A stretch of DNA of 64,000 nucleotides from assembly GCA_965218795.1 (NCBI GenBank), contig OZ244653.1, positions 4,608,001-4,672,000 on the forward strand. Reading direction: 5' to 3'. Positions within the stretch are counted from its first letter, which is position 1, and the number at the start of each line of letters is the position of its first letter. Positions 1 to 64,000 of this stretch are shown piece by piece. This DNA comes from a bacterium. GTDB taxonomy: Bacteria; UBA8248; JACPRG01; G963555815. The notes under the pieces are model-generated. The model ran no database searches and was not told the origin of the DNA. It was given only the letters and a program-made list of their open reading frames with translations. The position numbers were made by a program, and so were the translations under genes.

Positions 1-312
1 GTCCCGGAGGCAGATGGCGTTGCCCAGGATGGCGATTTTGGCCTGTGTCGTCCGGCGCGCCAGGGCGGCGGCCATGATGTTGGGGGAGGGCATCAGCCCG
101 TAGCAGGTCTGGTGATGCTCGTTCACGCAGATGCCGTCAAAACCCAGCGCGTCGGCCCGCTCGAACACGTCCAGGTAGTCGTTATAAAGGGTGTGACCCT
201 TTTGCGGGTCGTACAGTTCGTTCGGGATTTTTGCCCACGAGGTACCGTAGGTTTCGATGTAATCCTCCGGCATATAGGGGTAGGGCATCAGGTGGAAAAA
301 GTAGAACTGCAT
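1..312 (-). CDS. LLM class (luciferase-like) flavin-dependent oxidoreductase, N-terminal part (runs off window start)
   Basis: Manual translation from ATG at 312 (RBS GAGGTG): MQFYFFHLMPYP...ADALGFDGICVNEHHQTCYGLMPSPNIMAAALARRTTQAKIAILGNAI, a typical LLM N-terminus. Confidence 0.85.
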   Translation of the reverse strand, partial: MQFYFFHLMPYPYMPEDYIETYGTSWAKIPNELYDPQKGHTLYNDYLDVFERADALGFDGICVNEHHQTCYGLMPSPNIMAAALARRTTQAKIAILGNAICLRD

Positions 313-689
313 CTGGGCACCTCACGAAGCTCGTGGGACTACTTGATTTCCAGCCAAAATCCGATGGCCTTCGTGCTTCAATCGTCCAGGGCTGGATCCC
401 CGGTTGTTTCTCCCCGCGTGCGCTAAGCCCCTCTTGCGACGGATGCGCGTCGGCTCGGCGAATTCAATTGTTCCAGAGGTCCGGTAGGCGTATGGTCCTT
501 TCCCCGCAATGTGCCTGAGGAAAGGTCCGGGCGGCGAACCAGCCACAACGTTTCCACCGGTCCAGTATGGGAAAACAGTTGGCATTCTAACAAGAAGTTT
601 CCCCCTCTACAATTGATCGCTCCGCTTTCATTCCAATGGGCTCGCTTCAGGATGACTCATGACGGAACAGGAAGGATCGGGGTAGCCCG

Positions 690-867
690 CGTGCGGCTTT
701 CCGACCGCGCGCCCTTCGGCGCCATCGGCAAGGTCGGCATCGACGCCACCAAGCCGCCGATCTATCGCGAAGCGGAACGCAAGAATGATGAGCGCATGAC
801 GCCCGTGGGGTGTGAGGGAGGTTTTTCTGGGATCGTTCCTGAGGACCTGAACTTCGGCTCTGTCTAG
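690..867 (+). pseudogene. UbiD-family decarboxylase C-terminal remnant
   Basis: GAIGKVGIDATKPP matches the UbiD C-terminal K.GIDATKP motif; the rest of the gene is absent. Confidence 0.6.
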
Positions 868-1654
868 GCGCTCCAGAGCTTCAGGGGGTCCGGGGGGTTC
901 CACCAAGTGTCCATCCCCTGGTCCTCAGTGGATCGCGCGCGCCGTGTTGTAGCCCGGTCCCCCGGTAAGAAGATCGCCGGGGTGCGTTGATCTGCCGGTG
1001 CAGGTACAGGCCCTCCACCGGCGTCTTGTAATTCGAAAGCTCGGGAACCGGCCGGTTCTCCAGAATCTGGGACCGGATCATCGCGCCGCAGTTGAAATCC
1101 CCCTCCTTCATGTTGACGACGGATCGCGCGATGTCGTACGGCGTGTACGTCGCCTTGCCCAGGATGTTTTTCCCATCCAGATTCGGCGCATAGTGCCGCC
1201 ACCGGGCGATACAGGTCTCCAGGTACTCCTCTTTGATATTCTCCCAGTGGACCGGGCCGCCGTCCTTCAAGTCGTAGGGCGCCACCTGCCACAAGAGGGC
1301 CGTGTGCTTTCCGTCGGGCGCCTGGCTGGGATCGAACAGGGTGAAAACGCCGCACTGCATCCCCGGCTGCTCGGGAGGCCGCCCTGCCTCCAGTGCCTTG
1401 AGGTGCGCGTCGAAGTCGTCCAGCGATTCATATCCGATACAGAGGTTGACGGCGTTTTGAATATCGGGGTCGAATTCGGCCGCCTTGTATTTCGGCGGCT
1501 CGTCCAAAGCCAAGTGCCCGCCGAACAGCTTCCATTGGCTGTACTTGAAATCCCGAACCTTTTCCAGGACGTTGGCGTCCAGAACCTGGCCTCCATCCAG
1601 CAGCTCCAGGAATGTCTGCTGCTGCGTCAGATATTTCTTCCGTCGCAGCTTCAT
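864..1654 (-). pseudogene. Phytoene-dehydrogenase-like FAD oxidoreductase, C-terminal remnant, frameshifted
   Basis: FDPSQAPDGKHT...WQVAPYDL...YKTPVEGLYL parallels the intact paralog at 23490-25079. The FAD-binding N-half is missing and the tail (DQGMDTWW) is in another frame. Confidence 0.8.
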
Positions 1655-1741
1655 GGGCTGACGAGTGCTTGCGGGCGGCGGTGGGTGAAGAGAATCTCTG
1701 CGGTTTGAGGTTTTCAGCGTCACAAAAGCGGCGCCCAGCGG

Positions 1742-2074
1742 GTCCACGGCCGGGACCCGAAGGCGATGTGTCAGGCGGCCCGCCGGGTGTTCGCAAAGGG
1801 GGGCGGGATCGTTCTGATGGAAAAGGAAAAAACGATCTTCGAGTATTCCCTTCCCGTCGGCGGTATGATGTGTCCCGAACCGTTCTCGACCGTTGCGCGC
1901 GAGATGACACGGTTGACGCGGATGTTCGAAAAACGCGGCTTTCGCTTCGGCGACCTGCTTTACTCCCAACTCTTCATGATATGCGATTTCCTCCCTGATC
2001 TGAAAATGACCCCGGTCGGATTGTTCAGGGTCAAGGAACGCGCCGTATTGCGTCCCGCCGAGCGTATCGGCTGA
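1742..2074 (+). pseudogene. Adenine deaminase C-terminal domain remnant
   Basis: GRDPKAMCQAARRV..GGGIVL...LPVGGMM...FLPDLKMTPVGLFRV resembles the Ade C-terminal domain; no catalytic N-part. Confidence 0.7.
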
Positions 2075-2133
2075 ACCCCCTTTGCGATTCAATGCAGGGC
2101 TGAGCAGGTTCAGAAATAACTGTAGAGGCGAGA

Positions 2134-2175
2134 AATACCGTGGGATACCGTGGAATACCGTGGAATATCGTGGAA
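2134..2175. repeat. 10-bp tandem repeat (AATACCGTGG consensus) x4
   Basis: aataccgtgg gataccgtgg aataccgtgg aatatcgtgg aa read directly. Confidence 0.85.
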
Positions 2176-2691
2176 AAGGGCGATTTGGGGGACGAGATCT
2201 CGCTCCGCAATGTGCGCGTGAACGCCTGATCCTTCGCCCAAGATCCGACCGCCGCTTTCTTGCCTCAAACGCCTAATAATCGCGTAACAAGCGCCTTTTC
2301 CGGGACAAATTAAAGACATGAGGGGTTTGAACCGCCTTGGGGCCGGGATGGGCGGTCAGCGCTCCGCTGAGAAATACCGGACGGCCCACCGGAAAGACCC
2401 GAAAACCCGAATAAAATAACTGTAGATTATGACCGTGAAACGGTCGAAAAAGGCCCTTGCGACGCTCTTTTAATGGCGTTTCAAGGGCCTTTTCTTTCGG
2501 CAAAAAGTGGGAATTTCAGCACCCGAAAAGGGCGGTAAAAAACCCCTAAAAAGAGTCAGGGAATCCTCACATCTCACTTATGCTGGTGCTGTTCTTCTGG
2601 GGTGCGTTTTCCCGCCCATTCATCAGTAGTGGAGCTCATTCCAATCAAATTCCCACCATGCCAACCTACGGTTCAGCATCTCATTTTCTTC

Positions 2692-2958
2692 TTAAAGCCG
2701 CTTCAAAGTACGCCGATCAGATTCTGCTTTCTGTGGTCTTGGAAGGTCGGCAATTCTCCGTGGCCTTGTGCTGTCGAGCCAGTAGCTTGCCGATATTCCT
2801 TGGAGAGCATTTCTGAAGCGGCCAAATCTTTCCTCCTCCAACCTTTTAAGCATTCTGCGGGCACTGCTGCCTTCCGCCAACTCCCGTAGCTCAGCAACGT
2901 ACGCCTCCAAAGCCTCTCGCGCAATATTAGTTCCCGGAAGACTTCTTGCCGCGTACAT
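2692..2958 (-). CDS. Hypothetical small protein (prophage region)
   Basis: ATG at 2958 preceded by AAGGAG; 88 codons; no recognisable motif. Confidence 0.35.
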   Translation of the reverse strand: MYAARSLPGTNIAREALEAYVAELRELAEGSSARRMLKRLEEERFGRFRNALQGISASYWLDSTRPRRIADLPRPQKAESDRRTLKRL

Positions 2959-3004
2959 ACAGTTCACTCCTTCTGGTGCAAGCGCACCTGTATCCCAAAA
3001 AGTG

Positions 3005-3032
3005 TTGACATTGGAGCTTGAAGGAGTAAACT
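3005..3032 (+). promoter_or_regulatory. Putative sigma70 promoter
   Basis: TTGACA (3005-3010), 16 nt, TAAACT (3027-3032). Confidence 0.4.
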
Positions 3033-3065
3033 GAAAAGATTATATGGCTTTCAGTTACCCCTTGT

Positions 3066-3102
3066 AAAAGCTCCGGCTCCCTACCGGAGCTTTTGCCTTT
3101 TT
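3066..3102. terminator. Intrinsic terminator, potentially bidirectional
   Basis: AAAAGCTCCGG-ctcccta-CCGGAGCTTTT perfect stem followed by a T-rich tract. Confidence 0.7.
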
Positions 3103-3285
3103 AGCCCTTTTCCCATTTACAGGCAAGAGAAAATAGGCGGCGACGACATCAGCGCCGCTTCATTGAGGATGCGTCCATGGATTCGAAGGAACTGTAGTCA
3201 AGCGACTCGTGGAGCGACGTTACTGGGTGTACCGTTGCCAGAAGGGGTGTAGCGAAACCCACAAGAATTATAAGGGAGACCGACC

Positions 3286-3315
3286 TTGACGCCGGATTGC
3301 CAGCCGTCGTATATT
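3286..3315 (+). promoter_or_regulatory. Putative sigma70 promoter for structured RNA
   Basis: TTGACG (3286-3291), 18 nt, TATATT (3310-3315); predicted +1 at G3322. Confidence 0.55.
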
Positions 3316-3321
3316 CTTATT

Positions 3322-3389
3322 GGCGTCTGAGTCAGACGTGATTACTTGAACCTTCGGGTCAATGGGGACGTCACGCACCCCCGGGCGCC
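3322..3389 (+). ncRNA. Candidate ~68-nt structured ncRNA convergent on the MuF-nuclease gene
   Basis: Ends pair (GGCGUCUG/CGGGCGCC); nested CGUGAU/GUCACG stem; UUGAaCC-UUCG-GGUCAA hairpin with cUUCGg tetraloop; upstream promoter. Confidence 0.55.
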
Positions 3390-3395
3390 GCCCTT

Positions 3396-4593
3396 TTACT
3401 TCCCACCCAACTTCCGAAGCCTCCTCCTCGCGCTGAGAAGCCGTTTCTCATCTGTCAGGTGTTTCGTTCGTCATGTACGTCTCCTCCCCGTCCTTCGTGG
3501 TCTTGATCACCAGGCGCCAGAGCTCTCCGTCCTCCTCCAGAAAACCGATGGCCGACCGCGCCTTCTCGGCCGACCGAAACACCTCCCCTCGATCCAGCAC
3601 GCGCTGAACCCTCAGCCAGTCCTCCGGGCCGAAGTCCGCGAAGCGCGCGTGAGACCTCGCCGTCTCGCTCGATAGCCGCAGCGTCCTTGACCGCCCGCGG
3701 ATCGCGCCCAGAATCCTCTTGGGCACCACGGCCAACGGCCAGCTCCCGGCCTCCTTCCCGCCCAGAAAATCCGCAAGCCCCGGGTTGCCCGCGAAACTCC
3801 GGGCCGCGGCCCGGGCCAGATCCTCGGGCGCCGCGTCCATCTTCTCGATCGCCTGCTCCAGGGCCTCGCCGACCCTTCCCACACGGCCCACGTTGTGGTC
3901 CCATCCGGGATCGAGGCCCACGGGGATATGCCTCATTTCGCCGGTCCGCTTGTTCACCCATTCCCGGGTTTTGCCGGCGTTGCTCGGGACGTCCGTCACC
4001 TCGTAGCCGTACCGCTCCAGGTCGTCGTCGCCAAGCTGCTGGACGATGCACCGGCAGCCCCATCCGTTGGGCGGATAGTGGGTTTGCCAGAAGGGGTGAT
4101 CCACCGGCAGCACCGTCCCGTGCCAGCCCAGGTGCTCTTCCCGCGTCCGCTCGTCGGTCACGGCCACGTAGCGCAGATACGGAAGGTCCGCCTTGACGCG
4201 CTGGATCCGCTCCCACCGGCCCGCGCCGTAAGAGGCCCGCAGGTTGGCGTCGAAGATCGTCCGCAAACGGTGGGGGGAGCCGACTTGAACGATCCGGGTC
4301 TTTTTGGTCAGCGGGTCATATATCGGTTCACGGCCCCACCAGCCGCGCTTCACCAGCAACGGCTCGAGCTCGCTGCGGAAGGTATCAAGCGTGATCCCAT
4401 CGGATATGGCCCGGTCCACGGCCTTCCGGATGTCCGTGAGGATGTCCAGGTCCATGGCCTTGGCCACGGTGAAGGCCCGGGCGTGCAAGGCCGCGTCAGC
4501 GTCCTGCCAGGCGAACGTGATCTTGCGGCCCTTCTTGCGGAAGCGCCTCACCGCCTCAACGGGCGGGACGTTCAGGATTTCGGGGAGCGGCAT
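3396..4593 (-). CDS. Mu gp30/F-like (MuF) phage head morphogenesis protein with C-terminal PBECR2-like nuclease domain; frameshift near 3' end
   Basis: AFTVAKAMDLDIL, LRTIFDANL, HPFWQTHYPPNGWGCRC are MuF motifs. The C-terminal LRLSSET..H...WLRVQRVLDRG...VIKTTKDGEETY resembles PBECR2. The ORF stops at 3448 but a +1 frame continues to TAA at 3396. Confidence 0.85.
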
Positions 4594-4621
4594 GGGTCAA
4601 TCACCACATGGATAGGGATGA

Positions 4622-4713
4622 ACATGGATAGACAGGATAGACAGGATAGACAGGATGAAAATTACAAATTTCTGTTTTTCTTTTCCCATCCTGTGCATCC
4701 TGTGCATCCATGT
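4622..4713. repeat. REP-like inverted repeat built of 9-bp tandem units
   Basis: ACATGGATAG(ACAGGATAG)2 ACAGGATG, AT-rich spacer, then CATCCTGTG CATCCTGTG CATCCATGT. Confidence 0.75.
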
Positions 4714-4724
4714 CTGGTCTCCGG

Positions 4725-5546
4725 TCAGGGCTTCGCCGGGTCCCATACGATCGTCGCTATCTGCTCTTTGGTCAGCTTCGCCCGGTAGTGCTTCCGGTGG
4801 CGCTTGAGGTGAACAATTACCTTTCCGTTGATCTCAATCGGCGCGCTTTCCAGCACCGGATCGCCCCACACATGAAGCCAGCCCCACGGCGAAAGCATCA
4901 CAACCGGCTTACTACCGCCCTTGCGGTAAACAATCCCGTACTTGCTGGGCTGGCAATACACCGGTTTCCACCAGCACAGCCGCCTCTTTCGTGCAAATTC
5001 CACGGTCAGCGCGTAAAGAAGCGGTTCCTTTTCGGCTTCGGCCAGGCCGTCGTCTCCGGAGATCGCCGGTTTTCCCTCCGCGCCCTCAAGCGCCAGGTCG
5101 ATCATGTCGCCCACGGTTGTTTTGTAATACTGATTTCCGCCTTTTTTGTACCACCAGAACCGCAGGCTTCGGACCTTCGGCCCCGCCTTTCTGAGCCGGT
5201 CGCGCAGGGCGGCGGCCCCGTCGTGCTTGAGGCGCTTGCTCCACGCCTTCTTGGTCAACTCCCGGTTGAACTTTCCATTCGCCCCGAGGATAGGTATGGC
5301 GTCGGACAGGGCGGCGGAGTACAGGACGTTCCCGATCTTCCTGCAGTTCCCTCCGAAGCGGTCGAAGCGGTCATGGACCATCCACAGATCGCCGTCGGCA
5401 TTGTACTCGTACAAGTAGCCGCCGCCCGACAGGCTGGCATTCGGCTCGGGAGACCAGATCGGCAAATGGCCCTTGAACTGAAAGCCCCGGCTGAGCATGT
5501 TCCAGCGGAGGATCATATTAGAAACACCAAGTGTAGATTTTCCCAT
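4725..5546 (-). CDS. Hypothetical basic protein inserted between portal and MuF
   Basis: ATG at 5546 with GAGG RBS, 17 nt after the portal stop; 273 codons, K/R/W-rich; no motif recognised. Confidence 0.65.
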   Translation of the reverse strand: MGKSTLGVSNMILRWNMLSRGFQFKGHLPIWSPEPNASLSGGGYLYEYNADGDLWMVHDRFDRFGGNCRKIGNVLYSAALSDAIPILGANGKFNRELTKKAWSKRLKHDGAAALRDRLRKAGPKVRSLRFWWYKKGGNQYYKTTVGDMIDLALEGAEGKPAISGDDGLAEAEKEPLLYALTVEFARKRRLCWWKPVYCQPSKYGIVYRKGGSKPVVMLSPWGWLHVWGDPVLESAPIEINGKVIVHLKRHRKHYRAKLTKEQIATIVWDPAKP

Positions 5547-5563
5547 GTCAACCTCTGTCCGTT

Positions 5564-6520
5564 CTACGCTTCCCCGTCTGGATCGTCGGCGTTCTGTAGG
5601 CCAGCCCGGCCGGACAGCCAGGCGCTGAATGCGTTGGCCCGTACCCGCAGCGCCAGGGCTTCGTCGTCGAGCTGCTCCGCCAGGCCGCCGAAAGCCTCGT
5701 TGAAGTCCTCCAGGGTTTCGGCTTCGGCCGCCGCCGCAAGGATCGGCTCGATGATCGGGCCGGTCAGCTGCTCCCAATCGTTCGCCGCGTCGACCGCCGC
5801 GTCGCCAAGCGGATCGGCCGTTGTGTCGCCCTCGCGGGCCGCGCCCTGAAGGGCAGTACGCAGCGCCGGTTCTTGGTTCCCCGGCGCCGGTGGCGGATCC
5901 GGCGCCGGTTCCCATTCGCCGCCGTATACGGCCTCGACGTGCGCCTGCGTGGGCTTGAGGCCGGTCGTCTCGGAAATGATCCGCTCCCGTTCGGCCCGTT
6001 TGTCCAGGTCCTCGGGCGGTTCGGCGTCCCGCCGTATCCGGGGGATCGCCGCGCCGGGAAAATTCCACTCCGTCAGCCACCTTGAGATCGTGTGGTTCAA
6101 AGCGTCGTCCAGCATGTGGGCGTCCGCCGCGATCACCTCGTCCCGCACGTCCTTCTGGATCTCGGCCGTCCCCTTCCAGGGGCCTTGATCCGTGGTGGAG
6201 CTTTGGCCCAAAAGCGTCGTCGTAATGGCGCTGTCCAGGTACTTCACGAACACCTCGAAATCCGCGCCCGTCCTCCGGGCGGATTCCATAAGCTCGATGT
6301 CCTGCCCCTCCGGGAGCGCTACGCCGGAGCCCACCGAAAGGCCCTTGATCAGTTCCAAGAGCTTGTCAATCTCCTCCTGATTCGCGCCCTTGCGGTATGT
6401 GCCCTTGGGCGTGGGAGAACCGTACTTGTCAAGCGAAACCGCCCAAAACTTCAGGCCGTTCCGCTTTAGCCATACCGGCCAGTAGCACCAACGCGCCAGG
6501 CCGGGGCCGTGAGGGATGTC
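5564..6520 (-). pseudogene. Mu gp29-like (DUF935) portal protein, 5'-truncated
   Basis: The frame extends upstream of the tracked ORF: DIPHGPGLARWCYWPVWLKRNGLKFWAVSLDKYGSPTPKGTY...LLGQSST...WNFP. The N-terminal half is absent. Confidence 0.85.
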
Positions 6521-6735
6521 TGCCCTGCCGACAGAAAGAATCGGACCCCCACCGCTGGTAGGCCGGGCATCTTGCCCGGCATTGAGGACAAGCAGGCGGC
6601 TTGGGAACGGTCAAACCATCTCGAATACCCTGGACGAATGAATAGTCTCACAGTTCCATTTCCCGGCTGTCCCCTCTTTGAATTCCGGCCCCCCTTTTTC
6701 ATAGGATCCCAACTGAACATTTCAGAATTTTGGCA

Positions 6736-6793
6736 TTGACAGGGGAAATTGGGTATGTCATTTATAGATATATCATAAGGATATCTCTATGAT
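6736..6793 (+). promoter_or_regulatory. -35 box and palindromic candidate GntR operator
   Basis: TTGACA at 6736-6741; imperfect palindrome ATCATAAGGATATCTCTATGAT (6772-6793) just upstream of the GntR gene. Confidence 0.45.
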
Positions 6794-6804
6794 TTTCCTC
6801 TGGT

Positions 6805-7539
6805 ATGGAAGGGTCAGGTGTGTTTGCGGAAAGGCCCGAAGCCGCTGAATCCATCAAGGACAGAGTCTACGCCAGCCTCAAGCAGGACCTGATTTCGGGC
6901 GTTTTTTCTCCGGGGGAGATCCTTCAGGAGAAGGAATTGGCCCGGTCCTTCGGCGTGAGCAAGACTCCGGTTCGGGAGGCGCTTTCAGAGCTCGTCAAAG
7001 ATCGCTTTGTCAAGCTCCTGCCGCGAAAAGGCTACCTCGTCGCCCCTGTCGATCCCCAGGAGGTCGTTGAAAACCTCGAGCTTCGGGTCATTCTTGAATG
7101 CGCCGCCGTTGAATTGGCGGCCCGGCGGATTTCCGCCGAGGACCTGAACGAGTTGGAAAGCCTGATTCTCCCTCAGCCGCCCGCCGGCGATCGGTTGAAA
7201 GACAACGACCAGCTCGGAGCGTACCCCCGCACCAATATCCAGTTCCATCGAAGGCTGGCCGCCGCCTCGGGCAATCGCTCATTGGCGCGGGCGATCACGA
7301 AGGTCCTGGAGGACCTTCTCAGGGTGATTTTCATCAGCTACTCCCTGCCCGATCTGGAAGAGACCGGGAGCGATCATGTGGAACTCGTGGATGCCCTGAG
7401 GGATCGCGACGGTGATCGGGGCAGAAAAGTCATGGAGCGCCATCTCCAGGTCACGAGGCAGCGCCTGCTGGGCGCCTTGTGGGGCGGGAAGTCCCGGCGT
7501 GAGGAGGAAGACGCAGGGTTGACGGAGGCGGCTTCATGA
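6805..7539 (+). CDS. GntR family transcriptional regulator (FCD domain)
   Basis: wHTH EKELARSFGVSKTPVREAL; FCD motifs NIQFHRRLAAASGN and DH..LVDAL. Confidence 0.93.
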   Translation: MEGSGVFAERPEAAESIKDRVYASLKQDLISGVFSPGEILQEKELARSFGVSKTPVREALSELVKDRFVKLLPRKGYLVAPVDPQEVVENLELRVILECAAVELAARRISAEDLNELESLILPQPPAGDRLKDNDQLGAYPRTNIQFHRRLAAASGNRSLARAITKVLEDLLRVIFISYSLPDLEETGSDHVELVDALRDRDGDRGRKVMERHLQVTRQRLLGALWGGKSRREEEDAGLTEAAS

Positions 7540-9335
7540 GCCGGCGGGTGACTCTCACCGTGGATGTCCTCGTCGTGGGGGCGGGTTTGGCCGGACTACG
7601 CGCGGCGGCCGAGGCCCGGCGATTCGGGGCCAAGGTCCTGTTGGTGGACAAGGGCCTCACAGGCCTTAGCGGAAACAGCGCGTTTGCCGGGGGCGGCTTC
7701 AAAACCTGTCTGCCGGGTATGGATACCCTCATCGAGAAGCAGTATCTGACCCCCGAGGGGCATTTTCAGGACACGATCCAGTACGGCGACTACATGAGCG
7801 AGCAGCCTCTGGTGGAGGCGCTGACCATCGAGGCGCCGGCGAGGGTCCTCGAGCTTGAGGACGTCGGGGTCAAAAACTTCATGTCCCTCTGTACGCAAGG
7901 ATCATCCGAGCACGGGGGCTATGACGTGACCAAGGCCTTCGCCTCCAGCATCAAGACCCAGAAAGTGAAGACGCGGGTGAACACCATCCTCATCGAGCTG
8001 CTGATGGAGGAAGGAGAGGTCGTCGGGGGTCTCTTTTTCAGCTTTTTCAACGAGAAGTTTCTTGAGATTCGGGCGAAGAGCGTCATCTTGACGACGGGGG
8101 GCGCGGGTGCATCCTTTGCCCGCAATAATGTCTCATCAGCCATCATCGGCGACGGCTACGCCCTGGCCTACGAAGCCGGAGCGGAGCTCATCGGAATGGA
8201 GTTCGTGATGTTCGATCCCTACATCCTGGATGAGCCCGGCCTGCCCATGTGGTACGTCCTCCCCTGTTTTGCAAGGTTTTACGGCAAGCTGGTCAATGCA
8301 AACGGCGAGGCGTTTCTACCCGACTATCTCAGGGTAGTGGGCAGCATGGACGATCCGTTCCCGGTCCGGTACGGGGCACTGCCCCCCGACGTTCGGGAAA
8401 CCATCTCTCGGGCCATCGCGACCGAGATTCACGAAGGGCGGGATGAGGATGGGGCGGTCTTTCTGGATTGCCGGGATGTTCCCGAGAGGTACTGGGAGGA
8501 GGACATCCCGGGCAGACACAACCGCGACGCTATCCTCCGAAAGTTTCCGATCCGCGAGAAATTGATGCGGGTGATCCCCGGCGCCATCACGAATCTGGGC
8601 GGAATTCACATCAACGATCGCTGCGAAACCAGTGTCACCGGCCTTTACGCGGCGGGAGAAGCCGCGGGTCTCGTGCACGGGGCTAGGCGCCTGGGCGGAA
8701 ACGCCCTGACCGATTGTCTCGTGTTTGGCGCGAGGGCCGGCCGACAGGCGGCGGAGCGGGCCCGGAACGGGTCGATTCGGACGGTTCCCGAAGAGCGGAT
8801 GCGGGAGTCCATCCGTGCCGTCACCCGGCTTCTGGAACGGGATTCTACGCCCGAAGGCGATCCGGATGAACTGGTGCGAGACCTGAAACGAATCGCTTGG
8901 GAAGGGATCGGCGTCATCCGGTCCGAAGACGGCCTCACCCGGTGCCTGGAAGCCCTGGAGGAGGTCAAGCTGACCCGAATGCCGAAGTTGTTCGCGCCGA
9001 GCGCCCGAAAACTTCGTGCGGCACTCGAGGCCCGATTCATGCTGATTTCGCATGAGGTGACCGCCCGGTCCTCATTGGCGCGCGCCGAAAGCCGCGGGAC
9101 GCATTACCGGGAGGACTGCCCTGAGATCGACAACGAGCGGTTCCTGAAGAATTTTGTCATCCGGAAGGGAAAGGAATACATGGAAGAGGCCGAAGTCTCC
9201 ATTCCGGTCACGCGGGTTCCGCTTCCTGCACAGCGCCATCGATCCTTTTCGGATCCGGCCGCGCAGGCCAGCCATCCCACGACCACGCGGGGCGGAGATT
9301 TGATCTGGATGAGAGAGGGAGCGCCGGTGGGATGA
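7536..9335 (+). CDS. FAD-dependent oxidoreductase, Sdh/Frd/AprA/NadB flavoprotein superfamily (copy 1)
   Basis: DVLVVGAGLAG, GDGYALAYEAGA, GLYAAGE, HGARRLGGNAL, ESRGTHYREDCP. Confidence 0.9.
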   Translation: MSRRVTLTVDVLVVGAGLAGLRAAAEARRFGAKVLLVDKGLTGLSGNSAFAGGGFKTCLPGMDTLIEKQYLTPEGHFQDTIQYGDYMSEQPLVEALTIEAPARVLELEDVGVKNFMSLCTQGSSEHGGYDVTKAFASSIKTQKVKTRVNTILIELLMEEGEVVGGLFFSFFNEKFLEIRAKSVILTTGGAGASFARNNVSSAIIGDGYALAYEAGAELIGMEFVMFDPYILDEPGLPMWYVLPCFARFYGKLVNANGEAFLPDYLRVVGSMDDPFPVRYGALPPDVRETISRAIATEIHEGRDEDGAVFLDCRDVPERYWEEDIPGRHNRDAILRKFPIREKLMRVIPGAITNLGGIHINDRCETSVTGLYAAGEAAGLVHGARRLGGNALTDCLVFGARAGRQAAERARNGSIRTVPEERMRESIRAVTRLLERDSTPEGDPDELVRDLKRIAWEGIGVIRSEDGLTRCLEALEEVKLTRMPKLFAPSARKLRAALEARFMLISHEVTARSSLARAESRGTHYREDCPEIDNERFLKNFVIRKGKEYMEEAEVSIPVTRVPLPAQRHRSFSDPAAQASHPTTTRGGDLIWMREGAPVG

Positions 9336-9622
9336 GCACGACTGGCGCGACCGGAACCAAGCGAAGGCCGGACCGGTCCGGATGGAAGCCGCCGCCCTAC
9401 GTTTCGTCGCCGGCGCTCGAAATTGATATCGACAAAGACACCTGCACCGGGTGCGACCTGTGCGTCATCGCCTGCCCGACCGATTGCCTTGAGCTGGACA
9501 CGGAGGTCCAGGTGGCTTACGTGGTGAGGTTGGACGCCTGTATCATCTGTTACAGTTGTGAAGAGGTCTGCAAGCCGGACTGCCTTCACGTACATCTCGA
9601 TACGCGGGGGAGAGAACCGTGA
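9332..9622 (+). CDS. 2x[4Fe-4S] ferredoxin subunit (AprB-like)
   Basis: CTGCDLCVIACP and CIICYSCEEVC; 4-nt overlap with the flavoprotein. Confidence 0.9.
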   Translation: MSTTGATGTKRRPDRSGWKPPPYVSSPALEIDIDKDTCTGCDLCVIACPTDCLELDTEVQVAYVVRLDACIICYSCEEVCKPDCLHVHLDTRGREP

Positions 9623-10482
9623 TGGATCAGGACGATCCGGAAGCGAAACCGGTTCAAATTCGGACGACCCAGCCTTCGGCCTGGGTCCGGATGATCTATC
9701 CGGTGGTGGCCGTCATCCTCGCCATCGCGCTCTGGGCGTTGGCGGTCCACTGGTTCAAGGTGCCGGAGTATATTCTGCCGGCCCCGAAGGCGGTCTTCCA
9801 TGCACTGGTCGAAAAGTACATGATCCTTCTCCGGCACAGCGGCGCAACGGTGAATGCGACCCTTGGCGGATTGGTGCTGAGCGTCGTATTCGGCGTGCCG
9901 TTCGCGATGCTGCTGGTCTGGTCGAAGACGCTCGAGCGGGCGATTATGCCCCTGCTGGTTTTCTCGCAATGTTTCCCGAAGATCGCTATTGGTCCTCTGC
10001 TGATTGTGTGGTTCGGTTGGGGGATTTTACCGAAGGTCTTGATTAGCTTCATCATCGCTTTCTTTCCCATCGTCATCCAAACGGCCCTGGGGCTGAAATC
10101 GGTGGAAAACGACGAGCTGGACCTGATTCGGATCATGTCGCCGAGCGCCTTGCAGGTCTTTACGAAGATCCGGGTTCCCAATGCGCTCCCTCATTTCTTC
10201 GGCGGGCTCAAGGTGGCGGTCACGCTCTCGCTCATTGGGGCCATCGTCGGGGAGTTCATCGGCTCTGACCGCGGCCTCGGATACCTCCTGCAATACGCGA
10301 ACACGGAACTCGATACGGAACTTCTGTTCGCGACGCTCGTTCTCCTGATGGTGGTCGGCGGAATCCTCTTCCTGGCGGTTACGAGGCTGGAGAAGTGGCT
10401 GTTGCCCTGGCACGTAGCGGTCCGTGACGAAAAGCAAGGAGGAGTTCGAATTTCCGAGGAGGCTGTAGAGAGCACAGCCTGA
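9619..10482 (+). CDS. NitT/TauT-family ABC transporter permease
   Basis: Hydrophobic helices; PKIAIGPLLIVWFGWG, KIRVPNALPHFFGGLK, GAIVGEFIGSDRGLG. Confidence 0.92.
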   Translation: MMDQDDPEAKPVQIRTTQPSAWVRMIYPVVAVILAIALWALAVHWFKVPEYILPAPKAVFHALVEKYMILLRHSGATVNATLGGLVLSVVFGVPFAMLLVWSKTLERAIMPLLVFSQCFPKIAIGPLLIVWFGWGILPKVLISFIIAFFPIVIQTALGLKSVENDELDLIRIMSPSALQVFTKIRVPNALPHFFGGLKVAVTLSLIGAIVGEFIGSDRGLGYLLQYANTELDTELLFATLVLLMVVGGILFLAVTRLEKWLLPWHVAVRDEKQGGVRISEEAVESTA

Positions 10483-10537
10483 TTGCAGAACCCCGGAGCA
10501 TTGGGTTCCGGGGGATCCAAAAAGGAGGGGCGGAGCA

Positions 10538-11542
10538 ATGAAAGCACGGATGTGTCGGAAGCGGTTTATAAAGGCCCAAATGGCGATTCTTGCGGTGTTA
10601 TTCGTCTTGGCCGTCGGGTTGCCCGCCCCGGGCGGCGCGGCCGATGAGGTATCCCTGAGGCTGGACTGGAAGATCTACGGGACCCACGCGCCTTTCTTCA
10701 TGGCGGCGAAAAAGGGGTTCTACCGTGCGGGGGGGATGAAGGTCAAGATCGGGGAAGGCACCGGTTCGAGCAGTGTGGTCAAGCTGATGGGGGCCAAGAA
10801 CGACACCTTTGCCTTTGCGGCCGGCGTGAGCACCCTCCAGGGGGTCACGAAGGGAATCCCCGTCAAGTCGGTCTTCGGGATCATGCAGAAAAGTCCGCTG
10901 GCCATCATGTCGCTGACCAAGTCGAACCTCAAGACACCGAAGGATTTGCTGGGAAAGTCAGTCAGCACGAGCGGGAAGGGATCGGGGACGGCCCTCTTTG
11001 CCGCGTTCCTGAAAACCAATCAGGTGAATCCCTGCAAGGTGACACTGGCCGCCCTGGGACGGTCCGGTAAGTCGAGGGCCCTGCTCGCCGGAAAGGTGGC
11101 CGGGATGATCGGCTACAGCGTCACCGAAGTTCCCAGCCTCGAAGGAAAGGGGGCGAGGGTGCGCGCAATGCATCTCGGTGACTGGGGAATGAACGTTGTA
11201 GCGAACGGAATCATCATTAACACCGAGACCGAGAAAACCAACCCCAAGCTCATCCGTCGGTTTCTGAAGGCGGTGAAGAAGGGGATCGTCTACGCCAAGG
11301 CCCATCCGAAAGAGTCGGCGGATTTTTTGAAAGAGCGATTCCCCCACAAGAGGCGGGCCGTCCTGGGCAAGGAGCTCAAGTGGACGTTCAGCCTCCTGGT
11401 CAGCAAGGCCACTGAGGGTAAGCCGTTGGGATGGCAAGCCGATTCCGACTGGGCCAGGACCCAAAGTGTTCTTAAGAAAAACAACCTGATCAAGAAGACC
11501 ATGCCTCTCAGGAATTACTTCACGAACGCCTACATTCCCTGA
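10538..11542 (+). CDS. NMT1/THI5-like ABC substrate-binding protein
   Basis: Signal peptide; LRLDW...HAPFFMA..KGFY...GEGTGS; C-terminal YFTNAYIP. Confidence 0.9.
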   Translation: MKARMCRKRFIKAQMAILAVLFVLAVGLPAPGGAADEVSLRLDWKIYGTHAPFFMAAKKGFYRAGGMKVKIGEGTGSSSVVKLMGAKNDTFAFAAGVSTLQGVTKGIPVKSVFGIMQKSPLAIMSLTKSNLKTPKDLLGKSVSTSGKGSGTALFAAFLKTNQVNPCKVTLAALGRSGKSRALLAGKVAGMIGYSVTEVPSLEGKGARVRAMHLGDWGMNVVANGIIINTETEKTNPKLIRRFLKAVKKGIVYAKAHPKESADFLKERFPHKRRAVLGKELKWTFSLLVSKATEGKPLGWQADSDWARTQSVLKKNNLIKKTMPLRNYFTNAYIP

Positions 11543-11563
11543 GCGGGCGACGTATCGGATCGC

Positions 11564-11597
11564 GCGGGGAGAGAAGGGCCGATCCTTCTCTCCCCGC
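11564..11597 (+). other. Intercistronic stem-loop after the binding-protein gene
   Basis: GCGGGGAGAGAAGGG-ccga-TCCTTCTCTCCCCGC with no U-tract; probably an mRNA-stabilising hairpin. Confidence 0.6.
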
Positions 11598-11610
11598 AGA
11601 TGGAATCGGG

Positions 11611-12522
11611 ATGACGCCAATGCCCGGTGAGTCTTCCGGAAAAAATCAGGCGGATTCGGCCATCGAGTTCTCCGGCCTGCGCATGGATTACCTCGACGGT
11701 GGAGAAGCGCTTTGCGCCCTGAAGGACATCGACTTTCAAGCGTCGGAGGGTGAGTTTGTTTCCTTTGTGGGGCCGAGCGGCTGCGGGAAGACCACGCTGC
11801 TGAAGATCACGGCCGGGCTCCTGTCGCCCACGGCTGGTGATGTCCGCATCCAGGGACACAGCGTGCGCGGTCCCACGCAAGATGTCGGCTTCGTCTTTCA
11901 AAGCGCGGTCCTGCTGAGGTGGCGGACCATCCTGCGCAACATCCTGTTGCAGGTGGAGGTCCGGGGGTTGGAGAAGCAGGAATTCACCCGTCGCGCCCGG
12001 GAGCTTCTCGAATTGGTCGGACTGGAAGGATTCGAGGACAAATATCCTTATCAGTTGTCCGGGGGAATGCAGCAGCGAGCGGCTATCTGCAGAGCCCTCA
12101 TCCACGATCCTCCGCTTTTGCTCATGGATGAGCCGTTCGGCGCACTGGACGCCTTGACGCGGGAGCAGATGCACCTGGAGCTGCAGGACATCTGGATGCA
12201 AAGCGGGAAGACCGTCCTGTTCGTCACCCACAGTATTCCCGAATCCATCTTTCTATCCGACCGAGTGGTGGTGTTCTCGGCCCGCCCGGGGCGCATCCGG
12301 GAAGTGGTCGAGGTGGATCTGCCACGCCCGCGGGAGGTGGGTATCGAGGCGGATGTCCGGTTCGGCCGGCTGATCAACCATATCCGCGGGTTGCTCGAGA
12401 CGACTCGTCCGAGGCGCCGCCCCCAGCTGGGCAAGGCCGTTCTCTCCGAATCCCGTACTGATGCGGAGGCACCCGATTCGGACGAATCTCCCCTGCGAAT
12501 CGTTCGCGGAGGCGAGCCATGA
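11611..12522 (+). CDS. NitT/TauT-family ABC transporter ATPase
   Basis: GPSGCGKT, LSGGMQQR, LLMDEPFGALD, FVTHS. Confidence 0.94.
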   Translation: MTPMPGESSGKNQADSAIEFSGLRMDYLDGGEALCALKDIDFQASEGEFVSFVGPSGCGKTTLLKITAGLLSPTAGDVRIQGHSVRGPTQDVGFVFQSAVLLRWRTILRNILLQVEVRGLEKQEFTRRARELLELVGLEGFEDKYPYQLSGGMQQRAAICRALIHDPPLLLMDEPFGALDALTREQMHLELQDIWMQSGKTVLFVTHSIPESIFLSDRVVVFSARPGRIREVVEVDLPRPREVGIEADVRFGRLINHIRGLLETTRPRRRPQLGKAVLSESRTDAEAPDSDESPLRIVRGGEP

Positions 12523-13028
12523 GTCGGAAATCCGGGCCGGTTCGAATTTCCGCGGCGCTGCGCGACTCGGGCGTACGGTTCATCGTGGGACTGCCCGAGA
12601 CCTGGCTGGCCCCCCTCCTGCGCCACCTGAAAGACCATCCCGATTTCGTGGATGTCCCCGTGGCCAGTGAGGATGAGGGCGTTGGCGTCTGCGCCGGCCT
12701 GGAGCTGGGAGGACAGGGCGCGGCACTGTTGATGCAGAACACGGGACTGCTCGCCTCGGCCAACGCCCTGACAACCCTCCCGCTCAAGCACCGGATTCCT
12801 CTTTTGATGCTGATCAGTCATCGGGGCGCCCCCGGGATGCCGGATGACCGGGACTACCACCTATTGGAGGGAGAGGTGACGCGTCCCGTGCTGGACGCGC
12901 TTCGGATCCCCGCATTTGAGGTTCAGCGGCCGGAGGATGCTGAAAAAATCGGAGCGGCCCGGGAGCGGGCCGAGCTCGGGAAGCAGCCGGTGGCGGTGCT
13001 CCTGGCGCGGGAGGCCTTGGTTCCGTGA
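12519..13028 (+). CDS. comD: Sulfopyruvate/phosphonopyruvate decarboxylase alpha-subunit-like (ThDP N-domain)
   Basis: VGLPETWL, SEDEGVGVCAG, LLMQNTGL...NAL, IPLLMLISHRG. Confidence 0.8.
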   Translation: MSRKSGPVRISAALRDSGVRFIVGLPETWLAPLLRHLKDHPDFVDVPVASEDEGVGVCAGLELGGQGAALLMQNTGLLASANALTTLPLKHRIPLLMLISHRGAPGMPDDRDYHLLEGEVTRPVLDALRIPAFEVQRPEDAEKIGAARERAELGKQPVAVLLAREALVP

Positions 13029-13600
13029 GCTCCGGGATGAAGCGCATGGATTGCCTGGCCGCGCTTGCCGAGCACGTGAGCGACGAGCTCGTGGTGGTCG
13101 CCGTGGGCGGACTGATTGACGAATGGCACCACCTTCGTCCGAGCGATTTGAATTACTACTCGGGCGGGATGGGTCTGGCCTCTTCCATCGGTCTGGGGCT
13201 GAGTCTGGCGCTCCCTGAGCGGAGGGTCATTATTCTGGACGGCGACGGCGCGCTCTTGATGAATCTGGGCTCCCTGACGACGGCGGGTCACCAGCGTCCC
13301 CGGAACCTCCTGCACTTGGTGTTCAACAATGGTACGTATGAATCATCCGGAGGATTCGCGCTGCCGGGAGCGGACGGCCTCGGGTTTGATGCTTTCGCGC
13401 GCGCGGCGGGGATTGAGGATGCGCGTGAGGTGACGGACCTTCAGGAATGGCGCGAAATGCTGCCGGGCCTGCTGAGCGCGCCGGGTCATGTCGTGCTCGA
13501 CCTGAAGGTTGGGCCGGGTGACCCGGTTCCGTCCATGACGGAGGACAAACTGGAGCGCCGATTCCGGTTTCAGCGGGCGCTGATGGAGGCGGCGCGGTAA
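13025..13600 (+). CDS. comE: Sulfopyruvate/phosphonopyruvate decarboxylase beta-subunit-like (ThDP-binding)
   Basis: GMGLASSIGLG, DGDGALLMNLGSL...VFNNGTYESSGG. Confidence 0.8.
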   Translation: MSSGMKRMDCLAALAEHVSDELVVVAVGGLIDEWHHLRPSDLNYYSGGMGLASSIGLGLSLALPERRVIILDGDGALLMNLGSLTTAGHQRPRNLLHLVFNNGTYESSGGFALPGADGLGFDAFARAAGIEDAREVTDLQEWREMLPGLLSAPGHVVLDLKVGPGDPVPSMTEDKLERRFRFQRALMEAAR

Positions 13601-13645
13601 CCGATATCCCCATCCGCCGAATGGGCCAAGGGATTCATTGAGCCG

Positions 13646-15421
13646 ATGAAAAGGCCGTGGGTTCAGCGAGAGACGGATGTTCTGGTGATCGGGACCGGTC
13701 TGGCCGGCCTGCGGGCGGCCATCGAGGCGCGGCGGTTTGGCCAGCGGGTGCTCCTGATCGACAAAGCCCTGATCGGCATCAACAACAATACGGCCATGGC
13801 CGGCGGCGGCTTCAAGGCGGCGCTCCCGAACTTTCTCGACACGAGCGTCGAAAAACAGTACGACACTCCGGATGAACACTTCCACGACACCGTCGAATAC
13901 GGAGAGTTCCTCGGCGACCAGGCCTTGGTCGAAATTCTGGCGATCGAGGCTCCCGGCAGAATTTTGGAGCTTCAGGAATTCGATATCCCCCACTATGAGG
14001 CGCTCTGCACCTACGGTCTGCCCAAGCCGATTGAATTGGCCGACGGCTCCACGAGCGTCGATGCCAACCCCTCCCGCGGGGGGCAAGTCGTGACCAAAGG
14101 GCTCGCTGAGGAGTGTAAACGCCTTGGGGTCCGCATGATGCCGGGGTGCGTTCTTCTGGACCTCCTGGTTGGGAAGGAGGGCGTGACGGGGGCGCTGCTG
14201 TATCGGATCTATCAGGGGGACTTTATCGTTTGCCGCGCCGCGTCAACGATTCTCGCCACCGGGGGGGCGGGGGAGCTGTACCGGATCAATTACACCGCCA
14301 ATGTCACGACGGGCGACGGGTACGCGGCCGCCTACCGGGCGGGCGCCGAGATGGTCGACATGTCGTTCGCCATGTTCTCCCCCCACACGATGATGGAGCC
14401 CGGCCTTCCAATGTGGTATCTCCTCCCCTGCACGGCCAGGCTTCACGCGGTGTACCGAAACGGGAGGGGCGAGGCGTTTCTGGATAGTTTCCTCACACCG
14501 ACAGGGGAACCGACCATTCATTTCCAGAGACGCTATGGGGAGCTTTCAACCGATGTGAGGGAGATCATCTCGCGGGCCATCGCGATTGAGATCTTCGAAG
14601 GCCGGGGCGACGGGGATTCCATCTGGCTCGATTTCCGCGAGGTTCCCGAGGAGCTTTGGGACGCCGACCTTCCCGGGCAGTACGATCTGCGGTGTCTGCT
14701 GAGGGGGTTCGACTGGAAAAACAAGCCCATCCGAATCTCCCCGGGTGCGATTACGCATCTGGGGGGAATCGGAATCAACGAATGGAGTGAGACCAATCTC
14801 CGCGGGCTGTACGCCGCCGGGGAAGCGGCGGCTCCAGTTCACGGCGCGCGGCGCAGGGGTGGGAACGCTTTTTCGGAGTGCCTTGTGTTCGGAACCCGTG
14901 CGGGAAGGGCGGCCGCAGAGCGCGCGCGCGACAACCCACGTCTCATCTCCAGTCCGGACTGGGGCCGCGGGGCGGTGGAGCAGAGGATTGCGGAGGTCGG
15001 GAGGTGGGACCGGACGCCCGATCACGAAGGCGACCCTGCCCGGATCCGCGCGGACCTGCAGCATACGATGTGGGAAAATGCGGGCCCGCTCCGCTCTGGA
15101 GAGCGGTTGGACAAGTGCCTGGCCGATTTGGAAGAACTGCGCCGGGATGGTCTTCCCCGTCTATCGGCTCGGACTCCCTTTGAAGTCAAAGCGGCGGTCG
15201 AGGCGGTGAATCTGGTCGAGGTGGGGGAGATCGTGACCCGCTCCGCCCGGTTTCGGACGGAAAGCCGGGGATGTCATTTCCGCACGGATTATCCGAAGAC
15301 GGATCAGGAGCGTTGGATCTGCCACGACGTGATCGTTCGGGGACGGGAGCCCTTCAAGAAAGAAGTTGACGTGACACGGATTCCTCTTCCCGTCGCAGCC
15401 GGGAGCACTGTGGGTGACTAG
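13646..15421 (+). CDS. FAD-dependent oxidoreductase, Sdh/Frd/AprA superfamily (copy 2, paralog of 7536-9335)
   Basis: DVLVIGTGLAG, TGDGYAAAYRAGA, GLYAAGE, ESRGCHFRTDYP; shares EPGLPMWY.LPC with copy 1. Confidence 0.9.
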   Translation: MKRPWVQRETDVLVIGTGLAGLRAAIEARRFGQRVLLIDKALIGINNNTAMAGGGFKAALPNFLDTSVEKQYDTPDEHFHDTVEYGEFLGDQALVEILAIEAPGRILELQEFDIPHYEALCTYGLPKPIELADGSTSVDANPSRGGQVVTKGLAEECKRLGVRMMPGCVLLDLLVGKEGVTGALLYRIYQGDFIVCRAASTILATGGAGELYRINYTANVTTGDGYAAAYRAGAEMVDMSFAMFSPHTMMEPGLPMWYLLPCTARLHAVYRNGRGEAFLDSFLTPTGEPTIHFQRRYGELSTDVREIISRAIAIEIFEGRGDGDSIWLDFREVPEELWDADLPGQYDLRCLLRGFDWKNKPIRISPGAITHLGGIGINEWSETNLRGLYAAGEAAAPVHGARRRGGNAFSECLVFGTRAGRAAAERARDNPRLISSPDWGRGAVEQRIAEVGRWDRTPDHEGDPARIRADLQHTMWENAGPLRSGERLDKCLADLEELRRDGLPRLSARTPFEVKAAVEAVNLVEVGEIVTRSARFRTESRGCHFRTDYPKTDQERWICHDVIVRGREPFKKEVDVTRIPLPVAAGSTVGD

Positions 15422-15644
15422 GTCGGTTCACATCAGCGTTCTCGAGACCTGCGTGGATTGCGCCCTGTGTGTCCTGGCCTGTCCCGTCGATTGTCTCGGT
15501 TTTGATCAGAGGGAAAAGCGGCTTTTGGTATTAGCGGAAGACCCCTGCATCGTCTGCCTGAATTGCGAGGACGTTTGCCCGGTGGACGCCATCCGGATCG
15601 GTCTGGATGCCTATTTGCCGGAGTCGCGCCCCGTCGAAGTTTGA
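15414..15644 (+). CDS. 2x[4Fe-4S] ferredoxin subunit (copy 2)
   Basis: CVDCALCVLACP and CIVCLNCEDVCP. Confidence 0.88.
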   Translation: MTRSVHISVLETCVDCALCVLACPVDCLGFDQREKRLLVLAEDPCIVCLNCEDVCPVDAIRIGLDAYLPESRPVEV

Positions 15645-15741
15645 GCGGGGCTCTCGCTCCCGGCAATCTCTCCCTTCATTTCTTCCAAGTTTGAACTCTT
15701 CCCGGCGGTCGGATTGACGCCGCTTCCAGGGAATCCTGCGC

Positions 15742-16737
15742 TCAAAGCTTCAGAAGCCTCGCGGCGTTGCCCCCCAGGATATTGTCCCGCGCCGGTCCCT
15801 CCGGGACGACCCGCTTGACTTGCTCTGCACAGCCGAAATCCGCCATGTCGAAGGGGTAGTCGCTCCCCAGGTAGACATGATCCTCACCGACGGTCTCGAT
15901 CAAGAACTTCAGGGCAGGGTCCCAATGGGTGATGTTGTCGAACCAGACCTGTTCCAGGTAGGCGCTCGGTTCCTTCGGCGCGAGCTTTCGCGCTTCCGGA
16001 CGCTCTCGGTAGCCGTGGTCCAACCGCCCGCGGATGAAGGGGTACTGGCCGCCCGCGTGGACCAGGCAGACCTTGAGCTTGGGGTGCCGCTCGAACACGC
16101 CCCCCAGCAGCATTCGCCCGATGGCGATGGTGGTATCGAGCGGGTTCCCAATCAGATTCGTCAGATAGTAATCCTGGTAACGCTCATGTCCGGCGACGTC
16201 GTGCGGATGGAGGAACAGCGGGACATCCAGCTCTTCCAGCTTATCGTAGAAGGGCTCATAAGCGGGGTGATCCAGATCCCTGCCGCCGTAATTGGTTTGA
16301 ATCATCGTTCCTTTGTGACCCAAGGTCTGTACCGCGTATTCCAGCTCGGCAATTCCCATGTTGACATCCTGCAGGGGAATCGTCGCAAATGCCCGGAACC
16401 GGTCCGGGTGCCGGGACTCCATCTCCGACATGGCCTCGTTTTGGATGCGCGAGAGGCGGGCGGCGTCTTCGCCAACGGCAAACGCGTGGTAGGACAGGGG
16501 CGAGGCCGCGAGGACGGACAGGTCGATGCCCATCCGATCCATATCGGTGAGCTTGATCTTGACATCCATCAGGCCCGGTTTGAATTCGGCCGATTTCTCG
16601 CGGTTGACCGCTCTCGATTCCTCCCCCTGAAAATCGACTCCGGCGCCCGTCGGATAGCGGGACTTGATCTCGGCCGCCAATGATTCCGCTTCCGCTACGA
16701 GAATATGAGAGTGCGCATCTATCACCGGTTGGCTCAT
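15742..16737 (-). CDS. Amidohydrolase_2 family protein (ACMSD-like decarboxylase/hydratase)
   Basis: IDAHSH, FLHPH, VHAGG, LGSDYPFD; start reassigned to ATG 16737 (AGAGGA RBS). Confidence 0.9.
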   Translation of the reverse strand: MSQPVIDAHSHILVAEAESLAAEIKSRYPTGAGVDFQGEESRAVNREKSAEFKPGLMDVKIKLTDMDRMGIDLSVLAASPLSYHAFAVGEDAARLSRIQNEAMSEMESRHPDRFRAFATIPLQDVNMGIAELEYAVQTLGHKGTMIQTNYGGRDLDHPAYEPFYDKLEELDVPLFLHPHDVAGHERYQDYYLTNLIGNPLDTTIAIGRMLLGGVFERHPKLKVCLVHAGGQYPFIRGRLDHGYRERPEARKLAPKEPSAYLEQVWFDNITHWDPALKFLIETVGEDHVYLGSDYPFDMADFGCAEQVKRVVPEGPARDNILGGNAARLLKL

Positions 16738-17172
16738 CTGGGTTCCTCTCTGACCTTGGCCTGTAGAACCGTTTCTCGGCAATCGCCCGAGGGCGGTTAC
16801 GCCGGGGATCGGTTGACGGAAAGATTCGTTGAAGGCCCCTTATGGTCATCGGGTTGAAGAACATGATCCAGTGTCGTCCGGAACCACTCGTCTCTTGTCT
16901 TTGCGTTCCGCAGCTTTCGCGTTGAGGGACACTCTGCCGGGAGCGTCGTGATGGGGCCTGCGGGCTGCCAAAGGAATCGAACGGAAATTATATACAATAG
17001 TGCCCAAGGACGCTAAGCCTTCTTGGGCTTCGGGGTTTCCTGCCGCGGTGCGCGCCGCCCCTGACAGCAGCTTGCGCCAGAGCGGTCGGCGCGGTCGGTA
17101 TCCTCAGGTCTTCAGTCTCCTCCGTTTCCTCGGTGAGGTGCCGACAAGACGGCCATGCTGGAGAGAAGAGGC

Positions 17173-17544
17173 CTATGTGGATGGCTGGGTGAGCTCAATC
17201 ACGTTGCCGCAAGGGTCTTCACAGATAACCTGTTTGCCTCCGACGCCGTCCAGAATATCGTTCCTGAATTTGACGCCATTCCCCTTGAGTTTTGCGACGA
17301 CAGATTCCAAATCTTCGAAATCCAATACAATTCTGTTCCAGCCTCCCCCCGGACTGGGAACCGTGCCATCAAGCATTGGTTGGGAGGCGGACGCTCGTGG
17401 TCCTGACACCAAGAGGGTCAAGTCGCCAAGTGCCAATATGGATATCGCCGGAGCGGCGTCGAGTTCGATCTCAAATCCGAAGTTTGACACATAAAACTGA
17501 GCGACCGCTGCAACATCGTCCACGATATATCGTACTCTGGCCAT
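17173..17544 (-). CDS. VOC/glyoxalase family protein
   Basis: VRYIVDDV..VAQFY...GGWNRI...GGKQVICEDPCGNVIEL; GAGGAG RBS. Confidence 0.88.
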   Translation of the reverse strand: MARVRYIVDDVAAVAQFYVSNFGFEIELDAAPAISILALGDLTLLVSGPRASASQPMLDGTVPSPGGGWNRIVLDFEDLESVVAKLKGNGVKFRNDILDGVGGKQVICEDPCGNVIELTQPST

Positions 17545-17716
17545 CGCGTTAGCTCCTCAGTGATCGATGTATTTCCACTTAACCATTCAGTCGGCGGCTA
17601 GGATGGCGGCAAGCCCAAATATTGTGGGTTGATTTCCCATGCCCCTCCTCGAGAGCGAATTTGTTTCAACAATACTAGACGAAGTTGGCTAGGTGACAAT
17701 GAATTCAGGCGGGATC

Positions 17717-17747
17717 GCTTGTGTTGCATCGACCGGTTGAGACGGCA
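17717..17747 (+). mobile_element. Solitary IS30-family-like end
   Basis: GTGTTGCATCGACCGGTTGA (reads ACVASTG*) resembles IS30-family terminal sequence; no transposase nearby. Confidence 0.4.
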
Positions 17748-17871
17748 CTCGTTTTCAGGGCAGAACGCCAACCAGCACCAAAGGCACAGCCGGAACACCG
17801 CGCCCTTGACGCAACACGTTCAGCAAATCCCGCTCGTAGTAGGGAACGCCACTGGACATTTCCTTCCACAA

Positions 17872-18093
17872 TTATATACTTGAGACAGACGCCCACAAGA
17901 TATATATTCTAGGCATGGACACGTTGCCCTTAGATTTCAACTCCTTTTCCGAATCGTCTGACCTTTCCGCAACGATTTTGTCCACCTCTTTCATGATCCG
18001 TTTTCCGAAGATGCGCTCCATCAGATCGTGCGACGGAAGCTCGGTCGCATTCTTCGGCAATCTCCGTTTCCGCTTTTTGGGAGCCTGACCCAT
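17872..18093 (-). CDS. Small basic hypothetical protein inside IS1595, divergent from the transposase
   Basis: ATG at 18093; MGQAPKKRKRR...; stops inside the left IR. Confidence 0.5.
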   Translation of the reverse strand: MGQAPKKRKRRLPKNATELPSHDLMERIFGKRIMKEVDKIVAERSDDSEKELKSKGNVSMPRIYILWASVSSI

Positions 18094-18094
18094 T

Positions 18095-18979
18095 ATGGAC
18101 CTCGTTTCTCTGATTGACAGATTCCCTTGTGACGACAAGTGCAGGGATTTCCTTGAAGATATCCGCTGGCCTCATGGACCAGCCTGCACCCGTTGCGGCG
18201 ATATGAGCGTCTTCGAAATTGACCGGCGCAATCAGTGGGAATGCAGATCATGCCGCTACCAGTTCAGTGTCACGTCCGGGACCATCATGCACGATTCCCA
18301 TCTTCCGCTCCGCAAGTGGTTTCTCGCCATCTACATGATGTGCGAATCCAAGAAGGGCATTTCGGCCAATCAGGTCAAGCGGACCCTGGGGATAACGTAC
18401 AAGACGGCATGGTATCTGTGCCATCGAATCAGGGAAGCGATGGGAAACGAACCCTTTGAGGGTCCGACATTGGTTGGTGTGGTCGAAGTCGATGAAACGC
18501 TTGTGGGCGGCAAGAAAAAGGGCAAGGGCCGCGCGTACAAGGGAAACAAGGTATGGGTCGCCGGAGCCATCCAGCGCGGCGGCAAAGTCCGCGTTGAGCG
18601 AATCTCGGACGTGAAGCGGCACACCATCCACGGCTTCATCCAGCGTGCCGTGAAGGACGAAGCCGAGGCCATCTATACGGACGAACTGAAATCCTACCTG
18701 GGGATTGCCGACCACAACACGCGCCACGAGACGGTCAATCACTCGGAAGAACAGTGGGTCATCGGAGACGTTCACACAAACTCCATTGAAGGGGTCTGGA
18801 GCCTGTTCAAGCGGTCTCTGATGGGTGCGTTCCACAAGATGAGCGCAAAGCATATGGACCGTTACCTCGAAGAGCTTGAATGGCGGTTCAACAACCGGGA
18901 TAACCCCAACATCTTCAACGAGACCCTCCGCCGGATCATGAACACCGAGCCCCTCGAATACAGGAAGTTGGTCGCATAA
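18095..18979 (+). CDS. IS1595-family transposase
   Basis: Zn ribbon RWPHGPACTRCG..WECRSC; VEVDET, IYTDE, VHTNSIEGVWSLFKR, RYLEELEWRFNNR. Confidence 0.96.
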   Translation: MDLVSLIDRFPCDDKCRDFLEDIRWPHGPACTRCGDMSVFEIDRRNQWECRSCRYQFSVTSGTIMHDSHLPLRKWFLAIYMMCESKKGISANQVKRTLGITYKTAWYLCHRIREAMGNEPFEGPTLVGVVEVDETLVGGKKKGKGRAYKGNKVWVAGAIQRGGKVRVERISDVKRHTIHGFIQRAVKDEAEAIYTDELKSYLGIADHNTRHETVNHSEEQWVIGDVHTNSIEGVWSLFKRSLMGAFHKMSAKHMDRYLEELEWRFNNRDNPNIFNETLRRIMNTEPLEYRKLVA

Positions 18980-18987
18980 TCAGTTCG

Positions 18988-19422
18988 TCATTCGTTTTGA
19001 ATCTCTCTGCATTCCTTCGAGCAAGTCACGATCCCTGGGTAACGTTCTGCTCTCTCAACGGGAATTTCATCACCACAGACTTGGCAATAGCCCTCGCCGC
19101 AAATCTGGCAAAACTCCCGCTCGGCATCTTCAGGGAGTAGATCGCCGCAGCTTATACAGACCGGACAATCCTCCTTGTCTTTGATGATGTAATCCCCATT
19201 CTGCAGAAACTCATCCGAGCATTTTTCCGAGCAAGTCACGGCCTCTGGGTTACGCTCGATTCGCTCGGCTGAGATTTCTTCGCCGCAGACCTTACAAGGG
19301 TTCTTTGTAAGTTGACGCATAACTTCACCTGCAACCGAAAGCCCTTTGGCAGCGCCCCTTAACACCTTGCGAATGCTCCTACCGATTGCCATTTCGTCCG
19401 TCCCCCATTCTCTGCCAGCCAT
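18988..19422 (-). CDS. Passenger protein with tandem DksA/TraR-type C4 zinc fingers
   Basis: CKVCGEEISAERIERNPEAVTCSEKC and CQVCGDEIPVERAERYPGIVTCSKEC, plus a central Cys cluster. Confidence 0.7.
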   Translation of the reverse strand: MAGREWGTDEMAIGRSIRKVLRGAAKGLSVAGEVMRQLTKNPCKVCGEEISAERIERNPEAVTCSEKCSDEFLQNGDYIIKDKEDCPVCISCGDLLPEDAEREFCQICGEGYCQVCGDEIPVERAERYPGIVTCSKECREIQNE

Positions 19423-19473
19423 AGAGCGATGTATTCAATGGTTCCTTCCATCCCATCATGAACATCGGCAAAC

Positions 19474-20160
19474 TCACTTTTCGTCAGCTGGTGGCTTGAG
19501 AATAGCCCTTGCGCCTTTCAGGTCTTCATTTCTTGCGAATTCAGTCAATTTCGACGCAAATATCTGCCATGAATCTTCATAGCCAATAATAGCGAAATAG
19601 CGGAGCGGAATACCTGGATGCTTTATATTAAAAGCATCACAAATTCCAGCAAGACCCCTTCTGGCTTTTTCGTGATCCGATTTGGCCTTTTGGTCGTAGA
19701 GGATATCCCGATACTCGCAAATGATTTCTTGTCTCTCTCCGAACTTGGCAGACTCTTGAGTATATTCCATGCTCAAAATGGCTCTTCTTCGTCGCTCTGC
19801 TCGATTCATGAAAGCGGTTTTGTTTCGTTTCCCCCATAGCCGTGATAACCACTGAGTACACCTTCTGCGCCAAGGCAATTGCGTTGAACCAACCGCTTTG
19901 CTTAATTTGAAGTTGAATTTGATGGGTTTGGCATCGCCCCCGAAGGCAGTTGGTTTTGTCTCTAGATTTCGCTTTCTCCATTTGGGTACAATTTTGTTTT
20001 CAAATAAGATCGTAATACACAATAAGATAACTCCTGTCCCTGCCAACATGAGCCATTTTGATGCCCCAATATCTGGAAACATTTTCTCTATTGCCCGTTC
20101 AATGAAGAAGAGAATAAGTGCGACAATGAGATATATATGGGGTTTCCTAATAGCATCCAT
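19474..20160 (-). CDS. Passenger hypothetical membrane protein (two N-terminal TM helices)
   Basis: 228-codon AT-rich ORF with two hydrophobic N-terminal stretches. Confidence 0.6.
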   Translation of the reverse strand: MDAIRKPHIYLIVALILFFIERAIEKMFPDIGASKWLMLAGTGVILLCITILFENKIVPKWRKRNLETKPTAFGGDAKPIKFNFKLSKAVGSTQLPWRRRCTQWLSRLWGKRNKTAFMNRAERRRRAILSMEYTQESAKFGERQEIICEYRDILYDQKAKSDHEKARRGLAGICDAFNIKHPGIPLRYFAIIGYEDSWQIFASKLTEFARNEDLKGARAILKPPADEK

Positions 20161-20712
20161 ACCCTCAGGCTACCCCTTGTAGGGGTCTGCGTCAAGTATA
20201 TAATTTCCTTTCCTTCTCCAACTCCTTCATCGGCAATACCTCAACACCTACGTCGATGATGTCCGAGACGTAGAAGCTTAGATGCTTCACGAAAAGGTCA
20301 TGCGCGACGAATGCGTATTTGCCGAACTGGATTTCCACGGCGACCCGCTTCTTCACGAAGTCGGTCTGATTGTACGACATGATCGGCGTGTGTCCCGCAT
20401 CCTCAATGGCCTGCTTCTGCTCCCGTTCCGGCAGCCGTGAATCCCGCACAATCGCTTTTCGTCGTCGGTTACTCAGAAGGTGCTTCGACACTCGCTCCAG
20501 CCGCGTGCCTGGAGCCTCTGCTGAAACGCCTCGTTCATGGCGCCCGGCGAATACAGCAGCCTTCCCCGCATGGTCTTTTCCCGTGAGACCTTCGTCTTGC
20601 AGGCTGTTGCATCGACTTCCGCTATGACTTCCTGAACCTCATTCCACAGTGCGCCGCGGTGGACCAACAGGTATTCTTCGCCGTTCAGGTGGGAGTAAGC
20701 GGGCGCCAATCC

Positions 20713-21618
20713 TCATGTATGCCCGCCGTTTGGCAGCGCCGGATCGTAAACCGGCTTTCCCATCGGGCGGGTTCGCAGGGTTCCGGCCTCTAACGCCTGT
20801 ACGCGCCGCCGGGCGATCTCGACATACTCACGGACGGTATCGCATCCATAGGCGTCCCTGCCGTGCATGAGCGCGGCGATCATGGCCGCCCCGACCCCCA
20901 TGTAGGGATCGAACACCGCGTCGTCTTCGTCCGTCATGGACAGCACCAGCCGTTCCACCAATTCGACAGGAAATTGGCACGGATGGATTGTCTTTTCCGG
21001 ATGGTTGCTTTTCACGTTCGGGAACACCCAAACGTCGCTCGGATTCTTCCCCTTCGGGTTCCCCGACAGCTTACCGATGTTCGGTCCCTTGAAGTGCCGC
21101 TTGCCGGGGTATTTCGCCGGCACGCGGATCGAGTCCAGATTCCACGTGTAATCGTCACCCTTGGTCCACCAGTTGATAGTCTCATAGCGGCCCGAGAGAC
21201 GCTTTGTGCAGTGCAGGCCGTGTCCGAAGTGCCAGACGATCCGGTTGCGAAGCTTGAGCCCCTGATCGCGGAATATCGGATAGAGGATCGTATCAAGCGG
21301 GACGATTGCCCCGTTCTCGACGTAATTCCCGACCTGCCAACAAAGCGAACCTTGCGGGTGCAGAAGCCGGACGCATTCCTGAATGACCCGCTCCTGCATC
21401 GCAAGGTAGGTGTCGAGCGGAGCCTTCCCTTCGTACTCCTTCCCCAAGTTGTAGGGTGGAGACGTGACGATCAGCTTGAATTTTTCGTCCGCCATGTCCC
21501 GCATGAAAGCGAGATTGTCCACGCAGGCCAGGGAGGGGCGATTGTTCGACGGAAAGAGGGTGTGCTCGCCCCGAGCGAGGTCTTCCACGACACTCACGCT
21601 GCCGGATCCTGGCAGCAC
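20713..21618 (-). CDS. Site-specific N4-C/N6-A DNA methyltransferase (beta class), partner of the BglII/BstYI-like endonuclease
   Basis: LIVTSPPYN before HPCQFP and VFDPYMGVG; start uncertain because it abuts an IS remnant. Confidence 0.92.
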   Translation of the reverse strand: MLPGSGSVSVVEDLARGEHTLFPSNNRPSLACVDNLAFMRDMADEKFKLIVTSPPYNLGKEYEGKAPLDTYLAMQERVIQECVRLLHPQGSLCWQVGNYVENGAIVPLDTILYPIFRDQGLKLRNRIVWHFGHGLHCTKRLSGRYETINWWTKGDDYTWNLDSIRVPAKYPGKRHFKGPNIGKLSGNPKGKNPSDVWVFPNVKSNHPEKTIHPCQFPVELVERLVLSMTDEDDAVFDPYMGVGAAMIAALMHGRDAYGCDTVREYVEIARRRVQALEAGTLRTRPMGKPVYDPALPNGGHT

Positions 21619-21996
21619 AACCGCGCCGATTGCTGTGTAACGTTCAGATCACGATGCAACTTCATGCTCGACACGCCCTTGAGGCTGTTCGTCAGCAGCG
21701 AGATTGCCGTCGTCCATACCTGATAGCCGAGATTGGAACTGTCCATGGCGGCCTTCGTGCGGATGCTGAACCGCTTCCGGCAGGACCGGCATCTGTAGGG
21801 CATGGTCTTGTGCTTCACCCCGCCCCGCACATGAATCGGTCCGCAATGCGGGCAGTGCGGACCATTCGGCCGGCGGATCTCGACGAACCGCTTTCCCGCC
21901 GCCGCGTCATCAGGGGGCATCTTGAGGGAATCTCTTGGTCAAATGAATCAGCGACATCCCTTTTCGGCGGCGCTTGCCGGGGGCTTTCCGTGACAT
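21594..21996 (-). pseudogene. IS1595-family transposase N-terminal remnant
   Basis: RRPNGPHCPHCG...YRCRSCRKRFSIRT...KGVSSMKLHRDLNVTQ; DDE domain missing; N-terminus frameshifted. Confidence 0.85.
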
Positions 21997-22277
21997 GCCC
22001 GGCTCTCTTTCGCGTCGGAAGAATCGTGCCCAAAATGCCGCATCATGTCAACTTCTTTCGGGCGCGATTGTATGGAATCTCCGATTGAACACGCCGGAAA
22101 GCGCCCGACAGCCATCTCTTCTTGGAGACGGGTGTGTTAGCCTGACGATCTACATGCTTTGGATCCCGAGGGAGCGATGGGAAAAAGGGAGCCGGGCCAC
22201 GCGCCTTCGGGCGCCGGGAAGAACGGGGATCAACGGGCCCCATCCGTAACCAGCGGGAAGCGAGGAGGGATCAGGGT

Positions 22278-23024
22278 TTGCGACTGAAAGACAGGGTGGT
22301 CATCGTGACGGGCGGCGCGCGCGGAATCGGCCGTTCTTACGTGCAGGCTTTGGCGAAGGAGGGGGCGAGACTGGTCGTGGCCGATATCGCGGACGCCGGG
22401 GAATCGGTGGAAGAGGCGCGAAGCGCGGGCGGAGAGGCCGTCGCGGTTCCCACGGATGTAACCGATGAGGACTCCACGCAGGCCATGGCGAAGGCCGCGC
22501 TGGACGCCTTCGGACGCATCGATGTCCTGGTGAACAACGCGGGCATCGCGGGCCGGTTCGCGCGCGTTCCGGTGGAGGAAGTGACCGTCGAGCTTTGGGA
22601 CCGTGTCATGGCCGTCAACGCCAAGGGCATGTTTTTGTGCGCGAAGGCGGTCCTGCCCGCCATGAGGGCTCAGAAGTCCGGAAGAATGATCAACATTTCC
22701 TCCCACACGTTTTACCTGGGTGCGTCGGGGATGATCGCCTACACGACTTCCAAGGGAACCGTCCTGGCCTTCACCCGTGCCCTTGCGCGCGAATTGGGGG
22801 ATGACGGAATCGCCGTCAACGCCCTGGCGCCCGACTTCATTCCGATGGATGACGATCTGGAATCCGTGCCCGAGTATGTCGAGAAGTCGATTCAGTCCCG
22901 GTGTTTCAAGCGTTCGCAAGAACCCGAAGACATGCTGGGAACGCTCATCTATCTGGCGAGCGACGACAGCGCCTTCGTCACCGGCCAGACCTTGCTGGTG
23001 AACGGCGGGTCGTATTTTCAGTAG
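22278..23024 (+). CDS. Short-chain dehydrogenase/reductase (SDR)
   Basis: TGGARGIG, LVNNAG, YTTSKG, FVTGQTLLVNGG. Confidence 0.94.
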   Translation: MRLKDRVVIVTGGARGIGRSYVQALAKEGARLVVADIADAGESVEEARSAGGEAVAVPTDVTDEDSTQAMAKAALDAFGRIDVLVNNAGIAGRFARVPVEEVTVELWDRVMAVNAKGMFLCAKAVLPAMRAQKSGRMINISSHTFYLGASGMIAYTTSKGTVLAFTRALARELGDDGIAVNALAPDFIPMDDDLESVPEYVEKSIQSRCFKRSQEPEDMLGTLIYLASDDSAFVTGQTLLVNGGSYFQ

Positions 23025-23052
23025 ACGGGTCATGGAGCTTTGGGAATTTGAG

Positions 23053-23221
23053 GGAGGGGCGCACGGCTGTGCGACCCTCCGTGATCCCCGGTTTTGACGT
23101 GAGTACTCTGGGGGCAGGCACCGCCTGCACCGGTTTCGCCGGGCACAAGGGGTAATGATTTTCGATTCCGTGATTCAGCCCGGTTGCGGCCGCGAAAGCG
23201 CGGAGGCGCGTCGCCTCCCCC
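23053..23221. repeat. Cluster of degenerate REP-like palindromes
   Basis: GGAGGGGCGCACGGCTGTGCGACCCTCC (23053-23080), GGGGCAGGCACCGCCTGCACC and GCGGAGGCGCGTCGCCTCCCC between convergent genes. Confidence 0.45.
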
Positions 23222-23489
23222 AAAGCCCGCCTGGAAAGGATCTCCAGAATCTCTGACGTCCGCTCAAGCTGGGGATCACCCAGCGTACACCCCTGCGGGC
23301 AAATCCGCCGGAATCTTGTCGTTGAAGGTTCGGTCCTGTCACTGAAGGCAGCGGTCTTAGACGGGGCTTCTTCTATCCCGCCCGGCCTTTTCCTTTGTTG
23401 GTCTTCTCGGATGCCTACTTCGTAGAAGCTTTCTTCGTTGATTCGCCTTTGGGCGAGGCGGACATCTTAACCGCCGCGGCCTTCGGCTT

Positions 23490-25079
23490 CTACGCGCTTT
23501 TTTCTTCCTTCACCCACCACTTCGGGATCTTCAGGTCATCGGCCATGACGTTGACGCAATTATAGCCGTTGGCCGCGTGGCACCCCCCGCGCGGGTGGGT
23601 GCTCGGCCCGCACAGATACAGGCCCTCGATCGGCGTCCGGTAGGGACGCTCGCCGGGCATCGGCCGGAGGATGCCCATCTGGTCCTGGGTCAGCCGGCCT
23701 CCCATCGTATCGCCTTTTACCATGCAGATGTTCGTGTTCCAGATGTCGCGGGGCGTGAACACCCTGCGGCCCAGCACGGCCGAGGCGCTCACGTTCGGGG
23801 CGTGTTGGCTCAACAGCCCCACGCACTCGTCCGCGTATTCCTCCTTGATCCCGTCCCACTTTTCGGGGCCGATCCGGAGGTCGTGCGGAGCATACTGCCA
23901 GATGGCGATGACGTGCTTCCCCGGAGGCGATTGGGTCGTGTCGAACCGGGTCGGATGCAGGACGGTGTAACAGGGCGGACTGACGAGGATGCCGTCTTCC
24001 ATCTGCCGGAATTCGCGCTTGATGTCCTCGAAATCCTCCCGGCCGAGGACGACGTTGTACGACTGGTTGACGTTGGGATTCTCGGTCCGGTAGTTCACGT
24101 CCTCGTCCAGCGCGACGTTGACAGCGAACATGCCGAAATAGTTCCACTGGAAGTTTTTGACCTTCTGGACATAGGCCTCATCGAGCGTCTCCTCCCCCAC
24201 GAGCTCGAGCATGAGCTGACCCGGCTCCACGTTGCTGGCAATGCCCGTCCGGGCGTTGATCCGGTCGCCGTTCTCCAGCCGGACCCCTACGGCGCGGTCC
24301 CCCTCGAGGATGACCTCGGAGACGTGCGCGTTCGTGATGACCTCTCCGCCGTGATGCTCCAGGAAGCGGGTCATGGCCTGGGTCAGGGTCCCCGCGCCGC
24401 CGATGCAGGTGGCGTTCCCCGTCGACAGGTGCTGATTCACAATCAGGGTGATCGGAACGGCCCCCGACCCCTTGGCGCCGTAATGGTTCAGCGTCTGGAG
24501 GCAATAGCCGAGGAAGAAGGTCTTGGTGCGCTCGTGCTCGAAGAGCTCATCCGCCACGTCTACCATGCTCATGAGCAGGTACTTCTGGACTTCCTGACCG
24601 TTCGGGAGCGCTTCGTAGAGCTCCATGACTTTCGACATGGGGAGCGGGGGCGCGAAAAAGGCTTTGGCGAACAGGGCGAACGCGTCCTTCATGGAGAGGA
24701 CCCAATCCTTGTAGGACTTGGCGTCCCGCTCGGAGAATTGTGCGATCTCTCTTGCGGTGTCATCGACGTCCCGGTATACGGTGATGCTCTTTCCGTCCTT
24801 CCACAAGTGCGACGAAATGATCGGGGGGAAGATGTACTTGCAGCCGTGCTTCTCGAGCTCGAGGTCCTTGTAAACCGGGCCGATGTGCACCCAGTGATGA
24901 TTCATCGCGTGCGTGTTCATGATGAAGCCCGGGATGAGCTCCTCCGAGATGACGCCGCCGCCGATGATGTCCCGCCTCTCCAGGACAATCACGCTCTGCC
25001 CCGCCTTGGCCAGGTAACCGGCCAAAGCCAGACCGTTGTGTCCCGCCCCGATCACGATGACATCGCAAGTTTCCGCCAC
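23490..25079 (-). CDS. Phytoene-desaturase-family NAD(P)/FAD-dependent oxidoreductase
   Basis: VIGAGHNGL..AGYLAKAG..VLERRDIIGG; YRTPIEGLYLCGPSTHPRGG. Confidence 0.92.
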   Translation of the reverse strand: MAETCDVIVIGAGHNGLALAGYLAKAGQSVIVLERRDIIGGGVISEELIPGFIMNTHAMNHHWVHIGPVYKDLELEKHGCKYIFPPIISSHLWKDGKSITVYRDVDDTAREIAQFSERDAKSYKDWVLSMKDAFALFAKAFFAPPLPMSKVMELYEALPNGQEVQKYLLMSMVDVADELFEHERTKTFFLGYCLQTLNHYGAKGSGAVPITLIVNQHLSTGNATCIGGAGTLTQAMTRFLEHHGGEVITNAHVSEVILEGDRAVGVRLENGDRINARTGIASNVEPGQLMLELVGEETLDEAYVQKVKNFQWNYFGMFAVNVALDEDVNYRTENPNVNQSYNVVLGREDFEDIKREFRQMEDGILVSPPCYTVLHPTRFDTTQSPPGKHVIAIWQYAPHDLRIGPEKWDGIKEEYADECVGLLSQHAPNVSASAVLGRRVFTPRDIWNTNICMVKGDTMGGRLTQDQMGILRPMPGERPYRTPIEGLYLCGPSTHPRGGCHAANGYNCVNVMADDLKIPKWWVKEEKSA

Positions 25080-25141
25080 TTCATCGCCTCCTTTGCTTGA
25101 GTCCCCTCGGGTATCGAAGATGGATCATTTCATTCGAGATT

Positions 25142-25960
25142 TCACTTGCCGCATGGGAGAAAATCCCGGCGTATCACCCGACAGAGCCAATCCACGCCCA
25201 GCTCGAATTCCTTCTCGCCTTTCTTGGCCGTCGCCAGGTCCGCCCGGCCCACGAATCCGGACGCCGAGACCTCGCCGAAATCCGCCGGGGGCGAGTAGAC
25301 GGCCCCGCCGTTCAGCACCAGCTCGTCATAAGCGATCTTTTCCTTCGATCCCTCCGGAAAGTAGCTTCCCGCAAGGCTCATATCCACCAAATTTGGATGG
25401 GAGGCCAAGACACGGGAGGTTTCCATCTCTCCGGCGTGACCGTCCGCGCCGGGCGAATCCGCGGTGGATAATTCATGCCGGGCGTCGTAATCCCCGACGC
25501 GCAGCCATCCCCACAAGACGGCCGTCCGGGCTCCCAATTCATCCACTAGGTCGCGGGCGACGACGAGGAGAGGACCATAGCTGTCCAGGTGGCAGACGAG
25601 CCAGAGTATCTTCCGAAACCCGTGCCGAAACAGACTTCGCCCCACGTCTCGGGCCAGGGCCGAAAAGGTGTCGTTGGAAAGTGTGAGCGTCCCCGGCCAG
25701 CGCATTCGGTCCGATGTCGGCGCATACGGAATGACCGTCCCGACGGCCGACTGCCCATCCTCTTGAAGACGGGCGATCACGCGCCGGCAGAGGGTTTCGC
25801 CGGAAAACGCGTCGGTCCAAAGCGGCAGATGCGGACCGTGTTGTTCGGTCGAGCCGGCTGCGACCAGGGCCAAGTCGGACGTCTTCAGCACGGCTTCGAC
25901 CTCGGGGGACGTCATCTCGCCGAGGAGTTTCGGACCCATGACGTTGTACAGGGGATCCAT
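25142..25960 (-). CDS. Creatininase/MftE family amidohydrolase
   Basis: GSTEQHGPHLPLWTD, PGTLTLS, GHAGEMETS, ATAKKG. Confidence 0.9.
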   Translation of the reverse strand: MDPLYNVMGPKLLGEMTSPEVEAVLKTSDLALVAAGSTEQHGPHLPLWTDAFSGETLCRRVIARLQEDGQSAVGTVIPYAPTSDRMRWPGTLTLSNDTFSALARDVGRSLFRHGFRKILWLVCHLDSYGPLLVVARDLVDELGARTAVLWGWLRVGDYDARHELSTADSPGADGHAGEMETSRVLASHPNLVDMSLAGSYFPEGSKEKIAYDELVLNGGAVYSPPADFGEVSASGFVGRADLATAKKGEKEFELGVDWLCRVIRRDFLPCGK

Positions 25961-26395
25961 GGCAAGCAGTATGCGCAATGGGGTTCTGGGGGCGGCCCGC
26001 AAGTTCCCGCGTTGGAGTCGGATTCTCGTTCAATCTTGTTTTGGGTGCAGCCGCGGAATTTCGATTGACGCGATCCCATCTTGAATGCCGGGTTGCCGGG
26101 CTGTCAAGCGGCTGGAAGGCTTCGTGATCCTTGATTTTGAGGGTAGCGCTCTGGGGGAATATTTTGGAGGGAACGTGCCTCTGCGACTTCACGGTGGCTG
26201 GAGGCCAATCAGAGCATCAGATATCGACAACTCATATGCGCGGCGAAAACGGAGCAGGCCGTACCTGCATGCACTGATTGAGCCGTGCTGCATGAACAGA
26301 TTGAGTATGATTAGATCGTTGCGTCCGGCGAAACCGCGGCAGGCCGTGCCCGCCACCTTGGATACAACGTTCTTCAAGAATACAAACCTGGAACA

Positions 26396-27667
26396 TTGAA
26401 CATGGAATCGACCCGGATGAATCAATGGGACCTTATTCTGAAAAACTGTATCCTGCCTGACGGCCGGGGGCCGGTGGATATCGGGATCGGAGAGGAAGTG
26501 ATTGGGGAAATCGCTCCGTCTGCATCCCGACCCGCGAAGTCCGTCATCGAGACCGGCGGAAACCTCGTCGCCCCCGCATTCGTGGATGCGCACGTCTACC
26601 TCGACAAGGCTTTCCTCGCCGAAGAGGCCGAGTTTCTGCCCGATGCCTTCGGAGAAGAAGACCTCATCGATTTGACGCAGTCGGCGGCCGGGCCCATGAA
26701 CCTCGAGGCGGTCGAGAGGCGCGCGCGACGATTTCTCTCGCAGGCCGTTCGTCACGGGACGGGCGTCGTCCGGGGCGTGGCGGATGTTTATCCCGAAATC
26801 GGGACGCGGCGCGTGGAGCTTTTCCTTCGGCTCAAGGAGGAGTTCGCCCCGCGACTCGACCTGCAGGTTCTGGCCTATCCACAGCTCGGCGTGGTTCGGA
26901 CGCCCGGAACCCTGGATTTCTTGCGCGAGGCACTGAATCTGGGTGCGGACGTCCTCGGCGGGGCGCCCGCTTTCGATTCCGACCTGGACGCCCATCTCGA
27001 CAGCCTGTTCGACCTCGCCCGGTCGCTGGACCGCAGGCTCCATTTCTCCTTGGACATGGACCTCCCGAAGGAGATCCCGGCCGAGCGTCTGGAGGTCTGG
27101 AAGGTGATCGAGCGGGCTCGCGCGGCGGGCATGCAGGGGCGGGTGTCCGTGGGTCACCTCTGCGCGCTGGGTTCCATGACGCCGGGGGAGGCGGGCCGGG
27201 CCATCGAGGCCATTTCCGGCGCGGACTTGAACGTCCTCGTGTTTGCATCCTCCCAGCTTTACCGGCTGGGCCGGTCGGATGAGAAAGACGTGCGACGCGG
27301 GTTGACGCGGATCAAGGAATTACTGGCCGCCGGGGTGAACGTGGCCTATGCCTCCAACGACGTTCGCGATGCCTTCAACCCTTTCGGTAACGGAGACCTT
27401 CTGCTCGAAGGATTGACGGTTGCGCAGGCCGCGCACCTCGCTTCGGACGAAGAATTGGCGTCGGTCTTCGAGATGGCGACAAATAATGCGGCCCGCACAC
27501 TGGCGATTGGGGAATCGTACGGTCTGGGGACCGGCAAACGGGCGGATCTGGCGGTCTTTGATGCCCCGTCCGTGGCCGAGGCGATTCGCTCGCAGGTCGA
27601 GAAGACGCACGTCGTCAAAGGCGGCAAACTCGTGGCGCGAAATCAGCGTACCAGTGAATTGATGTAG
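26396..27667 (+). CDS. Cytosine-deaminase-like amidohydrolase with non-canonical metal ligands
   Basis: PAFVDAHVYLDK, LQVLAYPQ.G, GADVLGGAP, RRGLTRIKELLAAGVNV, D.FNPFGNGD. Confidence 0.85.
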   Translation: MNMESTRMNQWDLILKNCILPDGRGPVDIGIGEEVIGEIAPSASRPAKSVIETGGNLVAPAFVDAHVYLDKAFLAEEAEFLPDAFGEEDLIDLTQSAAGPMNLEAVERRARRFLSQAVRHGTGVVRGVADVYPEIGTRRVELFLRLKEEFAPRLDLQVLAYPQLGVVRTPGTLDFLREALNLGADVLGGAPAFDSDLDAHLDSLFDLARSLDRRLHFSLDMDLPKEIPAERLEVWKVIERARAAGMQGRVSVGHLCALGSMTPGEAGRAIEAISGADLNVLVFASSQLYRLGRSDEKDVRRGLTRIKELLAAGVNVAYASNDVRDAFNPFGNGDLLLEGLTVAQAAHLASDEELASVFEMATNNAARTLAIGESYGLGTGKRADLAVFDAPSVAEAIRSQVEKTHVVKGGKLVARNQRTSELM

Positions 27668-27876
27668 AATCGGCCCCGAAGGATTCGATATTGCTGGATG
27701 TGAATGGGTGTTTTGGCGGGGCGCCCTGAAGCGTTGGCCGGATGGGTCGGTCCCCTCGAAGTCCCCACCCGAAGGATTCTGCCGAGCCTGAGACCCAATC
27801 TCATTGCTCCGCCCGGTTGCTGAGAGAATCAGCGGGCACAGGTTTTACCGGAACGCCTTGAAGGGAGAGGTAATCG

Positions 27877-28698
27877 ATGAAAGTCCGAGTGGCGGCGGCG
27901 CAGCCGCTGACCTTTCAAAAAGAACGGGAGCCGGAAAACTTGCCGGTGGCGCTGGATTACATCCGGCAGGCGGCGGAGGAGGGAGCCCATTTCATCTGCT
28001 TTCCGGAGGGCTATCCCGGCCCGTACTCCGGCGCCATGGATTTCGACCCGACCGGTGACTTGGCGGCGGCAGCCAGGAAGCACGGCATCTATGTGATCGC
28101 GGGCGGATTGGAAGAGGCCGGTCCCGACGCCTTCTACAACCTGCTGGATTTCTACTCGCCGGCCGGAGAAAGGCTCTACCGGTATCGGCGTTGCCAGAGC
28201 GCGGGGGACGGCGTGGATGTGCCGCTCTTCGGACGGCACATCCAGGAGGGGGGGGAACTCAAGGCGTTGGAGACGCCTTACGGCAACGTAGGGCTTCAGG
28301 TCTGCTCCGAGGTGTTTTCTCCCGAGATGTCCCGAGTGCTGGCGCTGGAGGGGGCGGACATAATTTTCTATCCCGCGGGCGGGATGTTCTACGAGGTTTC
28401 GGAATCGTGGCGGATTCTGGTCCGCGCCCGGGCCATCGAAAACTACGTGTACTCCGTGATGTGCCAGAACCTGTTCGGGATGGAGAGGGGGATCGCGGCG
28501 ATTGCCGCGCCGGAGGGATTGTTGGCCGAGGGGGACTCCCCTGGATTCGTTATCGCCGACCTCGACCTGGACCGGCTGAAATTCCTGCGGGAGACGAAAG
28601 AAGACCTCGTCATGCCCAAGCCGTACAAGACCATTCCAGGCCTGATGGATTCCTGGCGCAAGCCGGAGCTGTATGGGCGGATTGTGGAGCGGAATTAG
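27877..28698 (+). CDS. Carbon-nitrogen hydrolase (nitrilase superfamily)
   Basis: CFPEGY, GLQVCSEVFSPE..RVLALEGADIIFYP, RARAIEN. Confidence 0.9.
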   Translation: MKVRVAAAQPLTFQKEREPENLPVALDYIRQAAEEGAHFICFPEGYPGPYSGAMDFDPTGDLAAAARKHGIYVIAGGLEEAGPDAFYNLLDFYSPAGERLYRYRRCQSAGDGVDVPLFGRHIQEGGELKALETPYGNVGLQVCSEVFSPEMSRVLALEGADIIFYPAGGMFYEVSESWRILVRARAIENYVYSVMCQNLFGMERGIAAIAAPEGLLAEGDSPGFVIADLDLDRLKFLRETKEDLVMPKPYKTIPGLMDSWRKPELYGRIVERN

Positions 28699-28739
28699 AT
28701 TTCAGGACAATGCTGCGCTCCAATCCGAAATCGCTGCAA

Positions 28740-29200
28740 ACGCTGATGACCATGACCTTGGCAAGACGAAAATTGCTTCCGATATCATGAAGAAACCGGA
28801 CAGGCTGTCTGATGACGAATGGAAGCTGATGAAGGCTCATTCCGGATGGGGGGTGGACATACGAAGAGGAAATGAAATTGAGGATCCGGTGATCATGGAA
28901 ATGACCCGCTTCCACCACGAACGATTGAATGGTCGAGGGCGCCCGGATGGTTTGAAGGAAAAAGCCGTAACTGATCTTGATGAAAGCCTCCGGAATCGTC
29001 GACTTCTTTGTCGCAATGACGACCGATTGGCCTTACGAACACACCCTTTCGATCTTCGATGCGATGAACAAGCTGAAGCGGGAGAACGCGAACGGCGAGC
29101 TTTTTTGATAAAGATCTGTTCCAAGGGGATCCGTACGGATGATGGCGGAATAGGAGTGGCTATTTCGTTCAACGCCGGACACCTGAATCCAATCAAGGGT
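28740..29200 (+). pseudogene. HD-GYP domain remnant
   Basis: HDLGK.KI...IMKKPDRLSDDEWKLMKAH...HHERLNGRGRPDGLK; no valid start and a degraded tail. Confidence 0.75.
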
Positions 29201-29257
29201 CCTGTTCATCCACCATCAAAGAACCTGGAGTTCAATCATCGTGAGACAGCTTTTACC

Positions 29258-30616
29258 TCAGCCGTCGGCCGCCTTTTGGACCAGCTTGAGCGCCATTTCA
29301 TTCTGCCGGGCGATCACTTCGTCCAGGTCGACGCCGAGGACCTCGCCCCGGTCGACCCTGAGCTCCCCGTTCACGAACGAGTAATCCACCTTCGGGACCC
29401 CGCAAAAGACCAGCGCGGCGATATAGTCGTGATTCGCCCCGGCAAACTGAATCTGGTTCAGGTTGACGCCGATTACGTCCGCCGCCTTGCCGGGCGCGAG
29501 GGTTCCGATGTCGTCCCGGCCGAGCACCGCCGCCCCGCCCTTGGTCCCCATTTTGAGGACGTCCCGCGCGGAGATGTCGGATTCCGAATAGCGGATTCGC
29601 TGGATCAAAAGACTCTGCCGCGCCTCGTTGAAAAGGTGGGAGCTGTCGTTGCTGGCGCTGCCGTCCACGCCGATGCCGACGTTCACGCCCGACCGCATCA
29701 TGTCCACCACCGGCGCGATGCCTGAGCTCAGGCGCATGTTGCTCACCGGACAATGCGCCACGCCGCCGCCCAGACCCGCCATCCGCTTGACCTCCGGGTC
29801 GTTCAGCCAGACGCTGTGGGCGTGGAAGCACCGTTCGTCCATCCATCCCACCTCCTCCATGAAGTCGAACGGACGCTTGCCGAAGTGCTGGGCGCAGTAC
29901 TCGTCCTCGTCTTTGGTTTCCGCCAGGTGCGTGTGGCATTGCACCCCCGGGTAGCTGTCGGCCATCTTCCTCGATTCGCGGTAGAGGTCTGCGCTGGCGT
30001 TGAAGGGCGCGCAGGGGCCGACGCAGATCCGCGTCATACCGTTCGGCTCCGCCTCATGCCACTCCTCGATGAGCGCCTGGGTGACCCGGTGAACGGCGTC
30101 ATCCTCTTCCACAATCTCGGGGTCGAGGTCGAATCCGGGGGAAAGGGCGCCCCGGGCCAGATGGAAGCGAAGACCGATTTCCTGCACCGCGCGAATTTCG
30201 TAAGAAGCGATCTCGGGCGAGGACTTCGGATGCACGTAGCAGTGATCCACGGCCGTCGTGCACCCGGACAGCAGCAACTCAACGGCAATCGTCCGGCCCG
30301 CGGACGCTGCCATTTCGTGATCCAAGTTGCGCCACACCCTGAAGTTTTCAATGATCCAGTCGAAGAGCTTCGCGTCCTGGGCCTGAGGCAGGTTGCGGGT
30401 CAGCGACTGGAAGAAGTGATGGTGGGTGTTGATCAAGCCCGGCATGAAGAGGTGTCCCCGCCCGTCGATCGTCCGATCCGGCTTCGCGTCGGCCGGAACC
30501 TCTTTCCCCATCGACTGGATCTGGTTGCCCTCGATCAATACGTAGGCCCCCTTGAGGGGCGCCTCCTCGACGTCCGTGACCAGCAGGTCGATATCCCGGA
30601 TCAGGGTTGTGCTCAT
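29258..30616 (-). CDS. 8-oxoguanine deaminase / AtzB-like amidohydrolase
   Basis: PGLINTHHHFFQSLTR, HTHLAET.DE, HAHSV, HCPVSNMRLSSG, GVDGSASND. Confidence 0.9.
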   Translation of the reverse strand: MSTTLIRDIDLLVTDVEEAPLKGAYVLIEGNQIQSMGKEVPADAKPDRTIDGRGHLFMPGLINTHHHFFQSLTRNLPQAQDAKLFDWIIENFRVWRNLDHEMAASAGRTIAVELLLSGCTTAVDHCYVHPKSSPEIASYEIRAVQEIGLRFHLARGALSPGFDLDPEIVEEDDAVHRVTQALIEEWHEAEPNGMTRICVGPCAPFNASADLYRESRKMADSYPGVQCHTHLAETKDEDEYCAQHFGKRPFDFMEEVGWMDERCFHAHSVWLNDPEVKRMAGLGGGVAHCPVSNMRLSSGIAPVVDMMRSGVNVGIGVDGSASNDSSHLFNEARQSLLIQRIRYSESDISARDVLKMGTKGGAAVLGRDDIGTLAPGKAADVIGVNLNQIQFAGANHDYIAALVFCGVPKVDYSFVNGELRVDRGEVLGVDLDEVIARQNEMALKLVQKAADG

Positions 30617-30623
30617 CGGTGCC

Positions 30624-31559
30624 TCAATCCTTTGTGTAGGGCAGGGTGATAGCCGCGGGCATGCGAGTGCTGCCGACGACCCCGGCGTACACCAGCAGCG
30701 TCAACAGATACGGCAGCATCCGAAGAATCTGAAATGAGACCGGGAAGCCCAAGGCTTCTATCCGCAGGCTCAACGCTTCAATAGCGCCGAACAGCAGGGC
30801 CACGCCCGCCGCCCGGTAAGGAAACCACTTGGCTACGATGACGATCGCCAGTGCGATGAATCCCCGGCCGCCCGTCATGCCTTCCACGAAGGAATCCAAC
30901 TGGCTGATCGACAGATAAGCGCCTCCGATTCCCGCCAGCATACCGGAAATGATGATGGTGAGGTATCGAACCCCCGGGACCGACACGCCCAGGCTGTCGG
31001 CGGCGCGGGGATATTCGCCGACGGCGTTGATGTGGAGGCCCCAGCGCGTCCGAAACAATATCCAACTGGCGATCGGCAGGATGAGGAACGCGAGGTAGGT
31101 GAGCGGCGTGTGATGAAAGAGGATCTCCCCAACCACGGGCAGGTCCGTCCATCCCTTGATGTTGATGGCCTGGAAGGCTGATACCTTTGGGTTCTTGCCG
31201 ATGCCCCACAGGGTCCGGCTGAGGAACGTGGTCAGCCCAAGTGCGGCGATATTCAGGGCGATGCCGGTCACGATCTGATCGCCCGCCAGCGACACGGCCA
31301 CGTAGGCCAGAAGGGCCGCGAATATCGCGCCCGCAACGATCGAGAACAGGACGCCCGCCCAGGGGCTGCCCGTGGCGAACGTTCCCGCCACTGCGGCGAA
31401 GGCCCCGAATAACATCATCCCCTCCAGGCCGATGTTGACCACTCCCGATCGCTCGGCGAACAGCTCGCCGACGCTCAGAAAGACCAGGGGGATGGAGAGC
31501 CGGATCGTCGCCGAGATGAAATCGACCGAAAAGAAGAGCTGTTCAATTGAGCCGAGCAT
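30624..31559 (-). CDS. Nucleoside-type ABC transporter permease
   Basis: ERSGVVNIGLEGMM, GRGFIALAIV, MLPYLLTL. Confidence 0.92.
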   Translation of the reverse strand: MLGSIEQLFFSVDFISATIRLSIPLVFLSVGELFAERSGVVNIGLEGMMLFGAFAAVAGTFATGSPWAGVLFSIVAGAIFAALLAYVAVSLAGDQIVTGIALNIAALGLTTFLSRTLWGIGKNPKVSAFQAINIKGWTDLPVVGEILFHHTPLTYLAFLILPIASWILFRTRWGLHINAVGEYPRAADSLGVSVPGVRYLTIIISGMLAGIGGAYLSISQLDSFVEGMTGGRGFIALAIVIVAKWFPYRAAGVALLFGAIEALSLRIEALGFPVSFQILRMLPYLLTLLVYAGVVGSTRMPAAITLPYTKD

Positions 31560-32631
31560 GCCGTAATTCCTGTCGTTTCAAGAGGACGCGCATCAGGTAT
31601 TGGGAAGAAGCCGCAATCAGCAAAACGATGGCCAGTCCCTGAACCACCTGAATGACCGCGGAGGGGACGCCCATCGTCTGTTGCAGGTTGTCGGAGCCTG
31701 AATCCAGCATCCCGAACAATAACGCGGCCAGGATCACGCCGAAGGGCTGGGTCCGCCCCACCAAGGCGACGGCGATCCCCGTGAATCCATAGCCGGGCGA
31801 GAAGAAATCGCTCAGGCGCAACTGGACGCCGTGGACTTCCGCGGTTCCCGCAAGCCCGGCCAACCCGCCGGCGAAAAACATCGCCAGGGTCGTTGTCCGA
31901 AGAACGCTGATGCCGACGAACCGGGCCGTGGAGACGCCGGCTCCCGTCGCCCGGATCTCGAATCCGACCCGGGTATGCCAAAGAAAGATGTACACGAGGA
32001 CGGCAACGGCGAGCGCCAGGAAGATGCCGATGTGGATCCCCGTCAGATCGTGGAGTACCGGGAAGCGCGTGGATTCGGGCACCTCGGCGGACCAGGGGTA
32101 GTAGCTCGCCTCGTCCAGCATGGGGCCGTGCACCAAGTAGCTCACAATCCAGAAGGCGATGTAGTTCAACATGATGGTGGTGATGATCTCGCTGAGGCCG
32201 AACTTCGCGCGCATCCACCCGGCCATGCCGCCCCAAAGCCCTCCTGCCAGAAAGCTGCCCAATAGGATCATCGGGAAGTGGACGCCCCAGGGCATCTCCG
32301 GTAGGTACAGGGCGAGCGCGGTGGACGCCAGAGCGCCTATGTACAATTGGCCCTCGCCGCCGATGTTGAACAGGCCGCACCGAAAGGCCAGCGAGACGCT
32401 GAGGCCGACGAAGAGCAGCGGCACCGTCCGCGTGATGCCCAGGCCGAACCCAGCGGGCGTACCGAAGGCTCCGTTCCACAGTGCGGCGTAGGCGCCGAGT
32501 GGGTTGATTCCGATTCCGCCGATGATGAACCCGCCGACCAGGAGCGCAATGATGACCGCCAGGAGGGGGGAGACCACCTGGAACAGGGCCAGCAGTCGGA
32601 AACGGGAGGCGGCAGAGGTTTCGGCCGTCAT
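31543..32631 (-). CDS. Nucleoside-type ABC transporter permease
   Basis: GLFNIGGEGQLYIG, EIITTIMLNYIA, GYGFTGIAVALVG. Confidence 0.92.
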   Translation of the reverse strand: MTAETSAASRFRLLALFQVVSPLLAVIIALLVGGFIIGGIGINPLGAYAALWNGAFGTPAGFGLGITRTVPLLFVGLSVSLAFRCGLFNIGGEGQLYIGALASTALALYLPEMPWGVHFPMILLGSFLAGGLWGGMAGWMRAKFGLSEIITTIMLNYIAFWIVSYLVHGPMLDEASYYPWSAEVPESTRFPVLHDLTGIHIGIFLALAVAVLVYIFLWHTRVGFEIRATGAGVSTARFVGISVLRTTTLAMFFAGGLAGLAGTAEVHGVQLRLSDFFSPGYGFTGIAVALVGRTQPFGVILAALLFGMLDSGSDNLQQTMGVPSAVIQVVQGLAIVLLIAASSQYLMRVLLKRQELRHARLN

Positions 32632-34148
32632 GTCGCGTTCTCCGTGACCCCGGCCATCCAGAGACCGATGGTGAGCTCGTCCGCATCGGCGCCCGGGACC
32701 TCCCCCTGAAAGCCCCCTTCATAGATCACCAGAACCCGGTCGCTCAGGCTCATGATCTCGGAGAGCTCGCCGGAGAGAAGAAGGACCGCCGCGCCCTGTT
32801 CGCGCCGATCGAGAATCGTCTCGTAGACGAAGGCCGCCGCGCCGACGTCTAATCCCCGCGTCGGATTCATGGCGACCAGAACGTCCGGCGCTTCCATCAT
32901 GACGCGGGCGAAGATCACCTTTTGCTGGTTGCCGCCGGAAAGGGCCCCGGCGGTGAGCCCCGGCGACGGCGGGCGGATGTCAAACCTTCGAATCAACTGG
33001 TGGCTGTTCTCCTCGATGACCTTTCCGGCCAGGAATCCCTTCCGTGTGAAGGGGTGGTTCTGGAAACGCTCCAGGTGAAGGTTTTCCCGCACCGTCAGGC
33101 CCAGCATGAGGCCCATGCCGTGTCGGTCTTCCGGAATCCGGCCGACGGCGTGCTTCGTCAGGTCCCGGGGGTTCCAGGCGCTGATGTCCTCGCCGTGGAT
33201 GCGGACTGTGCCGGCCGAAGGGCGCCGGAGCCCGAAGACGACCTCCGCCAGCTCCCGCTGCCCGTTGCCGTCGACCCCCGCGATGCCGAGGATCTCCCCG
33301 CGCCGGACAGCCAGCGACGCCCCCTTGAGCGCGGCCAGGCCGTTCTCATCCGTCACGCGGACATTCTCCAGTTCCAGGACGACCTCGCCGGGCTCTCGAT
33401 CCGATTTGGGGAAATCGAACACCACCGGGCGGCCGACCATCATCTGCGCCAGGTCGGCCGTAGAGGTCTCGGAAGTCCGGACGGTGTCCACGACCCGCCC
33501 TTGCCGCAGGACCGTCACCCGGTCCGTGACCTGCATGACTTCCTCGAGTTTGTGCGAGATGAATACGATGGAGACGCCGTTGTCCACCAGCGCCCGAAGG
33601 ATTTGAGAGAGCTCTTCGAACTCCTGGGGAGTCAGAACCGCCGAGGGTTCATCCAGGATGAGAAGGCGGGCCTTCCGGTACAGGGCCTTGAGGATCTCCA
33701 CCTTCTGGCGGGTGCCCAGCGGCAGGGTTTCCGTGACCGCCCAGGGGTCGAGGTCCAGCTTGAATCTCGCGGCGAGGGTGCGGATCTCCTCCGCCAATTG
33801 CTCGAGCTTCAGGACCGGGCTCTTCGTCTCCCGCAGGCCCATCGCCACGTTTTGGACGACCGAAAAAGGGGGGACCAGCATGAAGTGCTGGTGGACCATC
33901 CCGATGCCGTGCCGGATCGCGGCTTTGGGTGACGGGATGCTGACCTCCTGGCCGTCCAGATGGATTCGGCCCCTATCCGGGTGATAAAGGCCCGTCAGGA
34001 TGTTCATCAGCGTGGTCTTGCCCGCGCCATTCTCGCCCAGGAGGGCGTGGACCTCTCCCCTCTCGACCTCGAAGTTCACATGGTCGTTGGCGATGACACC
34101 CGGAAAGACCTTCGAGATGTCCTCCATGCGGAGGAGGGGATGGGTCAT
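32628..34148 (-). CDS. Nucleoside/sugar ABC transporter ATPase (duplicated domain)
   Basis: GENGAGKT, GMVHQHF, LDEPSAVL, LSGGNQQK, NPTRGLDVGA. Confidence 0.94.
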   Translation of the reverse strand: MTHPLLRMEDISKVFPGVIANDHVNFEVERGEVHALLGENGAGKTTLMNILTGLYHPDRGRIHLDGQEVSIPSPKAAIRHGIGMVHQHFMLVPPFSVVQNVAMGLRETKSPVLKLEQLAEEIRTLAARFKLDLDPWAVTETLPLGTRQKVEILKALYRKARLLILDEPSAVLTPQEFEELSQILRALVDNGVSIVFISHKLEEVMQVTDRVTVLRQGRVVDTVRTSETSTADLAQMMVGRPVVFDFPKSDREPGEVVLELENVRVTDENGLAALKGASLAVRRGEILGIAGVDGNGQRELAEVVFGLRRPSAGTVRIHGEDISAWNPRDLTKHAVGRIPEDRHGMGLMLGLTVRENLHLERFQNHPFTRKGFLAGKVIEENSHQLIRRFDIRPPSPGLTAGALSGGNQQKVIFARVMMEAPDVLVAMNPTRGLDVGAAAFVYETILDRREQGAAVLLLSGELSEIMSLSDRVLVIYEGGFQGEVPGADADELTIGLWMAGVTENAT

Positions 34149-34178
34149 GGGCCGGTCGCGGTCGGTAGAGGAGCCGAC

Positions 34179-34211
34179 GGGGGGAAAGCCGGGCGATGCC
34201 GGCCCTCCCCC
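34179..34211 (-). other. Intercistronic stem-loop after BMP gene
   Basis: GGGGGGAAAGCCGG...CCGGCCCTCCCCC imperfect hairpin between the binding-protein and ATPase genes. Confidence 0.4.
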
Positions 34212-34238
34212 GTGTCCGAATCGTATGGACTGAGACGG

Positions 34239-35228
34239 CTAGTTCTTCAGGGGTTTCGGAATGAACGGCACCTTGATCTTTCCGGCGATGATGTCGTCCC
34301 GAATCTTCAGCACTTTGTCCTGTATGGATTTGGGGACGTTGTGAAACTCGGAAAGATCGGTGACCCCTCCGACCTTCATCGGATTGACATAAAGGCCGGG
34401 GGTGAAGGACCCGTCCTTGAAATACTTGACGATGGGATCAACGGCGGTTCCGCCGTAATCGACGAGTTGCGTCACGATCACGGCCTTGGGCGCCACCTTG
34501 TATTGGTCGAGCCCGTTTCCGATCGCCATAACCCCCTTGTCCTGCGCCGCCCGGACAATCGCCAGGCCCGCGTGGTCGGCCACATGGTAGAGAACGTCCG
34601 CGCCGGCGGAGATCTGCGCCAAGGCCGCCTCCTTGGCCTTGCTCAGGTCTTCAAAGCTGTTGATGTACACGATGTTGGTTTTCGCGCAGGGATTGACCGC
34701 CTTGACGCCGAGCCGGAAGGCCTCCGCCTGTGAGACGATGGAAGGAAACGGGAACCCGCCGATTGCCCCCAACCGGTTCTTTTTCGTGATCATCCCGGCC
34801 AATGCGCCCGCGACATAGGCGCTCTCGTTGCTGGCAATCTGGAGCACGCGAACGTTCTTCTGCTTCCCGTCCTGGTTCACAATCCCGACGATATTGAGGA
34901 ATTTCGTTTTTGGAAACTTGGGGGCGACCTTCATGATCGGATCGCCGAACTCGAACCCCTGTCCGACGACCACGTCGTATCCCTGGGCGGCGTAATTGCT
35001 CAGTGTGGAGACGAATTTCGGAGGCGGAGTGTTCTCCGAGTAGGCGACCTTGTACCCCATCTTTTTCAGGCGCAACACCGCCTCGTATCCCGTCTGGTTG
35101 AATCCCTCGTCGTTGATGGTTCCGGGAAACACCCAGGCCACCCGCTTTTGAGCCCAGGCCTGTCCTCCTATCAGAAACGATGTGATCAAGAAACCCGCGG
35201 CCGCAATCCCTATGAGAATCTTCTTCAT
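34239..35228 (-). CDS. BMP/PnrA-family nucleoside-binding protein (copy 1)
   Basis: PGTINDEGFNQ, GFEF.D, AYVAGALAG, GADVLYH; SPase I-type signal (AWA-Q). Confidence 0.92.
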   Translation of the reverse strand: MKKILIGIAAAGFLITSFLIGGQAWAQKRVAWVFPGTINDEGFNQTGYEAVLRLKKMGYKVAYSENTPPPKFVSTLSNYAAQGYDVVVGQGFEFGDPIMKVAPKFPKTKFLNIVGIVNQDGKQKNVRVLQIASNESAYVAGALAGMITKKNRLGAIGGFPFPSIVSQAEAFRLGVKAVNPCAKTNIVYINSFEDLSKAKEAALAQISAGADVLYHVADHAGLAIVRAAQDKGVMAIGNGLDQYKVAPKAVIVTQLVDYGGTAVDPIVKYFKDGSFTPGLYVNPMKVGGVTDLSEFHNVPKSIQDKVLKIRDDIIAGKIKVPFIPKPLKN

Positions 35229-35392
35229 TTCACTCCATCCTTTCCATGGCAGTATGCCTTCGAACCCTTCCGGAACTCCCGATCCGCTCCCTCGGGCCGA
35301 CCGGCGCCCGGACGATGCCGGCCGGGTATCCGGTATTCCGGGGAAGCGTCCTACGCTCCACCCGCTTCTGCGCTTCCGGTCTCAACCTCCGC

Positions 35393-36391
35393 TCATTTGG
35401 GGTTGGGACGGGGCTTCGGGATAAACGGGACCTTGAGCTTCCCGTCGAGGATGGCCTGACGGGCCTTCATCACCCGTTCTCTGATCGGCTGCGAGACGTT
35501 GCCGTGAATCTTGCCGAGGTCCGTAGCCCCTGACTTCATGTTATACCGGAGGACCCCAGGCTTGAATTCCCCGGTTTTCAGATATCTGCCCACCGGCTGG
35601 ATCCACATGCCTCCCCAGTCCACGAGGTGGGTCGCGACGACCGCTTTGGGCGCCTGACTGTGCTGGTCCATCCCCCAGCCGATGGCCATGACGCCTTTCT
35701 CCTCAGCCGCCCGAACGACGCCGGCCCCCGCATGATCCGCTACGTGGTATACGACATCCGCTCCCACGCTGATCTGGGCGAGCGTCGCCTCCTTGCCCTT
35801 CGCGATATCTTCAAACGAGTTGATGAAGGAGATCACGGCCTTCGCGCAAGGGTTGACCGCCTTGACGCCTTCCCGGAAGCCCTCGAGCTGCGACACGATA
35901 GGGGGGAAGGGAAATCCGCCGATGATGCCGATCCGGTTTTTCTTGGTGATCAGCCCGGCCAGCACCCCCGCGACATAAGCCCCTTCCCGGGCTGCCGGCT
36001 GGAGGCTGACCACGTTGGGGACCTTTCCGTCCGTGTTGTGGTTTCCGGCGTTCACGAAGAACTTGGTCTTGGGATATTTTTTCGCGATTTTCATGACGGG
36101 ATCGCCGAACTCGAAACCATGCCCCACGACGACCTCGTATCCCTGCGAGGCGTAGTTGGAGAGGGTCGATACGAACTTCGGCGGCGGGGTGTGCTCGGAG
36201 AACGCGGTCTTGACGCCGTGCATTTTCCGAAGCCTCACCAGTCCGCTGTAGGCGCTCTGATTGAAACCGTGGTCGTTGATGGTTCCAGGCAGGACCAGCG
36301 CCACCCTTTTTTGGGCCAGGGCCGGTCCCGCACCCATCCACAGGACAACAAAGAAAGCGGTGATCGATATTGTTGCGAGAATCCGCCTCAT
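35393..36391 (-). CDS. BMP/PnrA-family nucleoside-binding protein (copy 2)
   Basis: Clear paralog of copy 1; start set to ATG 36391 (GAGGGAGG RBS). Confidence 0.92.
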   Translation of the reverse strand: MRRILATISITAFFVVLWMGAGPALAQKRVALVLPGTINDHGFNQSAYSGLVRLRKMHGVKTAFSEHTPPPKFVSTLSNYASQGYEVVVGHGFEFGDPVMKIAKKYPKTKFFVNAGNHNTDGKVPNVVSLQPAAREGAYVAGVLAGLITKKNRIGIIGGFPFPPIVSQLEGFREGVKAVNPCAKAVISFINSFEDIAKGKEATLAQISVGADVVYHVADHAGAGVVRAAEEKGVMAIGWGMDQHSQAPKAVVATHLVDWGGMWIQPVGRYLKTGEFKPGVLRYNMKSGATDLGKIHGNVSQPIRERVMKARQAILDGKLKVPFIPKPRPNPK

Positions 36392-36559
36392 GTCTGTCCC
36401 TCCCTCAGACAAATGGGTTCACTTCGCGAGCCAATGCTTAACAAATGCTCAGCGATCGTCGCGCACGATGCAGTGCAATCTTGCCAAAACAAGGTATGTC
36501 GCTATTCTCCACAATATTCGGTCTTGTCTCAAGCGAATATTGCTTGTGTCGGTCAGACA

Positions 36560-37639
36560 TCATGCCACCGCGTCCAGATTCTTGGCCAGAAAGTCCGCCA
36601 GGGGATGGCGGTTGACGTGGGACATGTTGTGGCAGCAATGAATCCCCTTCTCTTCGTATTGGGTTACGAGCACAGGCACGTTCACGGCGGCCGCTTCGAG
36701 CTTGTTCGCCTGCTCGAAGGGAATCAGATCGTCCTGGACGCCGTGTTGAATATAGAGGGGACAGGTGATATTGCCCGCATGATCCGTCAGGTCGATGAAC
36801 CCCATCTTTTCCTTCGCCTTCGCCAAGTCGGTCTCGCCGCAGCAATACGCGACGCCGTCTTGAGTGAACTTGTCCAATCCGTCCCAGATGCTTTCGTAAT
36901 CGAACATCGCGCCCCAGCAGACACAGACCTTGAACCGTTGGTCATGGGCGGCGCTCAAGGCGGCGTAGTAGCCTCCCAGACTCCTGCCCAGAAGTCCCAG
37001 GCGGGACATGTCCACCTGTCCGGAGCGTTCCTTCTCGAAGAAATCGACCACGGCTGAAGTGAATCGGTTGAAATCCCTGCGGATCGGGGTTTGGAAGAAC
37101 ATCTCTCCCTGACCGGGACCGTCGAACGCGTACGTCGCCATCCCCCGGTCCAGGCAGAGGCGCTCGAAGAGAAAGCTCTCTTCTTTCGTGCTTTCCAGTC
37201 CCCCGATGAGGACGACCAGCGGTGGATTCTCAACCCCGCGGGGGATTCGCAGATAGCCGGGAATGGAGAACTCATCCAGTGGGATCTCAATGCGCTCGCC
37301 CGGCGGGAAGAACAGGGGGGCGGCCCGCTTGTAGAGCTCGACCTTCTTCTCTTGACCGGCTTCCCGAAGATCCGGCCGCTCGAACATGTAGAACTGCGCG
37401 TAGTGGTAGTACATGCTGGCGCGCCAGAGCATCTCTCCGGCCGAGATGTTGCCGCCCTTGGAAAGATATTCCTCCGCTATTCGCTCGTAGCGGTCGCCGA
37501 TGTCGGCCACGACTTCATACCAATCGTCGAAGGTCGCGCATCGTTCGAGAATTTCGTCGAGATCCAGTGTCTCCAGTCCGTCGCCGAGCATGCGGCCCCG
37601 GCTGCTGTCCAACAGTTCCTGCAATGGATCTTGGCTCAA
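36560..37639 (-). CDS. Alpha/beta hydrolase, 2,6-dihydroxypseudooxynicotine-hydrolase/FrsA-like
   Basis: GGLESTKEE, FDGPGQGE, nucleophile GRSLGG, HG..DDL, GIHCCHN. Confidence 0.88.
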   Translation of the reverse strand: MSQDPLQELLDSSRGRMLGDGLETLDLDEILERCATFDDWYEVVADIGDRYERIAEEYLSKGGNISAGEMLWRASMYYHYAQFYMFERPDLREAGQEKKVELYKRAAPLFFPPGERIEIPLDEFSIPGYLRIPRGVENPPLVVLIGGLESTKEESFLFERLCLDRGMATYAFDGPGQGEMFFQTPIRRDFNRFTSAVVDFFEKERSGQVDMSRLGLLGRSLGGYYAALSAAHDQRFKVCVCWGAMFDYESIWDGLDKFTQDGVAYCCGETDLAKAKEKMGFIDLTDHAGNITCPLYIQHGVQDDLIPFEQANKLEAAAVNVPVLVTQYEEKGIHCCHNMSHVNRHPLADFLAKNLDAVA

Positions 37640-39186
37640 TTTCCGTTTCCTTTCTTCGAATCGGTGAGGCTCCGATATTCACGTTGCAGAGGCCCGGGAA
37701 TCGGGCGCTCCGCGGTCAGGTCATCGCAGAAGCGCTCATACAAGGCGACCGCCCGATCACGTTCGGATTCTCCCGGCCAATCGGGTTCGCCACGCGACTT
37801 GACGGCTTCCAGAACTTCGCCGGTTACGTCCGCTTCGTTGACGGTCAGGACCTGGCCCTCCTCTACGACCACCTTCCCTGCCACGAGAACGGTCCGCACC
37901 GATTGCCCTCCTTCGCAATACACGAGGTTTCGGACCGGATCGTTGATCGGTACCCATGGGATCGATTTCCGGTCGAGCAGCACGAGATCGGCCGGGCATC
38001 CGGCCTGAATCCGGCCCAGGCTCTCGGTCTCCAGCATGGCCGCGCCGCCTCCCCGGGTGGCCATCGAGACGGCTTCGTCGGCGCTGACGTGCTTGCGGTG
38101 ATCGGGTTCCAGGTTGTTGTGCATGTAGCAGCCCATCCGGATGGCTTCGAACAGGTTTTGATGATCGTTGCTGCACGCCCCGTCCACTCCGATGGCCACT
38201 GGGAGCCCTCGGTCCAGCATTTTCCGCAGCGGCATCCATCCGCTGCCCATTTTACTGTTGGCCATGGGATTGTGAACCGGAACGGCCCCGGCTTCGGCGA
38301 TGAGGTCGAGGTCATGGTCGTCCACCCAGACACAGTGCGGCATAGAGACCTCCGGTCCCAGGAACCCCGCGTCTTTCATGTAGGCAATGCCGCTCTTTCC
38401 GAACCGCTTCCGATTGGCCCAGTCCTGGATGAAGGTTTCGTTGATGTGGATGTGGAAACCCGCCCCGTGGGACCGGGAGAGCTCGATGCAATCCTCCAAA
38501 AGACGATCACTGCACCACTGGAGCCCGCCGGGACCCGTCATGCACCGGAGACGGCCCTCCTCGGCGCGGTCCCACGTCCGGAAGAAGCTCTTCAGGTGGC
38601 CGAGCGTCTCTTCCCAGGGCGGGGCGTTTTCATAGCGATTCGCGAAGAAGGTATCCTCCAGAGCATGTCCCCGCTCGATGGCGTACTGCGTGACGTAGTC
38701 GGTGTCGGTGACGAGCGGGGCCAAGGCGGTCCGGATTCCGGCGTCCCGGTATGCCTTCATGGCCGCGTCCAACCGATCGGGCGTAACCCCCGGTGACATC
38801 CAGCAGTGGTCGATGACGCTGGTGCTTCCCGTCTTCAGCATCTCGATTGCGCCGATGAGGCAGCTCAGGTAGACGTCCCGGGGAGAATACACGCCGGCGG
38901 TGCCGTAGACGAAGGGAAGCCACATCTCCAGCGGCTGGCGGTCGTTGATCCCCTTCAGGAAATTCTCGGCGGAATGGGTGTGCGCGTTGATCAAGCCCGG
39001 GATGACCAACCGGTCCGTACCGGGGATGATCGTATCGCTTACCTGTTGTCCGGTGGGTTCGATGGATGAGATGGCAGCGCCGGCGATCAGGATGTCCCGG
39101 CCTTCCAGGATTTGGTCGCTATGGGCGGGATCCAGTATGGCGCAGTTTTTTATGAGCAGGCTGTCCGCCACGTCACGCTCTCCCAC
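37636..39186 (-). CDS. Amidohydrolase, MTA/SAH deaminase / TrzN-AtzA-like
   Basis: PGLINAHTHS, HIHINET, PHCVW, HNPMANSKMGSG, GVDG. Confidence 0.9.
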   Translation of the reverse strand: MGERDVADSLLIKNCAILDPAHSDQILEGRDILIAGAAISSIEPTGQQVSDTIIPGTDRLVIPGLINAHTHSAENFLKGINDRQPLEMWLPFVYGTAGVYSPRDVYLSCLIGAIEMLKTGSTSVIDHCWMSPGVTPDRLDAAMKAYRDAGIRTALAPLVTDTDYVTQYAIERGHALEDTFFANRYENAPPWEETLGHLKSFFRTWDRAEEGRLRCMTGPGGLQWCSDRLLEDCIELSRSHGAGFHIHINETFIQDWANRKRFGKSGIAYMKDAGFLGPEVSMPHCVWVDDHDLDLIAEAGAVPVHNPMANSKMGSGWMPLRKMLDRGLPVAIGVDGACSNDHQNLFEAIRMGCYMHNNLEPDHRKHVSADEAVSMATRGGGAAMLETESLGRIQAGCPADLVLLDRKSIPWVPINDPVRNLVYCEGGQSVRTVLVAGKVVVEEGQVLTVNEADVTGEVLEAVKSRGEPDWPGESERDRAVALYERFCDDLTAERPIPGPLQREYRSLTDSKKGNGN

Positions 39187-39554
39187 AAGCCCCCCGAAAC
39201 GCCCTGCGGAATCTTGGAGGGATAACTCTTGCCCGTTTTCCCCTCCTGGGAACGAAGCGAGGGCATCGGAGCGGAACGAGAAATCAGGCCAATGTCATTT
39301 GTTCGGTAAGTAGAGGGCGGCTTTTGGCAGATGGTAGTTCAGGGCCACAGGGGTGTCAAGCGCGATAGTTGCTTGAGCGGGACCCGCTGGGGTGAATTTC
39401 GGTTTCCACGTCTCGAAGCAGGGATTGTCCTTCTTCCATTTCATGGATTAGGATGAGGGGTTCGAAAATCGAGGCGTTATGCAAATCACCCGTGATCGGG
39501 ATAGCTCCGTCACGTGGCGATGGTTTTGACCGACTTGAGCGTGGAGTCCTGTAG

Positions 39555-41861
39555 ATGAGCGGAGTGATTGGGCAATCCCTTCCTCGCCTGGACGGCGTCG
39601 AGAAAGCAAAAGGGTCCTTCCAATATGTGAGCGATCATTTTCCGACCGATTGTCTGAAGGGAGCGCTTCTGCGCAGCACGATTCCCCACGGGCGGGTCAG
39701 GGGCCTCAACCTGGAACGCGCGCGACAGGCACCCGGAGTTCACGCCGTGATTGGTATCGGCGACAGCCCCGGGCGGCGGTACAACCCCATTTACAACCAG
39801 TCGAATCCCACGACGGACCTGTTGGTGAAGGACGAGGTGGTCTTCGAGGAGGTCATCCGCTACCTGGGCCAGCCCGTCGCTGCAGTGGCGGCGGAGAGCG
39901 CCGATCGGGCAGAGAAGGCCCTGGATCTCATCGAAATCGAGTATGAAGAGTTGCCGGCCGTTTTCGATATGGACAGGGCGCTCGAGCCGGGGGCCCCGGT
40001 CGTCCGTCCCGGCGGCGAGGGCAACATCGCGTTCGGCTGGCGCGACGCCGATGAACCCATCACGCTCCAGCGGGGTACATTGGAGGAGGGATTTGCCGAA
40101 GCGGAACACATTTTCGAGGATGAATTCTCGACTCAGCGCATCAATCAGACCGCTCTGGAGCCGCACCTGGCCGTTTCGTGGCCCGAGTCGAGCGGCCGGT
40201 TGGCCATGCTGTCCACGACCCAGTCGATCTTCGGACTTCGGTCCTGCCTCTCCGAGGCCCTCGGGATGCACCCGGGAAGGATCCGGGTCCTCCGCCCGAA
40301 CCTGGGCGGCGCATTCGGAAAGGGGCTGGACCTGGCCGTCAACGAGGTCATCTGCGCCATCCTGGCGATACGCGCCCAGAAGGCCGTCCGGATTGAGTAC
40401 ACGCGCGAGGAGGAGTTCATCGCGAGCGCCCGCCACCCCTCGCGCATCCGGATCCGGACGGGGCTCAAAGGCGACGGGGCCATCACTGCCCGGCATATGA
40501 AAGCGTGGATGGAATGCGGATCGGCGGCCAACCACGGCCCTTCGGTAGTTCTGGTGGGGGGAATGACCTTCATCGGGGCCTACAATACGCCCCATTATCT
40601 ATTCGAAGGGCACGCGGTTTATACGAATGTTTTCCCGTCGGGAGCGATGCGCGGGTACGGCGGCGTTCAGACGAACTTCGCAATCGAGTGCCACATGAGC
40701 CGGATCGCCTCCGAGATGGGGCTGGACGAGTTCGATTTCCGTTTGAAGAACGCGTATCGGGTGGGCGACGTATCGCCCCTTTCGGGTTTTCGGGTTGAAT
40801 CGTGCGCCCTTCCGGAATGCGCGAAAATCGTCCGGGAGAGGATCGGATGGGACCGGCCGGAGGCCCGGGAAAGCGCAGGGCCGGCCCGCAAGGTGGGGTT
40901 GGGGGTGGCGTTTGCGAACATGCGCAACACGGGCGTTCACGGATCGGATGACCGGCCGGAGAAGATCCTCGAATACTCGGGGGCCATCGTGAAGGTCAAT
41001 GAAGACGGCACGGTCAATCTCGTCACGGCGTCCATCGAGCAGGGCGCGGGACAGAGCATGGTGCTCGCGCAGATCGTGGCGGACGCCATCGGGATCTCCG
41101 CGGATGAGGTGATCATCGCGCCGACGGACACGGACACGGCCCCCTTCGACGTGGCCACACATGCCAGCCGCATCACGTACGTGTCGGGACACGCCGCTCA
41201 CCGGGCGGCGCTGGAAGCCCGGCGGCAGCTTGCGGAGACGGCCGGAAGGATGCTCGGCGAGTCGCCGGATGACCTCGACATCCAACAGGGCGTCGTGTCC
41301 GTCCGCGGCTCGGCCAAACGGCTGGATGTTCGGGAAGTCGCCGCGCACTGCCATTACGAAGAGATGAAGACCATCATGGGGACGGCCAGCTCAACGCCAC
41401 CGGGAAACCCCCCGCCGTTCGGAGTGCAATGCGTCAAGGTCGCTGTGGACATCGAGACGGGGGAGGTCGAGATCCTGGACATGGCGGACGCCCACGACGC
41501 CGGGAAGGTCGTGAACCCGCTGGGCGCGGAGGGTCAGATCACAGGCGCGTTCGTCCAGGGAATCGGCTACGCCCTGACGGAGAACCTGGTCATGGACCCG
41601 GATTCCGGCGCCCCGGTCAACGGCCAGATGGCCGATTACAAAATCCCGACGACGCTCGATGTTCCGACCGGCCCGGTCGTGGAATTCGCAGAAAACGTCG
41701 ATCCCTCGGGGATGGGGGTGAAGAGTGTTGCGGAGTCCGCTGCACTCCCGCCAGCCCCGGCCATCGCCAACGCCGTCTCCGATGCCATTGGCGTCAGGAT
41801 TCACGAATTGCCGATCACGCCGGAAAATATCCTCCGCGCGATTCGCGAAAAAGGGAAGTAG
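39555..41861 (+). CDS. Xanthine dehydrogenase family molybdopterin-binding subunit (copy 1)
   Basis: LRSTIPHG, GGAFGKG, AMRGYG, EQGAG, NPLGAEGQI.G, KSVAE. Confidence 0.93.
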   Translation: MSGVIGQSLPRLDGVEKAKGSFQYVSDHFPTDCLKGALLRSTIPHGRVRGLNLERARQAPGVHAVIGIGDSPGRRYNPIYNQSNPTTDLLVKDEVVFEEVIRYLGQPVAAVAAESADRAEKALDLIEIEYEELPAVFDMDRALEPGAPVVRPGGEGNIAFGWRDADEPITLQRGTLEEGFAEAEHIFEDEFSTQRINQTALEPHLAVSWPESSGRLAMLSTTQSIFGLRSCLSEALGMHPGRIRVLRPNLGGAFGKGLDLAVNEVICAILAIRAQKAVRIEYTREEEFIASARHPSRIRIRTGLKGDGAITARHMKAWMECGSAANHGPSVVLVGGMTFIGAYNTPHYLFEGHAVYTNVFPSGAMRGYGGVQTNFAIECHMSRIASEMGLDEFDFRLKNAYRVGDVSPLSGFRVESCALPECAKIVRERIGWDRPEARESAGPARKVGLGVAFANMRNTGVHGSDDRPEKILEYSGAIVKVNEDGTVNLVTASIEQGAGQSMVLAQIVADAIGISADEVIIAPTDTDTAPFDVATHASRITYVSGHAAHRAALEARRQLAETAGRMLGESPDDLDIQQGVVSVRGSAKRLDVREVAAHCHYEEMKTIMGTASSTPPGNPPPFGVQCVKVAVDIETGEVEILDMADAHDAGKVVNPLGAEGQITGAFVQGIGYALTENLVMDPDSGAPVNGQMADYKIPTTLDVPTGPVVEFAENVDPSGMGVKSVAESAALPPAPAIANAVSDAIGVRIHELPITPENILRAIREKGK

Positions 41862-41921
41862 CGGAAGTGCCGGCGGCATGGGAGAGCTCCCCGAACCGGA
41901 AATGGATGCGCCCCCGTACCC

Positions 41922-43403
41922 TTGAGCGGGCTGACAGGAGAACTTCCATTGGCATATGAAGACCTGAGGGCCTATCTGGACGCCCTTGAGCGGGACGAGT
42001 TGTTGCACTGGGTGGAGAACGAGGTCGATCCGTCCTGGGAAATTTCGGCGCTTGCCCGGATGATCTTCCGGGGGTATCGCGAAGAGGACCGATACGGCCT
42101 CGGGTTCCGGAACATCAGGGGGTGTCCGGGAGGACGTCTCGTGACGGGGGTCACGGCGATTTCTTCCAGGCAGATCGGCGTGGCGGTGGAAACGAAATCC
42201 GAACCCGGAGCGATCTTCGAGCGGGTCAACGGAGGCATCCGGAACCCGATCTCGCCCGTGATGGTGGACTCGGGACCCTGCAAGGATGTGGTCCTCATGG
42301 GGGAAGAGGCGGACTTGACGCTGTTGCCCGTTCCGACCTGGACTCCAGAGAAGGACGGAGGCCCTTATCTCACCCCCCTCTGGGTCACGAAGGATCCGGA
42401 AACGGGGGTGCGGGATATCGGCGTCCGCCGGTGCCAGCTCAAAGGGCCGAGACACACGGGCATTCAATTCGCCGCGCCGGACCGCTACGGGGCCGTTCAG
42501 TGGGCCAAGTGGAGGGAGCGGGGGGAGCCCATGCCCGCCGCGCTTTTCAGCGGCGTCGATCCGGTGATCACGCTGGTTGGTCCGGGCCGGTACGGGCGCG
42601 ATGAGCTTGAGGTGGCTGGGGGAATTCGGGGCGAGCCCGTGGAACTGGTCAAATGCGAAACGGTTGATCTGGAGGTTCCCGCAACAGCGGAGTTCGTGGC
42701 CGAAGGGGAGATCACCACGGATCGGGTGGAGGCGGAGGGGCCCTTCGGGGAGTTCACCGGCTACATGGCCGGGAACCGGGAGTGTCCCGTGTTTCACGTC
42801 AAGTGCATCACCCACCGGCGCGACCCCATCCTCGTCGGCCTGATCAGCCAGTTCCCGCCGAACGAGAGCACCGTGTTGAAGCGGCACTTTTTGGAGACCG
42901 CGATCCATCGGCATCTCGTCTCGACGCTGAAGATTCCCGGGTTGGTGGACCTTCATATGCCCGAGGCGGGGGGCAGCGCCGCCGCGCTCTGGATGAGCGT
43001 GCGCAAGGTCTATGCGGGCCAAGTGGAGCAGCTCATGAACGGCGCCCTGGGATTTTGCGGTATGAGCTACTTCAAGTGGATCGTGGTGGTGGACGATGAC
43101 GTCGACGTTCGGGATCCGTTCATTCGGGAATGGGTGATGAACTATCGCGTCCGCCCGGACAAGGACATCCGCGTCCTAAGCGACATGGGCGCGCTCGAGC
43201 TGGACCCATCGTCGGACGACCCCGCCAGGGGGGACCGGCCCATGACGGGGGCCAAAGCGCTCATCGACGCGACGAAGAAGTGGAAGTATCCGGATGTCTC
43301 CTTCCCGCCCCGAAGGTATCTGGAGCGGGTTCGGGAGGATTGGTCCAAGTATGAGCTCCCGCCATTGGGAGAGGTCAATCTGCCGAGGGGGCTGGGGGAT
43401 TGA
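41922..43403 (+). CDS. UbiD-family prFMN-dependent (de)carboxylase
   Basis: DLRAYLDALE, DGGPYLT, VPATAEFVAEG, EGPFGEFTGY, VVVDDDVD, IDATK. Confidence 0.94.
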   Translation: MSGLTGELPLAYEDLRAYLDALERDELLHWVENEVDPSWEISALARMIFRGYREEDRYGLGFRNIRGCPGGRLVTGVTAISSRQIGVAVETKSEPGAIFERVNGGIRNPISPVMVDSGPCKDVVLMGEEADLTLLPVPTWTPEKDGGPYLTPLWVTKDPETGVRDIGVRRCQLKGPRHTGIQFAAPDRYGAVQWAKWRERGEPMPAALFSGVDPVITLVGPGRYGRDELEVAGGIRGEPVELVKCETVDLEVPATAEFVAEGEITTDRVEAEGPFGEFTGYMAGNRECPVFHVKCITHRRDPILVGLISQFPPNESTVLKRHFLETAIHRHLVSTLKIPGLVDLHMPEAGGSAAALWMSVRKVYAGQVEQLMNGALGFCGMSYFKWIVVVDDDVDVRDPFIREWVMNYRVRPDKDIRVLSDMGALELDPSSDDPARGDRPMTGAKALIDATKKWKYPDVSFPPRRYLERVREDWSKYELPPLGEVNLPRGLGD

Positions 43404-43436
43404 TGAGCGCCGCGAAAACGCGGAGGCACGTTGTCT

Positions 43437-45758
43437 TCACAAAGCGCCCCCCGCCTCGATGTCTGATGTCTTCCGCAGGGCCGCCCAGACCGCTTCAGGA
43501 GACAGCGGAAGATCCTTGAACCGGACGCCCACGGCGTCCCGGATGGCATTGGCGATGGCGGCGGCCGTCGGCGCGAGGGCGGGCTCGCCGACGCCTTTCG
43601 CGCCGAAGGGGCCGTCGGGGTGGGGAACCTCGACCAGCCGGGCCGTCAGGCTCGGCACGTCCAGCGTGGAGCACATGTGGTAATCGACGAACGTCGGGTT
43701 GAGGAACTTCCCCTCCTCCAGCGTGACTTCCTCGATCAAGGTACAGCCCAGCCCCATAGCCAGGGCGCCCTCCAACTGCTGAAGGCAGTTCATGGGGTTG
43801 ATGGCCCGGCCGACGTCGTGGGCCGCGACCAGCCGAAGGACCCTAACCTCCCCGGTTTCATGATCCACCTCGACTTCGGCCGCCTGGGCCCCATACATCC
43901 AGAAAGGCACCGGCCGCGACCCCTGTCCGGTCTCCGGGTCGAGGGGCGTGACGTCCTCCATGTGGTACTCGCCCCGGCCGACGACAGCCCGCTCACCCCG
44001 GATCCCGAAAACCAGCCGGCCGAGTGAAAGCGTCCGTTCCGGGGACCCGGTGACGGTGACCTGCCCGCCTTTCAGCTCGATATCCTCGGGCGCCGCCTCC
44101 AGGACGTCCGCCCCCATTGCGAGAATCTGGGTCCTGGCGTCCGCGGCGGCCCGTTGCAGGGCCAGCCCCATTGAGAAGGTCGTCCGGCTCGCCGTCGTGG
44201 AGCGGTCGTAGGGTGTGACGTCCGTATCGGGCACGGCCAGGCTGATTTGCGCCGGGTCGACGCCCAGCTCCTCGGCGACGATCTGTGTCAGTACGGTCTG
44301 GGCCCCCTGACCGACTTCGATACTGCTCGAGAGCGCCTGGACGGTCCCGTCCTCGTTGATCTTGACGAATGCGGAGGAGGAGCCGTACCCGGCCGCCCCG
44401 CCCTTGTTCATCGCTGCGATGCCGCGTCCCGTTCCCGGGGTTTTCGGCTCGGTCCAGCCGATCGACTCGGCCGCGGCCCGGAGCGATTCGAGCACGCCGA
44501 CGCTTTTCAACGACTCGCCCGTCGGGGAGATATCCCCTTCGCGGTGGGCGTTGCGAAGGCGGAATTCCAGCGGATCGAGCCCGAGTACCCGGGCAATTTC
44601 GTCTATCTGGCACTCCGACGCCCACGTCACCTGCGGTATCCCGTATCCCCGAAAGGCGCCCGCCACGGGGTTGTTGGTGTACACGCAGAGGCTGTCGATG
44701 TGAACGTGGGGAATCCGGTAGGGTCCGCCCGCGGAGTATCCGGCGTTGGTGGCCACCGTCGGACCCTTTTCCGTGTAGGCCCCCGTGTCCCAGTAGACCT
44801 TGATCTCACGGCCCAGCAGGAGACCATCCTCTGTAACGCCCGTCCGCAATTCGTGAACGGTCGGGTGCCGCATCATGGTCGATGTAAAGACCTCCTCGCG
44901 GGTGAACAAGACCCGAACGGGTCGTCCCCCGGCATGGAGGGCCAGCAGCGCGGCGAGGGGTTCCGCGTTGAGCCCCCCCTTTCCGCCGAAGCCTCCGCCC
45001 ATGGGCAGGGAAGTGACGCGCAACCTCGTCATGGGGAGGCCGAAGGCCGCCGCCAGCTCCCGCCTGCATCGATAGGGAGCGTCATTGTGGGTCCAGACGG
45101 TCAGCTTGTCGCCCGAGGTCTGGGCCATGGCGGCGTGGACTTCCAGCGGCGCATGATGGACCGCGTGGCTCGAATATCGATCCGTGAAAACCCGGTGGGC
45201 CTTGGAGAAGGCTTCCTCGACGCTTCCCCGGCGCAGCCTGAAGTGATGGCAAATGTTCGTTCCCTCGACCGGCAGACAACTCTTGTCGCGCCGGTACGTC
45301 ATCATGTCTTCATGGACGACGGGCGCTTCCGGGGAGACCGCCGTTTCGGGGTCGTGCACACCGGGGAGCTCTTCGTATTCGACATTGATTCGCTCCAGCG
45401 CCTCCAGGGCGGCATCGTCGCTTTCCGCCGCCACAGCCGCGACCCCCTCCCCCTGAAACCGGGTCGTCCCAACCGCAAGGACCGGGCGGTCCAGCATGGA
45501 CGAACCGTACAGCCCGGGGTTGTCCCGTCCCGTCACCACGACCCGGACCCCGCGAACCTTCCCGGCCGATGAAACGTCGATGTTCCGGATTCGCGCGTGA
45601 GGATAAGGGCTCCGCAAGGTCCGCCCCGCGAGCATTCCCGGCAGCTTGAAGTCGGCCCCGTAAACGACGGTACCGGTGGATTTGTCCCCGGCGTCCACGC
45701 GGGGCAGGGATGCGCCCACCAGAATCGATCCGCCGGTGACTTCGGCTTCCTGTCTCAT
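43437..45758 (-). CDS. Xanthine dehydrogenase family molybdopterin-binding subunit (copy 2)
   Basis: LRSPYPHA, GGGFGGK, AFRGYG, EVGQG, GPFGAKGVGE; start set to ATG 45758. Confidence 0.93.
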   Translation of the reverse strand: MRQEAEVTGGSILVGASLPRVDAGDKSTGTVVYGADFKLPGMLAGRTLRSPYPHARIRNIDVSSAGKVRGVRVVVTGRDNPGLYGSSMLDRPVLAVGTTRFQGEGVAAVAAESDDAALEALERINVEYEELPGVHDPETAVSPEAPVVHEDMMTYRRDKSCLPVEGTNICHHFRLRRGSVEEAFSKAHRVFTDRYSSHAVHHAPLEVHAAMAQTSGDKLTVWTHNDAPYRCRRELAAAFGLPMTRLRVTSLPMGGGFGGKGGLNAEPLAALLALHAGGRPVRVLFTREEVFTSTMMRHPTVHELRTGVTEDGLLLGREIKVYWDTGAYTEKGPTVATNAGYSAGGPYRIPHVHIDSLCVYTNNPVAGAFRGYGIPQVTWASECQIDEIARVLGLDPLEFRLRNAHREGDISPTGESLKSVGVLESLRAAAESIGWTEPKTPGTGRGIAAMNKGGAAGYGSSSAFVKINEDGTVQALSSSIEVGQGAQTVLTQIVAEELGVDPAQISLAVPDTDVTPYDRSTTASRTTFSMGLALQRAAADARTQILAMGADVLEAAPEDIELKGGQVTVTGSPERTLSLGRLVFGIRGERAVVGRGEYHMEDVTPLDPETGQGSRPVPFWMYGAQAAEVEVDHETGEVRVLRLVAAHDVGRAINPMNCLQQLEGALAMGLGCTLIEEVTLEEGKFLNPTFVDYHMCSTLDVPSLTARLVEVPHPDGPFGAKGVGEPALAPTAAAIANAIRDAVGVRFKDLPLSPEAVWAALRKTSDIEAGGAL

Positions 45759-46072
45759 TTCCCTCGCCGTGCTTCCAGCCGGGCCGTCTTCGGCCCATAT
45801 CGGGACGCCGGCCCCCGAAGGAGTCCGCCCTGTCCATCCCGTTGGGATCCAATCTCCCAATTCCGGTCAGACAATATACACGAACCCCCCGAAAGCCGCT
45901 GGAAGGCTCCGGCCCATTTGAATCGAAGGGATTCGTGAATTCGACGATGCTGCCGAATGCCCGCGCGGTCCAAGCTCCCCAAGATGGAAACCGAGCAAGG
46001 TGGAGGACCTTATAATGTCCCGGTGGTCCATGAGGGCCCGAGACCCAACCGTCCGGACGGAGACGAGGAATC

Positions 46073-46894
46073 ATGACTCATTCTTACGAAACCATAGCAG
46101 TCGAAAAGTCGGATGGCGTCACCACGCTGCGATTCAATCGGCCGGAGAAGAAGAACGCGATGAGCCCCCGACTGCACCGGGAGATGCTGGAGGCGATGGA
46201 TGTCCTGGAAGATGACCCGGATACGCGGGTTTTGATCGTCACCGGGTCGGGTGACAGCTTTTGCGCCGGGCAGGACCTGAAGGAATTCTTCGCGGAGTTG
46301 GAGGGGAAACCCGTCGAGCGGCGGCGGGCCGCCAAAACCTCCGCAGAGTGGCAGGCCCTGAAGCTTCGTCTTTTCGCGAAACCCACGATTGCGGCCGTCA
46401 ACGGCTGGTGTTTCGGGGGCGGGTTCGTCCCCGTGGCCGTTTGCGACCTTGCCGTGGCGGCGGACGAAGCGGTATTCGGTCTAAGCGAGATCAATTTTGG
46501 ACAATTTCCCGGAGGTTTGGTCACTCAGGCGTTGGATGAGGTCATGCGCCCCCGGGATTACCTCTACTTTGCGATGACGGGGGAAACCTTTGACGGTCGG
46601 AAGGCCGCGGATATCGGACTCGTGAATTTTTCGGTTCCACTGAAGGATCTGGACGGCGCGGTCCGAAGGCTGGCGACAAAACTGATGGAAAAAGACCCGG
46701 TCGCATTGCGACAGACGAAGGAGGTCTACAAAATCGGAAAGCGGATGGATTGGGAGCAGGCGTACGCGTGGGCGATGGCCAAGGGGAATGAGTTGACCTT
46801 CCACCAGGAGGGGGCCTGGGTGAACGAAGGGATCGGTCAGTTCAAAGACAAGAAATACAAGCCCGGTCTCGGTTCTTTCAAACCGGAGGAATAA
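46073..46894 (+). CDS. ech: p-hydroxycinnamoyl(feruloyl)-CoA hydratase/lyase (crotonase family)
   Basis: NRPEKKNAMSP, AGQDLKEFF, KPTIAAVNGWCFGGGF, FGLSEINFG..PGG, QF..KKYKPGL. Confidence 0.88.
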   Translation: MTHSYETIAVEKSDGVTTLRFNRPEKKNAMSPRLHREMLEAMDVLEDDPDTRVLIVTGSGDSFCAGQDLKEFFAELEGKPVERRRAAKTSAEWQALKLRLFAKPTIAAVNGWCFGGGFVPVAVCDLAVAADEAVFGLSEINFGQFPGGLVTQALDEVMRPRDYLYFAMTGETFDGRKAADIGLVNFSVPLKDLDGAVRRLATKLMEKDPVALRQTKEVYKIGKRMDWEQAYAWAMAKGNELTFHQEGAWVNEGIGQFKDKKYKPGLGSFKPEE

Positions 46895-46944
46895 ATCAAC
46901 CTTCCATCGGATTCCGGGCGATTGAGTTTCCGCAACGCCGCCCG

Positions 46945-47940
46945 TCAGGCCACGGCGGGAATGATCTTTTCTGAAAACGTGCGCATGAGCGACGCGGCGT
47001 CCCCGGTCGTCGAGAGCAGGAACACCTGATTCACGCCGGCCTGGACAAAGGCGTCGAGTTTTCCGATGACTTCGTCCGGAGTCCCCGCCAGGGAGAAGTG
47101 GTCGATCCATTCCTCAGGCACCAGGTCGGCGTGCTCCGCCTGCGTGAGCATATGCTCCTGGTATCGGTAGGCTTCCTGGAAGCGCCGGGTTTCCTCCGCC
47201 GTGAAGCCCGACTTTTCCAGGGGGACCGCTGCGATGGGCCGTCGGGCCACGTAGGTCCGCACGTTCCGCCGGGCCTCTTCTCTGTCCTCGGAGACGTCGC
47301 AACCGATCTGGACGACGATATCAACGGATTTGGGGTCGCGCCCGGCTTCTTCCGCGGCTTGGCCGATGGTCTCGACAACGTACGTCAGGAGCTCCTCAGT
47401 GGCCCCGACGGACGCGATGACGCCGTCGCAGAGCCTCCCGGCCAGGCGCAGCATCTTGGGTCCGTTGGCCGCGAGATAGATTGGGACATTGGTGGGTTCG
47501 AATGTGGATAGAGCGGGGACCTTCCGGCCCTCATAGGTTCCGTCTTCCCCGTCCAGCAGATTGCGCATGCACGTGATGGCGTCTTCCAGGACTCCGGTCG
47601 ATGCGGGTTTCAGTCCCAGATGGAGGCAGGTTGTGTCGCCCGCCCCGATGCCCAGAATGGCTCGCCCGTTGGAGACTTCGTCCAGGCTGGCGAAGGCCCG
47701 GGCGGTCACGGCCGGATGGCGCGCGACGGGAGTCGTTACCGCCGTTCCCAGCTGGATGGTCGAGGTTTCCCTGGCGCATATGGCGAGGGTCACATAGGGG
47801 TCGCGAAAAATGCTTTGACTGTCTCCCTTCCAGGCATGAGAGAATCCCGTTTCCTCGGCCACCCGGACGGCCTCCACCACTTCAGCCGTCGAGCGCCGCT
47901 CCTCATGCGGGAATATCCCGATTCCGAATTTCAGGCCCAT
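46945..47940 (-). CDS. LLM class oxidoreductase (Mer-like, possibly F420-dependent)
   Basis: W.GDSQ...RDPYV, GTAVT.P..RHPAVTA, GRAILGIGAGD, PIYLAANGPKML. Confidence 0.9.
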   Translation of the reverse strand: MGLKFGIGIFPHEERRSTAEVVEAVRVAEETGFSHAWKGDSQSIFRDPYVTLAICARETSTIQLGTAVTTPVARHPAVTARAFASLDEVSNGRAILGIGAGDTTCLHLGLKPASTGVLEDAITCMRNLLDGEDGTYEGRKVPALSTFEPTNVPIYLAANGPKMLRLAGRLCDGVIASVGATEELLTYVVETIGQAAEEAGRDPKSVDIVVQIGCDVSEDREEARRNVRTYVARRPIAAVPLEKSGFTAEETRRFQEAYRYQEHMLTQAEHADLVPEEWIDHFSLAGTPDEVIGKLDAFVQAGVNQVFLLSTTGDAASLMRTFSEKIIPAVA

Positions 47941-48141
47941 GCCACCGCTCCTCCCCCCCGAGCTTGCTGACGGTTGCTCTCTTACCTTCCCGTGCTGTAT
48001 CTATGGGAATCATTCATTGATCAGAAAAGGGAAGTCAAGGGTAGCCCATGGGACTTTCTCTGGCCTGAAAAATCGTTCGAGGGGGCGAATCCGGAAGTCT
48101 GATAGGGACTGTCACGCAGGCGCGATTGGAAAGAGACCTCC

Positions 48142-49287
48142 ATGAATTTTGATCTTACCGAAAAACTGCGGCTATTGCGCGAAATGGTGCGAGAGTTCGT
48201 TCGGCAGGATCTGCTCCCGCACGAAGAGTGGGTGGAGGAGCTTGACGACGTCCCTCCCGAACTTCTGAAAGAGCTTCGCGTCAAGGCCCGCGACCTGGGC
48301 CTTCTGGGCCTCACCATTCCCAAGGAATGCGGCGGCGCAGGAATGGGTTTTTTGGCCAACTGTGTTCTCAGAGAAGAGCTGGGCCGGGCGAGCCTGGCCA
48401 TGTCCTATGCAGTCCGGGGTCCGGCTCCCATTTTGTCGATGGGCACGCCCGGGCAGATCGAGAAGTATCTCGCCCCATGCCTGCGGGCGGAAAAGCGGGA
48501 CTGTTTCGCCCTGACCGAGCCCAACGCCGGCTCGGACGCTTCGGCCATTGAGACCAGCGCCGTGCGGGATGGAGAAGACTTCATCCTGAACGGCAATAAG
48601 ATCTTCATCACCGACGGGATCAAGGCGGATTTCACGATTGTGTTCGCCGTGACGGACAAAGAGAAGCGGGCGCGCGGGGGCGTGACCGCGTTCTTGGTGG
48701 ACAAAGGGACGCCGGGCTTTCAGGTGGGGCAAAAGTTCCAGAAGATGGGTTGGCGCGGGACGGATCTGTCCGAGCTGGTCTTTCAAAACTGCCGGGTCCC
48801 CGATACGCAGGTATTGGGTGAAATCGGTCAAGGGTTCCGCTTGGCGATGGAATGGATTGACGTCGGGCGCCTGGGCATCGCCGCGGCGGCCGTGGGAACA
48901 GCGGAGCGGTTGCTGGAAATGGCGAAAGGTTACGCAAGCGAAAGGGTGACCTTCGGCAAGCCTTTGGCGGACCGCCAGGCCGTTCAGTGGATGATCGCGG
49001 ATTCGGCCATGGAAATCCGGGCGGCCCGCCTCCTCACCTACCAGGCGGCGGCCGAGGGGGATCAGGGCCGCGAGACGCGGCAGGCGGCGGCGATGGCAAA
49101 GCTGTACGCGACGGAGATGGTGGGGCGCGTGGCGGACCGGGCGCTCCAGATCCACGGTGGGATGGGATACATGAAAGATCTGCCGATTGAGCGCATGTAT
49201 CGGGATGTCCGCTACAACCGCATCGGGGAGGGCACCTCCGAGATCCTTCGCCATCTCATTGCACGGGGGATCCTGAAGGGGAAGTAA
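48142..49287 (+). CDS. Acyl-CoA dehydrogenase
   Basis: FALTEPNAGSD, NGNKIFIT, QIHGGMGY, RIGEGTSEI. Confidence 0.95.
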   Translation: MNFDLTEKLRLLREMVREFVRQDLLPHEEWVEELDDVPPELLKELRVKARDLGLLGLTIPKECGGAGMGFLANCVLREELGRASLAMSYAVRGPAPILSMGTPGQIEKYLAPCLRAEKRDCFALTEPNAGSDASAIETSAVRDGEDFILNGNKIFITDGIKADFTIVFAVTDKEKRARGGVTAFLVDKGTPGFQVGQKFQKMGWRGTDLSELVFQNCRVPDTQVLGEIGQGFRLAMEWIDVGRLGIAAAAVGTAERLLEMAKGYASERVTFGKPLADRQAVQWMIADSAMEIRAARLLTYQAAAEGDQGRETRQAAAMAKLYATEMVGRVADRALQIHGGMGYMKDLPIERMYRDVRYNRIGEGTSEILRHLIARGILKGK

Positions 49288-49295
49288 TCCAGTTG

Positions 49296-49454
49296 GAAGC
49301 GGCCCGGCGTGCCTGGCGTCGCTTCGGCAAGGGCAATCACCCTGCGGCGCTGAACGTTGGGGACTGCTTGGCCTATGCGCTCGCCGATGCGACGGGCTAG
49401 CCGCTGCTGTTCAAGGGCGAGGACTTCGCCCAAACCGATATCGGGCCGGCGTGA
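49296..49454 (+). pseudogene. vapC: VapC (PIN-domain) toxin C-terminal remnant
   Basis: AWRRFGKGNHPAALNVGDCLAYALA...*PLLFKGEDFAQTDI with an internal TAG and no N-terminus. Confidence 0.85.
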
Positions 49455-49568
49455 TCGAGAAAACGGGCCGGAGAACGGAAATGACGATGACTGAGCGGGA
49501 ATGGATGCCTCAGCGATCGCGAATCCACGTGGATGACCGCCGCATCATTTCGCTTGGGTCAGCGCATC

Positions 49569-52500
49569 ATGCAATAGGCTGATTCAGACTGCCACCGCAG
49601 AGCTTGCCGACTTCCTTACGGCACATCTGCCCCCTCTCGGCGGGGATTGGTGGAAGAAGCACGTTGAAGATCGCTTGAGTTTCCAGCAACAGCGTACGGT
49701 GCGGGAGCGCGAGCTCACGACGCTGGAGCAACTGGACTTTGCCGCCCTGCTGCGAGTTCTTGACCAGAACTGGCACGAGCTTTCTCAGGTGCTCAGTCTG
49801 CCTCGCGAAGGACGCACATGGGTCAAGGAGCTGCAAACGGTACGTAACAAGTGGGCGCATCTATCGGCCCAGACCATGGAGGCGAGTGAAGTCTATCGTG
49901 ATGCCGATACCCTCGGCCGTCTCCTCGATATGCTGGGCGCTGCTCCGGAATCCGCCGCAGCGGTTGAGGCCGCGAAGACGGATGCTCTTGCAAGTATGGC
50001 GACCGCCCGCGGCGTGATGGCCGGTTCTTCGGAGCCTGCCGAGGGGACAGGCGAACCAGCCGTTGAGGAGACAGCGCAGGGTGGCGGATCCGGATCGTCG
50101 GGACCTCCTGAGACAATGTTCCAGGTCGGTAGCTTGGTCGCGCTGCGATCCGATCCGGCGATTGTCATGCCGGTCATCGAGGTCGTGCCGAGTGGGGCCG
50201 AATGTCGCTACCGTGTATTTCAGGACACCAGGAAGGTTACCTACTACGAGAGCCAGCTACGACATCCCGAGCAGACCGAGGAAGCGCAGCCCCGACCGAG
50301 CGCGGCGGACCTGCGCGCGTACCTGACGAGCCTGCATCTGCTCTCGCCCTCGACGGCCAACCTTCATTCGCTGCGCTCGGGGCGTATTCAGTTCGTGCCT
50401 TACCAGTACCGCCCCGTGCTGAAGTTGATCCGGGCGGATCGGCCGCGTCTGCTCATCGCCGATGAGGTCGGCGTCGGCAAGACGATCGAGGCCGGCCTGA
50501 TCATCAAGGAGCTGCGGGCGCGCATGGACATTTCCTCCGTGCTCGTCATCTGCCCGAAGGCATTGGTCTCCGAGCGCAAGTGGTTCGTGGAGATGAAGCG
50601 CTTCGACGAACACTTCACGGCGCTCGATGGTCCGATGCTGCGCCACAGTCTGCGGGAAACGCATCTGGAAGGCGAGTGGCCGGACCAGTACGCCAAGGCG
50701 ATCGTCCCGTTCTCGCTGTTCGATTCGGACCTGCTCTTCGGGAAGGATAGGGAGGGTCGCCTAAAGAGCGAGGGGCTACTCGCCCTCGACCCGCCGCCGA
50801 AGTTCGACCTCGTGATCGTCGACGAAGCGCACCATATCCGCAATCCGGAAACGTACCTCCACCAGGGCGTGCGCTACTTTTGCGACAACGCGCAGGCCGC
50901 CATCTTTCTTACCGCTACGCCGGTCCAGTTGGGCAGCGAGGATCTCTTTACGCTGCTCAACGCACTCCGGCCGGACCTGGTGATCGACCGTCCGAGCTTC
51001 GAACAGATGGCCGCGCCCAATCGGTCCATCAACATGGCCGTGCAGCATTGCCGTTCCGCCAAGGAGGACTGGCAAGGGCAAGCGCGGGCGTGCCTGGATG
51101 AGGCCGCGCAAACGCAATGGGGCAGCCTGTTTGTGCGGGAGTCACCGGCTTTTCAGAACATCTACGACCGGCTGGGAGGAGAGCAGGTCGATGACGCGGA
51201 TCGCATCGGCATCGTCCGGTCTCTGGAGGAGCTCTATACCTTCAGCCCGATGATCAACCGGACGCGCCGCAGGGATATCGGCGAGTTCACGACTCGAAGG
51301 CCGGAGACGCTGACGACCGAGTTCACGCCCGAGCAGCAGCGCCTGCACGACGATCTGATCGATGTCGTGGCCCGTATCCTGGCGTTTGCGCACGGACAGC
51401 AGAACGTCAAGTTCATGATGACCACGATTCGCCGCCAGGCGGCGAGCTGTCTGTATGGACTGGCGCCCCTGCTGCGCAGCATCCTCGCCGGCAAGCTGGA
51501 TGGCCTTGAGACGATGGAAGCGGGCGATGTCGAGGGCGAAGCCGATCTCGGCTTCCTCGCCGAGGCGCGGAGCGATATCGAGGCGCTTCTGGAGAGAGCC
51601 GACAGCCTCGATCCGCGGGACCCGAAGGTTGATGCTTTTGTCCAGGTTCTGCGCGACAAGAGCCGAATGGCCAACAACAAGGCCCTGGTGTTCAGCACCT
51701 TCCGGCACACGCTTGCGTATATCGCAAGGCACACGGAAGACGCGGGATTGCGCTACGGGCTTGTGCATGGTGACGTGGCGGACGAGGAGCGGGCGGACTT
51801 GCGCCGCCGGTTCGCGCTGCCGAAGGAAGACCCGGACGCGCTGGATGTATTGCTCTCCTCGGAGGTCGGCGGCGAAGGGCTCGATTTTCAGTTCTGCGAC
51901 CTGTTGATCAACTACGATCTGCCCTGGAACCCGATGCGCGTCGAGCAGCGCATCGGGCGCATCGACCGCTACGGTCAACAGAGCGAGGCCGTTGCCGTCG
52001 TCAATCTGGTTACGCCTGGCACGGTGGATGCCGATATCTACGAACGCTGCCTGTTGCGCATCGGCGTGTTCCAGCACGCGGTCGGCGGCAGCGAGGAGAT
52101 TCTTGGCGAGATAACCCGTGAAATCCATGATGTCGCGGAGAGCTTCACGCTTACGGCCGAGGAACGCGCGCAGCGCTTACAGCAGCTCGGCGACAACGGG
52201 ATTCGGCAAATTCAGGAAGAGCAGGCGCTTGAGGAAAAACAGGCCGAGCTATTCGGGTTGACGGTTCCGAAACAATCCTGGCGTCAGGAGATCGAGGCCG
52301 CCGAGAGTTTCTGGCTGTCGCCAAGCGCCTTGCAGCGCTGCGTCTCGACCTATCTCTCCGGGCTGATGGAAACCGGGGGGGAGTTTTTTCTCGGCGAGAA
52401 GCCGCTCAAGACACTGAGGTTGAATCAGGGGGCCCGGGCCAAGCTGCTTGAGGACTTCAAGCGTCAGCCCCGTTCGACCGACCCGGTGGCCCGGCAATGG

Positions 52501-53169
52501 GAAAAGTGGCTCAAGGGCACCGGTCCGATGCTGTCGGTCACGTTCGATCAGGAAACCACCGCGGCCGTCCCCGACGCCGTTCACCTGAACGGCCTTCACC
52601 CTCTGGTGCGCCAAGCGGCCCGGTTCCAGGAACGTTCCGAGGTTGCCCGCGTCAGCCTGACCGCATCGAGCGAGAGTCTGCCGGCAGGCGAGTACCCGTT
52701 CGCGCTTTACCGCTGGCGCAAGGTCGGGGTGCGAACCGACGAAGCGCTGCTCGCGATCAGTACCGAGCCGGCAATGGACGACGCCATCATGTCATTGCTG
52801 GAGGAGGCCGGCGACGCGCGCGCTGAAATACGGGATGCCGATGAAGCCCTGGATGCGCTCGATCATCGGCACCATGACGAATGGAGCGTCGCGCGAGCGA
52901 ACCACGTGGCGGAGAACCGGGAGTTGGTCCAGCATCGCCTCCAAAGCCTGAAGGTCAGCCATCAGGCCCGATGCAGGCTGCTTGAGGACCAGGTTCAACG
53001 AGCGACCGATGACAGGATTCGCCGCATGAAGGAGTCCGAGCTGGCGAGAGCCGGATATGACTGCGAGCGGAGGGTTGCGGAATTGGAGGAAGCGGCGAAC
53101 AGCGCGGACATTCACGCTACACAGGTTGTGTTTGGGATGCTCACCGTGACCATGAGCGACATGAGATGA
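49569..53169 (+). CDS. SNF2-family helicase with N-terminal Swt1-like HEPN domain
   Basis: LDFAALLRVLDQNW...VRNKWAH (RxxxxH); LIADEVGVGKT, VDEAHH, LTATP, EGLDFQ, NYDLPWNPMRVEQRIGRIDRYGQ. The ATG at 49569 is one base out of frame; the tracked ORF starts at 49675. Confidence 0.9.
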
Positions 53170-55049
53170 GCGTCATTGAAGAAATCCGTCGAAGGAGAGA
53201 AAAGCTTCTCGATGCCTTGAAGACGAATCCTGAGATTCAGATTCGCAAGGTGGTCGAGGACATATACCCCGATCGAGTACATTTCATATACGAGCTTCTC
53301 CAGAACGCCGAGGATACGGGCGCGTCCGAGGTCAGATTCGATCTCTCCGAAAAGAAGCTTGTGTTCGAACACGATGGGCGGTCCTTTGATAAAGCGGACA
53401 TCGAAGCCATTACGGGTATAGGCACCGGAACCAAGAAGGACGATGGCGACAAGATCGGCCGTTTCGGCATCGGATTCAAGGCGGTCTTTGCCTATACGGA
53501 GACGCCGCGCATCTGGTCGCCGACGTTCAGTTTCGAAATCTCGGACTTGGTGTTGCCGAACGAAATTGAATCAGTTTCTTCACTTGGTGGAAAGACGCGG
53601 TTCGAGTTCCCGTTCGACTCCCCGAAGAAGCCGGCGTCGGATGCATTTCCAGAAATTCGGGATGGACTCGAAGGAATATCGGAAACCACGCTGTTGTTCC
53701 TCTCCCATATCGAATCGATTCACTGGCAAGTAGATGGCGGTTCGGAAGGACGCTTGTTGCGAATCTCGCACCCCGATCATCACGTTGAGATACTGAGGGA
53801 GAGAGATGGCAAGGCGACGAAAAGTTCGCACTTCCTCCGATTTACGCAACCCGTCGAGGGACTGGAACTGCAACACGTCGCCATCGCGTTCGCGCTCGAA
53901 GCGTTACCGGCCGCAAGCAGATTCGACGCGGCCAAGCCCTTGGCGAAACAGTTCCGAATCGCACCGGTCGTGCCGGGGCGCGTCGCGGTTTACTTTACCG
54001 CCGAGAAGGAGACGTCGGGACTGCGTTTCCATCTCCATGCGCCCTTCGTGCCCGAACTCAGCCGCGCCAGCATCAAGGACACGCCGGCGAACGAACCGCT
54101 GTTTCAGCAGTTGGCGGAGCTTGCGGCGCGTTCCCTGTTTGCGATCCGCGATCTCGGTTTTCTGAACACCGATTTTCTCTCGGTGCTGCCGAACCCGAAT
54201 GACGTTCTCCCCGACAGATACGAATGCATACGCGATGCCATCGTCGATGAGATGAATGAGCAACCGCTGACGCCCACCCATGCGAAGACTCATGCGCCCG
54301 CCACGCAACTGCTACAGGCGAGAGCGTCTCTGAAGACCCTCTTGGCCAAGGAAGATATCGAGATTCTCGTCGACTTCGAGGAGACGCCGCTTGCCTGGGC
54401 GATTGGCGCAACTCAGAAGAACAGCGACATTGACCGCTTTCTCTCTGGCTTGGCTATCAGGGATTGGGACATTAAACAGTTCGTGGAGAGGTTGGTAGAA
54501 GGGTTAAGCAGTAAGCCGAGATTTTCTCATGACGGCACAAAATTTCTTACCGAGCCTGATAAGACGTTGCTTCAGTGGTTGCGGTCGAAATCCGATGATT
54601 GGCACCAAACACTGTACGCGCTTCTCAATGGGAAAGAATCAGAGGGAGCTGCGTCCCGACTGAAGTATTCCTACATCGTTAGTCTCTCTACCGGCGATTA
54701 TATAGTTGGCAACGAATGCTACTTTCTTACGGAGGACGTTCAAGAGGACACAATGCTACCGAGGGTAGCGATCGGTACTTACACTTCGGGAAGGAACAGA
54801 AAGGAGCAGATACAGGCTAAAGAATTTCTTGAATCCATCGGCGTTCGTGAGGTAGGCGAGCGTGAACAAGTCGAGGCCATTCTCAAGCAGCGATACTCGA
54901 AAGAAGCCGAAATACCTGACAAGAAAACGCATAAGAACGATCTGAGACGCTTCATTTCGTTGGTGGAGAACGATCCAAAGGCGACTTGTCTCTTTAAGGA
55001 TTACTTTATATTTGAGCTGGCTGACGACCAATGGAGACAGCCTGCTCAG
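53166..55049 (+). pseudogene. Sacsin-like GHKL/HATPase protein, C-terminally truncated by deletion
   Basis: HFIYELLQNAED, FEHDG, IGRFGIGFKAVF, LRFHLHAPF. After DDQWRQPAQ the ORF reads out of frame into the next gene fragment. Confidence 0.85.
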
Positions 55050-55417
55050 GCACGTTCTGCAATAACCCCTTCGGTAACACCAGTTGCACAATCCTGCCGC
55101 GTATCGCAACCGGGCGCGACGATGCCCGGGAGACCGAACTGGCGGGAGGCAGCCTCGAGGAACTGGACCGCGAGCAATTGCCGCCCTGCGTGGACGAACA
55201 TGCCACCATCATGGCGCCGTTCGCGTTGCCGATGGTCAAGAACCATCCCTACGCGAAATCGGCCGAACAGACGCACGGTCATTTCGCCCCCACCCCTTAC
55301 ACGATCCAGCCCTATTCAGCGGCGGCCATTCCGTTCCACTGGATGCTGAAAGAGCAGGCCGAGGGCAACGAGGAGTTCGGCGTTCCGAGCAGGGCCGAGG
55401 ATCTCAAGCTGGGCTAT

Positions 55418-57113
55418 CCTGGATATCTCACAAAGAAAGAGAGCCAAGCCGGTTTTTTTCGGGTAAACTCTTTTTGATCAACGGGTTGCCCGAAGAAAGG
55501 AGACCGACTTGACTCGCACACAGAGTATCGCAGAACAGATGGAATTCCAAGGGTTGGGTTCTCGGCGTGTGATCGCCACTTCCAACGGCGGGGCGATCAC
55601 CTCTGATGCGGGCGGTCTTTTGCTACGCGACACCGAGGGGCGGGTGAAGCTGATCGCAGGCTTCGCGGCCTGTTTTGAGGACGGTCGGGACGCGAGGCGG
55701 GTGGAACATGAGTTGGGGGCGTTGTTGCGGCAGCGGGTGTACGCGCTGGCGCTTGGCTATGAGGACGTCAACGACCACGAGCGGCTTCGCTTTGACCCGA
55801 TGCTCCAGATCCTCTCGGGCAAGCTGGAGGCCACGCGGCGCAAGGGGGGTCCGGCCCTTGCGGGCAAGAGCACGCTGAACCGTTTGGAGCGTCTTGCGGG
55901 CGATGGCGATGAGCGCTACCACAAGATCGCCTACCGAGGCGAGGCGATCGACCGGCTGTTGGTGGACAACTTCCTTCGGTCGCAGAGGCGGGCGCCGGGT
56001 CGGATCGTTTTGGACATCGACGCCACCGACGACCCGGTGCACGGCTGTCAGAAGGGGCGTTTCTTCCACGGCTATCACGGTCATTACTGCCACCTTCCGC
56101 TTTACATCTTCTGCGGGGATTTCCTTTTGTGCGCTCGGCTTCGGCCCTCCAATATCGACGCCTCCTCGGGGGTGGTGGAAGAGTTGGAGCGGATCGTTGC
56201 CCAGATTCGGGCACGCTGGCCGCAGGTGTCGATCCTGCTTCGGGCGGATTCGGACTTCTCGCGCGAGTGGATCATGGCCTGGTGCGAGGCGCAGGGGGTG
56301 GATTACGTGTTCGGCCTGGCCAAGACCTCCCGGCTGCAGGAAGCGGTGAAGGACGAGCTGGCCGAAGCGAAGGCGCGTCATCAGAGCACGGGGAAGGGGG
56401 CGCGGTTATTCCGGTCGTTTCCTCACCGGACGCTTACATCCTGGAGCCGGGTGCGGCGGGTGGTCGCCAAGGCCGAGCACCTGGCCAAGGGCGCCAATCC
56501 GCGCTTCATCGTGACTTCGCTGGACGAGGAGGCGATCGACGCGAAGCCTCTGTACGAGCGCATCTACTGCGCCCGGGGGACGATGGAGAACCGGCTCAAG
56601 GAGCAGCAGCTCGACCTGTACGCGGACCGGACGTCGTGCACGCGGATGCGCTCCAATCAGTTGCGGCTCTACCTGTCGGCGGTGGCCTATGAACTGATGC
56701 ATGCGTTGCGTCGGCTAGGCCTTCGGGGGACGGCGTTTGCAAAGGCAACGTGTGGAACGGTGCGGACGCGGCTGCTGAAGATCGGGGCGCAGGTTCGGGT
56801 GAGCGTGCGGCGGGTGCACGTGGCCCTTGCGACGGGTTATCCGTACATGAATGTGTTCTTCCACGCCTGGCGGAACCTGCGCGCGGGGCCGGAGGGAGAG
56901 CCCGCCGTCTAAGACAGATTGCAAAATGAACGCGCAGGGAGTCGAGGCAAACGTGCGTGCGGAGCCGAGCCAAATCGGCCAAAAAGCCCCTCTCACGGGT
57001 CAACTCCAACCACCCACCGGCCCTGGCATCCACCGCAAAAGCGACAGACAGGAAAAAACACTCCAATTCACACCCGATAATCCATCCGCCGAGTGGGTGG
57101 TGAGAAATGCGGG
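55418..57113 (+). mobile_element. IS1380-family insertion sequence, copy 1 (1696 bp)
   Basis: IRL CCTGGATATCTCAC, IRR GTGAGAAATGCGGG. Confidence 0.94.
55509..56912 (+). CDS. IS1380-family transposase
   Basis: GGAITSDAG, GYEDVNDH..LR.DP, LDIDATDDPVHG.Q, LRADS, YCARGTMENRLKE. Confidence 0.96.
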   Translation: MTRTQSIAEQMEFQGLGSRRVIATSNGGAITSDAGGLLLRDTEGRVKLIAGFAACFEDGRDARRVEHELGALLRQRVYALALGYEDVNDHERLRFDPMLQILSGKLEATRRKGGPALAGKSTLNRLERLAGDGDERYHKIAYRGEAIDRLLVDNFLRSQRRAPGRIVLDIDATDDPVHGCQKGRFFHGYHGHYCHLPLYIFCGDFLLCARLRPSNIDASSGVVEELERIVAQIRARWPQVSILLRADSDFSREWIMAWCEAQGVDYVFGLAKTSRLQEAVKDELAEAKARHQSTGKGARLFRSFPHRTLTSWSRVRRVVAKAEHLAKGANPRFIVTSLDEEAIDAKPLYERIYCARGTMENRLKEQQLDLYADRTSCTRMRSNQLRLYLSAVAYELMHALRRLGLRGTAFAKATCGTVRTRLLKIGAQVRVSVRRVHVALATGYPYMNVFFHAWRNLRAGPEGEPAV

Positions 57114-57637
57114 CTAGGTCCACGTCCTTCATTGCCAAGTCCGAAGCAGATTCATGCCCACCTAACCGCACCTTCACACGCCTTTCGAATGCATTTGAGC
57201 ATCCCTCACTTCTGGCCGTGTAGGGGAGAACACCCACCGACGTATGCGGGCGTTCTCCCATCGTGAATGATGGCGTATAGCGTAAATGCTTTTTCTGTGT
57301 AGATTTACCAACAGCCGAAAGGCTGATTTTCCCAACGGCCATAAGCCTCCATCTCTGCGCTTCGTTCTATTTGTGGCCGATGAGAGTTATTACTTCCAGT
57401 TATTTGGATCATTGCATTTTTCGTTACTAATTCTTTTTTTTATTAACGCCAGTTCATATGATTGCCCTGCACAAGCACCTATGATCGGTTAAATCCCTAT
57501 CATCCAGAGAGCGGTGACCCTCGCCGAGGACATTGCAGCGGTGGAGACGCGAATCCAGACGCCGACGGGCTTTCACTGCGGCTTCTTCGCCGTTCGCACA
57601 CCATGATATACTAACCGATCTTATACGTTGGCAGGGA

Positions 57638-59305
57638 CTACTTCTTTTTGGTAGCAGGGGCCTCTTTCGCAGGGCGGGGTACCAGGCCTTGTGCCAGATT
57701 GCTCTGTCCGAGGATTGCCGCAGCACCGGCGAGTCCGCTTCCCGCGCCTTGCACCAGGACATTGGGAACCTTCACAAGTGCTGGATTCTTTACGGCAGCA
57801 GCCAGCATTTTTTCGAGCAATGCCAGTTGCAATACGCGATCCTGTCCCAGAACTTCGGCCTGGGCCCTCTGGCCGGCGGCGATTTCCAGGAGGCGAAGCT
57901 TTTCCCCCTCGCCCTGCAGCTTGGCAGCCCGTTTTCGCTGTTCGGCGACCTTCACCGCAATCTCAGCCGCAACCAGTTGCGGTTGTCTGTCCGCCCGCGC
58001 TCTCGTATTCTCGGTCTTGATCCGCTCCTGTTGCGCTTCTTGCTCTCTTTGATAGGTTCTCCTCAAAAGCTCGGCAAGCTGTTCACGTCGCCGGGCGACC
58101 AACAATTCAGGAGGAATGATGGGCTCGCCAAAACGGACTTCTCGAATAGAAAGACCTGCCTTCTGGCCTTCCGGCTGAATTCTTTTCTCCACCCGTGACT
58201 CAATTTCCGCTCGTTGCTCTTGAAGGTCCAGAACCTTGCGTCCCTTTGCGCCAACGACATTTCTTATGACGCTTCGGATCGCCGGCGTCAGAACTTTATC
58301 CTCGACCTCTTTAATCCCGCCAACCGAGGCGACGACGAAGGGAGCGTCTTCGGGTGTTACCTGGCCCAAAACCCGGAGCTCAAGCGGGACATCCCATCCT
58401 TCAATACGGGCCATGATGGCATCCACCGCATTAGGGGGAACAGGAATGTCCCGGCGTCTTTCTCTCTGAGTGATTTTCCCCTCTTGATCCACGGATAGGT
58501 CGATATAGCGCCGCAGATATCCACCTTTGTATGTCCATGCATGGATGAGGGTGCTGATGATTGTGACTTCATAGGCACGATGGTTTAAATAATACTTTCC
58601 GGGAAAGAGCGGCTCGCTCCAAACGCCGATACAGTTTTTCGAAACAAGCGGAACCGAAATGAAGGCTTCCCGTCCAGTCGTCATGCGCTTGCAATCTTTT
58701 ATCGCCTGGACGTTTGACTTGACCACGCCGACTTCGCCGGCCCGGATGCTTGTCGCATTACCCTGCTTGACCTCAAACAAATACTGATTGACGCGGTATC
58801 GTCCGGGTTTCAACACCGTCAGTTGAGGACCCTTCTGCCCTCCTTTCTTCAGGAAGTACGCCGCATCCTGAACCATCTTTACGAACTCGCGCTCCGGCCA
58901 TCTATCGGAGAGAAACTGTTCTTTTCTCAGTGAACGGCCATCTCGGGCGGTAACAAATCCGTATTTCCCCTCGGGGATCTCCAAGATGGACTTCTGCTCA
59001 ACGTCGTGAATGACGTTGAGCAAAGGTCGGAAATGGAACCCCGGAGGCAAAATCTCCGCTTGGGGGCCCTTCTCTCCGTTTGCGGCGATGATCCTCCCTG
59101 GAGGCAGAGACCTTCCAAAATAAATTTTCTTGAGGTGGCCGACCTCATCCGCACCGATATGCACGTATGAGGTGGAGAATACGAGAAACACGGCGATTAT
59201 TCCTAACACAGCTCTCAGGGCCATCCTTGAGGCTGCATCAGGAATTCTTCGAGGAACAAATACTGCGGCCACAAGAAGCACGATTGCAAAGAGCACCCAC
59301 GTCAT
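57638..59305 (-). CDS. SPFH/band 7 (flotillin-like) membrane protein, transposon cargo
   Basis: Two N-terminal TM helices; repeated KGPQ..(I/V)L.PG motifs; IREVRFGEP..PPELL; coiled-coil tail; AGGAGGG RBS. Confidence 0.85.
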   Translation of the reverse strand: MTWVLFAIVLLVAAVFVPRRIPDAASRMALRAVLGIIAVFLVFSTSYVHIGADEVGHLKKIYFGRSLPPGRIIAANGEKGPQAEILPPGFHFRPLLNVIHDVEQKSILEIPEGKYGFVTARDGRSLRKEQFLSDRWPEREFVKMVQDAAYFLKKGGQKGPQLTVLKPGRYRVNQYLFEVKQGNATSIRAGEVGVVKSNVQAIKDCKRMTTGREAFISVPLVSKNCIGVWSEPLFPGKYYLNHRAYEVTIISTLIHAWTYKGGYLRRYIDLSVDQEGKITQRERRRDIPVPPNAVDAIMARIEGWDVPLELRVLGQVTPEDAPFVVASVGGIKEVEDKVLTPAIRSVIRNVVGAKGRKVLDLQEQRAEIESRVEKRIQPEGQKAGLSIREVRFGEPIIPPELLVARRREQLAELLRRTYQREQEAQQERIKTENTRARADRQPQLVAAEIAVKVAEQRKRAAKLQGEGEKLRLLEIAAGQRAQAEVLGQDRVLQLALLEKMLAAAVKNPALVKVPNVLVQGAGSGLAGAAAILGQSNLAQGLVPRPAKEAPATKKK

Positions 59306-59916
59306 CGCACCCCTCCTTCTAGAACGGGTTGTCGGTTCTTTGATACCAAGCGGGAATTTCCCATTTCAACTTGGACCGAATCCCCTCTGGTCTCGTTTGG
59401 AGCTTGAACTTAAATTCACCATTCCGCAGCACCCGGATTGAAACCACGTCTCGCAATTCTGATAGCAGCATGATCTTCCTTATAATTATTGGCTGTAGAT
59501 CTGAAAAGCAGCGAAATAAAAATTGGAAGGATGCGACCATCTTCCATTATGACGTAACCTTAGTCCTCGCTGGCATTAACGCACGTCTCCTTTCTTTTTA
59601 GATATCAGAAGTGCCATCTTGTTAATCGATCCCAAGCTCTCTCGATTGATTTCATGATCCTCAATCGTTATTACCGGAATTTCCCATATCAAATCCGGAC
59701 AGGCCTGTACCGACCCCTCGTTGCTGTTTAACTCAATTAGACCCCTCTCTATCCGGACCTGTCAATCCCATTTCAGGTGCCTGAAACCTTAATCGGAGCG
59801 TTATCCACCATTGAAAATCATGCCACCCCTCCGGGTAGGCGAGCCTTCCCAGCAGGTCATCTGGAAGGGACAGAACATTCACCATTTTGTCCTCGAGTGG
59901 ACTGCGCCAAGGCTAT

Positions 59917-61612
59917 CCTGGATATCTCACAAAGAAAGAGAGCCAAGCCGGTTTTTTTCGGGTAAACTCTTTTTGATCAACGGGTTGCCCGAAGAAAGGA
60001 GACCGACTTGACTCGCACACAGAGTATCGCAGAACAGATGGAATTCCAAGGGTTGGGTTCTCGGCGTGTGATCGCCACTTCCAACGGCGGGGCGATCACC
60101 TCTGATGCGGGCGGTCTTTTGCTACGCGACACCGAGGGGCGGGTGAAGCTGATCGCAGGCTTCGCGGCCTGTTTTGAGGACGGTCGGGACGCGAGGCGGG
60201 TGGAACATGAGTTGGGGGCGTTGTTGCGGCAGCGGGTGTACGCGCTGGCGCTTGGCTATGAGGACGTCAACGACCACGAGCGGCTTCGCTTTGACCCGAT
60301 GCTCCAGATCCTCTCGGGCAAGCTGGAGGCCACGCGGCGCAAGGGGGGTCCGGCCCTTGCGGGCAAGAGCACGCTGAACCGTTTGGAGCGTCTTGCGGGC
60401 GATGGCGATGAGCGCTACCACAAGATCGCCTACCGAGGCGAGGCGATCGACCGGCTGTTGGTGGACAACTTCCTTCGGTCGCAGAGGCGGGCGCCGGGTC
60501 GGATCGTTTTGGACATCGACGCCACCGACGACCCGGTGCACGGCTGTCAGAAGGGGCGTTTCTTCCACGGCTATCACGGTCATTACTGCCACCTTCCGCT
60601 TTACATCTTCTGCGGGGATTTCCTTTTGTGCGCTCGGCTTCGGCCCTCCAATATCGACGCCTCCTCGGGGGTGGTGGAAGAGTTGGAGCGGATCGTTGCC
60701 CAGATTCGGGCACGCTGGCCGCAGGTGTCGATCCTGCTTCGGGCGGATTCGGACTTCTCGCGCGAGTGGATCATGGCCTGGTGCGAGGCGCAGGGGGTGG
60801 ATTACGTGTTCGGCCTGGCCAAGACCTCCCGGCTGCAGGAAGCGGTGAAGGACGAGCTGGCCGAAGCGAAGGCGCGTCATCAGAGCACGGGGAAGGGGGC
60901 GCGGTTATTCCGGTCGTTTCCTCACCGGACGCTTACATCCTGGAGCCGGGTGCGGCGGGTGGTCGCCAAGGCCGAGCACCTGGCCAAGGGCGCCAATCCG
61001 CGCTTCATCGTGACTTCGCTGGACGAGGAGGCGATCGACGCGAAGCCTCTGTACGAGCGCATCTACTGCGCCCGGGGGACGATGGAGAACCGGCTCAAGG
61101 AGCAGCAGCTCGACCTGTACGCGGACCGGACGTCGTGCACGCGGATGCGCTCCAATCAGTTGCGGCTCTACCTGTCGGCGGTGGCCTATGAACTGATGCA
61201 TGCGTTGCGTCGGCTAGGCCTTCGGGGGACGGCGTTTGCAAAGGCAACGTGTGGAACGGTGCGGACGCGGCTGCTGAAGATCGGGGCGCAGGTTCGGGTG
61301 AGCGTGCGGCGGGTGCACGTGGCCCTTGCGACGGGTTATCCGTACATGAATGTGTTCTTCCACGCCTGGCGGAACCTGCGCGCGGGGCCGGAGGGAGAGC
61401 CCGCCGTCTAAGACAGATTGCAAAATGAACGCGCAGGGAGTCGAGGCAAACGTGCGTGCGGAGCCGAGCCAAATCGGCCAAAAAGCCCCTCTCACGGGTC
61501 AACTCCAACCACCCACCGGCCCTGGCATCCACCGCAAAAGCGACAGACAGGAAAAAACACTCCAATTCACACCCGATAATCCATCCGCCGAGTGGGTGGT
61601 GAGAAATGCGGG
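59917..61612 (+). mobile_element. IS1380-family insertion sequence, copy 2 (1696 bp)
   Basis: Same ends as copy 1; identical transposase translation. Confidence 0.94.
60008..61411 (+). CDS. IS1380-family transposase
   Basis: Translation identical to 55509-56912. Confidence 0.96.
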   Translation: MTRTQSIAEQMEFQGLGSRRVIATSNGGAITSDAGGLLLRDTEGRVKLIAGFAACFEDGRDARRVEHELGALLRQRVYALALGYEDVNDHERLRFDPMLQILSGKLEATRRKGGPALAGKSTLNRLERLAGDGDERYHKIAYRGEAIDRLLVDNFLRSQRRAPGRIVLDIDATDDPVHGCQKGRFFHGYHGHYCHLPLYIFCGDFLLCARLRPSNIDASSGVVEELERIVAQIRARWPQVSILLRADSDFSREWIMAWCEAQGVDYVFGLAKTSRLQEAVKDELAEAKARHQSTGKGARLFRSFPHRTLTSWSRVRRVVAKAEHLAKGANPRFIVTSLDEEAIDAKPLYERIYCARGTMENRLKEQQLDLYADRTSCTRMRSNQLRLYLSAVAYELMHALRRLGLRGTAFAKATCGTVRTRLLKIGAQVRVSVRRVHVALATGYPYMNVFFHAWRNLRAGPEGEPAV

Positions 61613-62390
61613 CTATACGGCCGAGCGCGAGCCGGACCTCGGTTTCACCACCAGTTGGGTACAGGAAGGCACGAACCAACGCGTGCTGCTGGACACGTTC
61701 TTCAGCGCCGCCAGGCCGGATCAATCGCTCGTCTTTTTTTACGCGAAACGCACACCGATGGCGGAAGACGTCCGCCGCGTGATTGTTGGCGTCGGGCGTG
61801 TGAAAACCATTGGCGCGGCGACAGCGTATCGCGACGTCGTCGGCACCCGGCCGAATAGCAAGATCAATGGCTACCTGTGGGAACGCAATATCGAGCACTC
61901 GATACGCCCTGATGGTACGGACGGATTTCTGCTGCCTTATCGCGAACTGATCGCACTCGCCGAAGACGATGCCAGTCTCGATCTCGGTGCCTGCACCGCT
62001 TTTGCCCCGGACGAGTACTTTGAACAGTACTCCTATGGCAGCGAGCTGCTGCCGCAGGATGGCGCCATTGCCTCATTGCTGGCGCTGGAGAAGGCAATTA
62101 AGTCCATGCGTAGCCTGCTCGAGGCACCCTGGGCGGAGTACCTTCAGTGGATAGACCGAGAGCTTAACCGGCTATGGCAGGTGCGCGGCGCCTTCCCCGG
62201 CCTCGGCGCGACCCTGCATGCGTTCGGCCTGCCACATGGGAATCTGTTGGTGTGGCACCTGGTGGGCGACAGCGAGAAAGCCATCGACCCGTGGCCTGTA
62301 TTGACTGCGGCACTCAAAAAGCCGTCGTCCCTGCCGGAATACCTCCGCGACGGCATTGGCAAAACCCAGCAACAGAAGTGGGAAAAACTT

Positions 62391-62432
62391 CCGGACTCGC
62401 GCCGCGCGTTGCCGGACTCGCGCCGCGCGTTG
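62391..62432 (+). repeat. 21-bp perfect in-frame tandem duplication
   Basis: CCGGACTCGCGCCGCGCGTTG x2 = PDSRRAL x2. Confidence 0.9.
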
Positions 62433-64000
62433 CTGATGCTGTTGGCGCGGTTCAACCTGACCAATGTTCAGGCGCTGCGGTGGTATCAGGAGACCGAGAG
62501 GGACAGCGCAGGCATCACGCTCGACGACAAGGATATCCTGGCCAACCCGTACACGATCTATGAAGCTGATCGTCTTCAAGCGGACCCCATTGCATTCGCG
62601 GTGATTGACCGCGGCATGTTCCCCCCGGAGCCGCTGCGCAAGGATTTCCCGACCCCCGAGCCCAGCAGGGTGCATGAGGCGATAGACCCGCGACGCGTGC
62701 GCTCGGCAATGATCCAGACGCTGGAAGACGCGGCCGGTGAGGGGCACACACTGATACCGGCCTCCTGGCTGATCCAGCGCGTGCGTGCGCGGCCCATGAA
62801 ACCAGAGTGTCCCGTAGATGCAGACACGCTTGCTGTCGTGGGAGACAGCCTGGAACCATTGATTACGACAGTCAATCTGGAAACAGAGGACGATGCGTTT
62901 CAGCTCGATCGCTATGTCGAAACGTCGAAGCTGATCGGCGCTGCGATTACGAAGCGCAGAAACGGCAAGGCAAACGGCGGTGAATCCGATTGGGCCGCGT
63001 TGGTTAATGAGGCGATTGATGAGGGGAAAAAGAAATCCGCACTTACCGCTGACGACAAAAAGGCACGTCAGGAAAAGGCTGCTGCGCTGAAAGAATTGTA
63101 CCGGGGCCGGGTTTGCTTATTGATGGGATCTGCCGGTACCGGTAAGAGTACATTGCTGAAAGCCCTATGCCGCATCGATGCAGTGTTTAAAGGCGGCATC
63201 CTGTTGCTCGCCCCTACCGGCAAAGCGCGCGTCAGACTCGAACAAGCCAGCGGCATGGCCGGCCAGGGGAAAACCGTCGCGCAATTCCTGAACGGATTGC
63301 AGCGTTACGATGGCAATACCGGACGTTATTACGTCAATACCGACGCTCCTCGCTCATCGGCGCATAAGACCGTCGTGATCGACGAATGCTCGATGCTGAC
63401 CGAAGAGCAGCTCGCGGCTCTACTTGACGCCGTCAAGGGTGTTGAGCGTTTGATCCTGGTTGGCGATCCGAAGCAGTTGCCGCCGACCGGAGCCGGACGC
63501 CCCTATGTGGACATCGCGCAATGCCTGAAGCCCGACAACATCGACAGTTTGTTCCCGCGCGTCGCTTCCGGATATGCCGAACTGACAGTAACCATGCGGC
63601 AGGAGACCACAGGCGATGCGGCACGTGTGGATGTGCTTCTGGCCAATGCATTCAGTGGGCGCGCGCTGGATGCTGGCGCCGACGAGGTGTGGCACGCGGT
63701 TACGGCTGGGGAAACCCGATTTGTGAAGTTGGTACGCTGGAATCAGCCGGACCAATTGCAAAAGCTACTGCTAGCTGAATTGGCGGCAGTACTCGGATTG
63801 AAATCCGCCGATGATGAAATCGGCTTTGAGGAATCCATCGGTGGCACGGCTTCCGAGTACAACGGCCAGACCAATATCTTCTTCAACACGCGCTACAAGG
63901 CGCTCTCTGGGGCTGCGGAAAAGGCCGAGCAATGGCAAATCCTAACCCCAGTCCGCCAGAACCAGACAGGTGTACTGGCGCTGAACCGCGCCATTCAACA

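Follow-up and report, generated by a model that had tools for sequence, protein, structure and literature searches.

A prophage remnant and a convergent RNA gene

The window, by which we mean the whole stretch of 64,000 nucleotides that was analysed, contains a three-gene prophage remnant lying between host genes, in which the minor head protein gene MuF is faced from the opposite strand by a small RNA gene. The features of the locus are as follows.

3286-3291, plus strand: -35 hexamer TTGACG of the sigma70-like RNA promoter
3310-3315, plus strand: -10 hexamer TATATT, separated by an 18-nt spacer from the -35 hexamer and by 6 nt from the RNA 5' end
3322-3389, plus strand: type A pseudoknotted small RNA, 68 nt, GGCG...CGCC, identified by a match to covariance model R1 and by covariation
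3322-3329 with 3382-3389, plus strand: helix P1, the closing stem
3324-3338, plus strand: palindrome CGTCTGA-G-TCAGACG
3337-3341 with 3371-3375, plus strand: helix P2
3346-3352 with 3357-3362, plus strand: hairpin P3, with a UUCG loop at 3353-3356
3364-3367 (GGGG) with 3378-3381 (CCCC), plus strand: helix P4
3390-3398, plus strand: tail GCCCUUUUA after P1, containing a U-run (3394-3397) and, in complement, the ancestral MuF stop (3396-3398)
3396-3471, minus strand: frameshift zone and out-of-frame MuF C-terminus, from comparison with the paralog
3448-4593, minus strand: MuF (Mu gp30-like minor head protein), an ORF of 381 aa as now read (phrog_220, E 4.6e-91)
4728-5546, minus strand: ORF of about 270 aa without a known family, located between the portal gene and MuF; the copy in the paralog is 77% identical
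5573-6520, minus strand: Mu-type portal gene, the first 104 codons missing, at the edge of the prophage remnant

Host-type genes (a GntR/FCD regulator and others) occupy the window from 6805. The source genome, the only one among seven genomes of the order with the MuF protein, carries a paralogous copy of the locus that is likewise a three-gene prophage remnant between host genes. No homolog of the ORF at 4728-5546 was found at 163 other MuF loci.

The Phage_Mu_F domain (PF04233) occupies residues 54-184 of the window MuF (E 3.3e-22), and a C-terminal BECR-like domain begins at about residue 270. Comparison with the intact paralog of 398 aa, to which the window protein is 93% identical over 374 aa, reveals a length difference of 1 nt at about 3466-3468 and bears out the original prediction of a frameshift near the end of the gene, which shortens the C-terminal domain. 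The shifted frame continues through TKHLTDEKRLLSARRRLRKLGGK to a TAA at 3396-3398 that corresponds to the stop codon of the intact paralog. Contigs of three sequencing runs belonging to a single study, possibly the source of this DNA, are identical across 3250-3650; run X5, from a second study, yielded only three short pieces at about 3468-3650 that diverge by 9, 11 and 5 letters, with 4 gaps, and span neither the RNA nor the frameshift site.

The RNA promoter (3286-3315) lies on the plus strand with the predicted hexamers and spacing, matches the consensus at 10 of 12 positions, and is one of four promoter-like sites in a scan of 2500-5200, versus 0.8 +/- 1.1 in shuffled sequences; promoter conservation puts the transcription start at or adjacent to G3322, the base proposed as +1. 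Within the RNA, the loop of P4 encloses the 3' strand of P2, making the fold a pseudoknot. The 3' end of the fold is 6 nt from the TTA at 3396-3398 (TAA on the minus strand), exactly the predicted distance from the restored MuF stop. Since about half of the known instances of the RNA have a U-run after P1, termination is plausible at the tail in the window rather than a general property; in the other half, where the U-run is absent, transcripts may extend antisense into MuF.

The palindrome at 3324-3338 is present as predicted, and the minimum free energy (MFE) fold of the single sequence partly uses it. It is disrupted in the paralog (CGCCCGAGTCAGACG) and absent from the other members of the RNA family that were compared; it is therefore probably incidental, and the suggestion that it acts as a switch or operator does not survive, the sequence not being conserved. 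Between 2967 and 3448 there are no ORFs of at least 40 aa except one at 3346-3675 on the plus strand, antisense to MuF; this ORF and similar antisense ORFs at other loci, whose start positions are inconsistent relative to the RNA, are taken to be high-GC artefacts. As predicted, no protein immunity gene lies 3' of MuF: a co-directional ORF of at least 40 aa was not found after the MuF stop, and the RNA gene fills the slot. Both RNA copies in the source genome may be functionless relics; compared with the paralog, the RNA gene in the window shows compensatory changes and retains its promoter and its fold.

Covariation and conservation of the RNA

As a single sequence, the RNA folds no better than chance (MFE -24.1 versus -22.7 +/- 3.5 for shuffled sequences, z -0.42, with 60 of 200 shuffles folding as well), and we judge it to be real on comparative evidence instead. 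Model R1, a covariance model built from four distant alphaproteobacterial loci with the window left out, matches the window at exactly 3322-3389 on the plus strand, with E 7.4e-6 in a search of 520,180 bases and E 1.6e-6 in a further scan; it also matches the paralog (E 3e-6) and locus L010 (E 7e-8) in the same 520 kb, as well as five further metagenome loci (E 8e-14 to 0.021). Across 12 sequences of this architecture (type A), 97.0% of 267 pair cells form, versus 38-48% when the partners are slid by 1-3 columns; compensatory changes that alter both sides occur in 18 of 24 pairs, and the observed values were reached by none of 500 shuffles. Helix P4, which lies outside the model, is 96.7% paired, with three of its five pairs covarying. 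The predicted 68-nt fold, pseudoknot included, is thus conserved as a covarying structure beside MuF homologs, and by this comparison of sequences 3322-3389 is a genuine pseudoknotted RNA gene.

The strand and the promoter are also reproduced at related loci. Of the type A cells, 97.0% pair on the given strand versus 91.0% on the opposite one, 20 cells being G-U, and UUCG, GCAA and GAAA loops are confined to the given strand. A promoter-like pair of hexamers (at least 8 of 12 consensus positions, with the -10 element ending 2-12 nt before P1) precedes 14 of 23 RNA instances versus 1.3% of 4,600 random control positions, indicating that the antisense promoter is conserved beside homologs, and a TTGNNN hexamer stands at equal distance in the paralog (TTGACC) and at most related loci.

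A second architecture, type B, occupies the same slot. Its model, R2, was built from six seeds and found six new matches (E 1e-15 to 1.6e-6); pairing is 98% versus 40-51% for slid partners, and the pseudoknot helix, again outside the model, is 100% paired with three of five pairs covarying. There is probably a third architecture, type C, in this slot as well; its invariant UGAUGAG resembles a hammerhead core, and no ribozyme model matched it.

A search with the Rfam 15 covariance models, tRNA models included, found no match at 3322-3389 at E <= 10 and none at E <= 1 where the RNA lies in 25 related loci, in line with the suspected novelty of this RNA, which is tRNA-sized and has a closing stem of 7-8 bp. 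The sequence comparisons therefore point to a new RNA family, in two or three classes, that has strong covariation support and a defined promoter and protein context. Literature searches that covered main texts found no description of it; gene neighbourhoods may also be given in supplementary files of Iyer 2017 and Jamet 2017.

The C-terminal domain of MuF and its association with the RNA

The original prediction assigned the C-terminal domain of MuF to PBECR2, a label that Pfam does not uphold: the window protein and the intact paralog match only Phage_Mu_F, the C-terminal 112 aa of the paralog alone match no family at E <= 10, and among 44 homologs PBECR1 is matched once (E 0.0057) and PBECR2 never. 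The broader prediction of a BECR-type fold fares better, as the AF2 model of the domain (pLDDT 93.5; helices, then a sheet of four strands at residues 69-111) appears BECR/RelE-like. Its best structural match is CdiA-CT of NC101 (Z 6.9, rmsd 3.2, 84 residues aligned), followed by the toxin-antitoxin (TA) toxin 7vd7 (Z 5.9), BrnT (Z 5.7) and colicin D (Z 4.8); toxins of the RelE/ParE, colicin D or CdiA-CT types make up 17 of the 20 top structural matches, all with Z below 8, a range that may reflect a common arrangement. A Foldseek search of the PDB with the domain model returned nothing at E <= 0.001, and a sequence-profile search of the PDB returned chance-level matches only (E >= 0.024).

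The soluble domain comprises about 130 aa of the 381/398-aa protein and belongs to a family of 1,763 cluster representatives at E <= 0.001, the consensus of which has KQ...H in the first helix and T/S-x-H/R in the last strand. The window protein and its paralog read SH.R.F in the first helix, with F in place of the histidine and another H four residues earlier, and the frameshift also removes the last-strand T-K-H from the window copy. Because the conserved histidine of the first helix is replaced, the domain in the source genome may be non-catalytic. In passages of Iyer et al. 2017 (PMC5512222), MuF-C is assigned to the PBECR clade, with a predicted function as an RNase or in RNA binding.

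The C-terminal domain is present at 38 of 163 MuF loci, and an RNA model match (E <= 0.05, expected strand, downstream) was found at 23 of these 38 versus none of the 125 that lack the domain; seeds of the models account for ten of the 23, and the counts overstate the statistics of the association because related loci are not independent. In whole-genome scans of five genomes with each model, 25 of 26 R1 matches and five of five R2 matches adjoin an ORF for the domain. The pairing of RNA and domain persists across very distant hosts, at domain identities of 18-46%, and the RNA architecture varies together with the domain subfamily. These comparisons support the conclusion that the RNA tracks the C-terminal domain of MuF and not MuF genes generally, making it probably a dedicated genetic partner of that domain.

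The RNA lies on the strand opposite to MuF, usually 0-15 nt from the MuF stop, with an 18-nt overlap with the ORF at L110; at L088 and L096 another gene separates it from MuF. It stands between MuF and the head protease at L060, L054 and L077, where the loci continue into the head protease and major head genes. High-scoring RNAs also accompany decayed copies of MuF, namely that in the window and those at L172, L173, L176 and L178. The RNA was not found at six of 37 assessable domain loci (L005, L008, L018, L023, L024 and L079); at L023, L024 and L018 a small acidic ORF occupies the slot. The contrast between L018 and L031, which have domains 81% identical and a small ORF and an RNA candidate, respectively, is discounted because the candidate at L031 is weak (fold z -1.53, R2 E 0.16).

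Among phages, Ochrobactrum phage POA1180, which has been cultured, carries the RNA unannotated between gp04 and gp05. Phage Mu has the MuF-C domain, leaves no room for the RNA and has no match to the models; Alteromonadaceae phage B23 has a gap of 274 nt after its F gene, in which there was no model match and, by eye, no convincing fold. Searching 50,697 phage records by tblastn yielded no match to the domain of the paralog and two and five records, respectively, for the domains of L060 and L100. A search with a six-sequence domain alignment yielded three viral loci and no confirmed metagenome locus.

Possible roles of the RNA

The arrangement resembles MuF polymorphic toxins as described in parts of Jamet et al. 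2017 (PMC5576092): a Phage_Mu_F N-terminus is joined to a variable, and here putative, effector domain at the C-terminus, the gene adjoins the portal gene in temperate Mu/SPP1-type head modules, and a dedicated small gene lies directly 3' of the toxin gene, a small ORF following 89.4% of that study's 191 genes for MuF toxins. Here, unlike in those systems, the small gene is an opposite-strand structured RNA with its own promoter and not a co-directional protein ORF, and the copy in the window is a frameshifted remnant. In common with PBECR/MuF-C as presented in portions of PMC5512222 and of a BECR preprint (10.64898/2026.08.28.747851), the domain is at the C-terminus of Mu gp30-type proteins, its modelled fold best matches BECR-type RNase toxins, and the consensus of its family shows K..H in helix one together with T/S plus H/R in the final strand; it differs in having no Pfam PBECR2 match and, in the window and paralog, no canonical helix histidine. 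The consulted portions of these two sources contain no mention of an RNA partner of the domain, and the phrase 'RNA antitoxin' occurs nowhere in the preprint.

We consider it quite possible, at slightly less than an even chance, that the RNA is a dedicated partner of the BECR-like domain of MuF that neutralises it as an RNase, most likely by direct binding. The RNA would be a product of host RNA polymerase, made without dependence on the phage late operon; it would neutralise an RNase domain presumably carried in the virion, most likely because the folded RNA binds the domain directly; and the lysogen or producing cell would be protected by an RNA that replaces the immunity protein found after other MuF toxins. 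A fuller version, in which a constitutive pseudoknotted RNA confers immunity against a virion-delivered BECR RNase in at least three architectures that diversified along with the domain subfamilies and persists as orphan immunity beside decayed MuF genes, seems to us possible and more doubtful.

In type III TA systems (ToxIN, CptIN and TenpIN; also AvcID), a toxin that is usually an endoRNase is restrained by an adjacent folded, often pseudoknotted RNA. The possible likeness is that a folded, pseudoknotted RNA is encoded beside a protein with a putative RNase domain; here too the RNA would restrain the protein. In contrast to type III systems, the RNA is a single unit without tandem repeats (one R1 match per locus in the window and the paralog, and no second copy of the unit close by) and is encoded downstream, convergently and from its own promoter rather than upstream in the toxin transcript; the protein is modelled as BECR/RelE-like, not ToxN/CptN/TenpN-like, and the candidate toxin is a domain of a virion protein. 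The Mu-gpT-DE RNA motif, reportedly a structured RNA tied to the Mu-like prophage head gene gpT, is associated with a different gene, and the absence of Rfam matches extends to that motif if Rfam 15 holds it.

Convergent small RNAs that are constitutive and end at or overlap the 3' end of a prophage gene are exemplified by lambda OOP, RatA/txpA and SR4/bsrG, and the layout at the 3' end of MuF fits such cis-antisense regulation about as well as a type III-like system. The RNA would then pair with the 3' end of MuF or late mRNA, its fold serving stability or fast pairing, and would act through RNase III cleavage or by preventing read-through into the genes for head protease and capsid, so that late or toxin expression stays off in lysogens. 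We regard this as unlikely, although the RNA is convergent, has its own promoter and ends 0-15 nt from the MuF stop or overlaps it (by 18 nt at L110). The lack of room for a sense-strand terminator before the RNA means that any late transcript must include the complement of the RNA, and the RNA may reach into the domain-coding part where the U-run is missing, in about half of instances. The RNA moreover sits where MuF meets the head protease, a junction that, from the promoter map, we take to be an operon boundary in phage Mu. However, complementarity to the opposite strand is automatic and leaves unexplained why a four-helix pseudoknot is conserved by compensatory changes, why three distinct architectures occur in one slot and why the RNA goes with one C-terminal domain (none of 125 loci with other ends); and at L088 and L096 a gene lies between MuF and RNA. 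Compared with OOP, RatA and SR4, the target would be a large virion protein with an RNase-like domain rather than a small membrane peptide, and the RNA barely overlaps the ORF and has a pseudoknot under strong structural selection.

It is rather unlikely, in our estimation, that the RNA is a positive partner that the domain binds or processes as cofactor, cargo or substrate, for instance a packaged RNA or a decoy or sensor, although the strict association of RNA and domain, the change of architecture with domain subfamily, the missing helix histidine in the window and paralog, and the tRNA size of the RNA beside a domain whose best structural match is a tRNase all favour it, as does the RNA-binding role predicted for inactive MuF-C in passages of Iyer et al. 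2017 (PMC5512222). A virion cofactor would be made more simply from the late operon than from a promoter of housekeeping type on the opposite strand; remnants unable to make virions still retain the RNA next to their broken MuF genes, and no tRNA or other Rfam model matches the RNA. That the RNA is an independent trans-acting sRNA (a 'moron') or a transcription insulator merely travelling with Mu-like head modules strikes us as quite improbable: its own promoter and possible terminator inside a late operon are a typical moron layout, and the association could come partly from shared descent of the loci, but the pairing persists across very distant hosts at domain identities of 18-46%, 25 of 26 genome-wide R1 matches adjoin the domain, and closely related MuF N-termini with other C-termini lack the RNA at all 125 loci. 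A chance hairpin beside a chance promoter, without function, would account for the single-sequence z of -0.42, but is hardly credible in view of independent model matches at exact coordinates, covariation, promoter conservation and recurrence.

What is new here is the RNA family, MuF toxins, their small immunity ORFs and MuF-C/PBECR domains being known already from the consulted parts of earlier work; the same pairing of RNA and domain recurs in many distant bacteria and phages, and its occurrence in the cultured Ochrobactrum phage POA1180 makes the RNA directly testable. If the RNA neutralises or serves the domain, it would provide the first handle on a domain of predicted role in the classical head protein family of phage Mu. 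Neutralisation, if true, would extend RNA-based toxin control to the BECR/RelE fold, beyond the three ToxN-like type III families, and would give both BECR/RelE-fold toxins and polymorphic toxins their first RNA antidote. An RNA gene could then occupy the immunity slot of polymorphic toxins; and because gene callers miss RNA genes, other toxins that appear to be without immunity may have an RNA partner too.

A conserved, pseudoknotted RNA gene with its own promoter

A structured RNA gene, conserved along with a promoter of its own, lies just past the end of the MuF gene on the other strand. The arrangement described in the original prediction (a promoter TTGACG-18-TATATT, a 68-nt element, and 6 nt separating it from the TAA of the MuF strand) is present in the window as follows:

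3286-3291, + strand: -35 hexamer TTGACG, with an 18-nt spacer to the -10 hexamer
3310-3315, + strand: -10 hexamer TATATT, ending six bases before the RNA element
3322-3389, + strand: 68-nt self-closing stretch (the RNA, termed type A), followed by 6 nt and then TTA
3396-3398, + strand: TTA, which is TAA on the MuF strand
3448-4593, - strand: MuF open reading frame, 381 aa; Phage_Mu_F domain at residues 54-184 (E 3.3e-22)

The fold of the window element stands out from chance only by comparison and not by single-sequence folding: its minimum free energy of -24.1 kcal/mol, against -22.7 +/- 3.5 for shuffles (z -0.42), is equalled by 60 of 200 of them. In the copy beside a second, intact MuF gene of the same genome (the paralog), compensatory changes convert the hairpin ACC-UUCG-GGU to GGC-UUCG-GCC and the stem CGUG/CACG to CGUA/UACG; in the closing stem C-G replaces G-U at two pairs, and the promoter (TTGACC-17-TAAATT) keeps both hexamers with a diverged spacer. 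MuF loci were gathered from genome and metagenome collections and the reverse complement past each stop codon was inspected, revealing a similar element at the same position in many distant loci of Alphaproteobacteria, Nitrospirales and others. A covariance model (R1), built from four such loci with the window left out, matched the window at 3322-3389 (+) (E 7.4e-6), the paralog (E 3e-6) and locus L010 (E 7e-8) in a set of 85 sources with 520,180 bases in all, where the only remaining matches were four weak ones (E 1.2-9.6). On 80 metagenome loci it gave five further matches (E 8e-14 to 0.021), all opposite the MuF strand, and with filters off its two top matches in 47 kb were L068 (E 0.0022) and Ochrobactrum phage POA1180 (E 0.0043).

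The four-helix structure (in the window, P1 3322-3329/3382-3389, P2 3337-3341/3371-3375, P3 3346-3352/3357-3362 and P4 3364-3367/3378-3381) is paired in 97.0% of 267 cells of a 12-sequence alignment (20 of them G-U), compared with 38-48% after shifting the 3' partners by 1-3 columns and 91.0% on the opposite strand; UUCG, GCAA and GAAA loops occur on this strand only. Both sides have changed in 18 of 24 pairs, and none of 500 shuffles attains any of five measures. Fitting to P1-P3 biased the alignment toward those helices; P4, outside the model, is nevertheless 96.7% paired, with one pair occurring as AU, CG, GC and UA. The 3' strand of P2 falls inside the loop of P4, so the whole forms an H-type pseudoknot that P1 closes off, which bears out the pseudoknotted fold first proposed. 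An alternative palindrome suggested at 3324-3338 is conserved neither in the paralog nor in the 12-sequence alignment.

A sigma70-like pair scoring at least 8/12, with its -10 ending 2-12 nt before P1, precedes 14 of 23 instances, compared with 1.3% of 4,600 random positions within the same loci, and TTGNNN-17-TANNNN is still visible in several low-scoring instances. About half of the instances seen, including that of the window, have a U-run after P1, so for some loci, though not for all, termination directly past P1 is likely. In the cultured phage POA1180, the type A-like RNA (L187:1856-1923, - strand) occupies an unannotated 309-nt gap between gp04 and gp05 and has a promoter-like site, TTGCCT-17-CATATT.

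Other loci carry different structures. Type B RNA (model R2; 88-111 nt) lies in the same slot after MuF and is represented by six seeds and six further matches (E 1e-15 to 1.6e-6), one of which has the same sequence as a seed; 98.0% of its 294 cells are paired versus 40-51% after shifting, and its loop-loop pseudoknot, which R2 did not include, is 100% paired, switching between CUCCC/GGGAG and CUGGC/GCCAG. A third architecture (type C), with an invariant UGAUGAG, is found on the opposite strand just past the MuF stop in L085, L086, L087, L100 and L130, where RNAalifold predicts 23 pairs, 17 with compensatory changes. No Rfam 15 family matches the type A, B or C forms. The hammerhead considered for type C was rejected, there being no match to an Rfam hammerhead.

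MuF and its C-terminal domain

Residues 5-365 of the window MuF match PHROG 220, 'minor head protein and DNA pilot' (E 4.6e-91). The paralog (398 aa) is 93% identical to it over 374 residues, and its reading frame runs on to a TAA aligned with 3396-3398. A one-base length difference from the paralog at approximately 3466-3468 causes the window MuF to end ...ETYMTNETPDR*, without the last strand and basic tail of the C-terminal domain; the shifted frame encodes TKHLTDEKRLLSARRRLRKLGGK* up to the TAA at 3396-3398. As assembled, then, the gene is frameshifted near its end, as had been recognized. The segment 3250-3650 is identical in contigs of three runs of one study, which possibly share a source and hence give weak independent support. 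No ORF of at least 40 aa follows MuF except an antisense one (3346-3675), in agreement with the reported lack of a protein immunity ORF.

No Pfam family names the C-terminal domain, and the PBECR2 label initially applied to it was not confirmed: among 44 full-length homologs, PBECR2 matched none and PBECR1 one (E 0.0057). An AlphaFold2 model from a 32-sequence alignment (pLDDT 93.5, pTM 0.84) gave nothing at E <= 0.001 in Foldseek. An exhaustive structural search placed CdiA-CT of E. coli NC101 at the top (Z 6.9, rmsd 3.2, 84 residues aligned), followed by a Salmonella toxin-antitoxin toxin (Z 5.9), BrnT (Z 5.7, 76/77 residues aligned) and colicin D (Z 4.8), and 17 of the best 20 rows were toxins like RelE/ParE, colicin D or CdiA-CT. 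The model is consistent with a BECR fold but not proof of one, as Z below 8 can reflect a common arrangement. It agrees with the placement by Iyer et al. 2017 (PMC5512222), who assign the C-terminal part of Mu gp30 ('MuF-C', orthologs included) to a phage-BECR clade and regard the Mu copy as inactive, probably RNA-binding, and the orthologs as likely RNases. The family, with 1,763 representatives at E <= 0.001, has a consensus whose first helix carries K..H and whose last strand carries T/S-x-H/R; the window and paralog helices have SH.R.F in place of K..H, making the activity of their domains uncertain.

The RNA is tied to this one domain type. An HMM of the last 130 MuF residues found the domain in 38 of 163 MuF loci, with one additional borderline case. 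A downstream, opposite-strand model match at E <= 0.05 accompanies 23 of the 38 (ten being seeds), and at least seven more have an element recognizable by eye (five type C, L157 and L031); one ends too early for judging, and six have no RNA (L005, L008, L018, L023, L024, L079). None of the 125 loci in which MuF ends otherwise or is short gives a match at E <= 0.05. Across five whole genomes, 25 of 26 R1 matches (6, 2, 4, 2 and 12 per genome) adjoin a domain ORF, the exception being an orphan (L199) with a degenerate P4; R2 gives one match in each of five genomes, every one adjoining the domain. A gene intervenes between MuF and the RNA in L088 (methylase-like) and L096 (a small ORF). As in the window, type A copies in L172, L173, L176 and L178 lie next to frameshifted or truncated MuF genes, some possibly assembly errors. 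The genomes richest in R1 copies (G011, source of L075, 12; G007, of L006, 6; G009, of L010, 4) include several units with broken MuF. Small acidic, co-directional ORFs occupy the RNA slot of RNA-less domain loci L023 (3601-3819, +) and L024, at 72 aa, and L018 (3859-4200, +), at 113 aa; L018 and L031 share 81% identity in the domain, and only L031 has an RNA candidate, a weak one.

Head-module context and neighbouring features

A portal gene lies upstream of MuF in 108 loci, and past the RNA in L060 (Bilophila wadsworthia ATCC 49260), L054 and L077 come a head maturation protease and major head protein in the MuF direction; in a Mu-type head module the RNA gene thus separates F from I, on the antisense strand. 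In phage Mu, gene G overlaps the end of F, leaving no room for the RNA, and there is no match to the RNA models. Both copies in the source genome are remnants. That of the window consists of a portal gene without its first 104 codons, a 270-aa ORF, the frameshifted MuF and the RNA, and host genes begin at 6805; that of the paralog consists of portal, 270-aa ORF, MuF and RNA between transporter/cyclophilin genes on one side and DUF6731/FMN-reductase genes on the other. The 270-aa ORF belongs to no known family, having no Pfam match and no homolog among 163 other MuF loci:

4728-5546, - strand: 270-aa ORF between portal and MuF; 77% identity between both copies

Between this ORF and the MuF start, 4606-4713 contains three 9-nt units GGATAGACA and two inverted units CATCCTGTG, which build a 26-nt inverted repeat (85% complementary, arms 40 nt apart; shorter in the paralog), and also gave weak miRNA-like Rfam rows. 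A multi-copy repeat (2098-2553) has at least 15 other matches in the genome at 69-88% identity, one approximately 2 kb from the paralog RNA; its ORFs match nothing in Pfam or PHROG. Segments 55509-56912 and 60008-61411, 4.5 kb apart, have identical ORF lengths (467, 252, 151 and 187 aa), arranged alike, and are probably a duplicated element. In L006, approximately 1.3 kb of inserted DNA splits the portal gene upstream of MuF (31-510, 1808-2467).

Proposed role of the RNA

We favour an antidote role for the RNA toward the C-terminal domain, by analogy with other MuF toxins, which have a small presumed immunity ORF behind them: Jamet et al. 2017 (PMC5576092) report this for 89.4% of 191. The RNA occupies that slot; L018, L023 and L024, which lack the RNA, have a small acidic ORF in its place; and beside decayed MuF genes the RNA is kept with compensatory changes, like orphan immunity genes. 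Each of these fits an antidote. A cis-antisense regulator would suit the convergent layout equally well, but would leave unexplained both the selection on the pseudoknot and the specificity for one domain. It is also possible that the RNA is a cofactor or cargo, a reading to which the missing canonical histidine of the local domain, in window and paralog alike, lends some weight.

We found no description of this RNA in the literature; the available portions of Iyer et al. 2017 (PMC5512222), on PBECR/BECR domains, and of a BECR preprint (10.64898/2026.08.28.747851) mention no RNA partner, with 0 occurrences of 'RNA antitoxin' in those of the preprint. Likeness to type III toxin-antitoxin systems is in idea only: the RNA/MuF pair, tested for their tandem repeats, toxin family and operon order, showed none of these. 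The RNA would be made by the host polymerase, independently of late transcription, and probably acts on the MuF C-terminal domain.

Follow-up and report, generated by a model that had tools for sequence, protein, structure and literature searches.

A conserved ten-gene operon of a marine bacterium pairs two non-canonical Sdh/Frd/NadB-type flavoproteins with small dicluster ferredoxins

Our analysis of a 64,000-nucleotide stretch of DNA from a marine bacterium (the window) revealed a ten-gene operon at 6805-15644 on the forward strand (Table 1). We read it, with a probability of roughly 0.55, as a regulated, self-contained and horizontally mobile catabolic operon in which import, two redox steps and the decarboxylation of a 2-oxo acid are placed under its own GntR/FCD regulator. 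The redox steps would be carried out by two flavoprotein-ferredoxin pairs whose flavoproteins, judged by their sequences, form part of a well-supported and uncharacterised clade of the Sdh/Frd/NadB superfamily. The gene order and coordinates given in the initial annotation were borne out. Its description of the genes as translationally coupled holds for most junctions, six of nine overlapping by 4-8 nt, but not for the other three, which are gaps of 45-68 nt. Each assigned domain scores above its Pfam gathering threshold, with the sole exception of TPP_enzyme_N in the ComD-like protein (26.4 versus 26.8). The ABC permease is the only membrane protein of the operon according to Pfam, which agrees with the earlier claim that membrane anchors are absent.

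Table 1. Features of the operon, with positions counted from the first letter of the window
Feature	Position	Strand	Basis
Promoter-like site overlapping the imperfect palindrome ATCATAAGGAT/ATCTCTATGAT (6772-6793)	6765..6793	+	directly before gntR
GntR-family regulator with FCD effector domain	6805..7539	+	Pfam GntR 69.3 bits, FCD 90.8 bits
Flavoprotein 1 (Flv1), 599 aa, Sdh/Frd/NadB superfamily, 'EPGLPM' clade	7536..9335	+	FAD_binding_2 173.7 bits, Succ_DH_flav_C 63.1 bits
Ferredoxin 1 (Fd1), 96 aa, two CxxCxxCxxxC motifs	9332..9622	+	Fer4 families
ABC importer permease, BPD_transp_1	9619..10482	+	Pfam 103.7 bits
Periplasmic substrate-binding protein, NMT1/THI5-like	10538..11542	+	NMT1 163.5 bits
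ABC importer ATPase	11611..12522	+	ABC_tran 116 bits
Split ThDP enzyme, N-terminal (pyrimidine-binding) subunit, ComD/RhiE-like	12519..13028	+	TIGR03845 110.3 versus 147.95; RhiE 9iz3_A 1.4e-14
Split ThDP enzyme, C-terminal (diphosphate-binding) subunit, ComE/RhiF-like	13025..13600	+	TPP_enzyme_C 54.2 bits; RhiF 9iz3_B 4.9e-21
Flavoprotein 2 (Flv2), 591 aa, paralogue of flavoprotein 1	13646..15421	+	Pfam, NCBIfam, sequence comparison
Ferredoxin 2 (Fd2), 76 aa, 2x[4Fe-4S] type, predicted partner of flavoprotein 2	15414..15644	+	Fer4 families

The two flavoproteins are 46% identical to each other and are nearer to Sdh/Frd than to AprA in both sequence and fold. Every NCBIfam match of the pair fell below its cut-off: the best for both was TfrA (NF004900, 321.5 for Flv1 and 330 for Flv2 versus 718), and the models for SdhA/FrdA (TIGR01812, 261.8 and 295.9 versus 567.3, with the other models lower relative to their cut-offs) and NadB (TIGR00551, 197.1 and 236.6 versus 452.75) were likewise not passed. 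The aprA model, with a cut-off of 641.75, gave no match on Flv1 and 21.5 bits on Flv2, at the C-terminus only. Among solved structures E. coli SdhA was the best match (1.7e-56), while the match to AprA spans residues 485-560 only. An AlphaFold2 model of Flv2 (pLDDT 92) was closest to FrdA/SdhA in Foldseek (TM 0.82), with chains of AprAB and PAPS reductase at TM 0.73-0.74.

In a tree of 51 rows the proteins fall into a clade of 26 rows, which we term the EPGLPM clade, with an SH-aLRT support of 100. This tree is a quick one (LG+G4, SH-aLRT only) built from rows of our own choice, which include 19 protein hits out of 120 listed, 20 genome loci out of 78 and, in addition, locus L012. The E. coli proteins SdhA, FrdA and NadB lie outside the clade, grouped with a separate canonical-His paralogue that the genome encodes at 4210 kb, and AprA, an outgroup with a very long branch, also stands apart. 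Thus the initial annotation's view of the two as non-canonical members outside the characterised clades was upheld by scores, tree and site table alike, and the phylogeny proposed there as a check places them in none of the SdhA, FrdA, NadB or AprA clades. The clade is sizeable: at least 120 clusters at 90% identity were retrieved, all of those listed being 37-100% identical to Flv2, and the few named organisms among them belong to Bacillota, Chloroflexota, Betaproteobacteria and Nitrososphaerales.

Residue positions were read off an alignment with E. coli FrdA. FrdA His44 (literature numbering), the residue that binds FAD covalently, is replaced by Asn in Flv1, Flv2 and all nine operon-type rows of the site table. 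The positions of the substrate-binding His232 and His355 hold Asp in Flv1 and Ser in Flv2 (232) and Ile in both (355), and Leu-Pro stands at the Thr244-Glu245 hinge. The residue changes described initially are all present. The positions of Arg287 and Arg390 are both occupied by Arg (Arg287 and Arg385 in Flv1, Arg305 and Arg403 in Flv2), and these two active-site arginines are invariant among 62 relatives. An EPGLPMWYxLPC motif, claimed to be private to the two flavoproteins, does occur in both but is not wholly private, EPGLPM being common in relatives: E251, L254, P255 and M256 are each kept in at least 90% of the 62 aligned sequences, and it is WYxLPC that is restricted to the subclade containing Flv1, Flv2, P0012, P0013 and P0031. 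Moreover, 38 alignment columns are fixed differently between eight Flv2-type and seven Flv1-type sequences, including the His232 position (Ser versus Asp) and the residue after the second Arg (Arg versus Leu), which argues that the two enzymes are not redundant.

The pairing of each flavoprotein with a dicluster ferredoxin, described initially as the architecture of APS reductase, found support both in gene neighbourhoods and in structure prediction. A small ferredoxin gene adjoins the flavoprotein gene in all six distant loci of the clade (L030, L032, L033, L034, L035 and L012), and none was detected by tblastn in the 69 loci with more distant flavoproteins (28-33% identical). In our alignment of the ferredoxins eight Cys positions are invariant and one more is kept in eight of nine rows; in Fd1 the same alignment shows an N-terminal extension that is conserved and some 30 residues long. 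A complex of Flv2 and Fd2 with FAD and two [4Fe-4S] clusters was predicted with a score of 0.94, against 0.19 for the best of three controls. Of 80 solved complexes 58 attain this mark, as do 2 of 110 mismatched pairs, counts that serve only as a rough guide here given our own alignments and the small molecules included. At least 99% of contacts are shared between runs, the pLDDT is at least 89 for the partner, and the predicted interface includes Flv2 residues 41-46, which form the loop bearing the covalent His in Sdh, and residues 253-257, corresponding to GLPMW in the clade motif. The model thus supports binding of Fd2 by Flv2, although its score may reflect likeness to the solved Sdh and Apr complexes. 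The distant loci also carry genes of carboxylic-acid metabolism (CoA-transferases, a succinyl-CoA-ligase-like pair, PrpD/MmgE, TRAP DctM) and electron-transfer proteins linked to NAD(P)H (PyrK-like in L030, GltD/DPD-domain-II-like in L035); these contexts vary among themselves and give a hint at the level of the family only.

For the importer and the ThDP enzyme, the labels 'TauABC-type' and 'ComDE' proved too specific and are valid at the superfamily level only. The permease is below all cut-offs (SaoP 120 versus 295, TauC 88 versus 342, SsuC 73.8 versus 347), as is the ATPase (SaoA 230 versus 360, TauB 223.9 versus 357). The binding protein, in which we read an N-terminal signal-like hydrophobic stretch, scores 65.5 versus 163.5 on SsuA_fam and 17.7 versus 490 on TauA; its nearest solved chains are 4nmy (4e-23), THI5 and ThiY (3ix1), and no chain named TauA or SsuA occurs among its eight matches at E<=1e-3. 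The ThDP enzyme has a split architecture without a middle domain, a 169-aa protein of TPP_enzyme_N type and a 191-aa protein of TPP_enzyme_C type whose genes overlap by 4 nt. Like its partner (Table 1), the ComE-like subunit misses its model (TIGR03846, 119.5 versus 221.5), and on the Ppd model (TIGR03297) the alpha and beta halves reach 84.1 and 122.7 versus 312.5. The genome encodes 11 ComD-like and 12 ComE-like paralogues, none above the cut-offs, among which the operon's subunits rank second of 11 on the ComD model and fifth of 12 on the ComE model; two methanogen genomes used as controls pass both. Outside orthologous operons, identity to the nearest relatives does not exceed 50%, and NCBI names these only 'thiamine pyrophosphate-binding protein'.

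At the head of the operon, the regulator passes the cut-offs of both its domains (PF00392, 69.3 versus 27; PF07729, 90.8 versus 24.3). Its best NCBIfam match, phnR_burk, lies far below the cut-off (91.7 versus 271.5), and we therefore assign it to no specific subfamily. The upstream promoter-like site is suggestive by its position only, one such site being found in 6300-16000, which is not above shuffled sequences (mean 1.6). The palindrome that it overlaps is possibly an operator of the regulator.

The comparison of multiple genomes showed that the gene association is conserved, as the earlier note had proposed to check. Two further genomes (G004 and G006) carry all ten genes in identical order at 69-85% amino-acid identity, and a fourth (G040) carries Flv2 and Fd2 at a contig start; in total, 4 of the phylum's 51 genomes covered, and 3 of 15 genera, have the operon. 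It behaves as a mobile unit, keeping its order in G004 and G006 between flanks that differ. In the present genome (G000) it is bordered by a Mu remnant and IS1595, in G004 by transposases and a recombinase, and the counterpart of the gene that lies upstream in G004 and G006 is about 2.5 Mb away in G000. Furthermore, RNA libraries with the label sponge metagenome yield short contigs that match the genes for the binding protein, ATPase, Flv2 and Fd2 with 0-1 differences; such libraries can contain DNA, and we take these contigs as a hint of expression.

In the catabolic reading, the importer with its NMT1/THI5/ThiY-like binding protein would take up a small organic acid. Two diverged soluble heterodimers, each composed of a flavoprotein of the new clade with non-covalent FAD and a 2x[4Fe-4S] ferredoxin, would then each catalyse a different redox step adjacent to a carboxylate, dehydrogenating either C-N or C-C/C-O. 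Following the pattern of the superfamily, the retained Arg would serve as acid/base while hydride passes to flavin N5, and electrons would run from FAD through one cluster and the other to an external soluble partner, which is not encoded in the operon. The split ThDP enzyme, of ComDE/RhiEF architecture, would decarboxylate the 2-oxo acid formed, leaving an aldehyde that enters general metabolism. The operon genes include no hydratase, transaminase or aldehyde dehydrogenase, and therefore a complete pathway cannot be written from the operon alone. Gene content, conservation, clade placement, residue pattern and adjacent ferredoxins are shown, and the flavoprotein-ferredoxin complex is predicted; which way the electrons flow, in what order the steps run and to which class the substrate belongs we infer. 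Dicluster [4Fe-4S] ferredoxins generally have low potentials and would equally suit the reductive direction.

The initial annotation proposed an organosulfonate or phosphonate as the substrate. In a C3 version of this pathway, the flavoproteins, as aspartate-oxidase-like enzymes, would oxidise cysteate and/or sulfolactate (or phosphonoalanine/phosphonolactate) and the ComDE/Ppd-like enzyme would decarboxylate sulfopyruvate (or phosphonopyruvate) to sulfoacetaldehyde (or phosphonoacetaldehyde). Cysteate and phosphonoalanine are analogues of aspartate, and sulfopyruvate is the substrate of ComDE; we know of no substrate assigned to any short ThDP enzyme of the ComDE/RhiEF kind beyond those of these two. 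A tetrahedral anion could be accommodated, given the loss of the carboxylate-binding His and the additional Arg of Flv2 (GARRRGG). Both permease and ATPase fall into the broad nitrate/sulfonate/taurine group, and the RNA-library contigs come from runs labelled sponge metagenome. RhiEF, the nearest solved relative of the ThDP enzyme, reportedly acts on phosphonopyruvate as a decarboxylase, and the homologous ComDE functions in coenzyme M biosynthesis (PMC12141560). However, the pair misses the ComD, ComE and Ppd models, is one among 11-12 in the genome and has no functionally named close relatives outside orthologous operons; the binding protein is far from TauA and SsuA; and Pfam finds no sulfite exporter or sulfite dehydrogenase gene in the operon. 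Xsc exceeds its cut-off in none of the four operon-bearing genomes, and in the present genome PhnX (best 33.6 versus 220) and AprA were not found and PhnA gave no match. The proposed substrate class is thus unsupported; we consider the reading weak and rather unlikely, and treat 'organosulfonate or phosphonate' as a possibility rather than as an inference carried by the data. More improbable still is a novel branch of it, in which the flavoprotein-ferredoxin pairs oxidise analogues of aspartate or malate that bear a beta-sulfo or beta-phosphono group (cysteate, sulfolactate, phosphonoalanine). With a new subtype of split ThDP decarboxylase they would give a sponge-associated bacterium a route for using organosulfonates or organophosphonates that needs neither Xsc nor PhnX, and one pair would perhaps perform APS-reductase-like flavin-sulfite chemistry on the aldehyde. 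In that case the two pairs would be founding and functionally distinct members of a large, ferredoxin-coupled branch of the Sdh superfamily.

APS-reductase-like sulfur chemistry as such, with a flavin N5-sulfite adduct on one of the pairs and cleavage or formation of C-S or S-O bonds, for example the release of sulfite from sulfoacetaldehyde in place of the absent Xsc, would fit the predicted subunit architecture shared with AprAB and the methanogen PAPS reductase. We nevertheless hold it to be very improbable, as the aprA model is matched by the C-terminus of Flv2 only and not by Flv1, the AprA match in PDB is short, the fold is nearer to FrdA/SdhA, both Arg of the pair that is typical of carboxylate substrates are present, and Fd1 reaches 29.7 versus 135.65 on the aprB model. 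The pairs could also act as reductases in the manner of a soluble fumarate reductase, low-potential electrons fed by ferredoxin reducing an enoate or an imine within an anaerobic reductive or fermentative route. The usual potential of such ferredoxins, the reductase TfrA as best-scoring model and the electron-input proteins adjoining the pair in L030 and L035 are consistent with this; but the TfrA scores are less than half the cut-off, none of the ten genes is TfrB-like, the operon encodes no electron-input module, and an importer and a decarboxylase under a GntR/FCD regulator would be the usual shape of a catabolic operon, so that we think the reductive reading distinctly unlikely. Ordinary but divergent genes for succinate dehydrogenase/fumarate reductase or L-aspartate oxidase in an accidental neighbourhood could explain the strong FAD_binding_2 and Succ_DH_flav_C matches and SdhA as best PDB match. 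This explanation, to which we attach next to no probability, is already contradicted by equivalog scores that are all below cut-off, the separate clade, the missing canonical His residues and a gene order kept in three genomes; moreover, SdhB/C/D-type genes are absent and the genome has its own canonical-His paralogue.

The two flavoproteins represent an uncharacterised clade of considerable size in which the classical Sdh substrate His are exchanged for other residues and whose members adjoin a small ferredoxin gene in place of an SdhB-type subunit. Once found, the substrates of this clade would provide a new type of reaction, or at least a new substrate class, for a well-studied flavoenzyme superfamily. 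They would also help to interpret the many genes labelled 'FAD-binding protein' or 'sulfopyruvate decarboxylase-like', by which predictions of organosulfur metabolism from marine and symbiont metagenomes are inflated. With one regulator, one importer and three enzymes, the operon is a compact test case that might be moved as a whole into a laboratory host.

Overall, the operon combines features of several known systems. With SdhA, FrdA and NadB the flavoproteins share the fold, the two Pfam domains and the two active-site Arg, but they are without the covalent-FAD His, both substrate His and the Thr-Glu hinge, and in place of a three-cluster SdhB/FrdB partner with anchors the operon has dicluster ferredoxins of only 76-96 aa. 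The best-scoring model is TfrA of TfrAB, the thiol:fumarate reductase of methanogens, yet the operon has no TfrB-type gene, its two small ferredoxins being the only Fe-S partners. Among NitT/TauT-type importers (TauABC, SsuABC, ThiXYZ), which permease and ATPase match best and whose NMT1 fold family includes the binding protein, all equivalog cut-offs are missed, and the binding protein is unlike TauA and SsuA and resembles 4nmy, THI5 and the formylaminopyrimidine-binding ThiY. The ThDP enzyme shares the two-subunit architecture without a middle domain with ComDE and RhiEF (PDB 9iz3), to which homology is clear, but remains below the ComDE and Ppd cut-offs as one of several genomic pairs. To AprA the sequence relation of the flavoproteins is marginal, their branch being nearer to Sdh/Frd/NadB, and the pairs lack both accompanying sulfur-metabolism genes and ferredoxins near the aprB cut-off. 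In subunit arrangement, however, AprAB (1jnr) and the PAPS reductase of Methanothermococcus thermolithotrophicus (8a8o) are soluble heterodimers in which an Sdh-superfamily FAD subunit joins a small ferredoxin subunit of 2x[4Fe-4S] type, with no anchor, and both gene adjacency and the predicted complex point to such an AprAB-type arrangement for the flavoprotein-ferredoxin pairs of the operon.

Our analysis suggests, with a probability of roughly 0.55, that the ten genes from gntR to Fd2 form a regulated, mobile catabolic operon that handles an imported small acid by two flavin redox steps and the decarboxylation of a 2-oxo acid. Once imported, the acid would be processed by soluble FAD/2x[4Fe-4S] heterodimers from a new clade of the Sdh superfamily, in two distinct redox steps that depend on flavin, and a 2-oxo acid intermediate would be decarboxylated by the split ThDP enzyme. 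The initial annotation described the operon correctly: ORF calls and Pfam agree with its gene set, order and domains, and the expected domains were found in all ten proteins. The ten ORFs share one strand and carry a coding-type GC3 signal. The ABC permease is the sole membrane protein, so that the statement that no membrane anchors are encoded also holds, and the proposed translational coupling applies to the six of nine junctions that overlap by 4-8 nt and not to the three with gaps of 45-68 nt. A promoter-like site lies directly 5' of gntR and overlaps an 11+11 nt imperfect palindrome at 6772-6793; since the promoter scan did not rise above chance, only its position is suggestive. Terminator-type sites were no commoner than in shuffled sequences, and none was positioned after Fd2.

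Features of the window and of compared genomes (operon genes in order, domains from Pfam)
Feature	Sequence	Position	Strand	Remark
Operon, gntR to Fd2	window	6805-15644	+	ten genes
GntR/FCD regulator	window		+	first operon gene
Flv1	window		+	flavoprotein, 599 aa
Fd1	window		+	ferredoxin, 96 aa
ABC permease	window		+	
NMT1-type periplasmic binding protein	window	10538-11542	+	
ABC ATPase	window		+	
Two-subunit ThDP enzyme	window		+	169 + 191 aa
Flv2	window		+	flavoprotein, 591 aa
Fd2	window		+	ferredoxin, 76 aa
Mu-like F protein and truncated Mu portal	window	3448-6358	-	381 aa; 264 aa
Amidohydro_2 gene	window	15742-16782	-	convergent with operon
IS1595-family transposase	window	18095-18979	+	
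N6/N4 DNA methylase	window	20713-21618	-	
Amine-oxidase-like flavoprotein	window	23490-25079	-	
Creatininase-family amidohydrolase	window	25142-26002	-	
Exact 1705-bp direct repeat	window	55412-57116; 59911-61615		identical 467-aa ORF in each
Tandem full-length ThDP enzymes	G000:C1	399055-402420	+	
Tandem flavoprotein paralogues	G000:C1	4727982-4731901	-	~56 kb past window end
Truncated second Flv2 (L019/L031)	G004 contig C3	267613-268452		
Dethiobacter clade locus	L030	6110-17586		
Nitrososphaerota clade locus	L035	7641-11081		

The full ten-gene order is also present in two genomes of the same family and another genus (G004 and G006), at 69-85% amino acid identity, and a contig from the same class (G040, labelled as a Nitrospinota MAG) begins inside Flv2 and carries Flv2 and Fd2. 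The gene association is thus kept in three genomes, and among those examined the operon occurs in 4 of 51 genomes and 3 of 15 genera of the phylum. In the protein collection, the Flv2 orthologues (66-84% identity) make up eight clusters, four of which share their 'longest contig' value with Flv1 orthologues (165145, 37200, 37403 and 10981 nt); a ComE-like orthologue (59%) has the same value of 37403, and we infer from these equal values that the Flv1, Flv2 and ComE-like orthologues lie on the same contigs. The downstream flank in G004 holds two transposases, an HNH protein and a serine recombinase, and a divergent Amidohydro_1 gene precedes gntR in G004 and G006, while its counterpart in G000, the genome holding the window, lies at ~2.067 Mb, far from the operon. 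Since the flanks differ in this way, the conserved unit is the block from gntR to Fd2, and this block sits in variable DNA rich in mobile elements. In the window, the Mu-like F protein and the truncated portal, which matches profile positions 192-335 only, adjoin the operon on its upstream side and look like a prophage remnant; together with the downstream IS1595 transposase and DNA methylase they frame an island-like region. The Amidohydro_2 gene was rejected as an operon member because it is convergent and not adjacent in G004. Further along the window, the creatininase-family and amine-oxidase-like genes adjoin each other and could act together in creatinine or amine catabolism, and the direct repeat probably represents an insertion sequence that is present twice. 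The additional Flv2 of G004 starts at residue 308, contains one in-frame TGA and is followed by an Fd2-like gene (83% identity); it has the look of a duplicated operon end that is degenerating.

Near-identical DNA was present in sequencing runs of eight studies, and in one DNA run two contigs spanned the full stretch, at ~1% differences. Two RNA libraries labelled sponge metagenome yielded contigs of 150-313 nt with 0-1 differences that cover parts of the genes for the binding protein, ATPase, Flv2 and Fd2, and a third run, presumed to be RNA, also covered ComD and ComE. Apart from a 19-nt piece, gntR, Flv1, Fd1 and the permease were uncovered, which is uninformative about their expression. 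Because DNA can be present in RNA libraries, these contigs are only a hint that the operon is transcribed.

Flv1 and Flv2, which are 46% identical, belong to an uncharacterised branch that we call the EPGLPM clade. Our tree (51 rows; quick IQ-TREE, LG+G4, SH-aLRT support only) combined both proteins with 19 of the 120 listed protein matches, 20 of 78 genome loci plus the Myxococcota locus L012, six G000 paralogues, SdhA, FrdA and NadB from the annotated E. coli K-12 record and one AprA, a G051 protein above the aprA cut-off; TfrA and PAPS-reductase sequences were not included. Flv1, Flv2 and 24 relatives form one clade with support 100. SdhA, FrdA and NadB, which group with the G000 paralogue at 4210 kb that has the canonical His, lie outside it, and so does AprA, on a very long branch, so that both flavoproteins fall outside these characterised clades. 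A search of the ESM Atlas returned only generic 'FAD-binding protein' clusters, and neither the operon nor the clade was described in the literature that we searched, which covered main texts mostly outside subscription journals. PDB entry 9lay is a Chloroflexus Sdh, and a literature search by PDB code found nothing on 9u8q. A scan of metagenome contigs with alignment A1 was not used: its patterns lacked specificity, and the 80 kept loci were all set aside because identities of 29-37% place them outside the clade. The tandem Sdh-superfamily paralogues beyond the window form a clade of their own (support 100) and are the best aprA-model matches in G000, still weak at 57 and 48 bits.

At the residue level, the loss of the covalent-FAD His and of the substrate His reported initially is borne out in both proteins. 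The covalent-FAD position holds N, the position of FrdA H232 holds D in Flv1 and S in Flv2, the Thr-Glu hinge is replaced by L-P and H355 by I; the two active-site Arg are retained and invariant among 62 relatives. The motif EPGLPMWYxLPC, described as private to the pair, has to be divided: EPGLPM marks the whole clade, with E251, L254, P255 and M256 each in at least 90% of the 62 relatives, and WYxLPC is limited to the subclade of Flv1, Flv2 and the protein clusters P0012, P0013 and P0031. Moreover, 38 columns are fixed differently between eight Flv2-type and seven Flv1-type sequences, including the active-site-motif positions S245/D227, H247/Y229 and R404/L386. The two flavoproteins have therefore diverged in a conserved manner, and by their sequences they probably act on different substrates or in different steps.

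At the gene level, the pairing of a flavoprotein with a dicluster ferredoxin was likewise recognised correctly. Fd1 and Fd2 have two CxxCxxCxxxC-type motifs each. Across nine ferredoxin sequences eight Cys positions do not vary, and the final Cys of the second motif is present in eight of the nine. A small ferredoxin gene adjoins the flavoprotein gene in all six distant clade loci examined (Dethiobacter L030, Rhodospirillaceae L032, Betaproteobacteria L033 and L034, Nitrososphaerota L035 and, as a 9-Cys ORF, Myxococcota L012), and tblastn, which can miss short ferredoxins, found none beside 69 more distant (28-33% identical) flavoproteins. A complex prediction of Flv2, Fd2, FAD and two 4Fe-4S clusters scored 0.94, the best of three controls reaching 0.19, with a contact agreement of at least 99% between runs and a partner pLDDT of at least 89. 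Of 80 solved complexes 58 attain this mark, as do 2 of 110 mismatched pairs; these counts are only rough here, since the job used our own alignments and small molecules. The prediction supports binding of Fd2 by Flv2, although this pass may partly reflect likeness to the solved Sdh and Apr complexes. On the Flv2 side the predicted interface comprises residues 41-46, which correspond to the covalent-His loop of Sdh, and the GLPMW stretch of the clade motif (253-257). It may thus be for ferredoxin docking that the clade has replaced the Sdh hinge.

Distant clade members have varied gene surroundings. In Dethiobacter, flavoprotein and ferredoxin lie among PyrK/PyrD-like genes and two CoA-transferase subunits, with a succinyl-CoA-ligase-like pair and hydantoinase A/B nearby, a candidate for a different pathway using the same enzyme family. 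In the Nitrososphaerota MAG, the flavoprotein (frameshifted in the record) has a divergent ferredoxin gene, after which comes a GltD/DPD-domain-II-like NAD(P)H oxidoreductase that could serve the family as electron partner; the context also includes luciferase-like proteins and a CoA-transferase of family III. PrpD/MmgE or TRAP DctM occur near the betaproteobacterial loci, and an SMP-30-type lactonase is also among the neighbours. To judge from gene content, these contexts speak for carboxylic-acid metabolism that uses soluble electron carriers, and not for sulfur chemistry.

Degradation of an organosulfonate or phosphonate, as proposed in the initial annotation, appears unlikely to us. Two points keep it attractive: both cysteate and phosphonoalanine are analogues of aspartate, and, to our knowledge, the characterised short ThDP decarboxylases all act on sulfo- or phosphonopyruvate, but the operon pair misses the cut-offs of the ComD (110.3 versus 147.95), ComE (119.5 versus 221.5) and Ppd models (84.1 and 122.7 on its halves versus 312.5), and both methanogens used as controls for the ComD and ComE models pass. 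A further argument against is the paralogue expansion in G000, where all 11 ComD-like and 12 ComE-like genes stay below the cut-offs and the operon pair ranks second and fifth among them. The pair has ComDE/RhiEF architecture, its closest solved relative being RhiEF (1.4e-14 and 4.9e-21; PDB 9iz3, PMC12141560). Relatives beyond the orthologous operons are at most 50% identical and bear no consistent functional name ('thiamine pyrophosphate-binding protein' at NCBI, varying automatic names at JGI), so that 'ComDE' stands here as a superfamily label. Clustering of neighbourhoods from crude gene calls gave diverse contexts around the 12 ComDE-like loci of G000 and no recurrent partner apart from ABC components and Amidohydro_2. 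Elsewhere in this genome, the Xsc model (cut-off 676) gives 338 and 265 bits for the two full-length ThDP enzymes that lie in tandem. Of the TauABC-type importer, the permease and ATPase hold at group level, with best matches to the nitrate/sulfonate/taurine type below every cut-off. The binding protein does not: it is NMT1-type (163.5 bits), scores 17.7 on TauA (490) and 65.5 on SsuA_fam (163.5), and has as closest solved chains 4nmy, for which a literature search by PDB code found no ligand, THI5 and the pyrimidine-binding ThiY. With ~56 NMT1-type and ~26 Amidohydro_2 places by tblastn, the organism has large paralogous toolkits for small acids. Moreover, Xsc had no match over the cut-off in G000, G004, G006 or G040, and in G000 PhnX stayed below its cut-off and PhnA had zero matches; no usual route onward from sulfoacetaldehyde or phosphonoacetaldehyde was therefore found.

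Operation of the flavoprotein-ferredoxin pairs in the reductive direction seems still less probable than the sulfonate or phosphonate version. An ordinary Sdh or NadB function is contradicted and hardly credible: neither Flv1 nor Flv2 reaches any NCBIfam equivalog, with scores of 321.5 and 330 on TfrA (cut-off 718), 261.8 and 295.9 on the SdhA/FrdA subfamily (567.3) and 197.1 and 236.6 on NadB (452.75). By sequence, the closest solved relative is E. coli SdhA (1.7e-56). AprAB-like sulfur chemistry is very improbable as well. The aprA model matches only the Flv2 C-terminus, at 21.5 bits (cut-off 641.75), and not Flv1; its search of G000 found no AprA, and solved AprA aligns only with residues 485-560. 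Fd1 scores 29.7 on aprB (135.65), and neither ferredoxin is AprB. Furthermore, the AF2 model of Flv2 (pLDDT 92) resembles AprA and methanogen PAPS reductase (TM 0.73-0.74) less closely than FrdA and SdhA (0.82).
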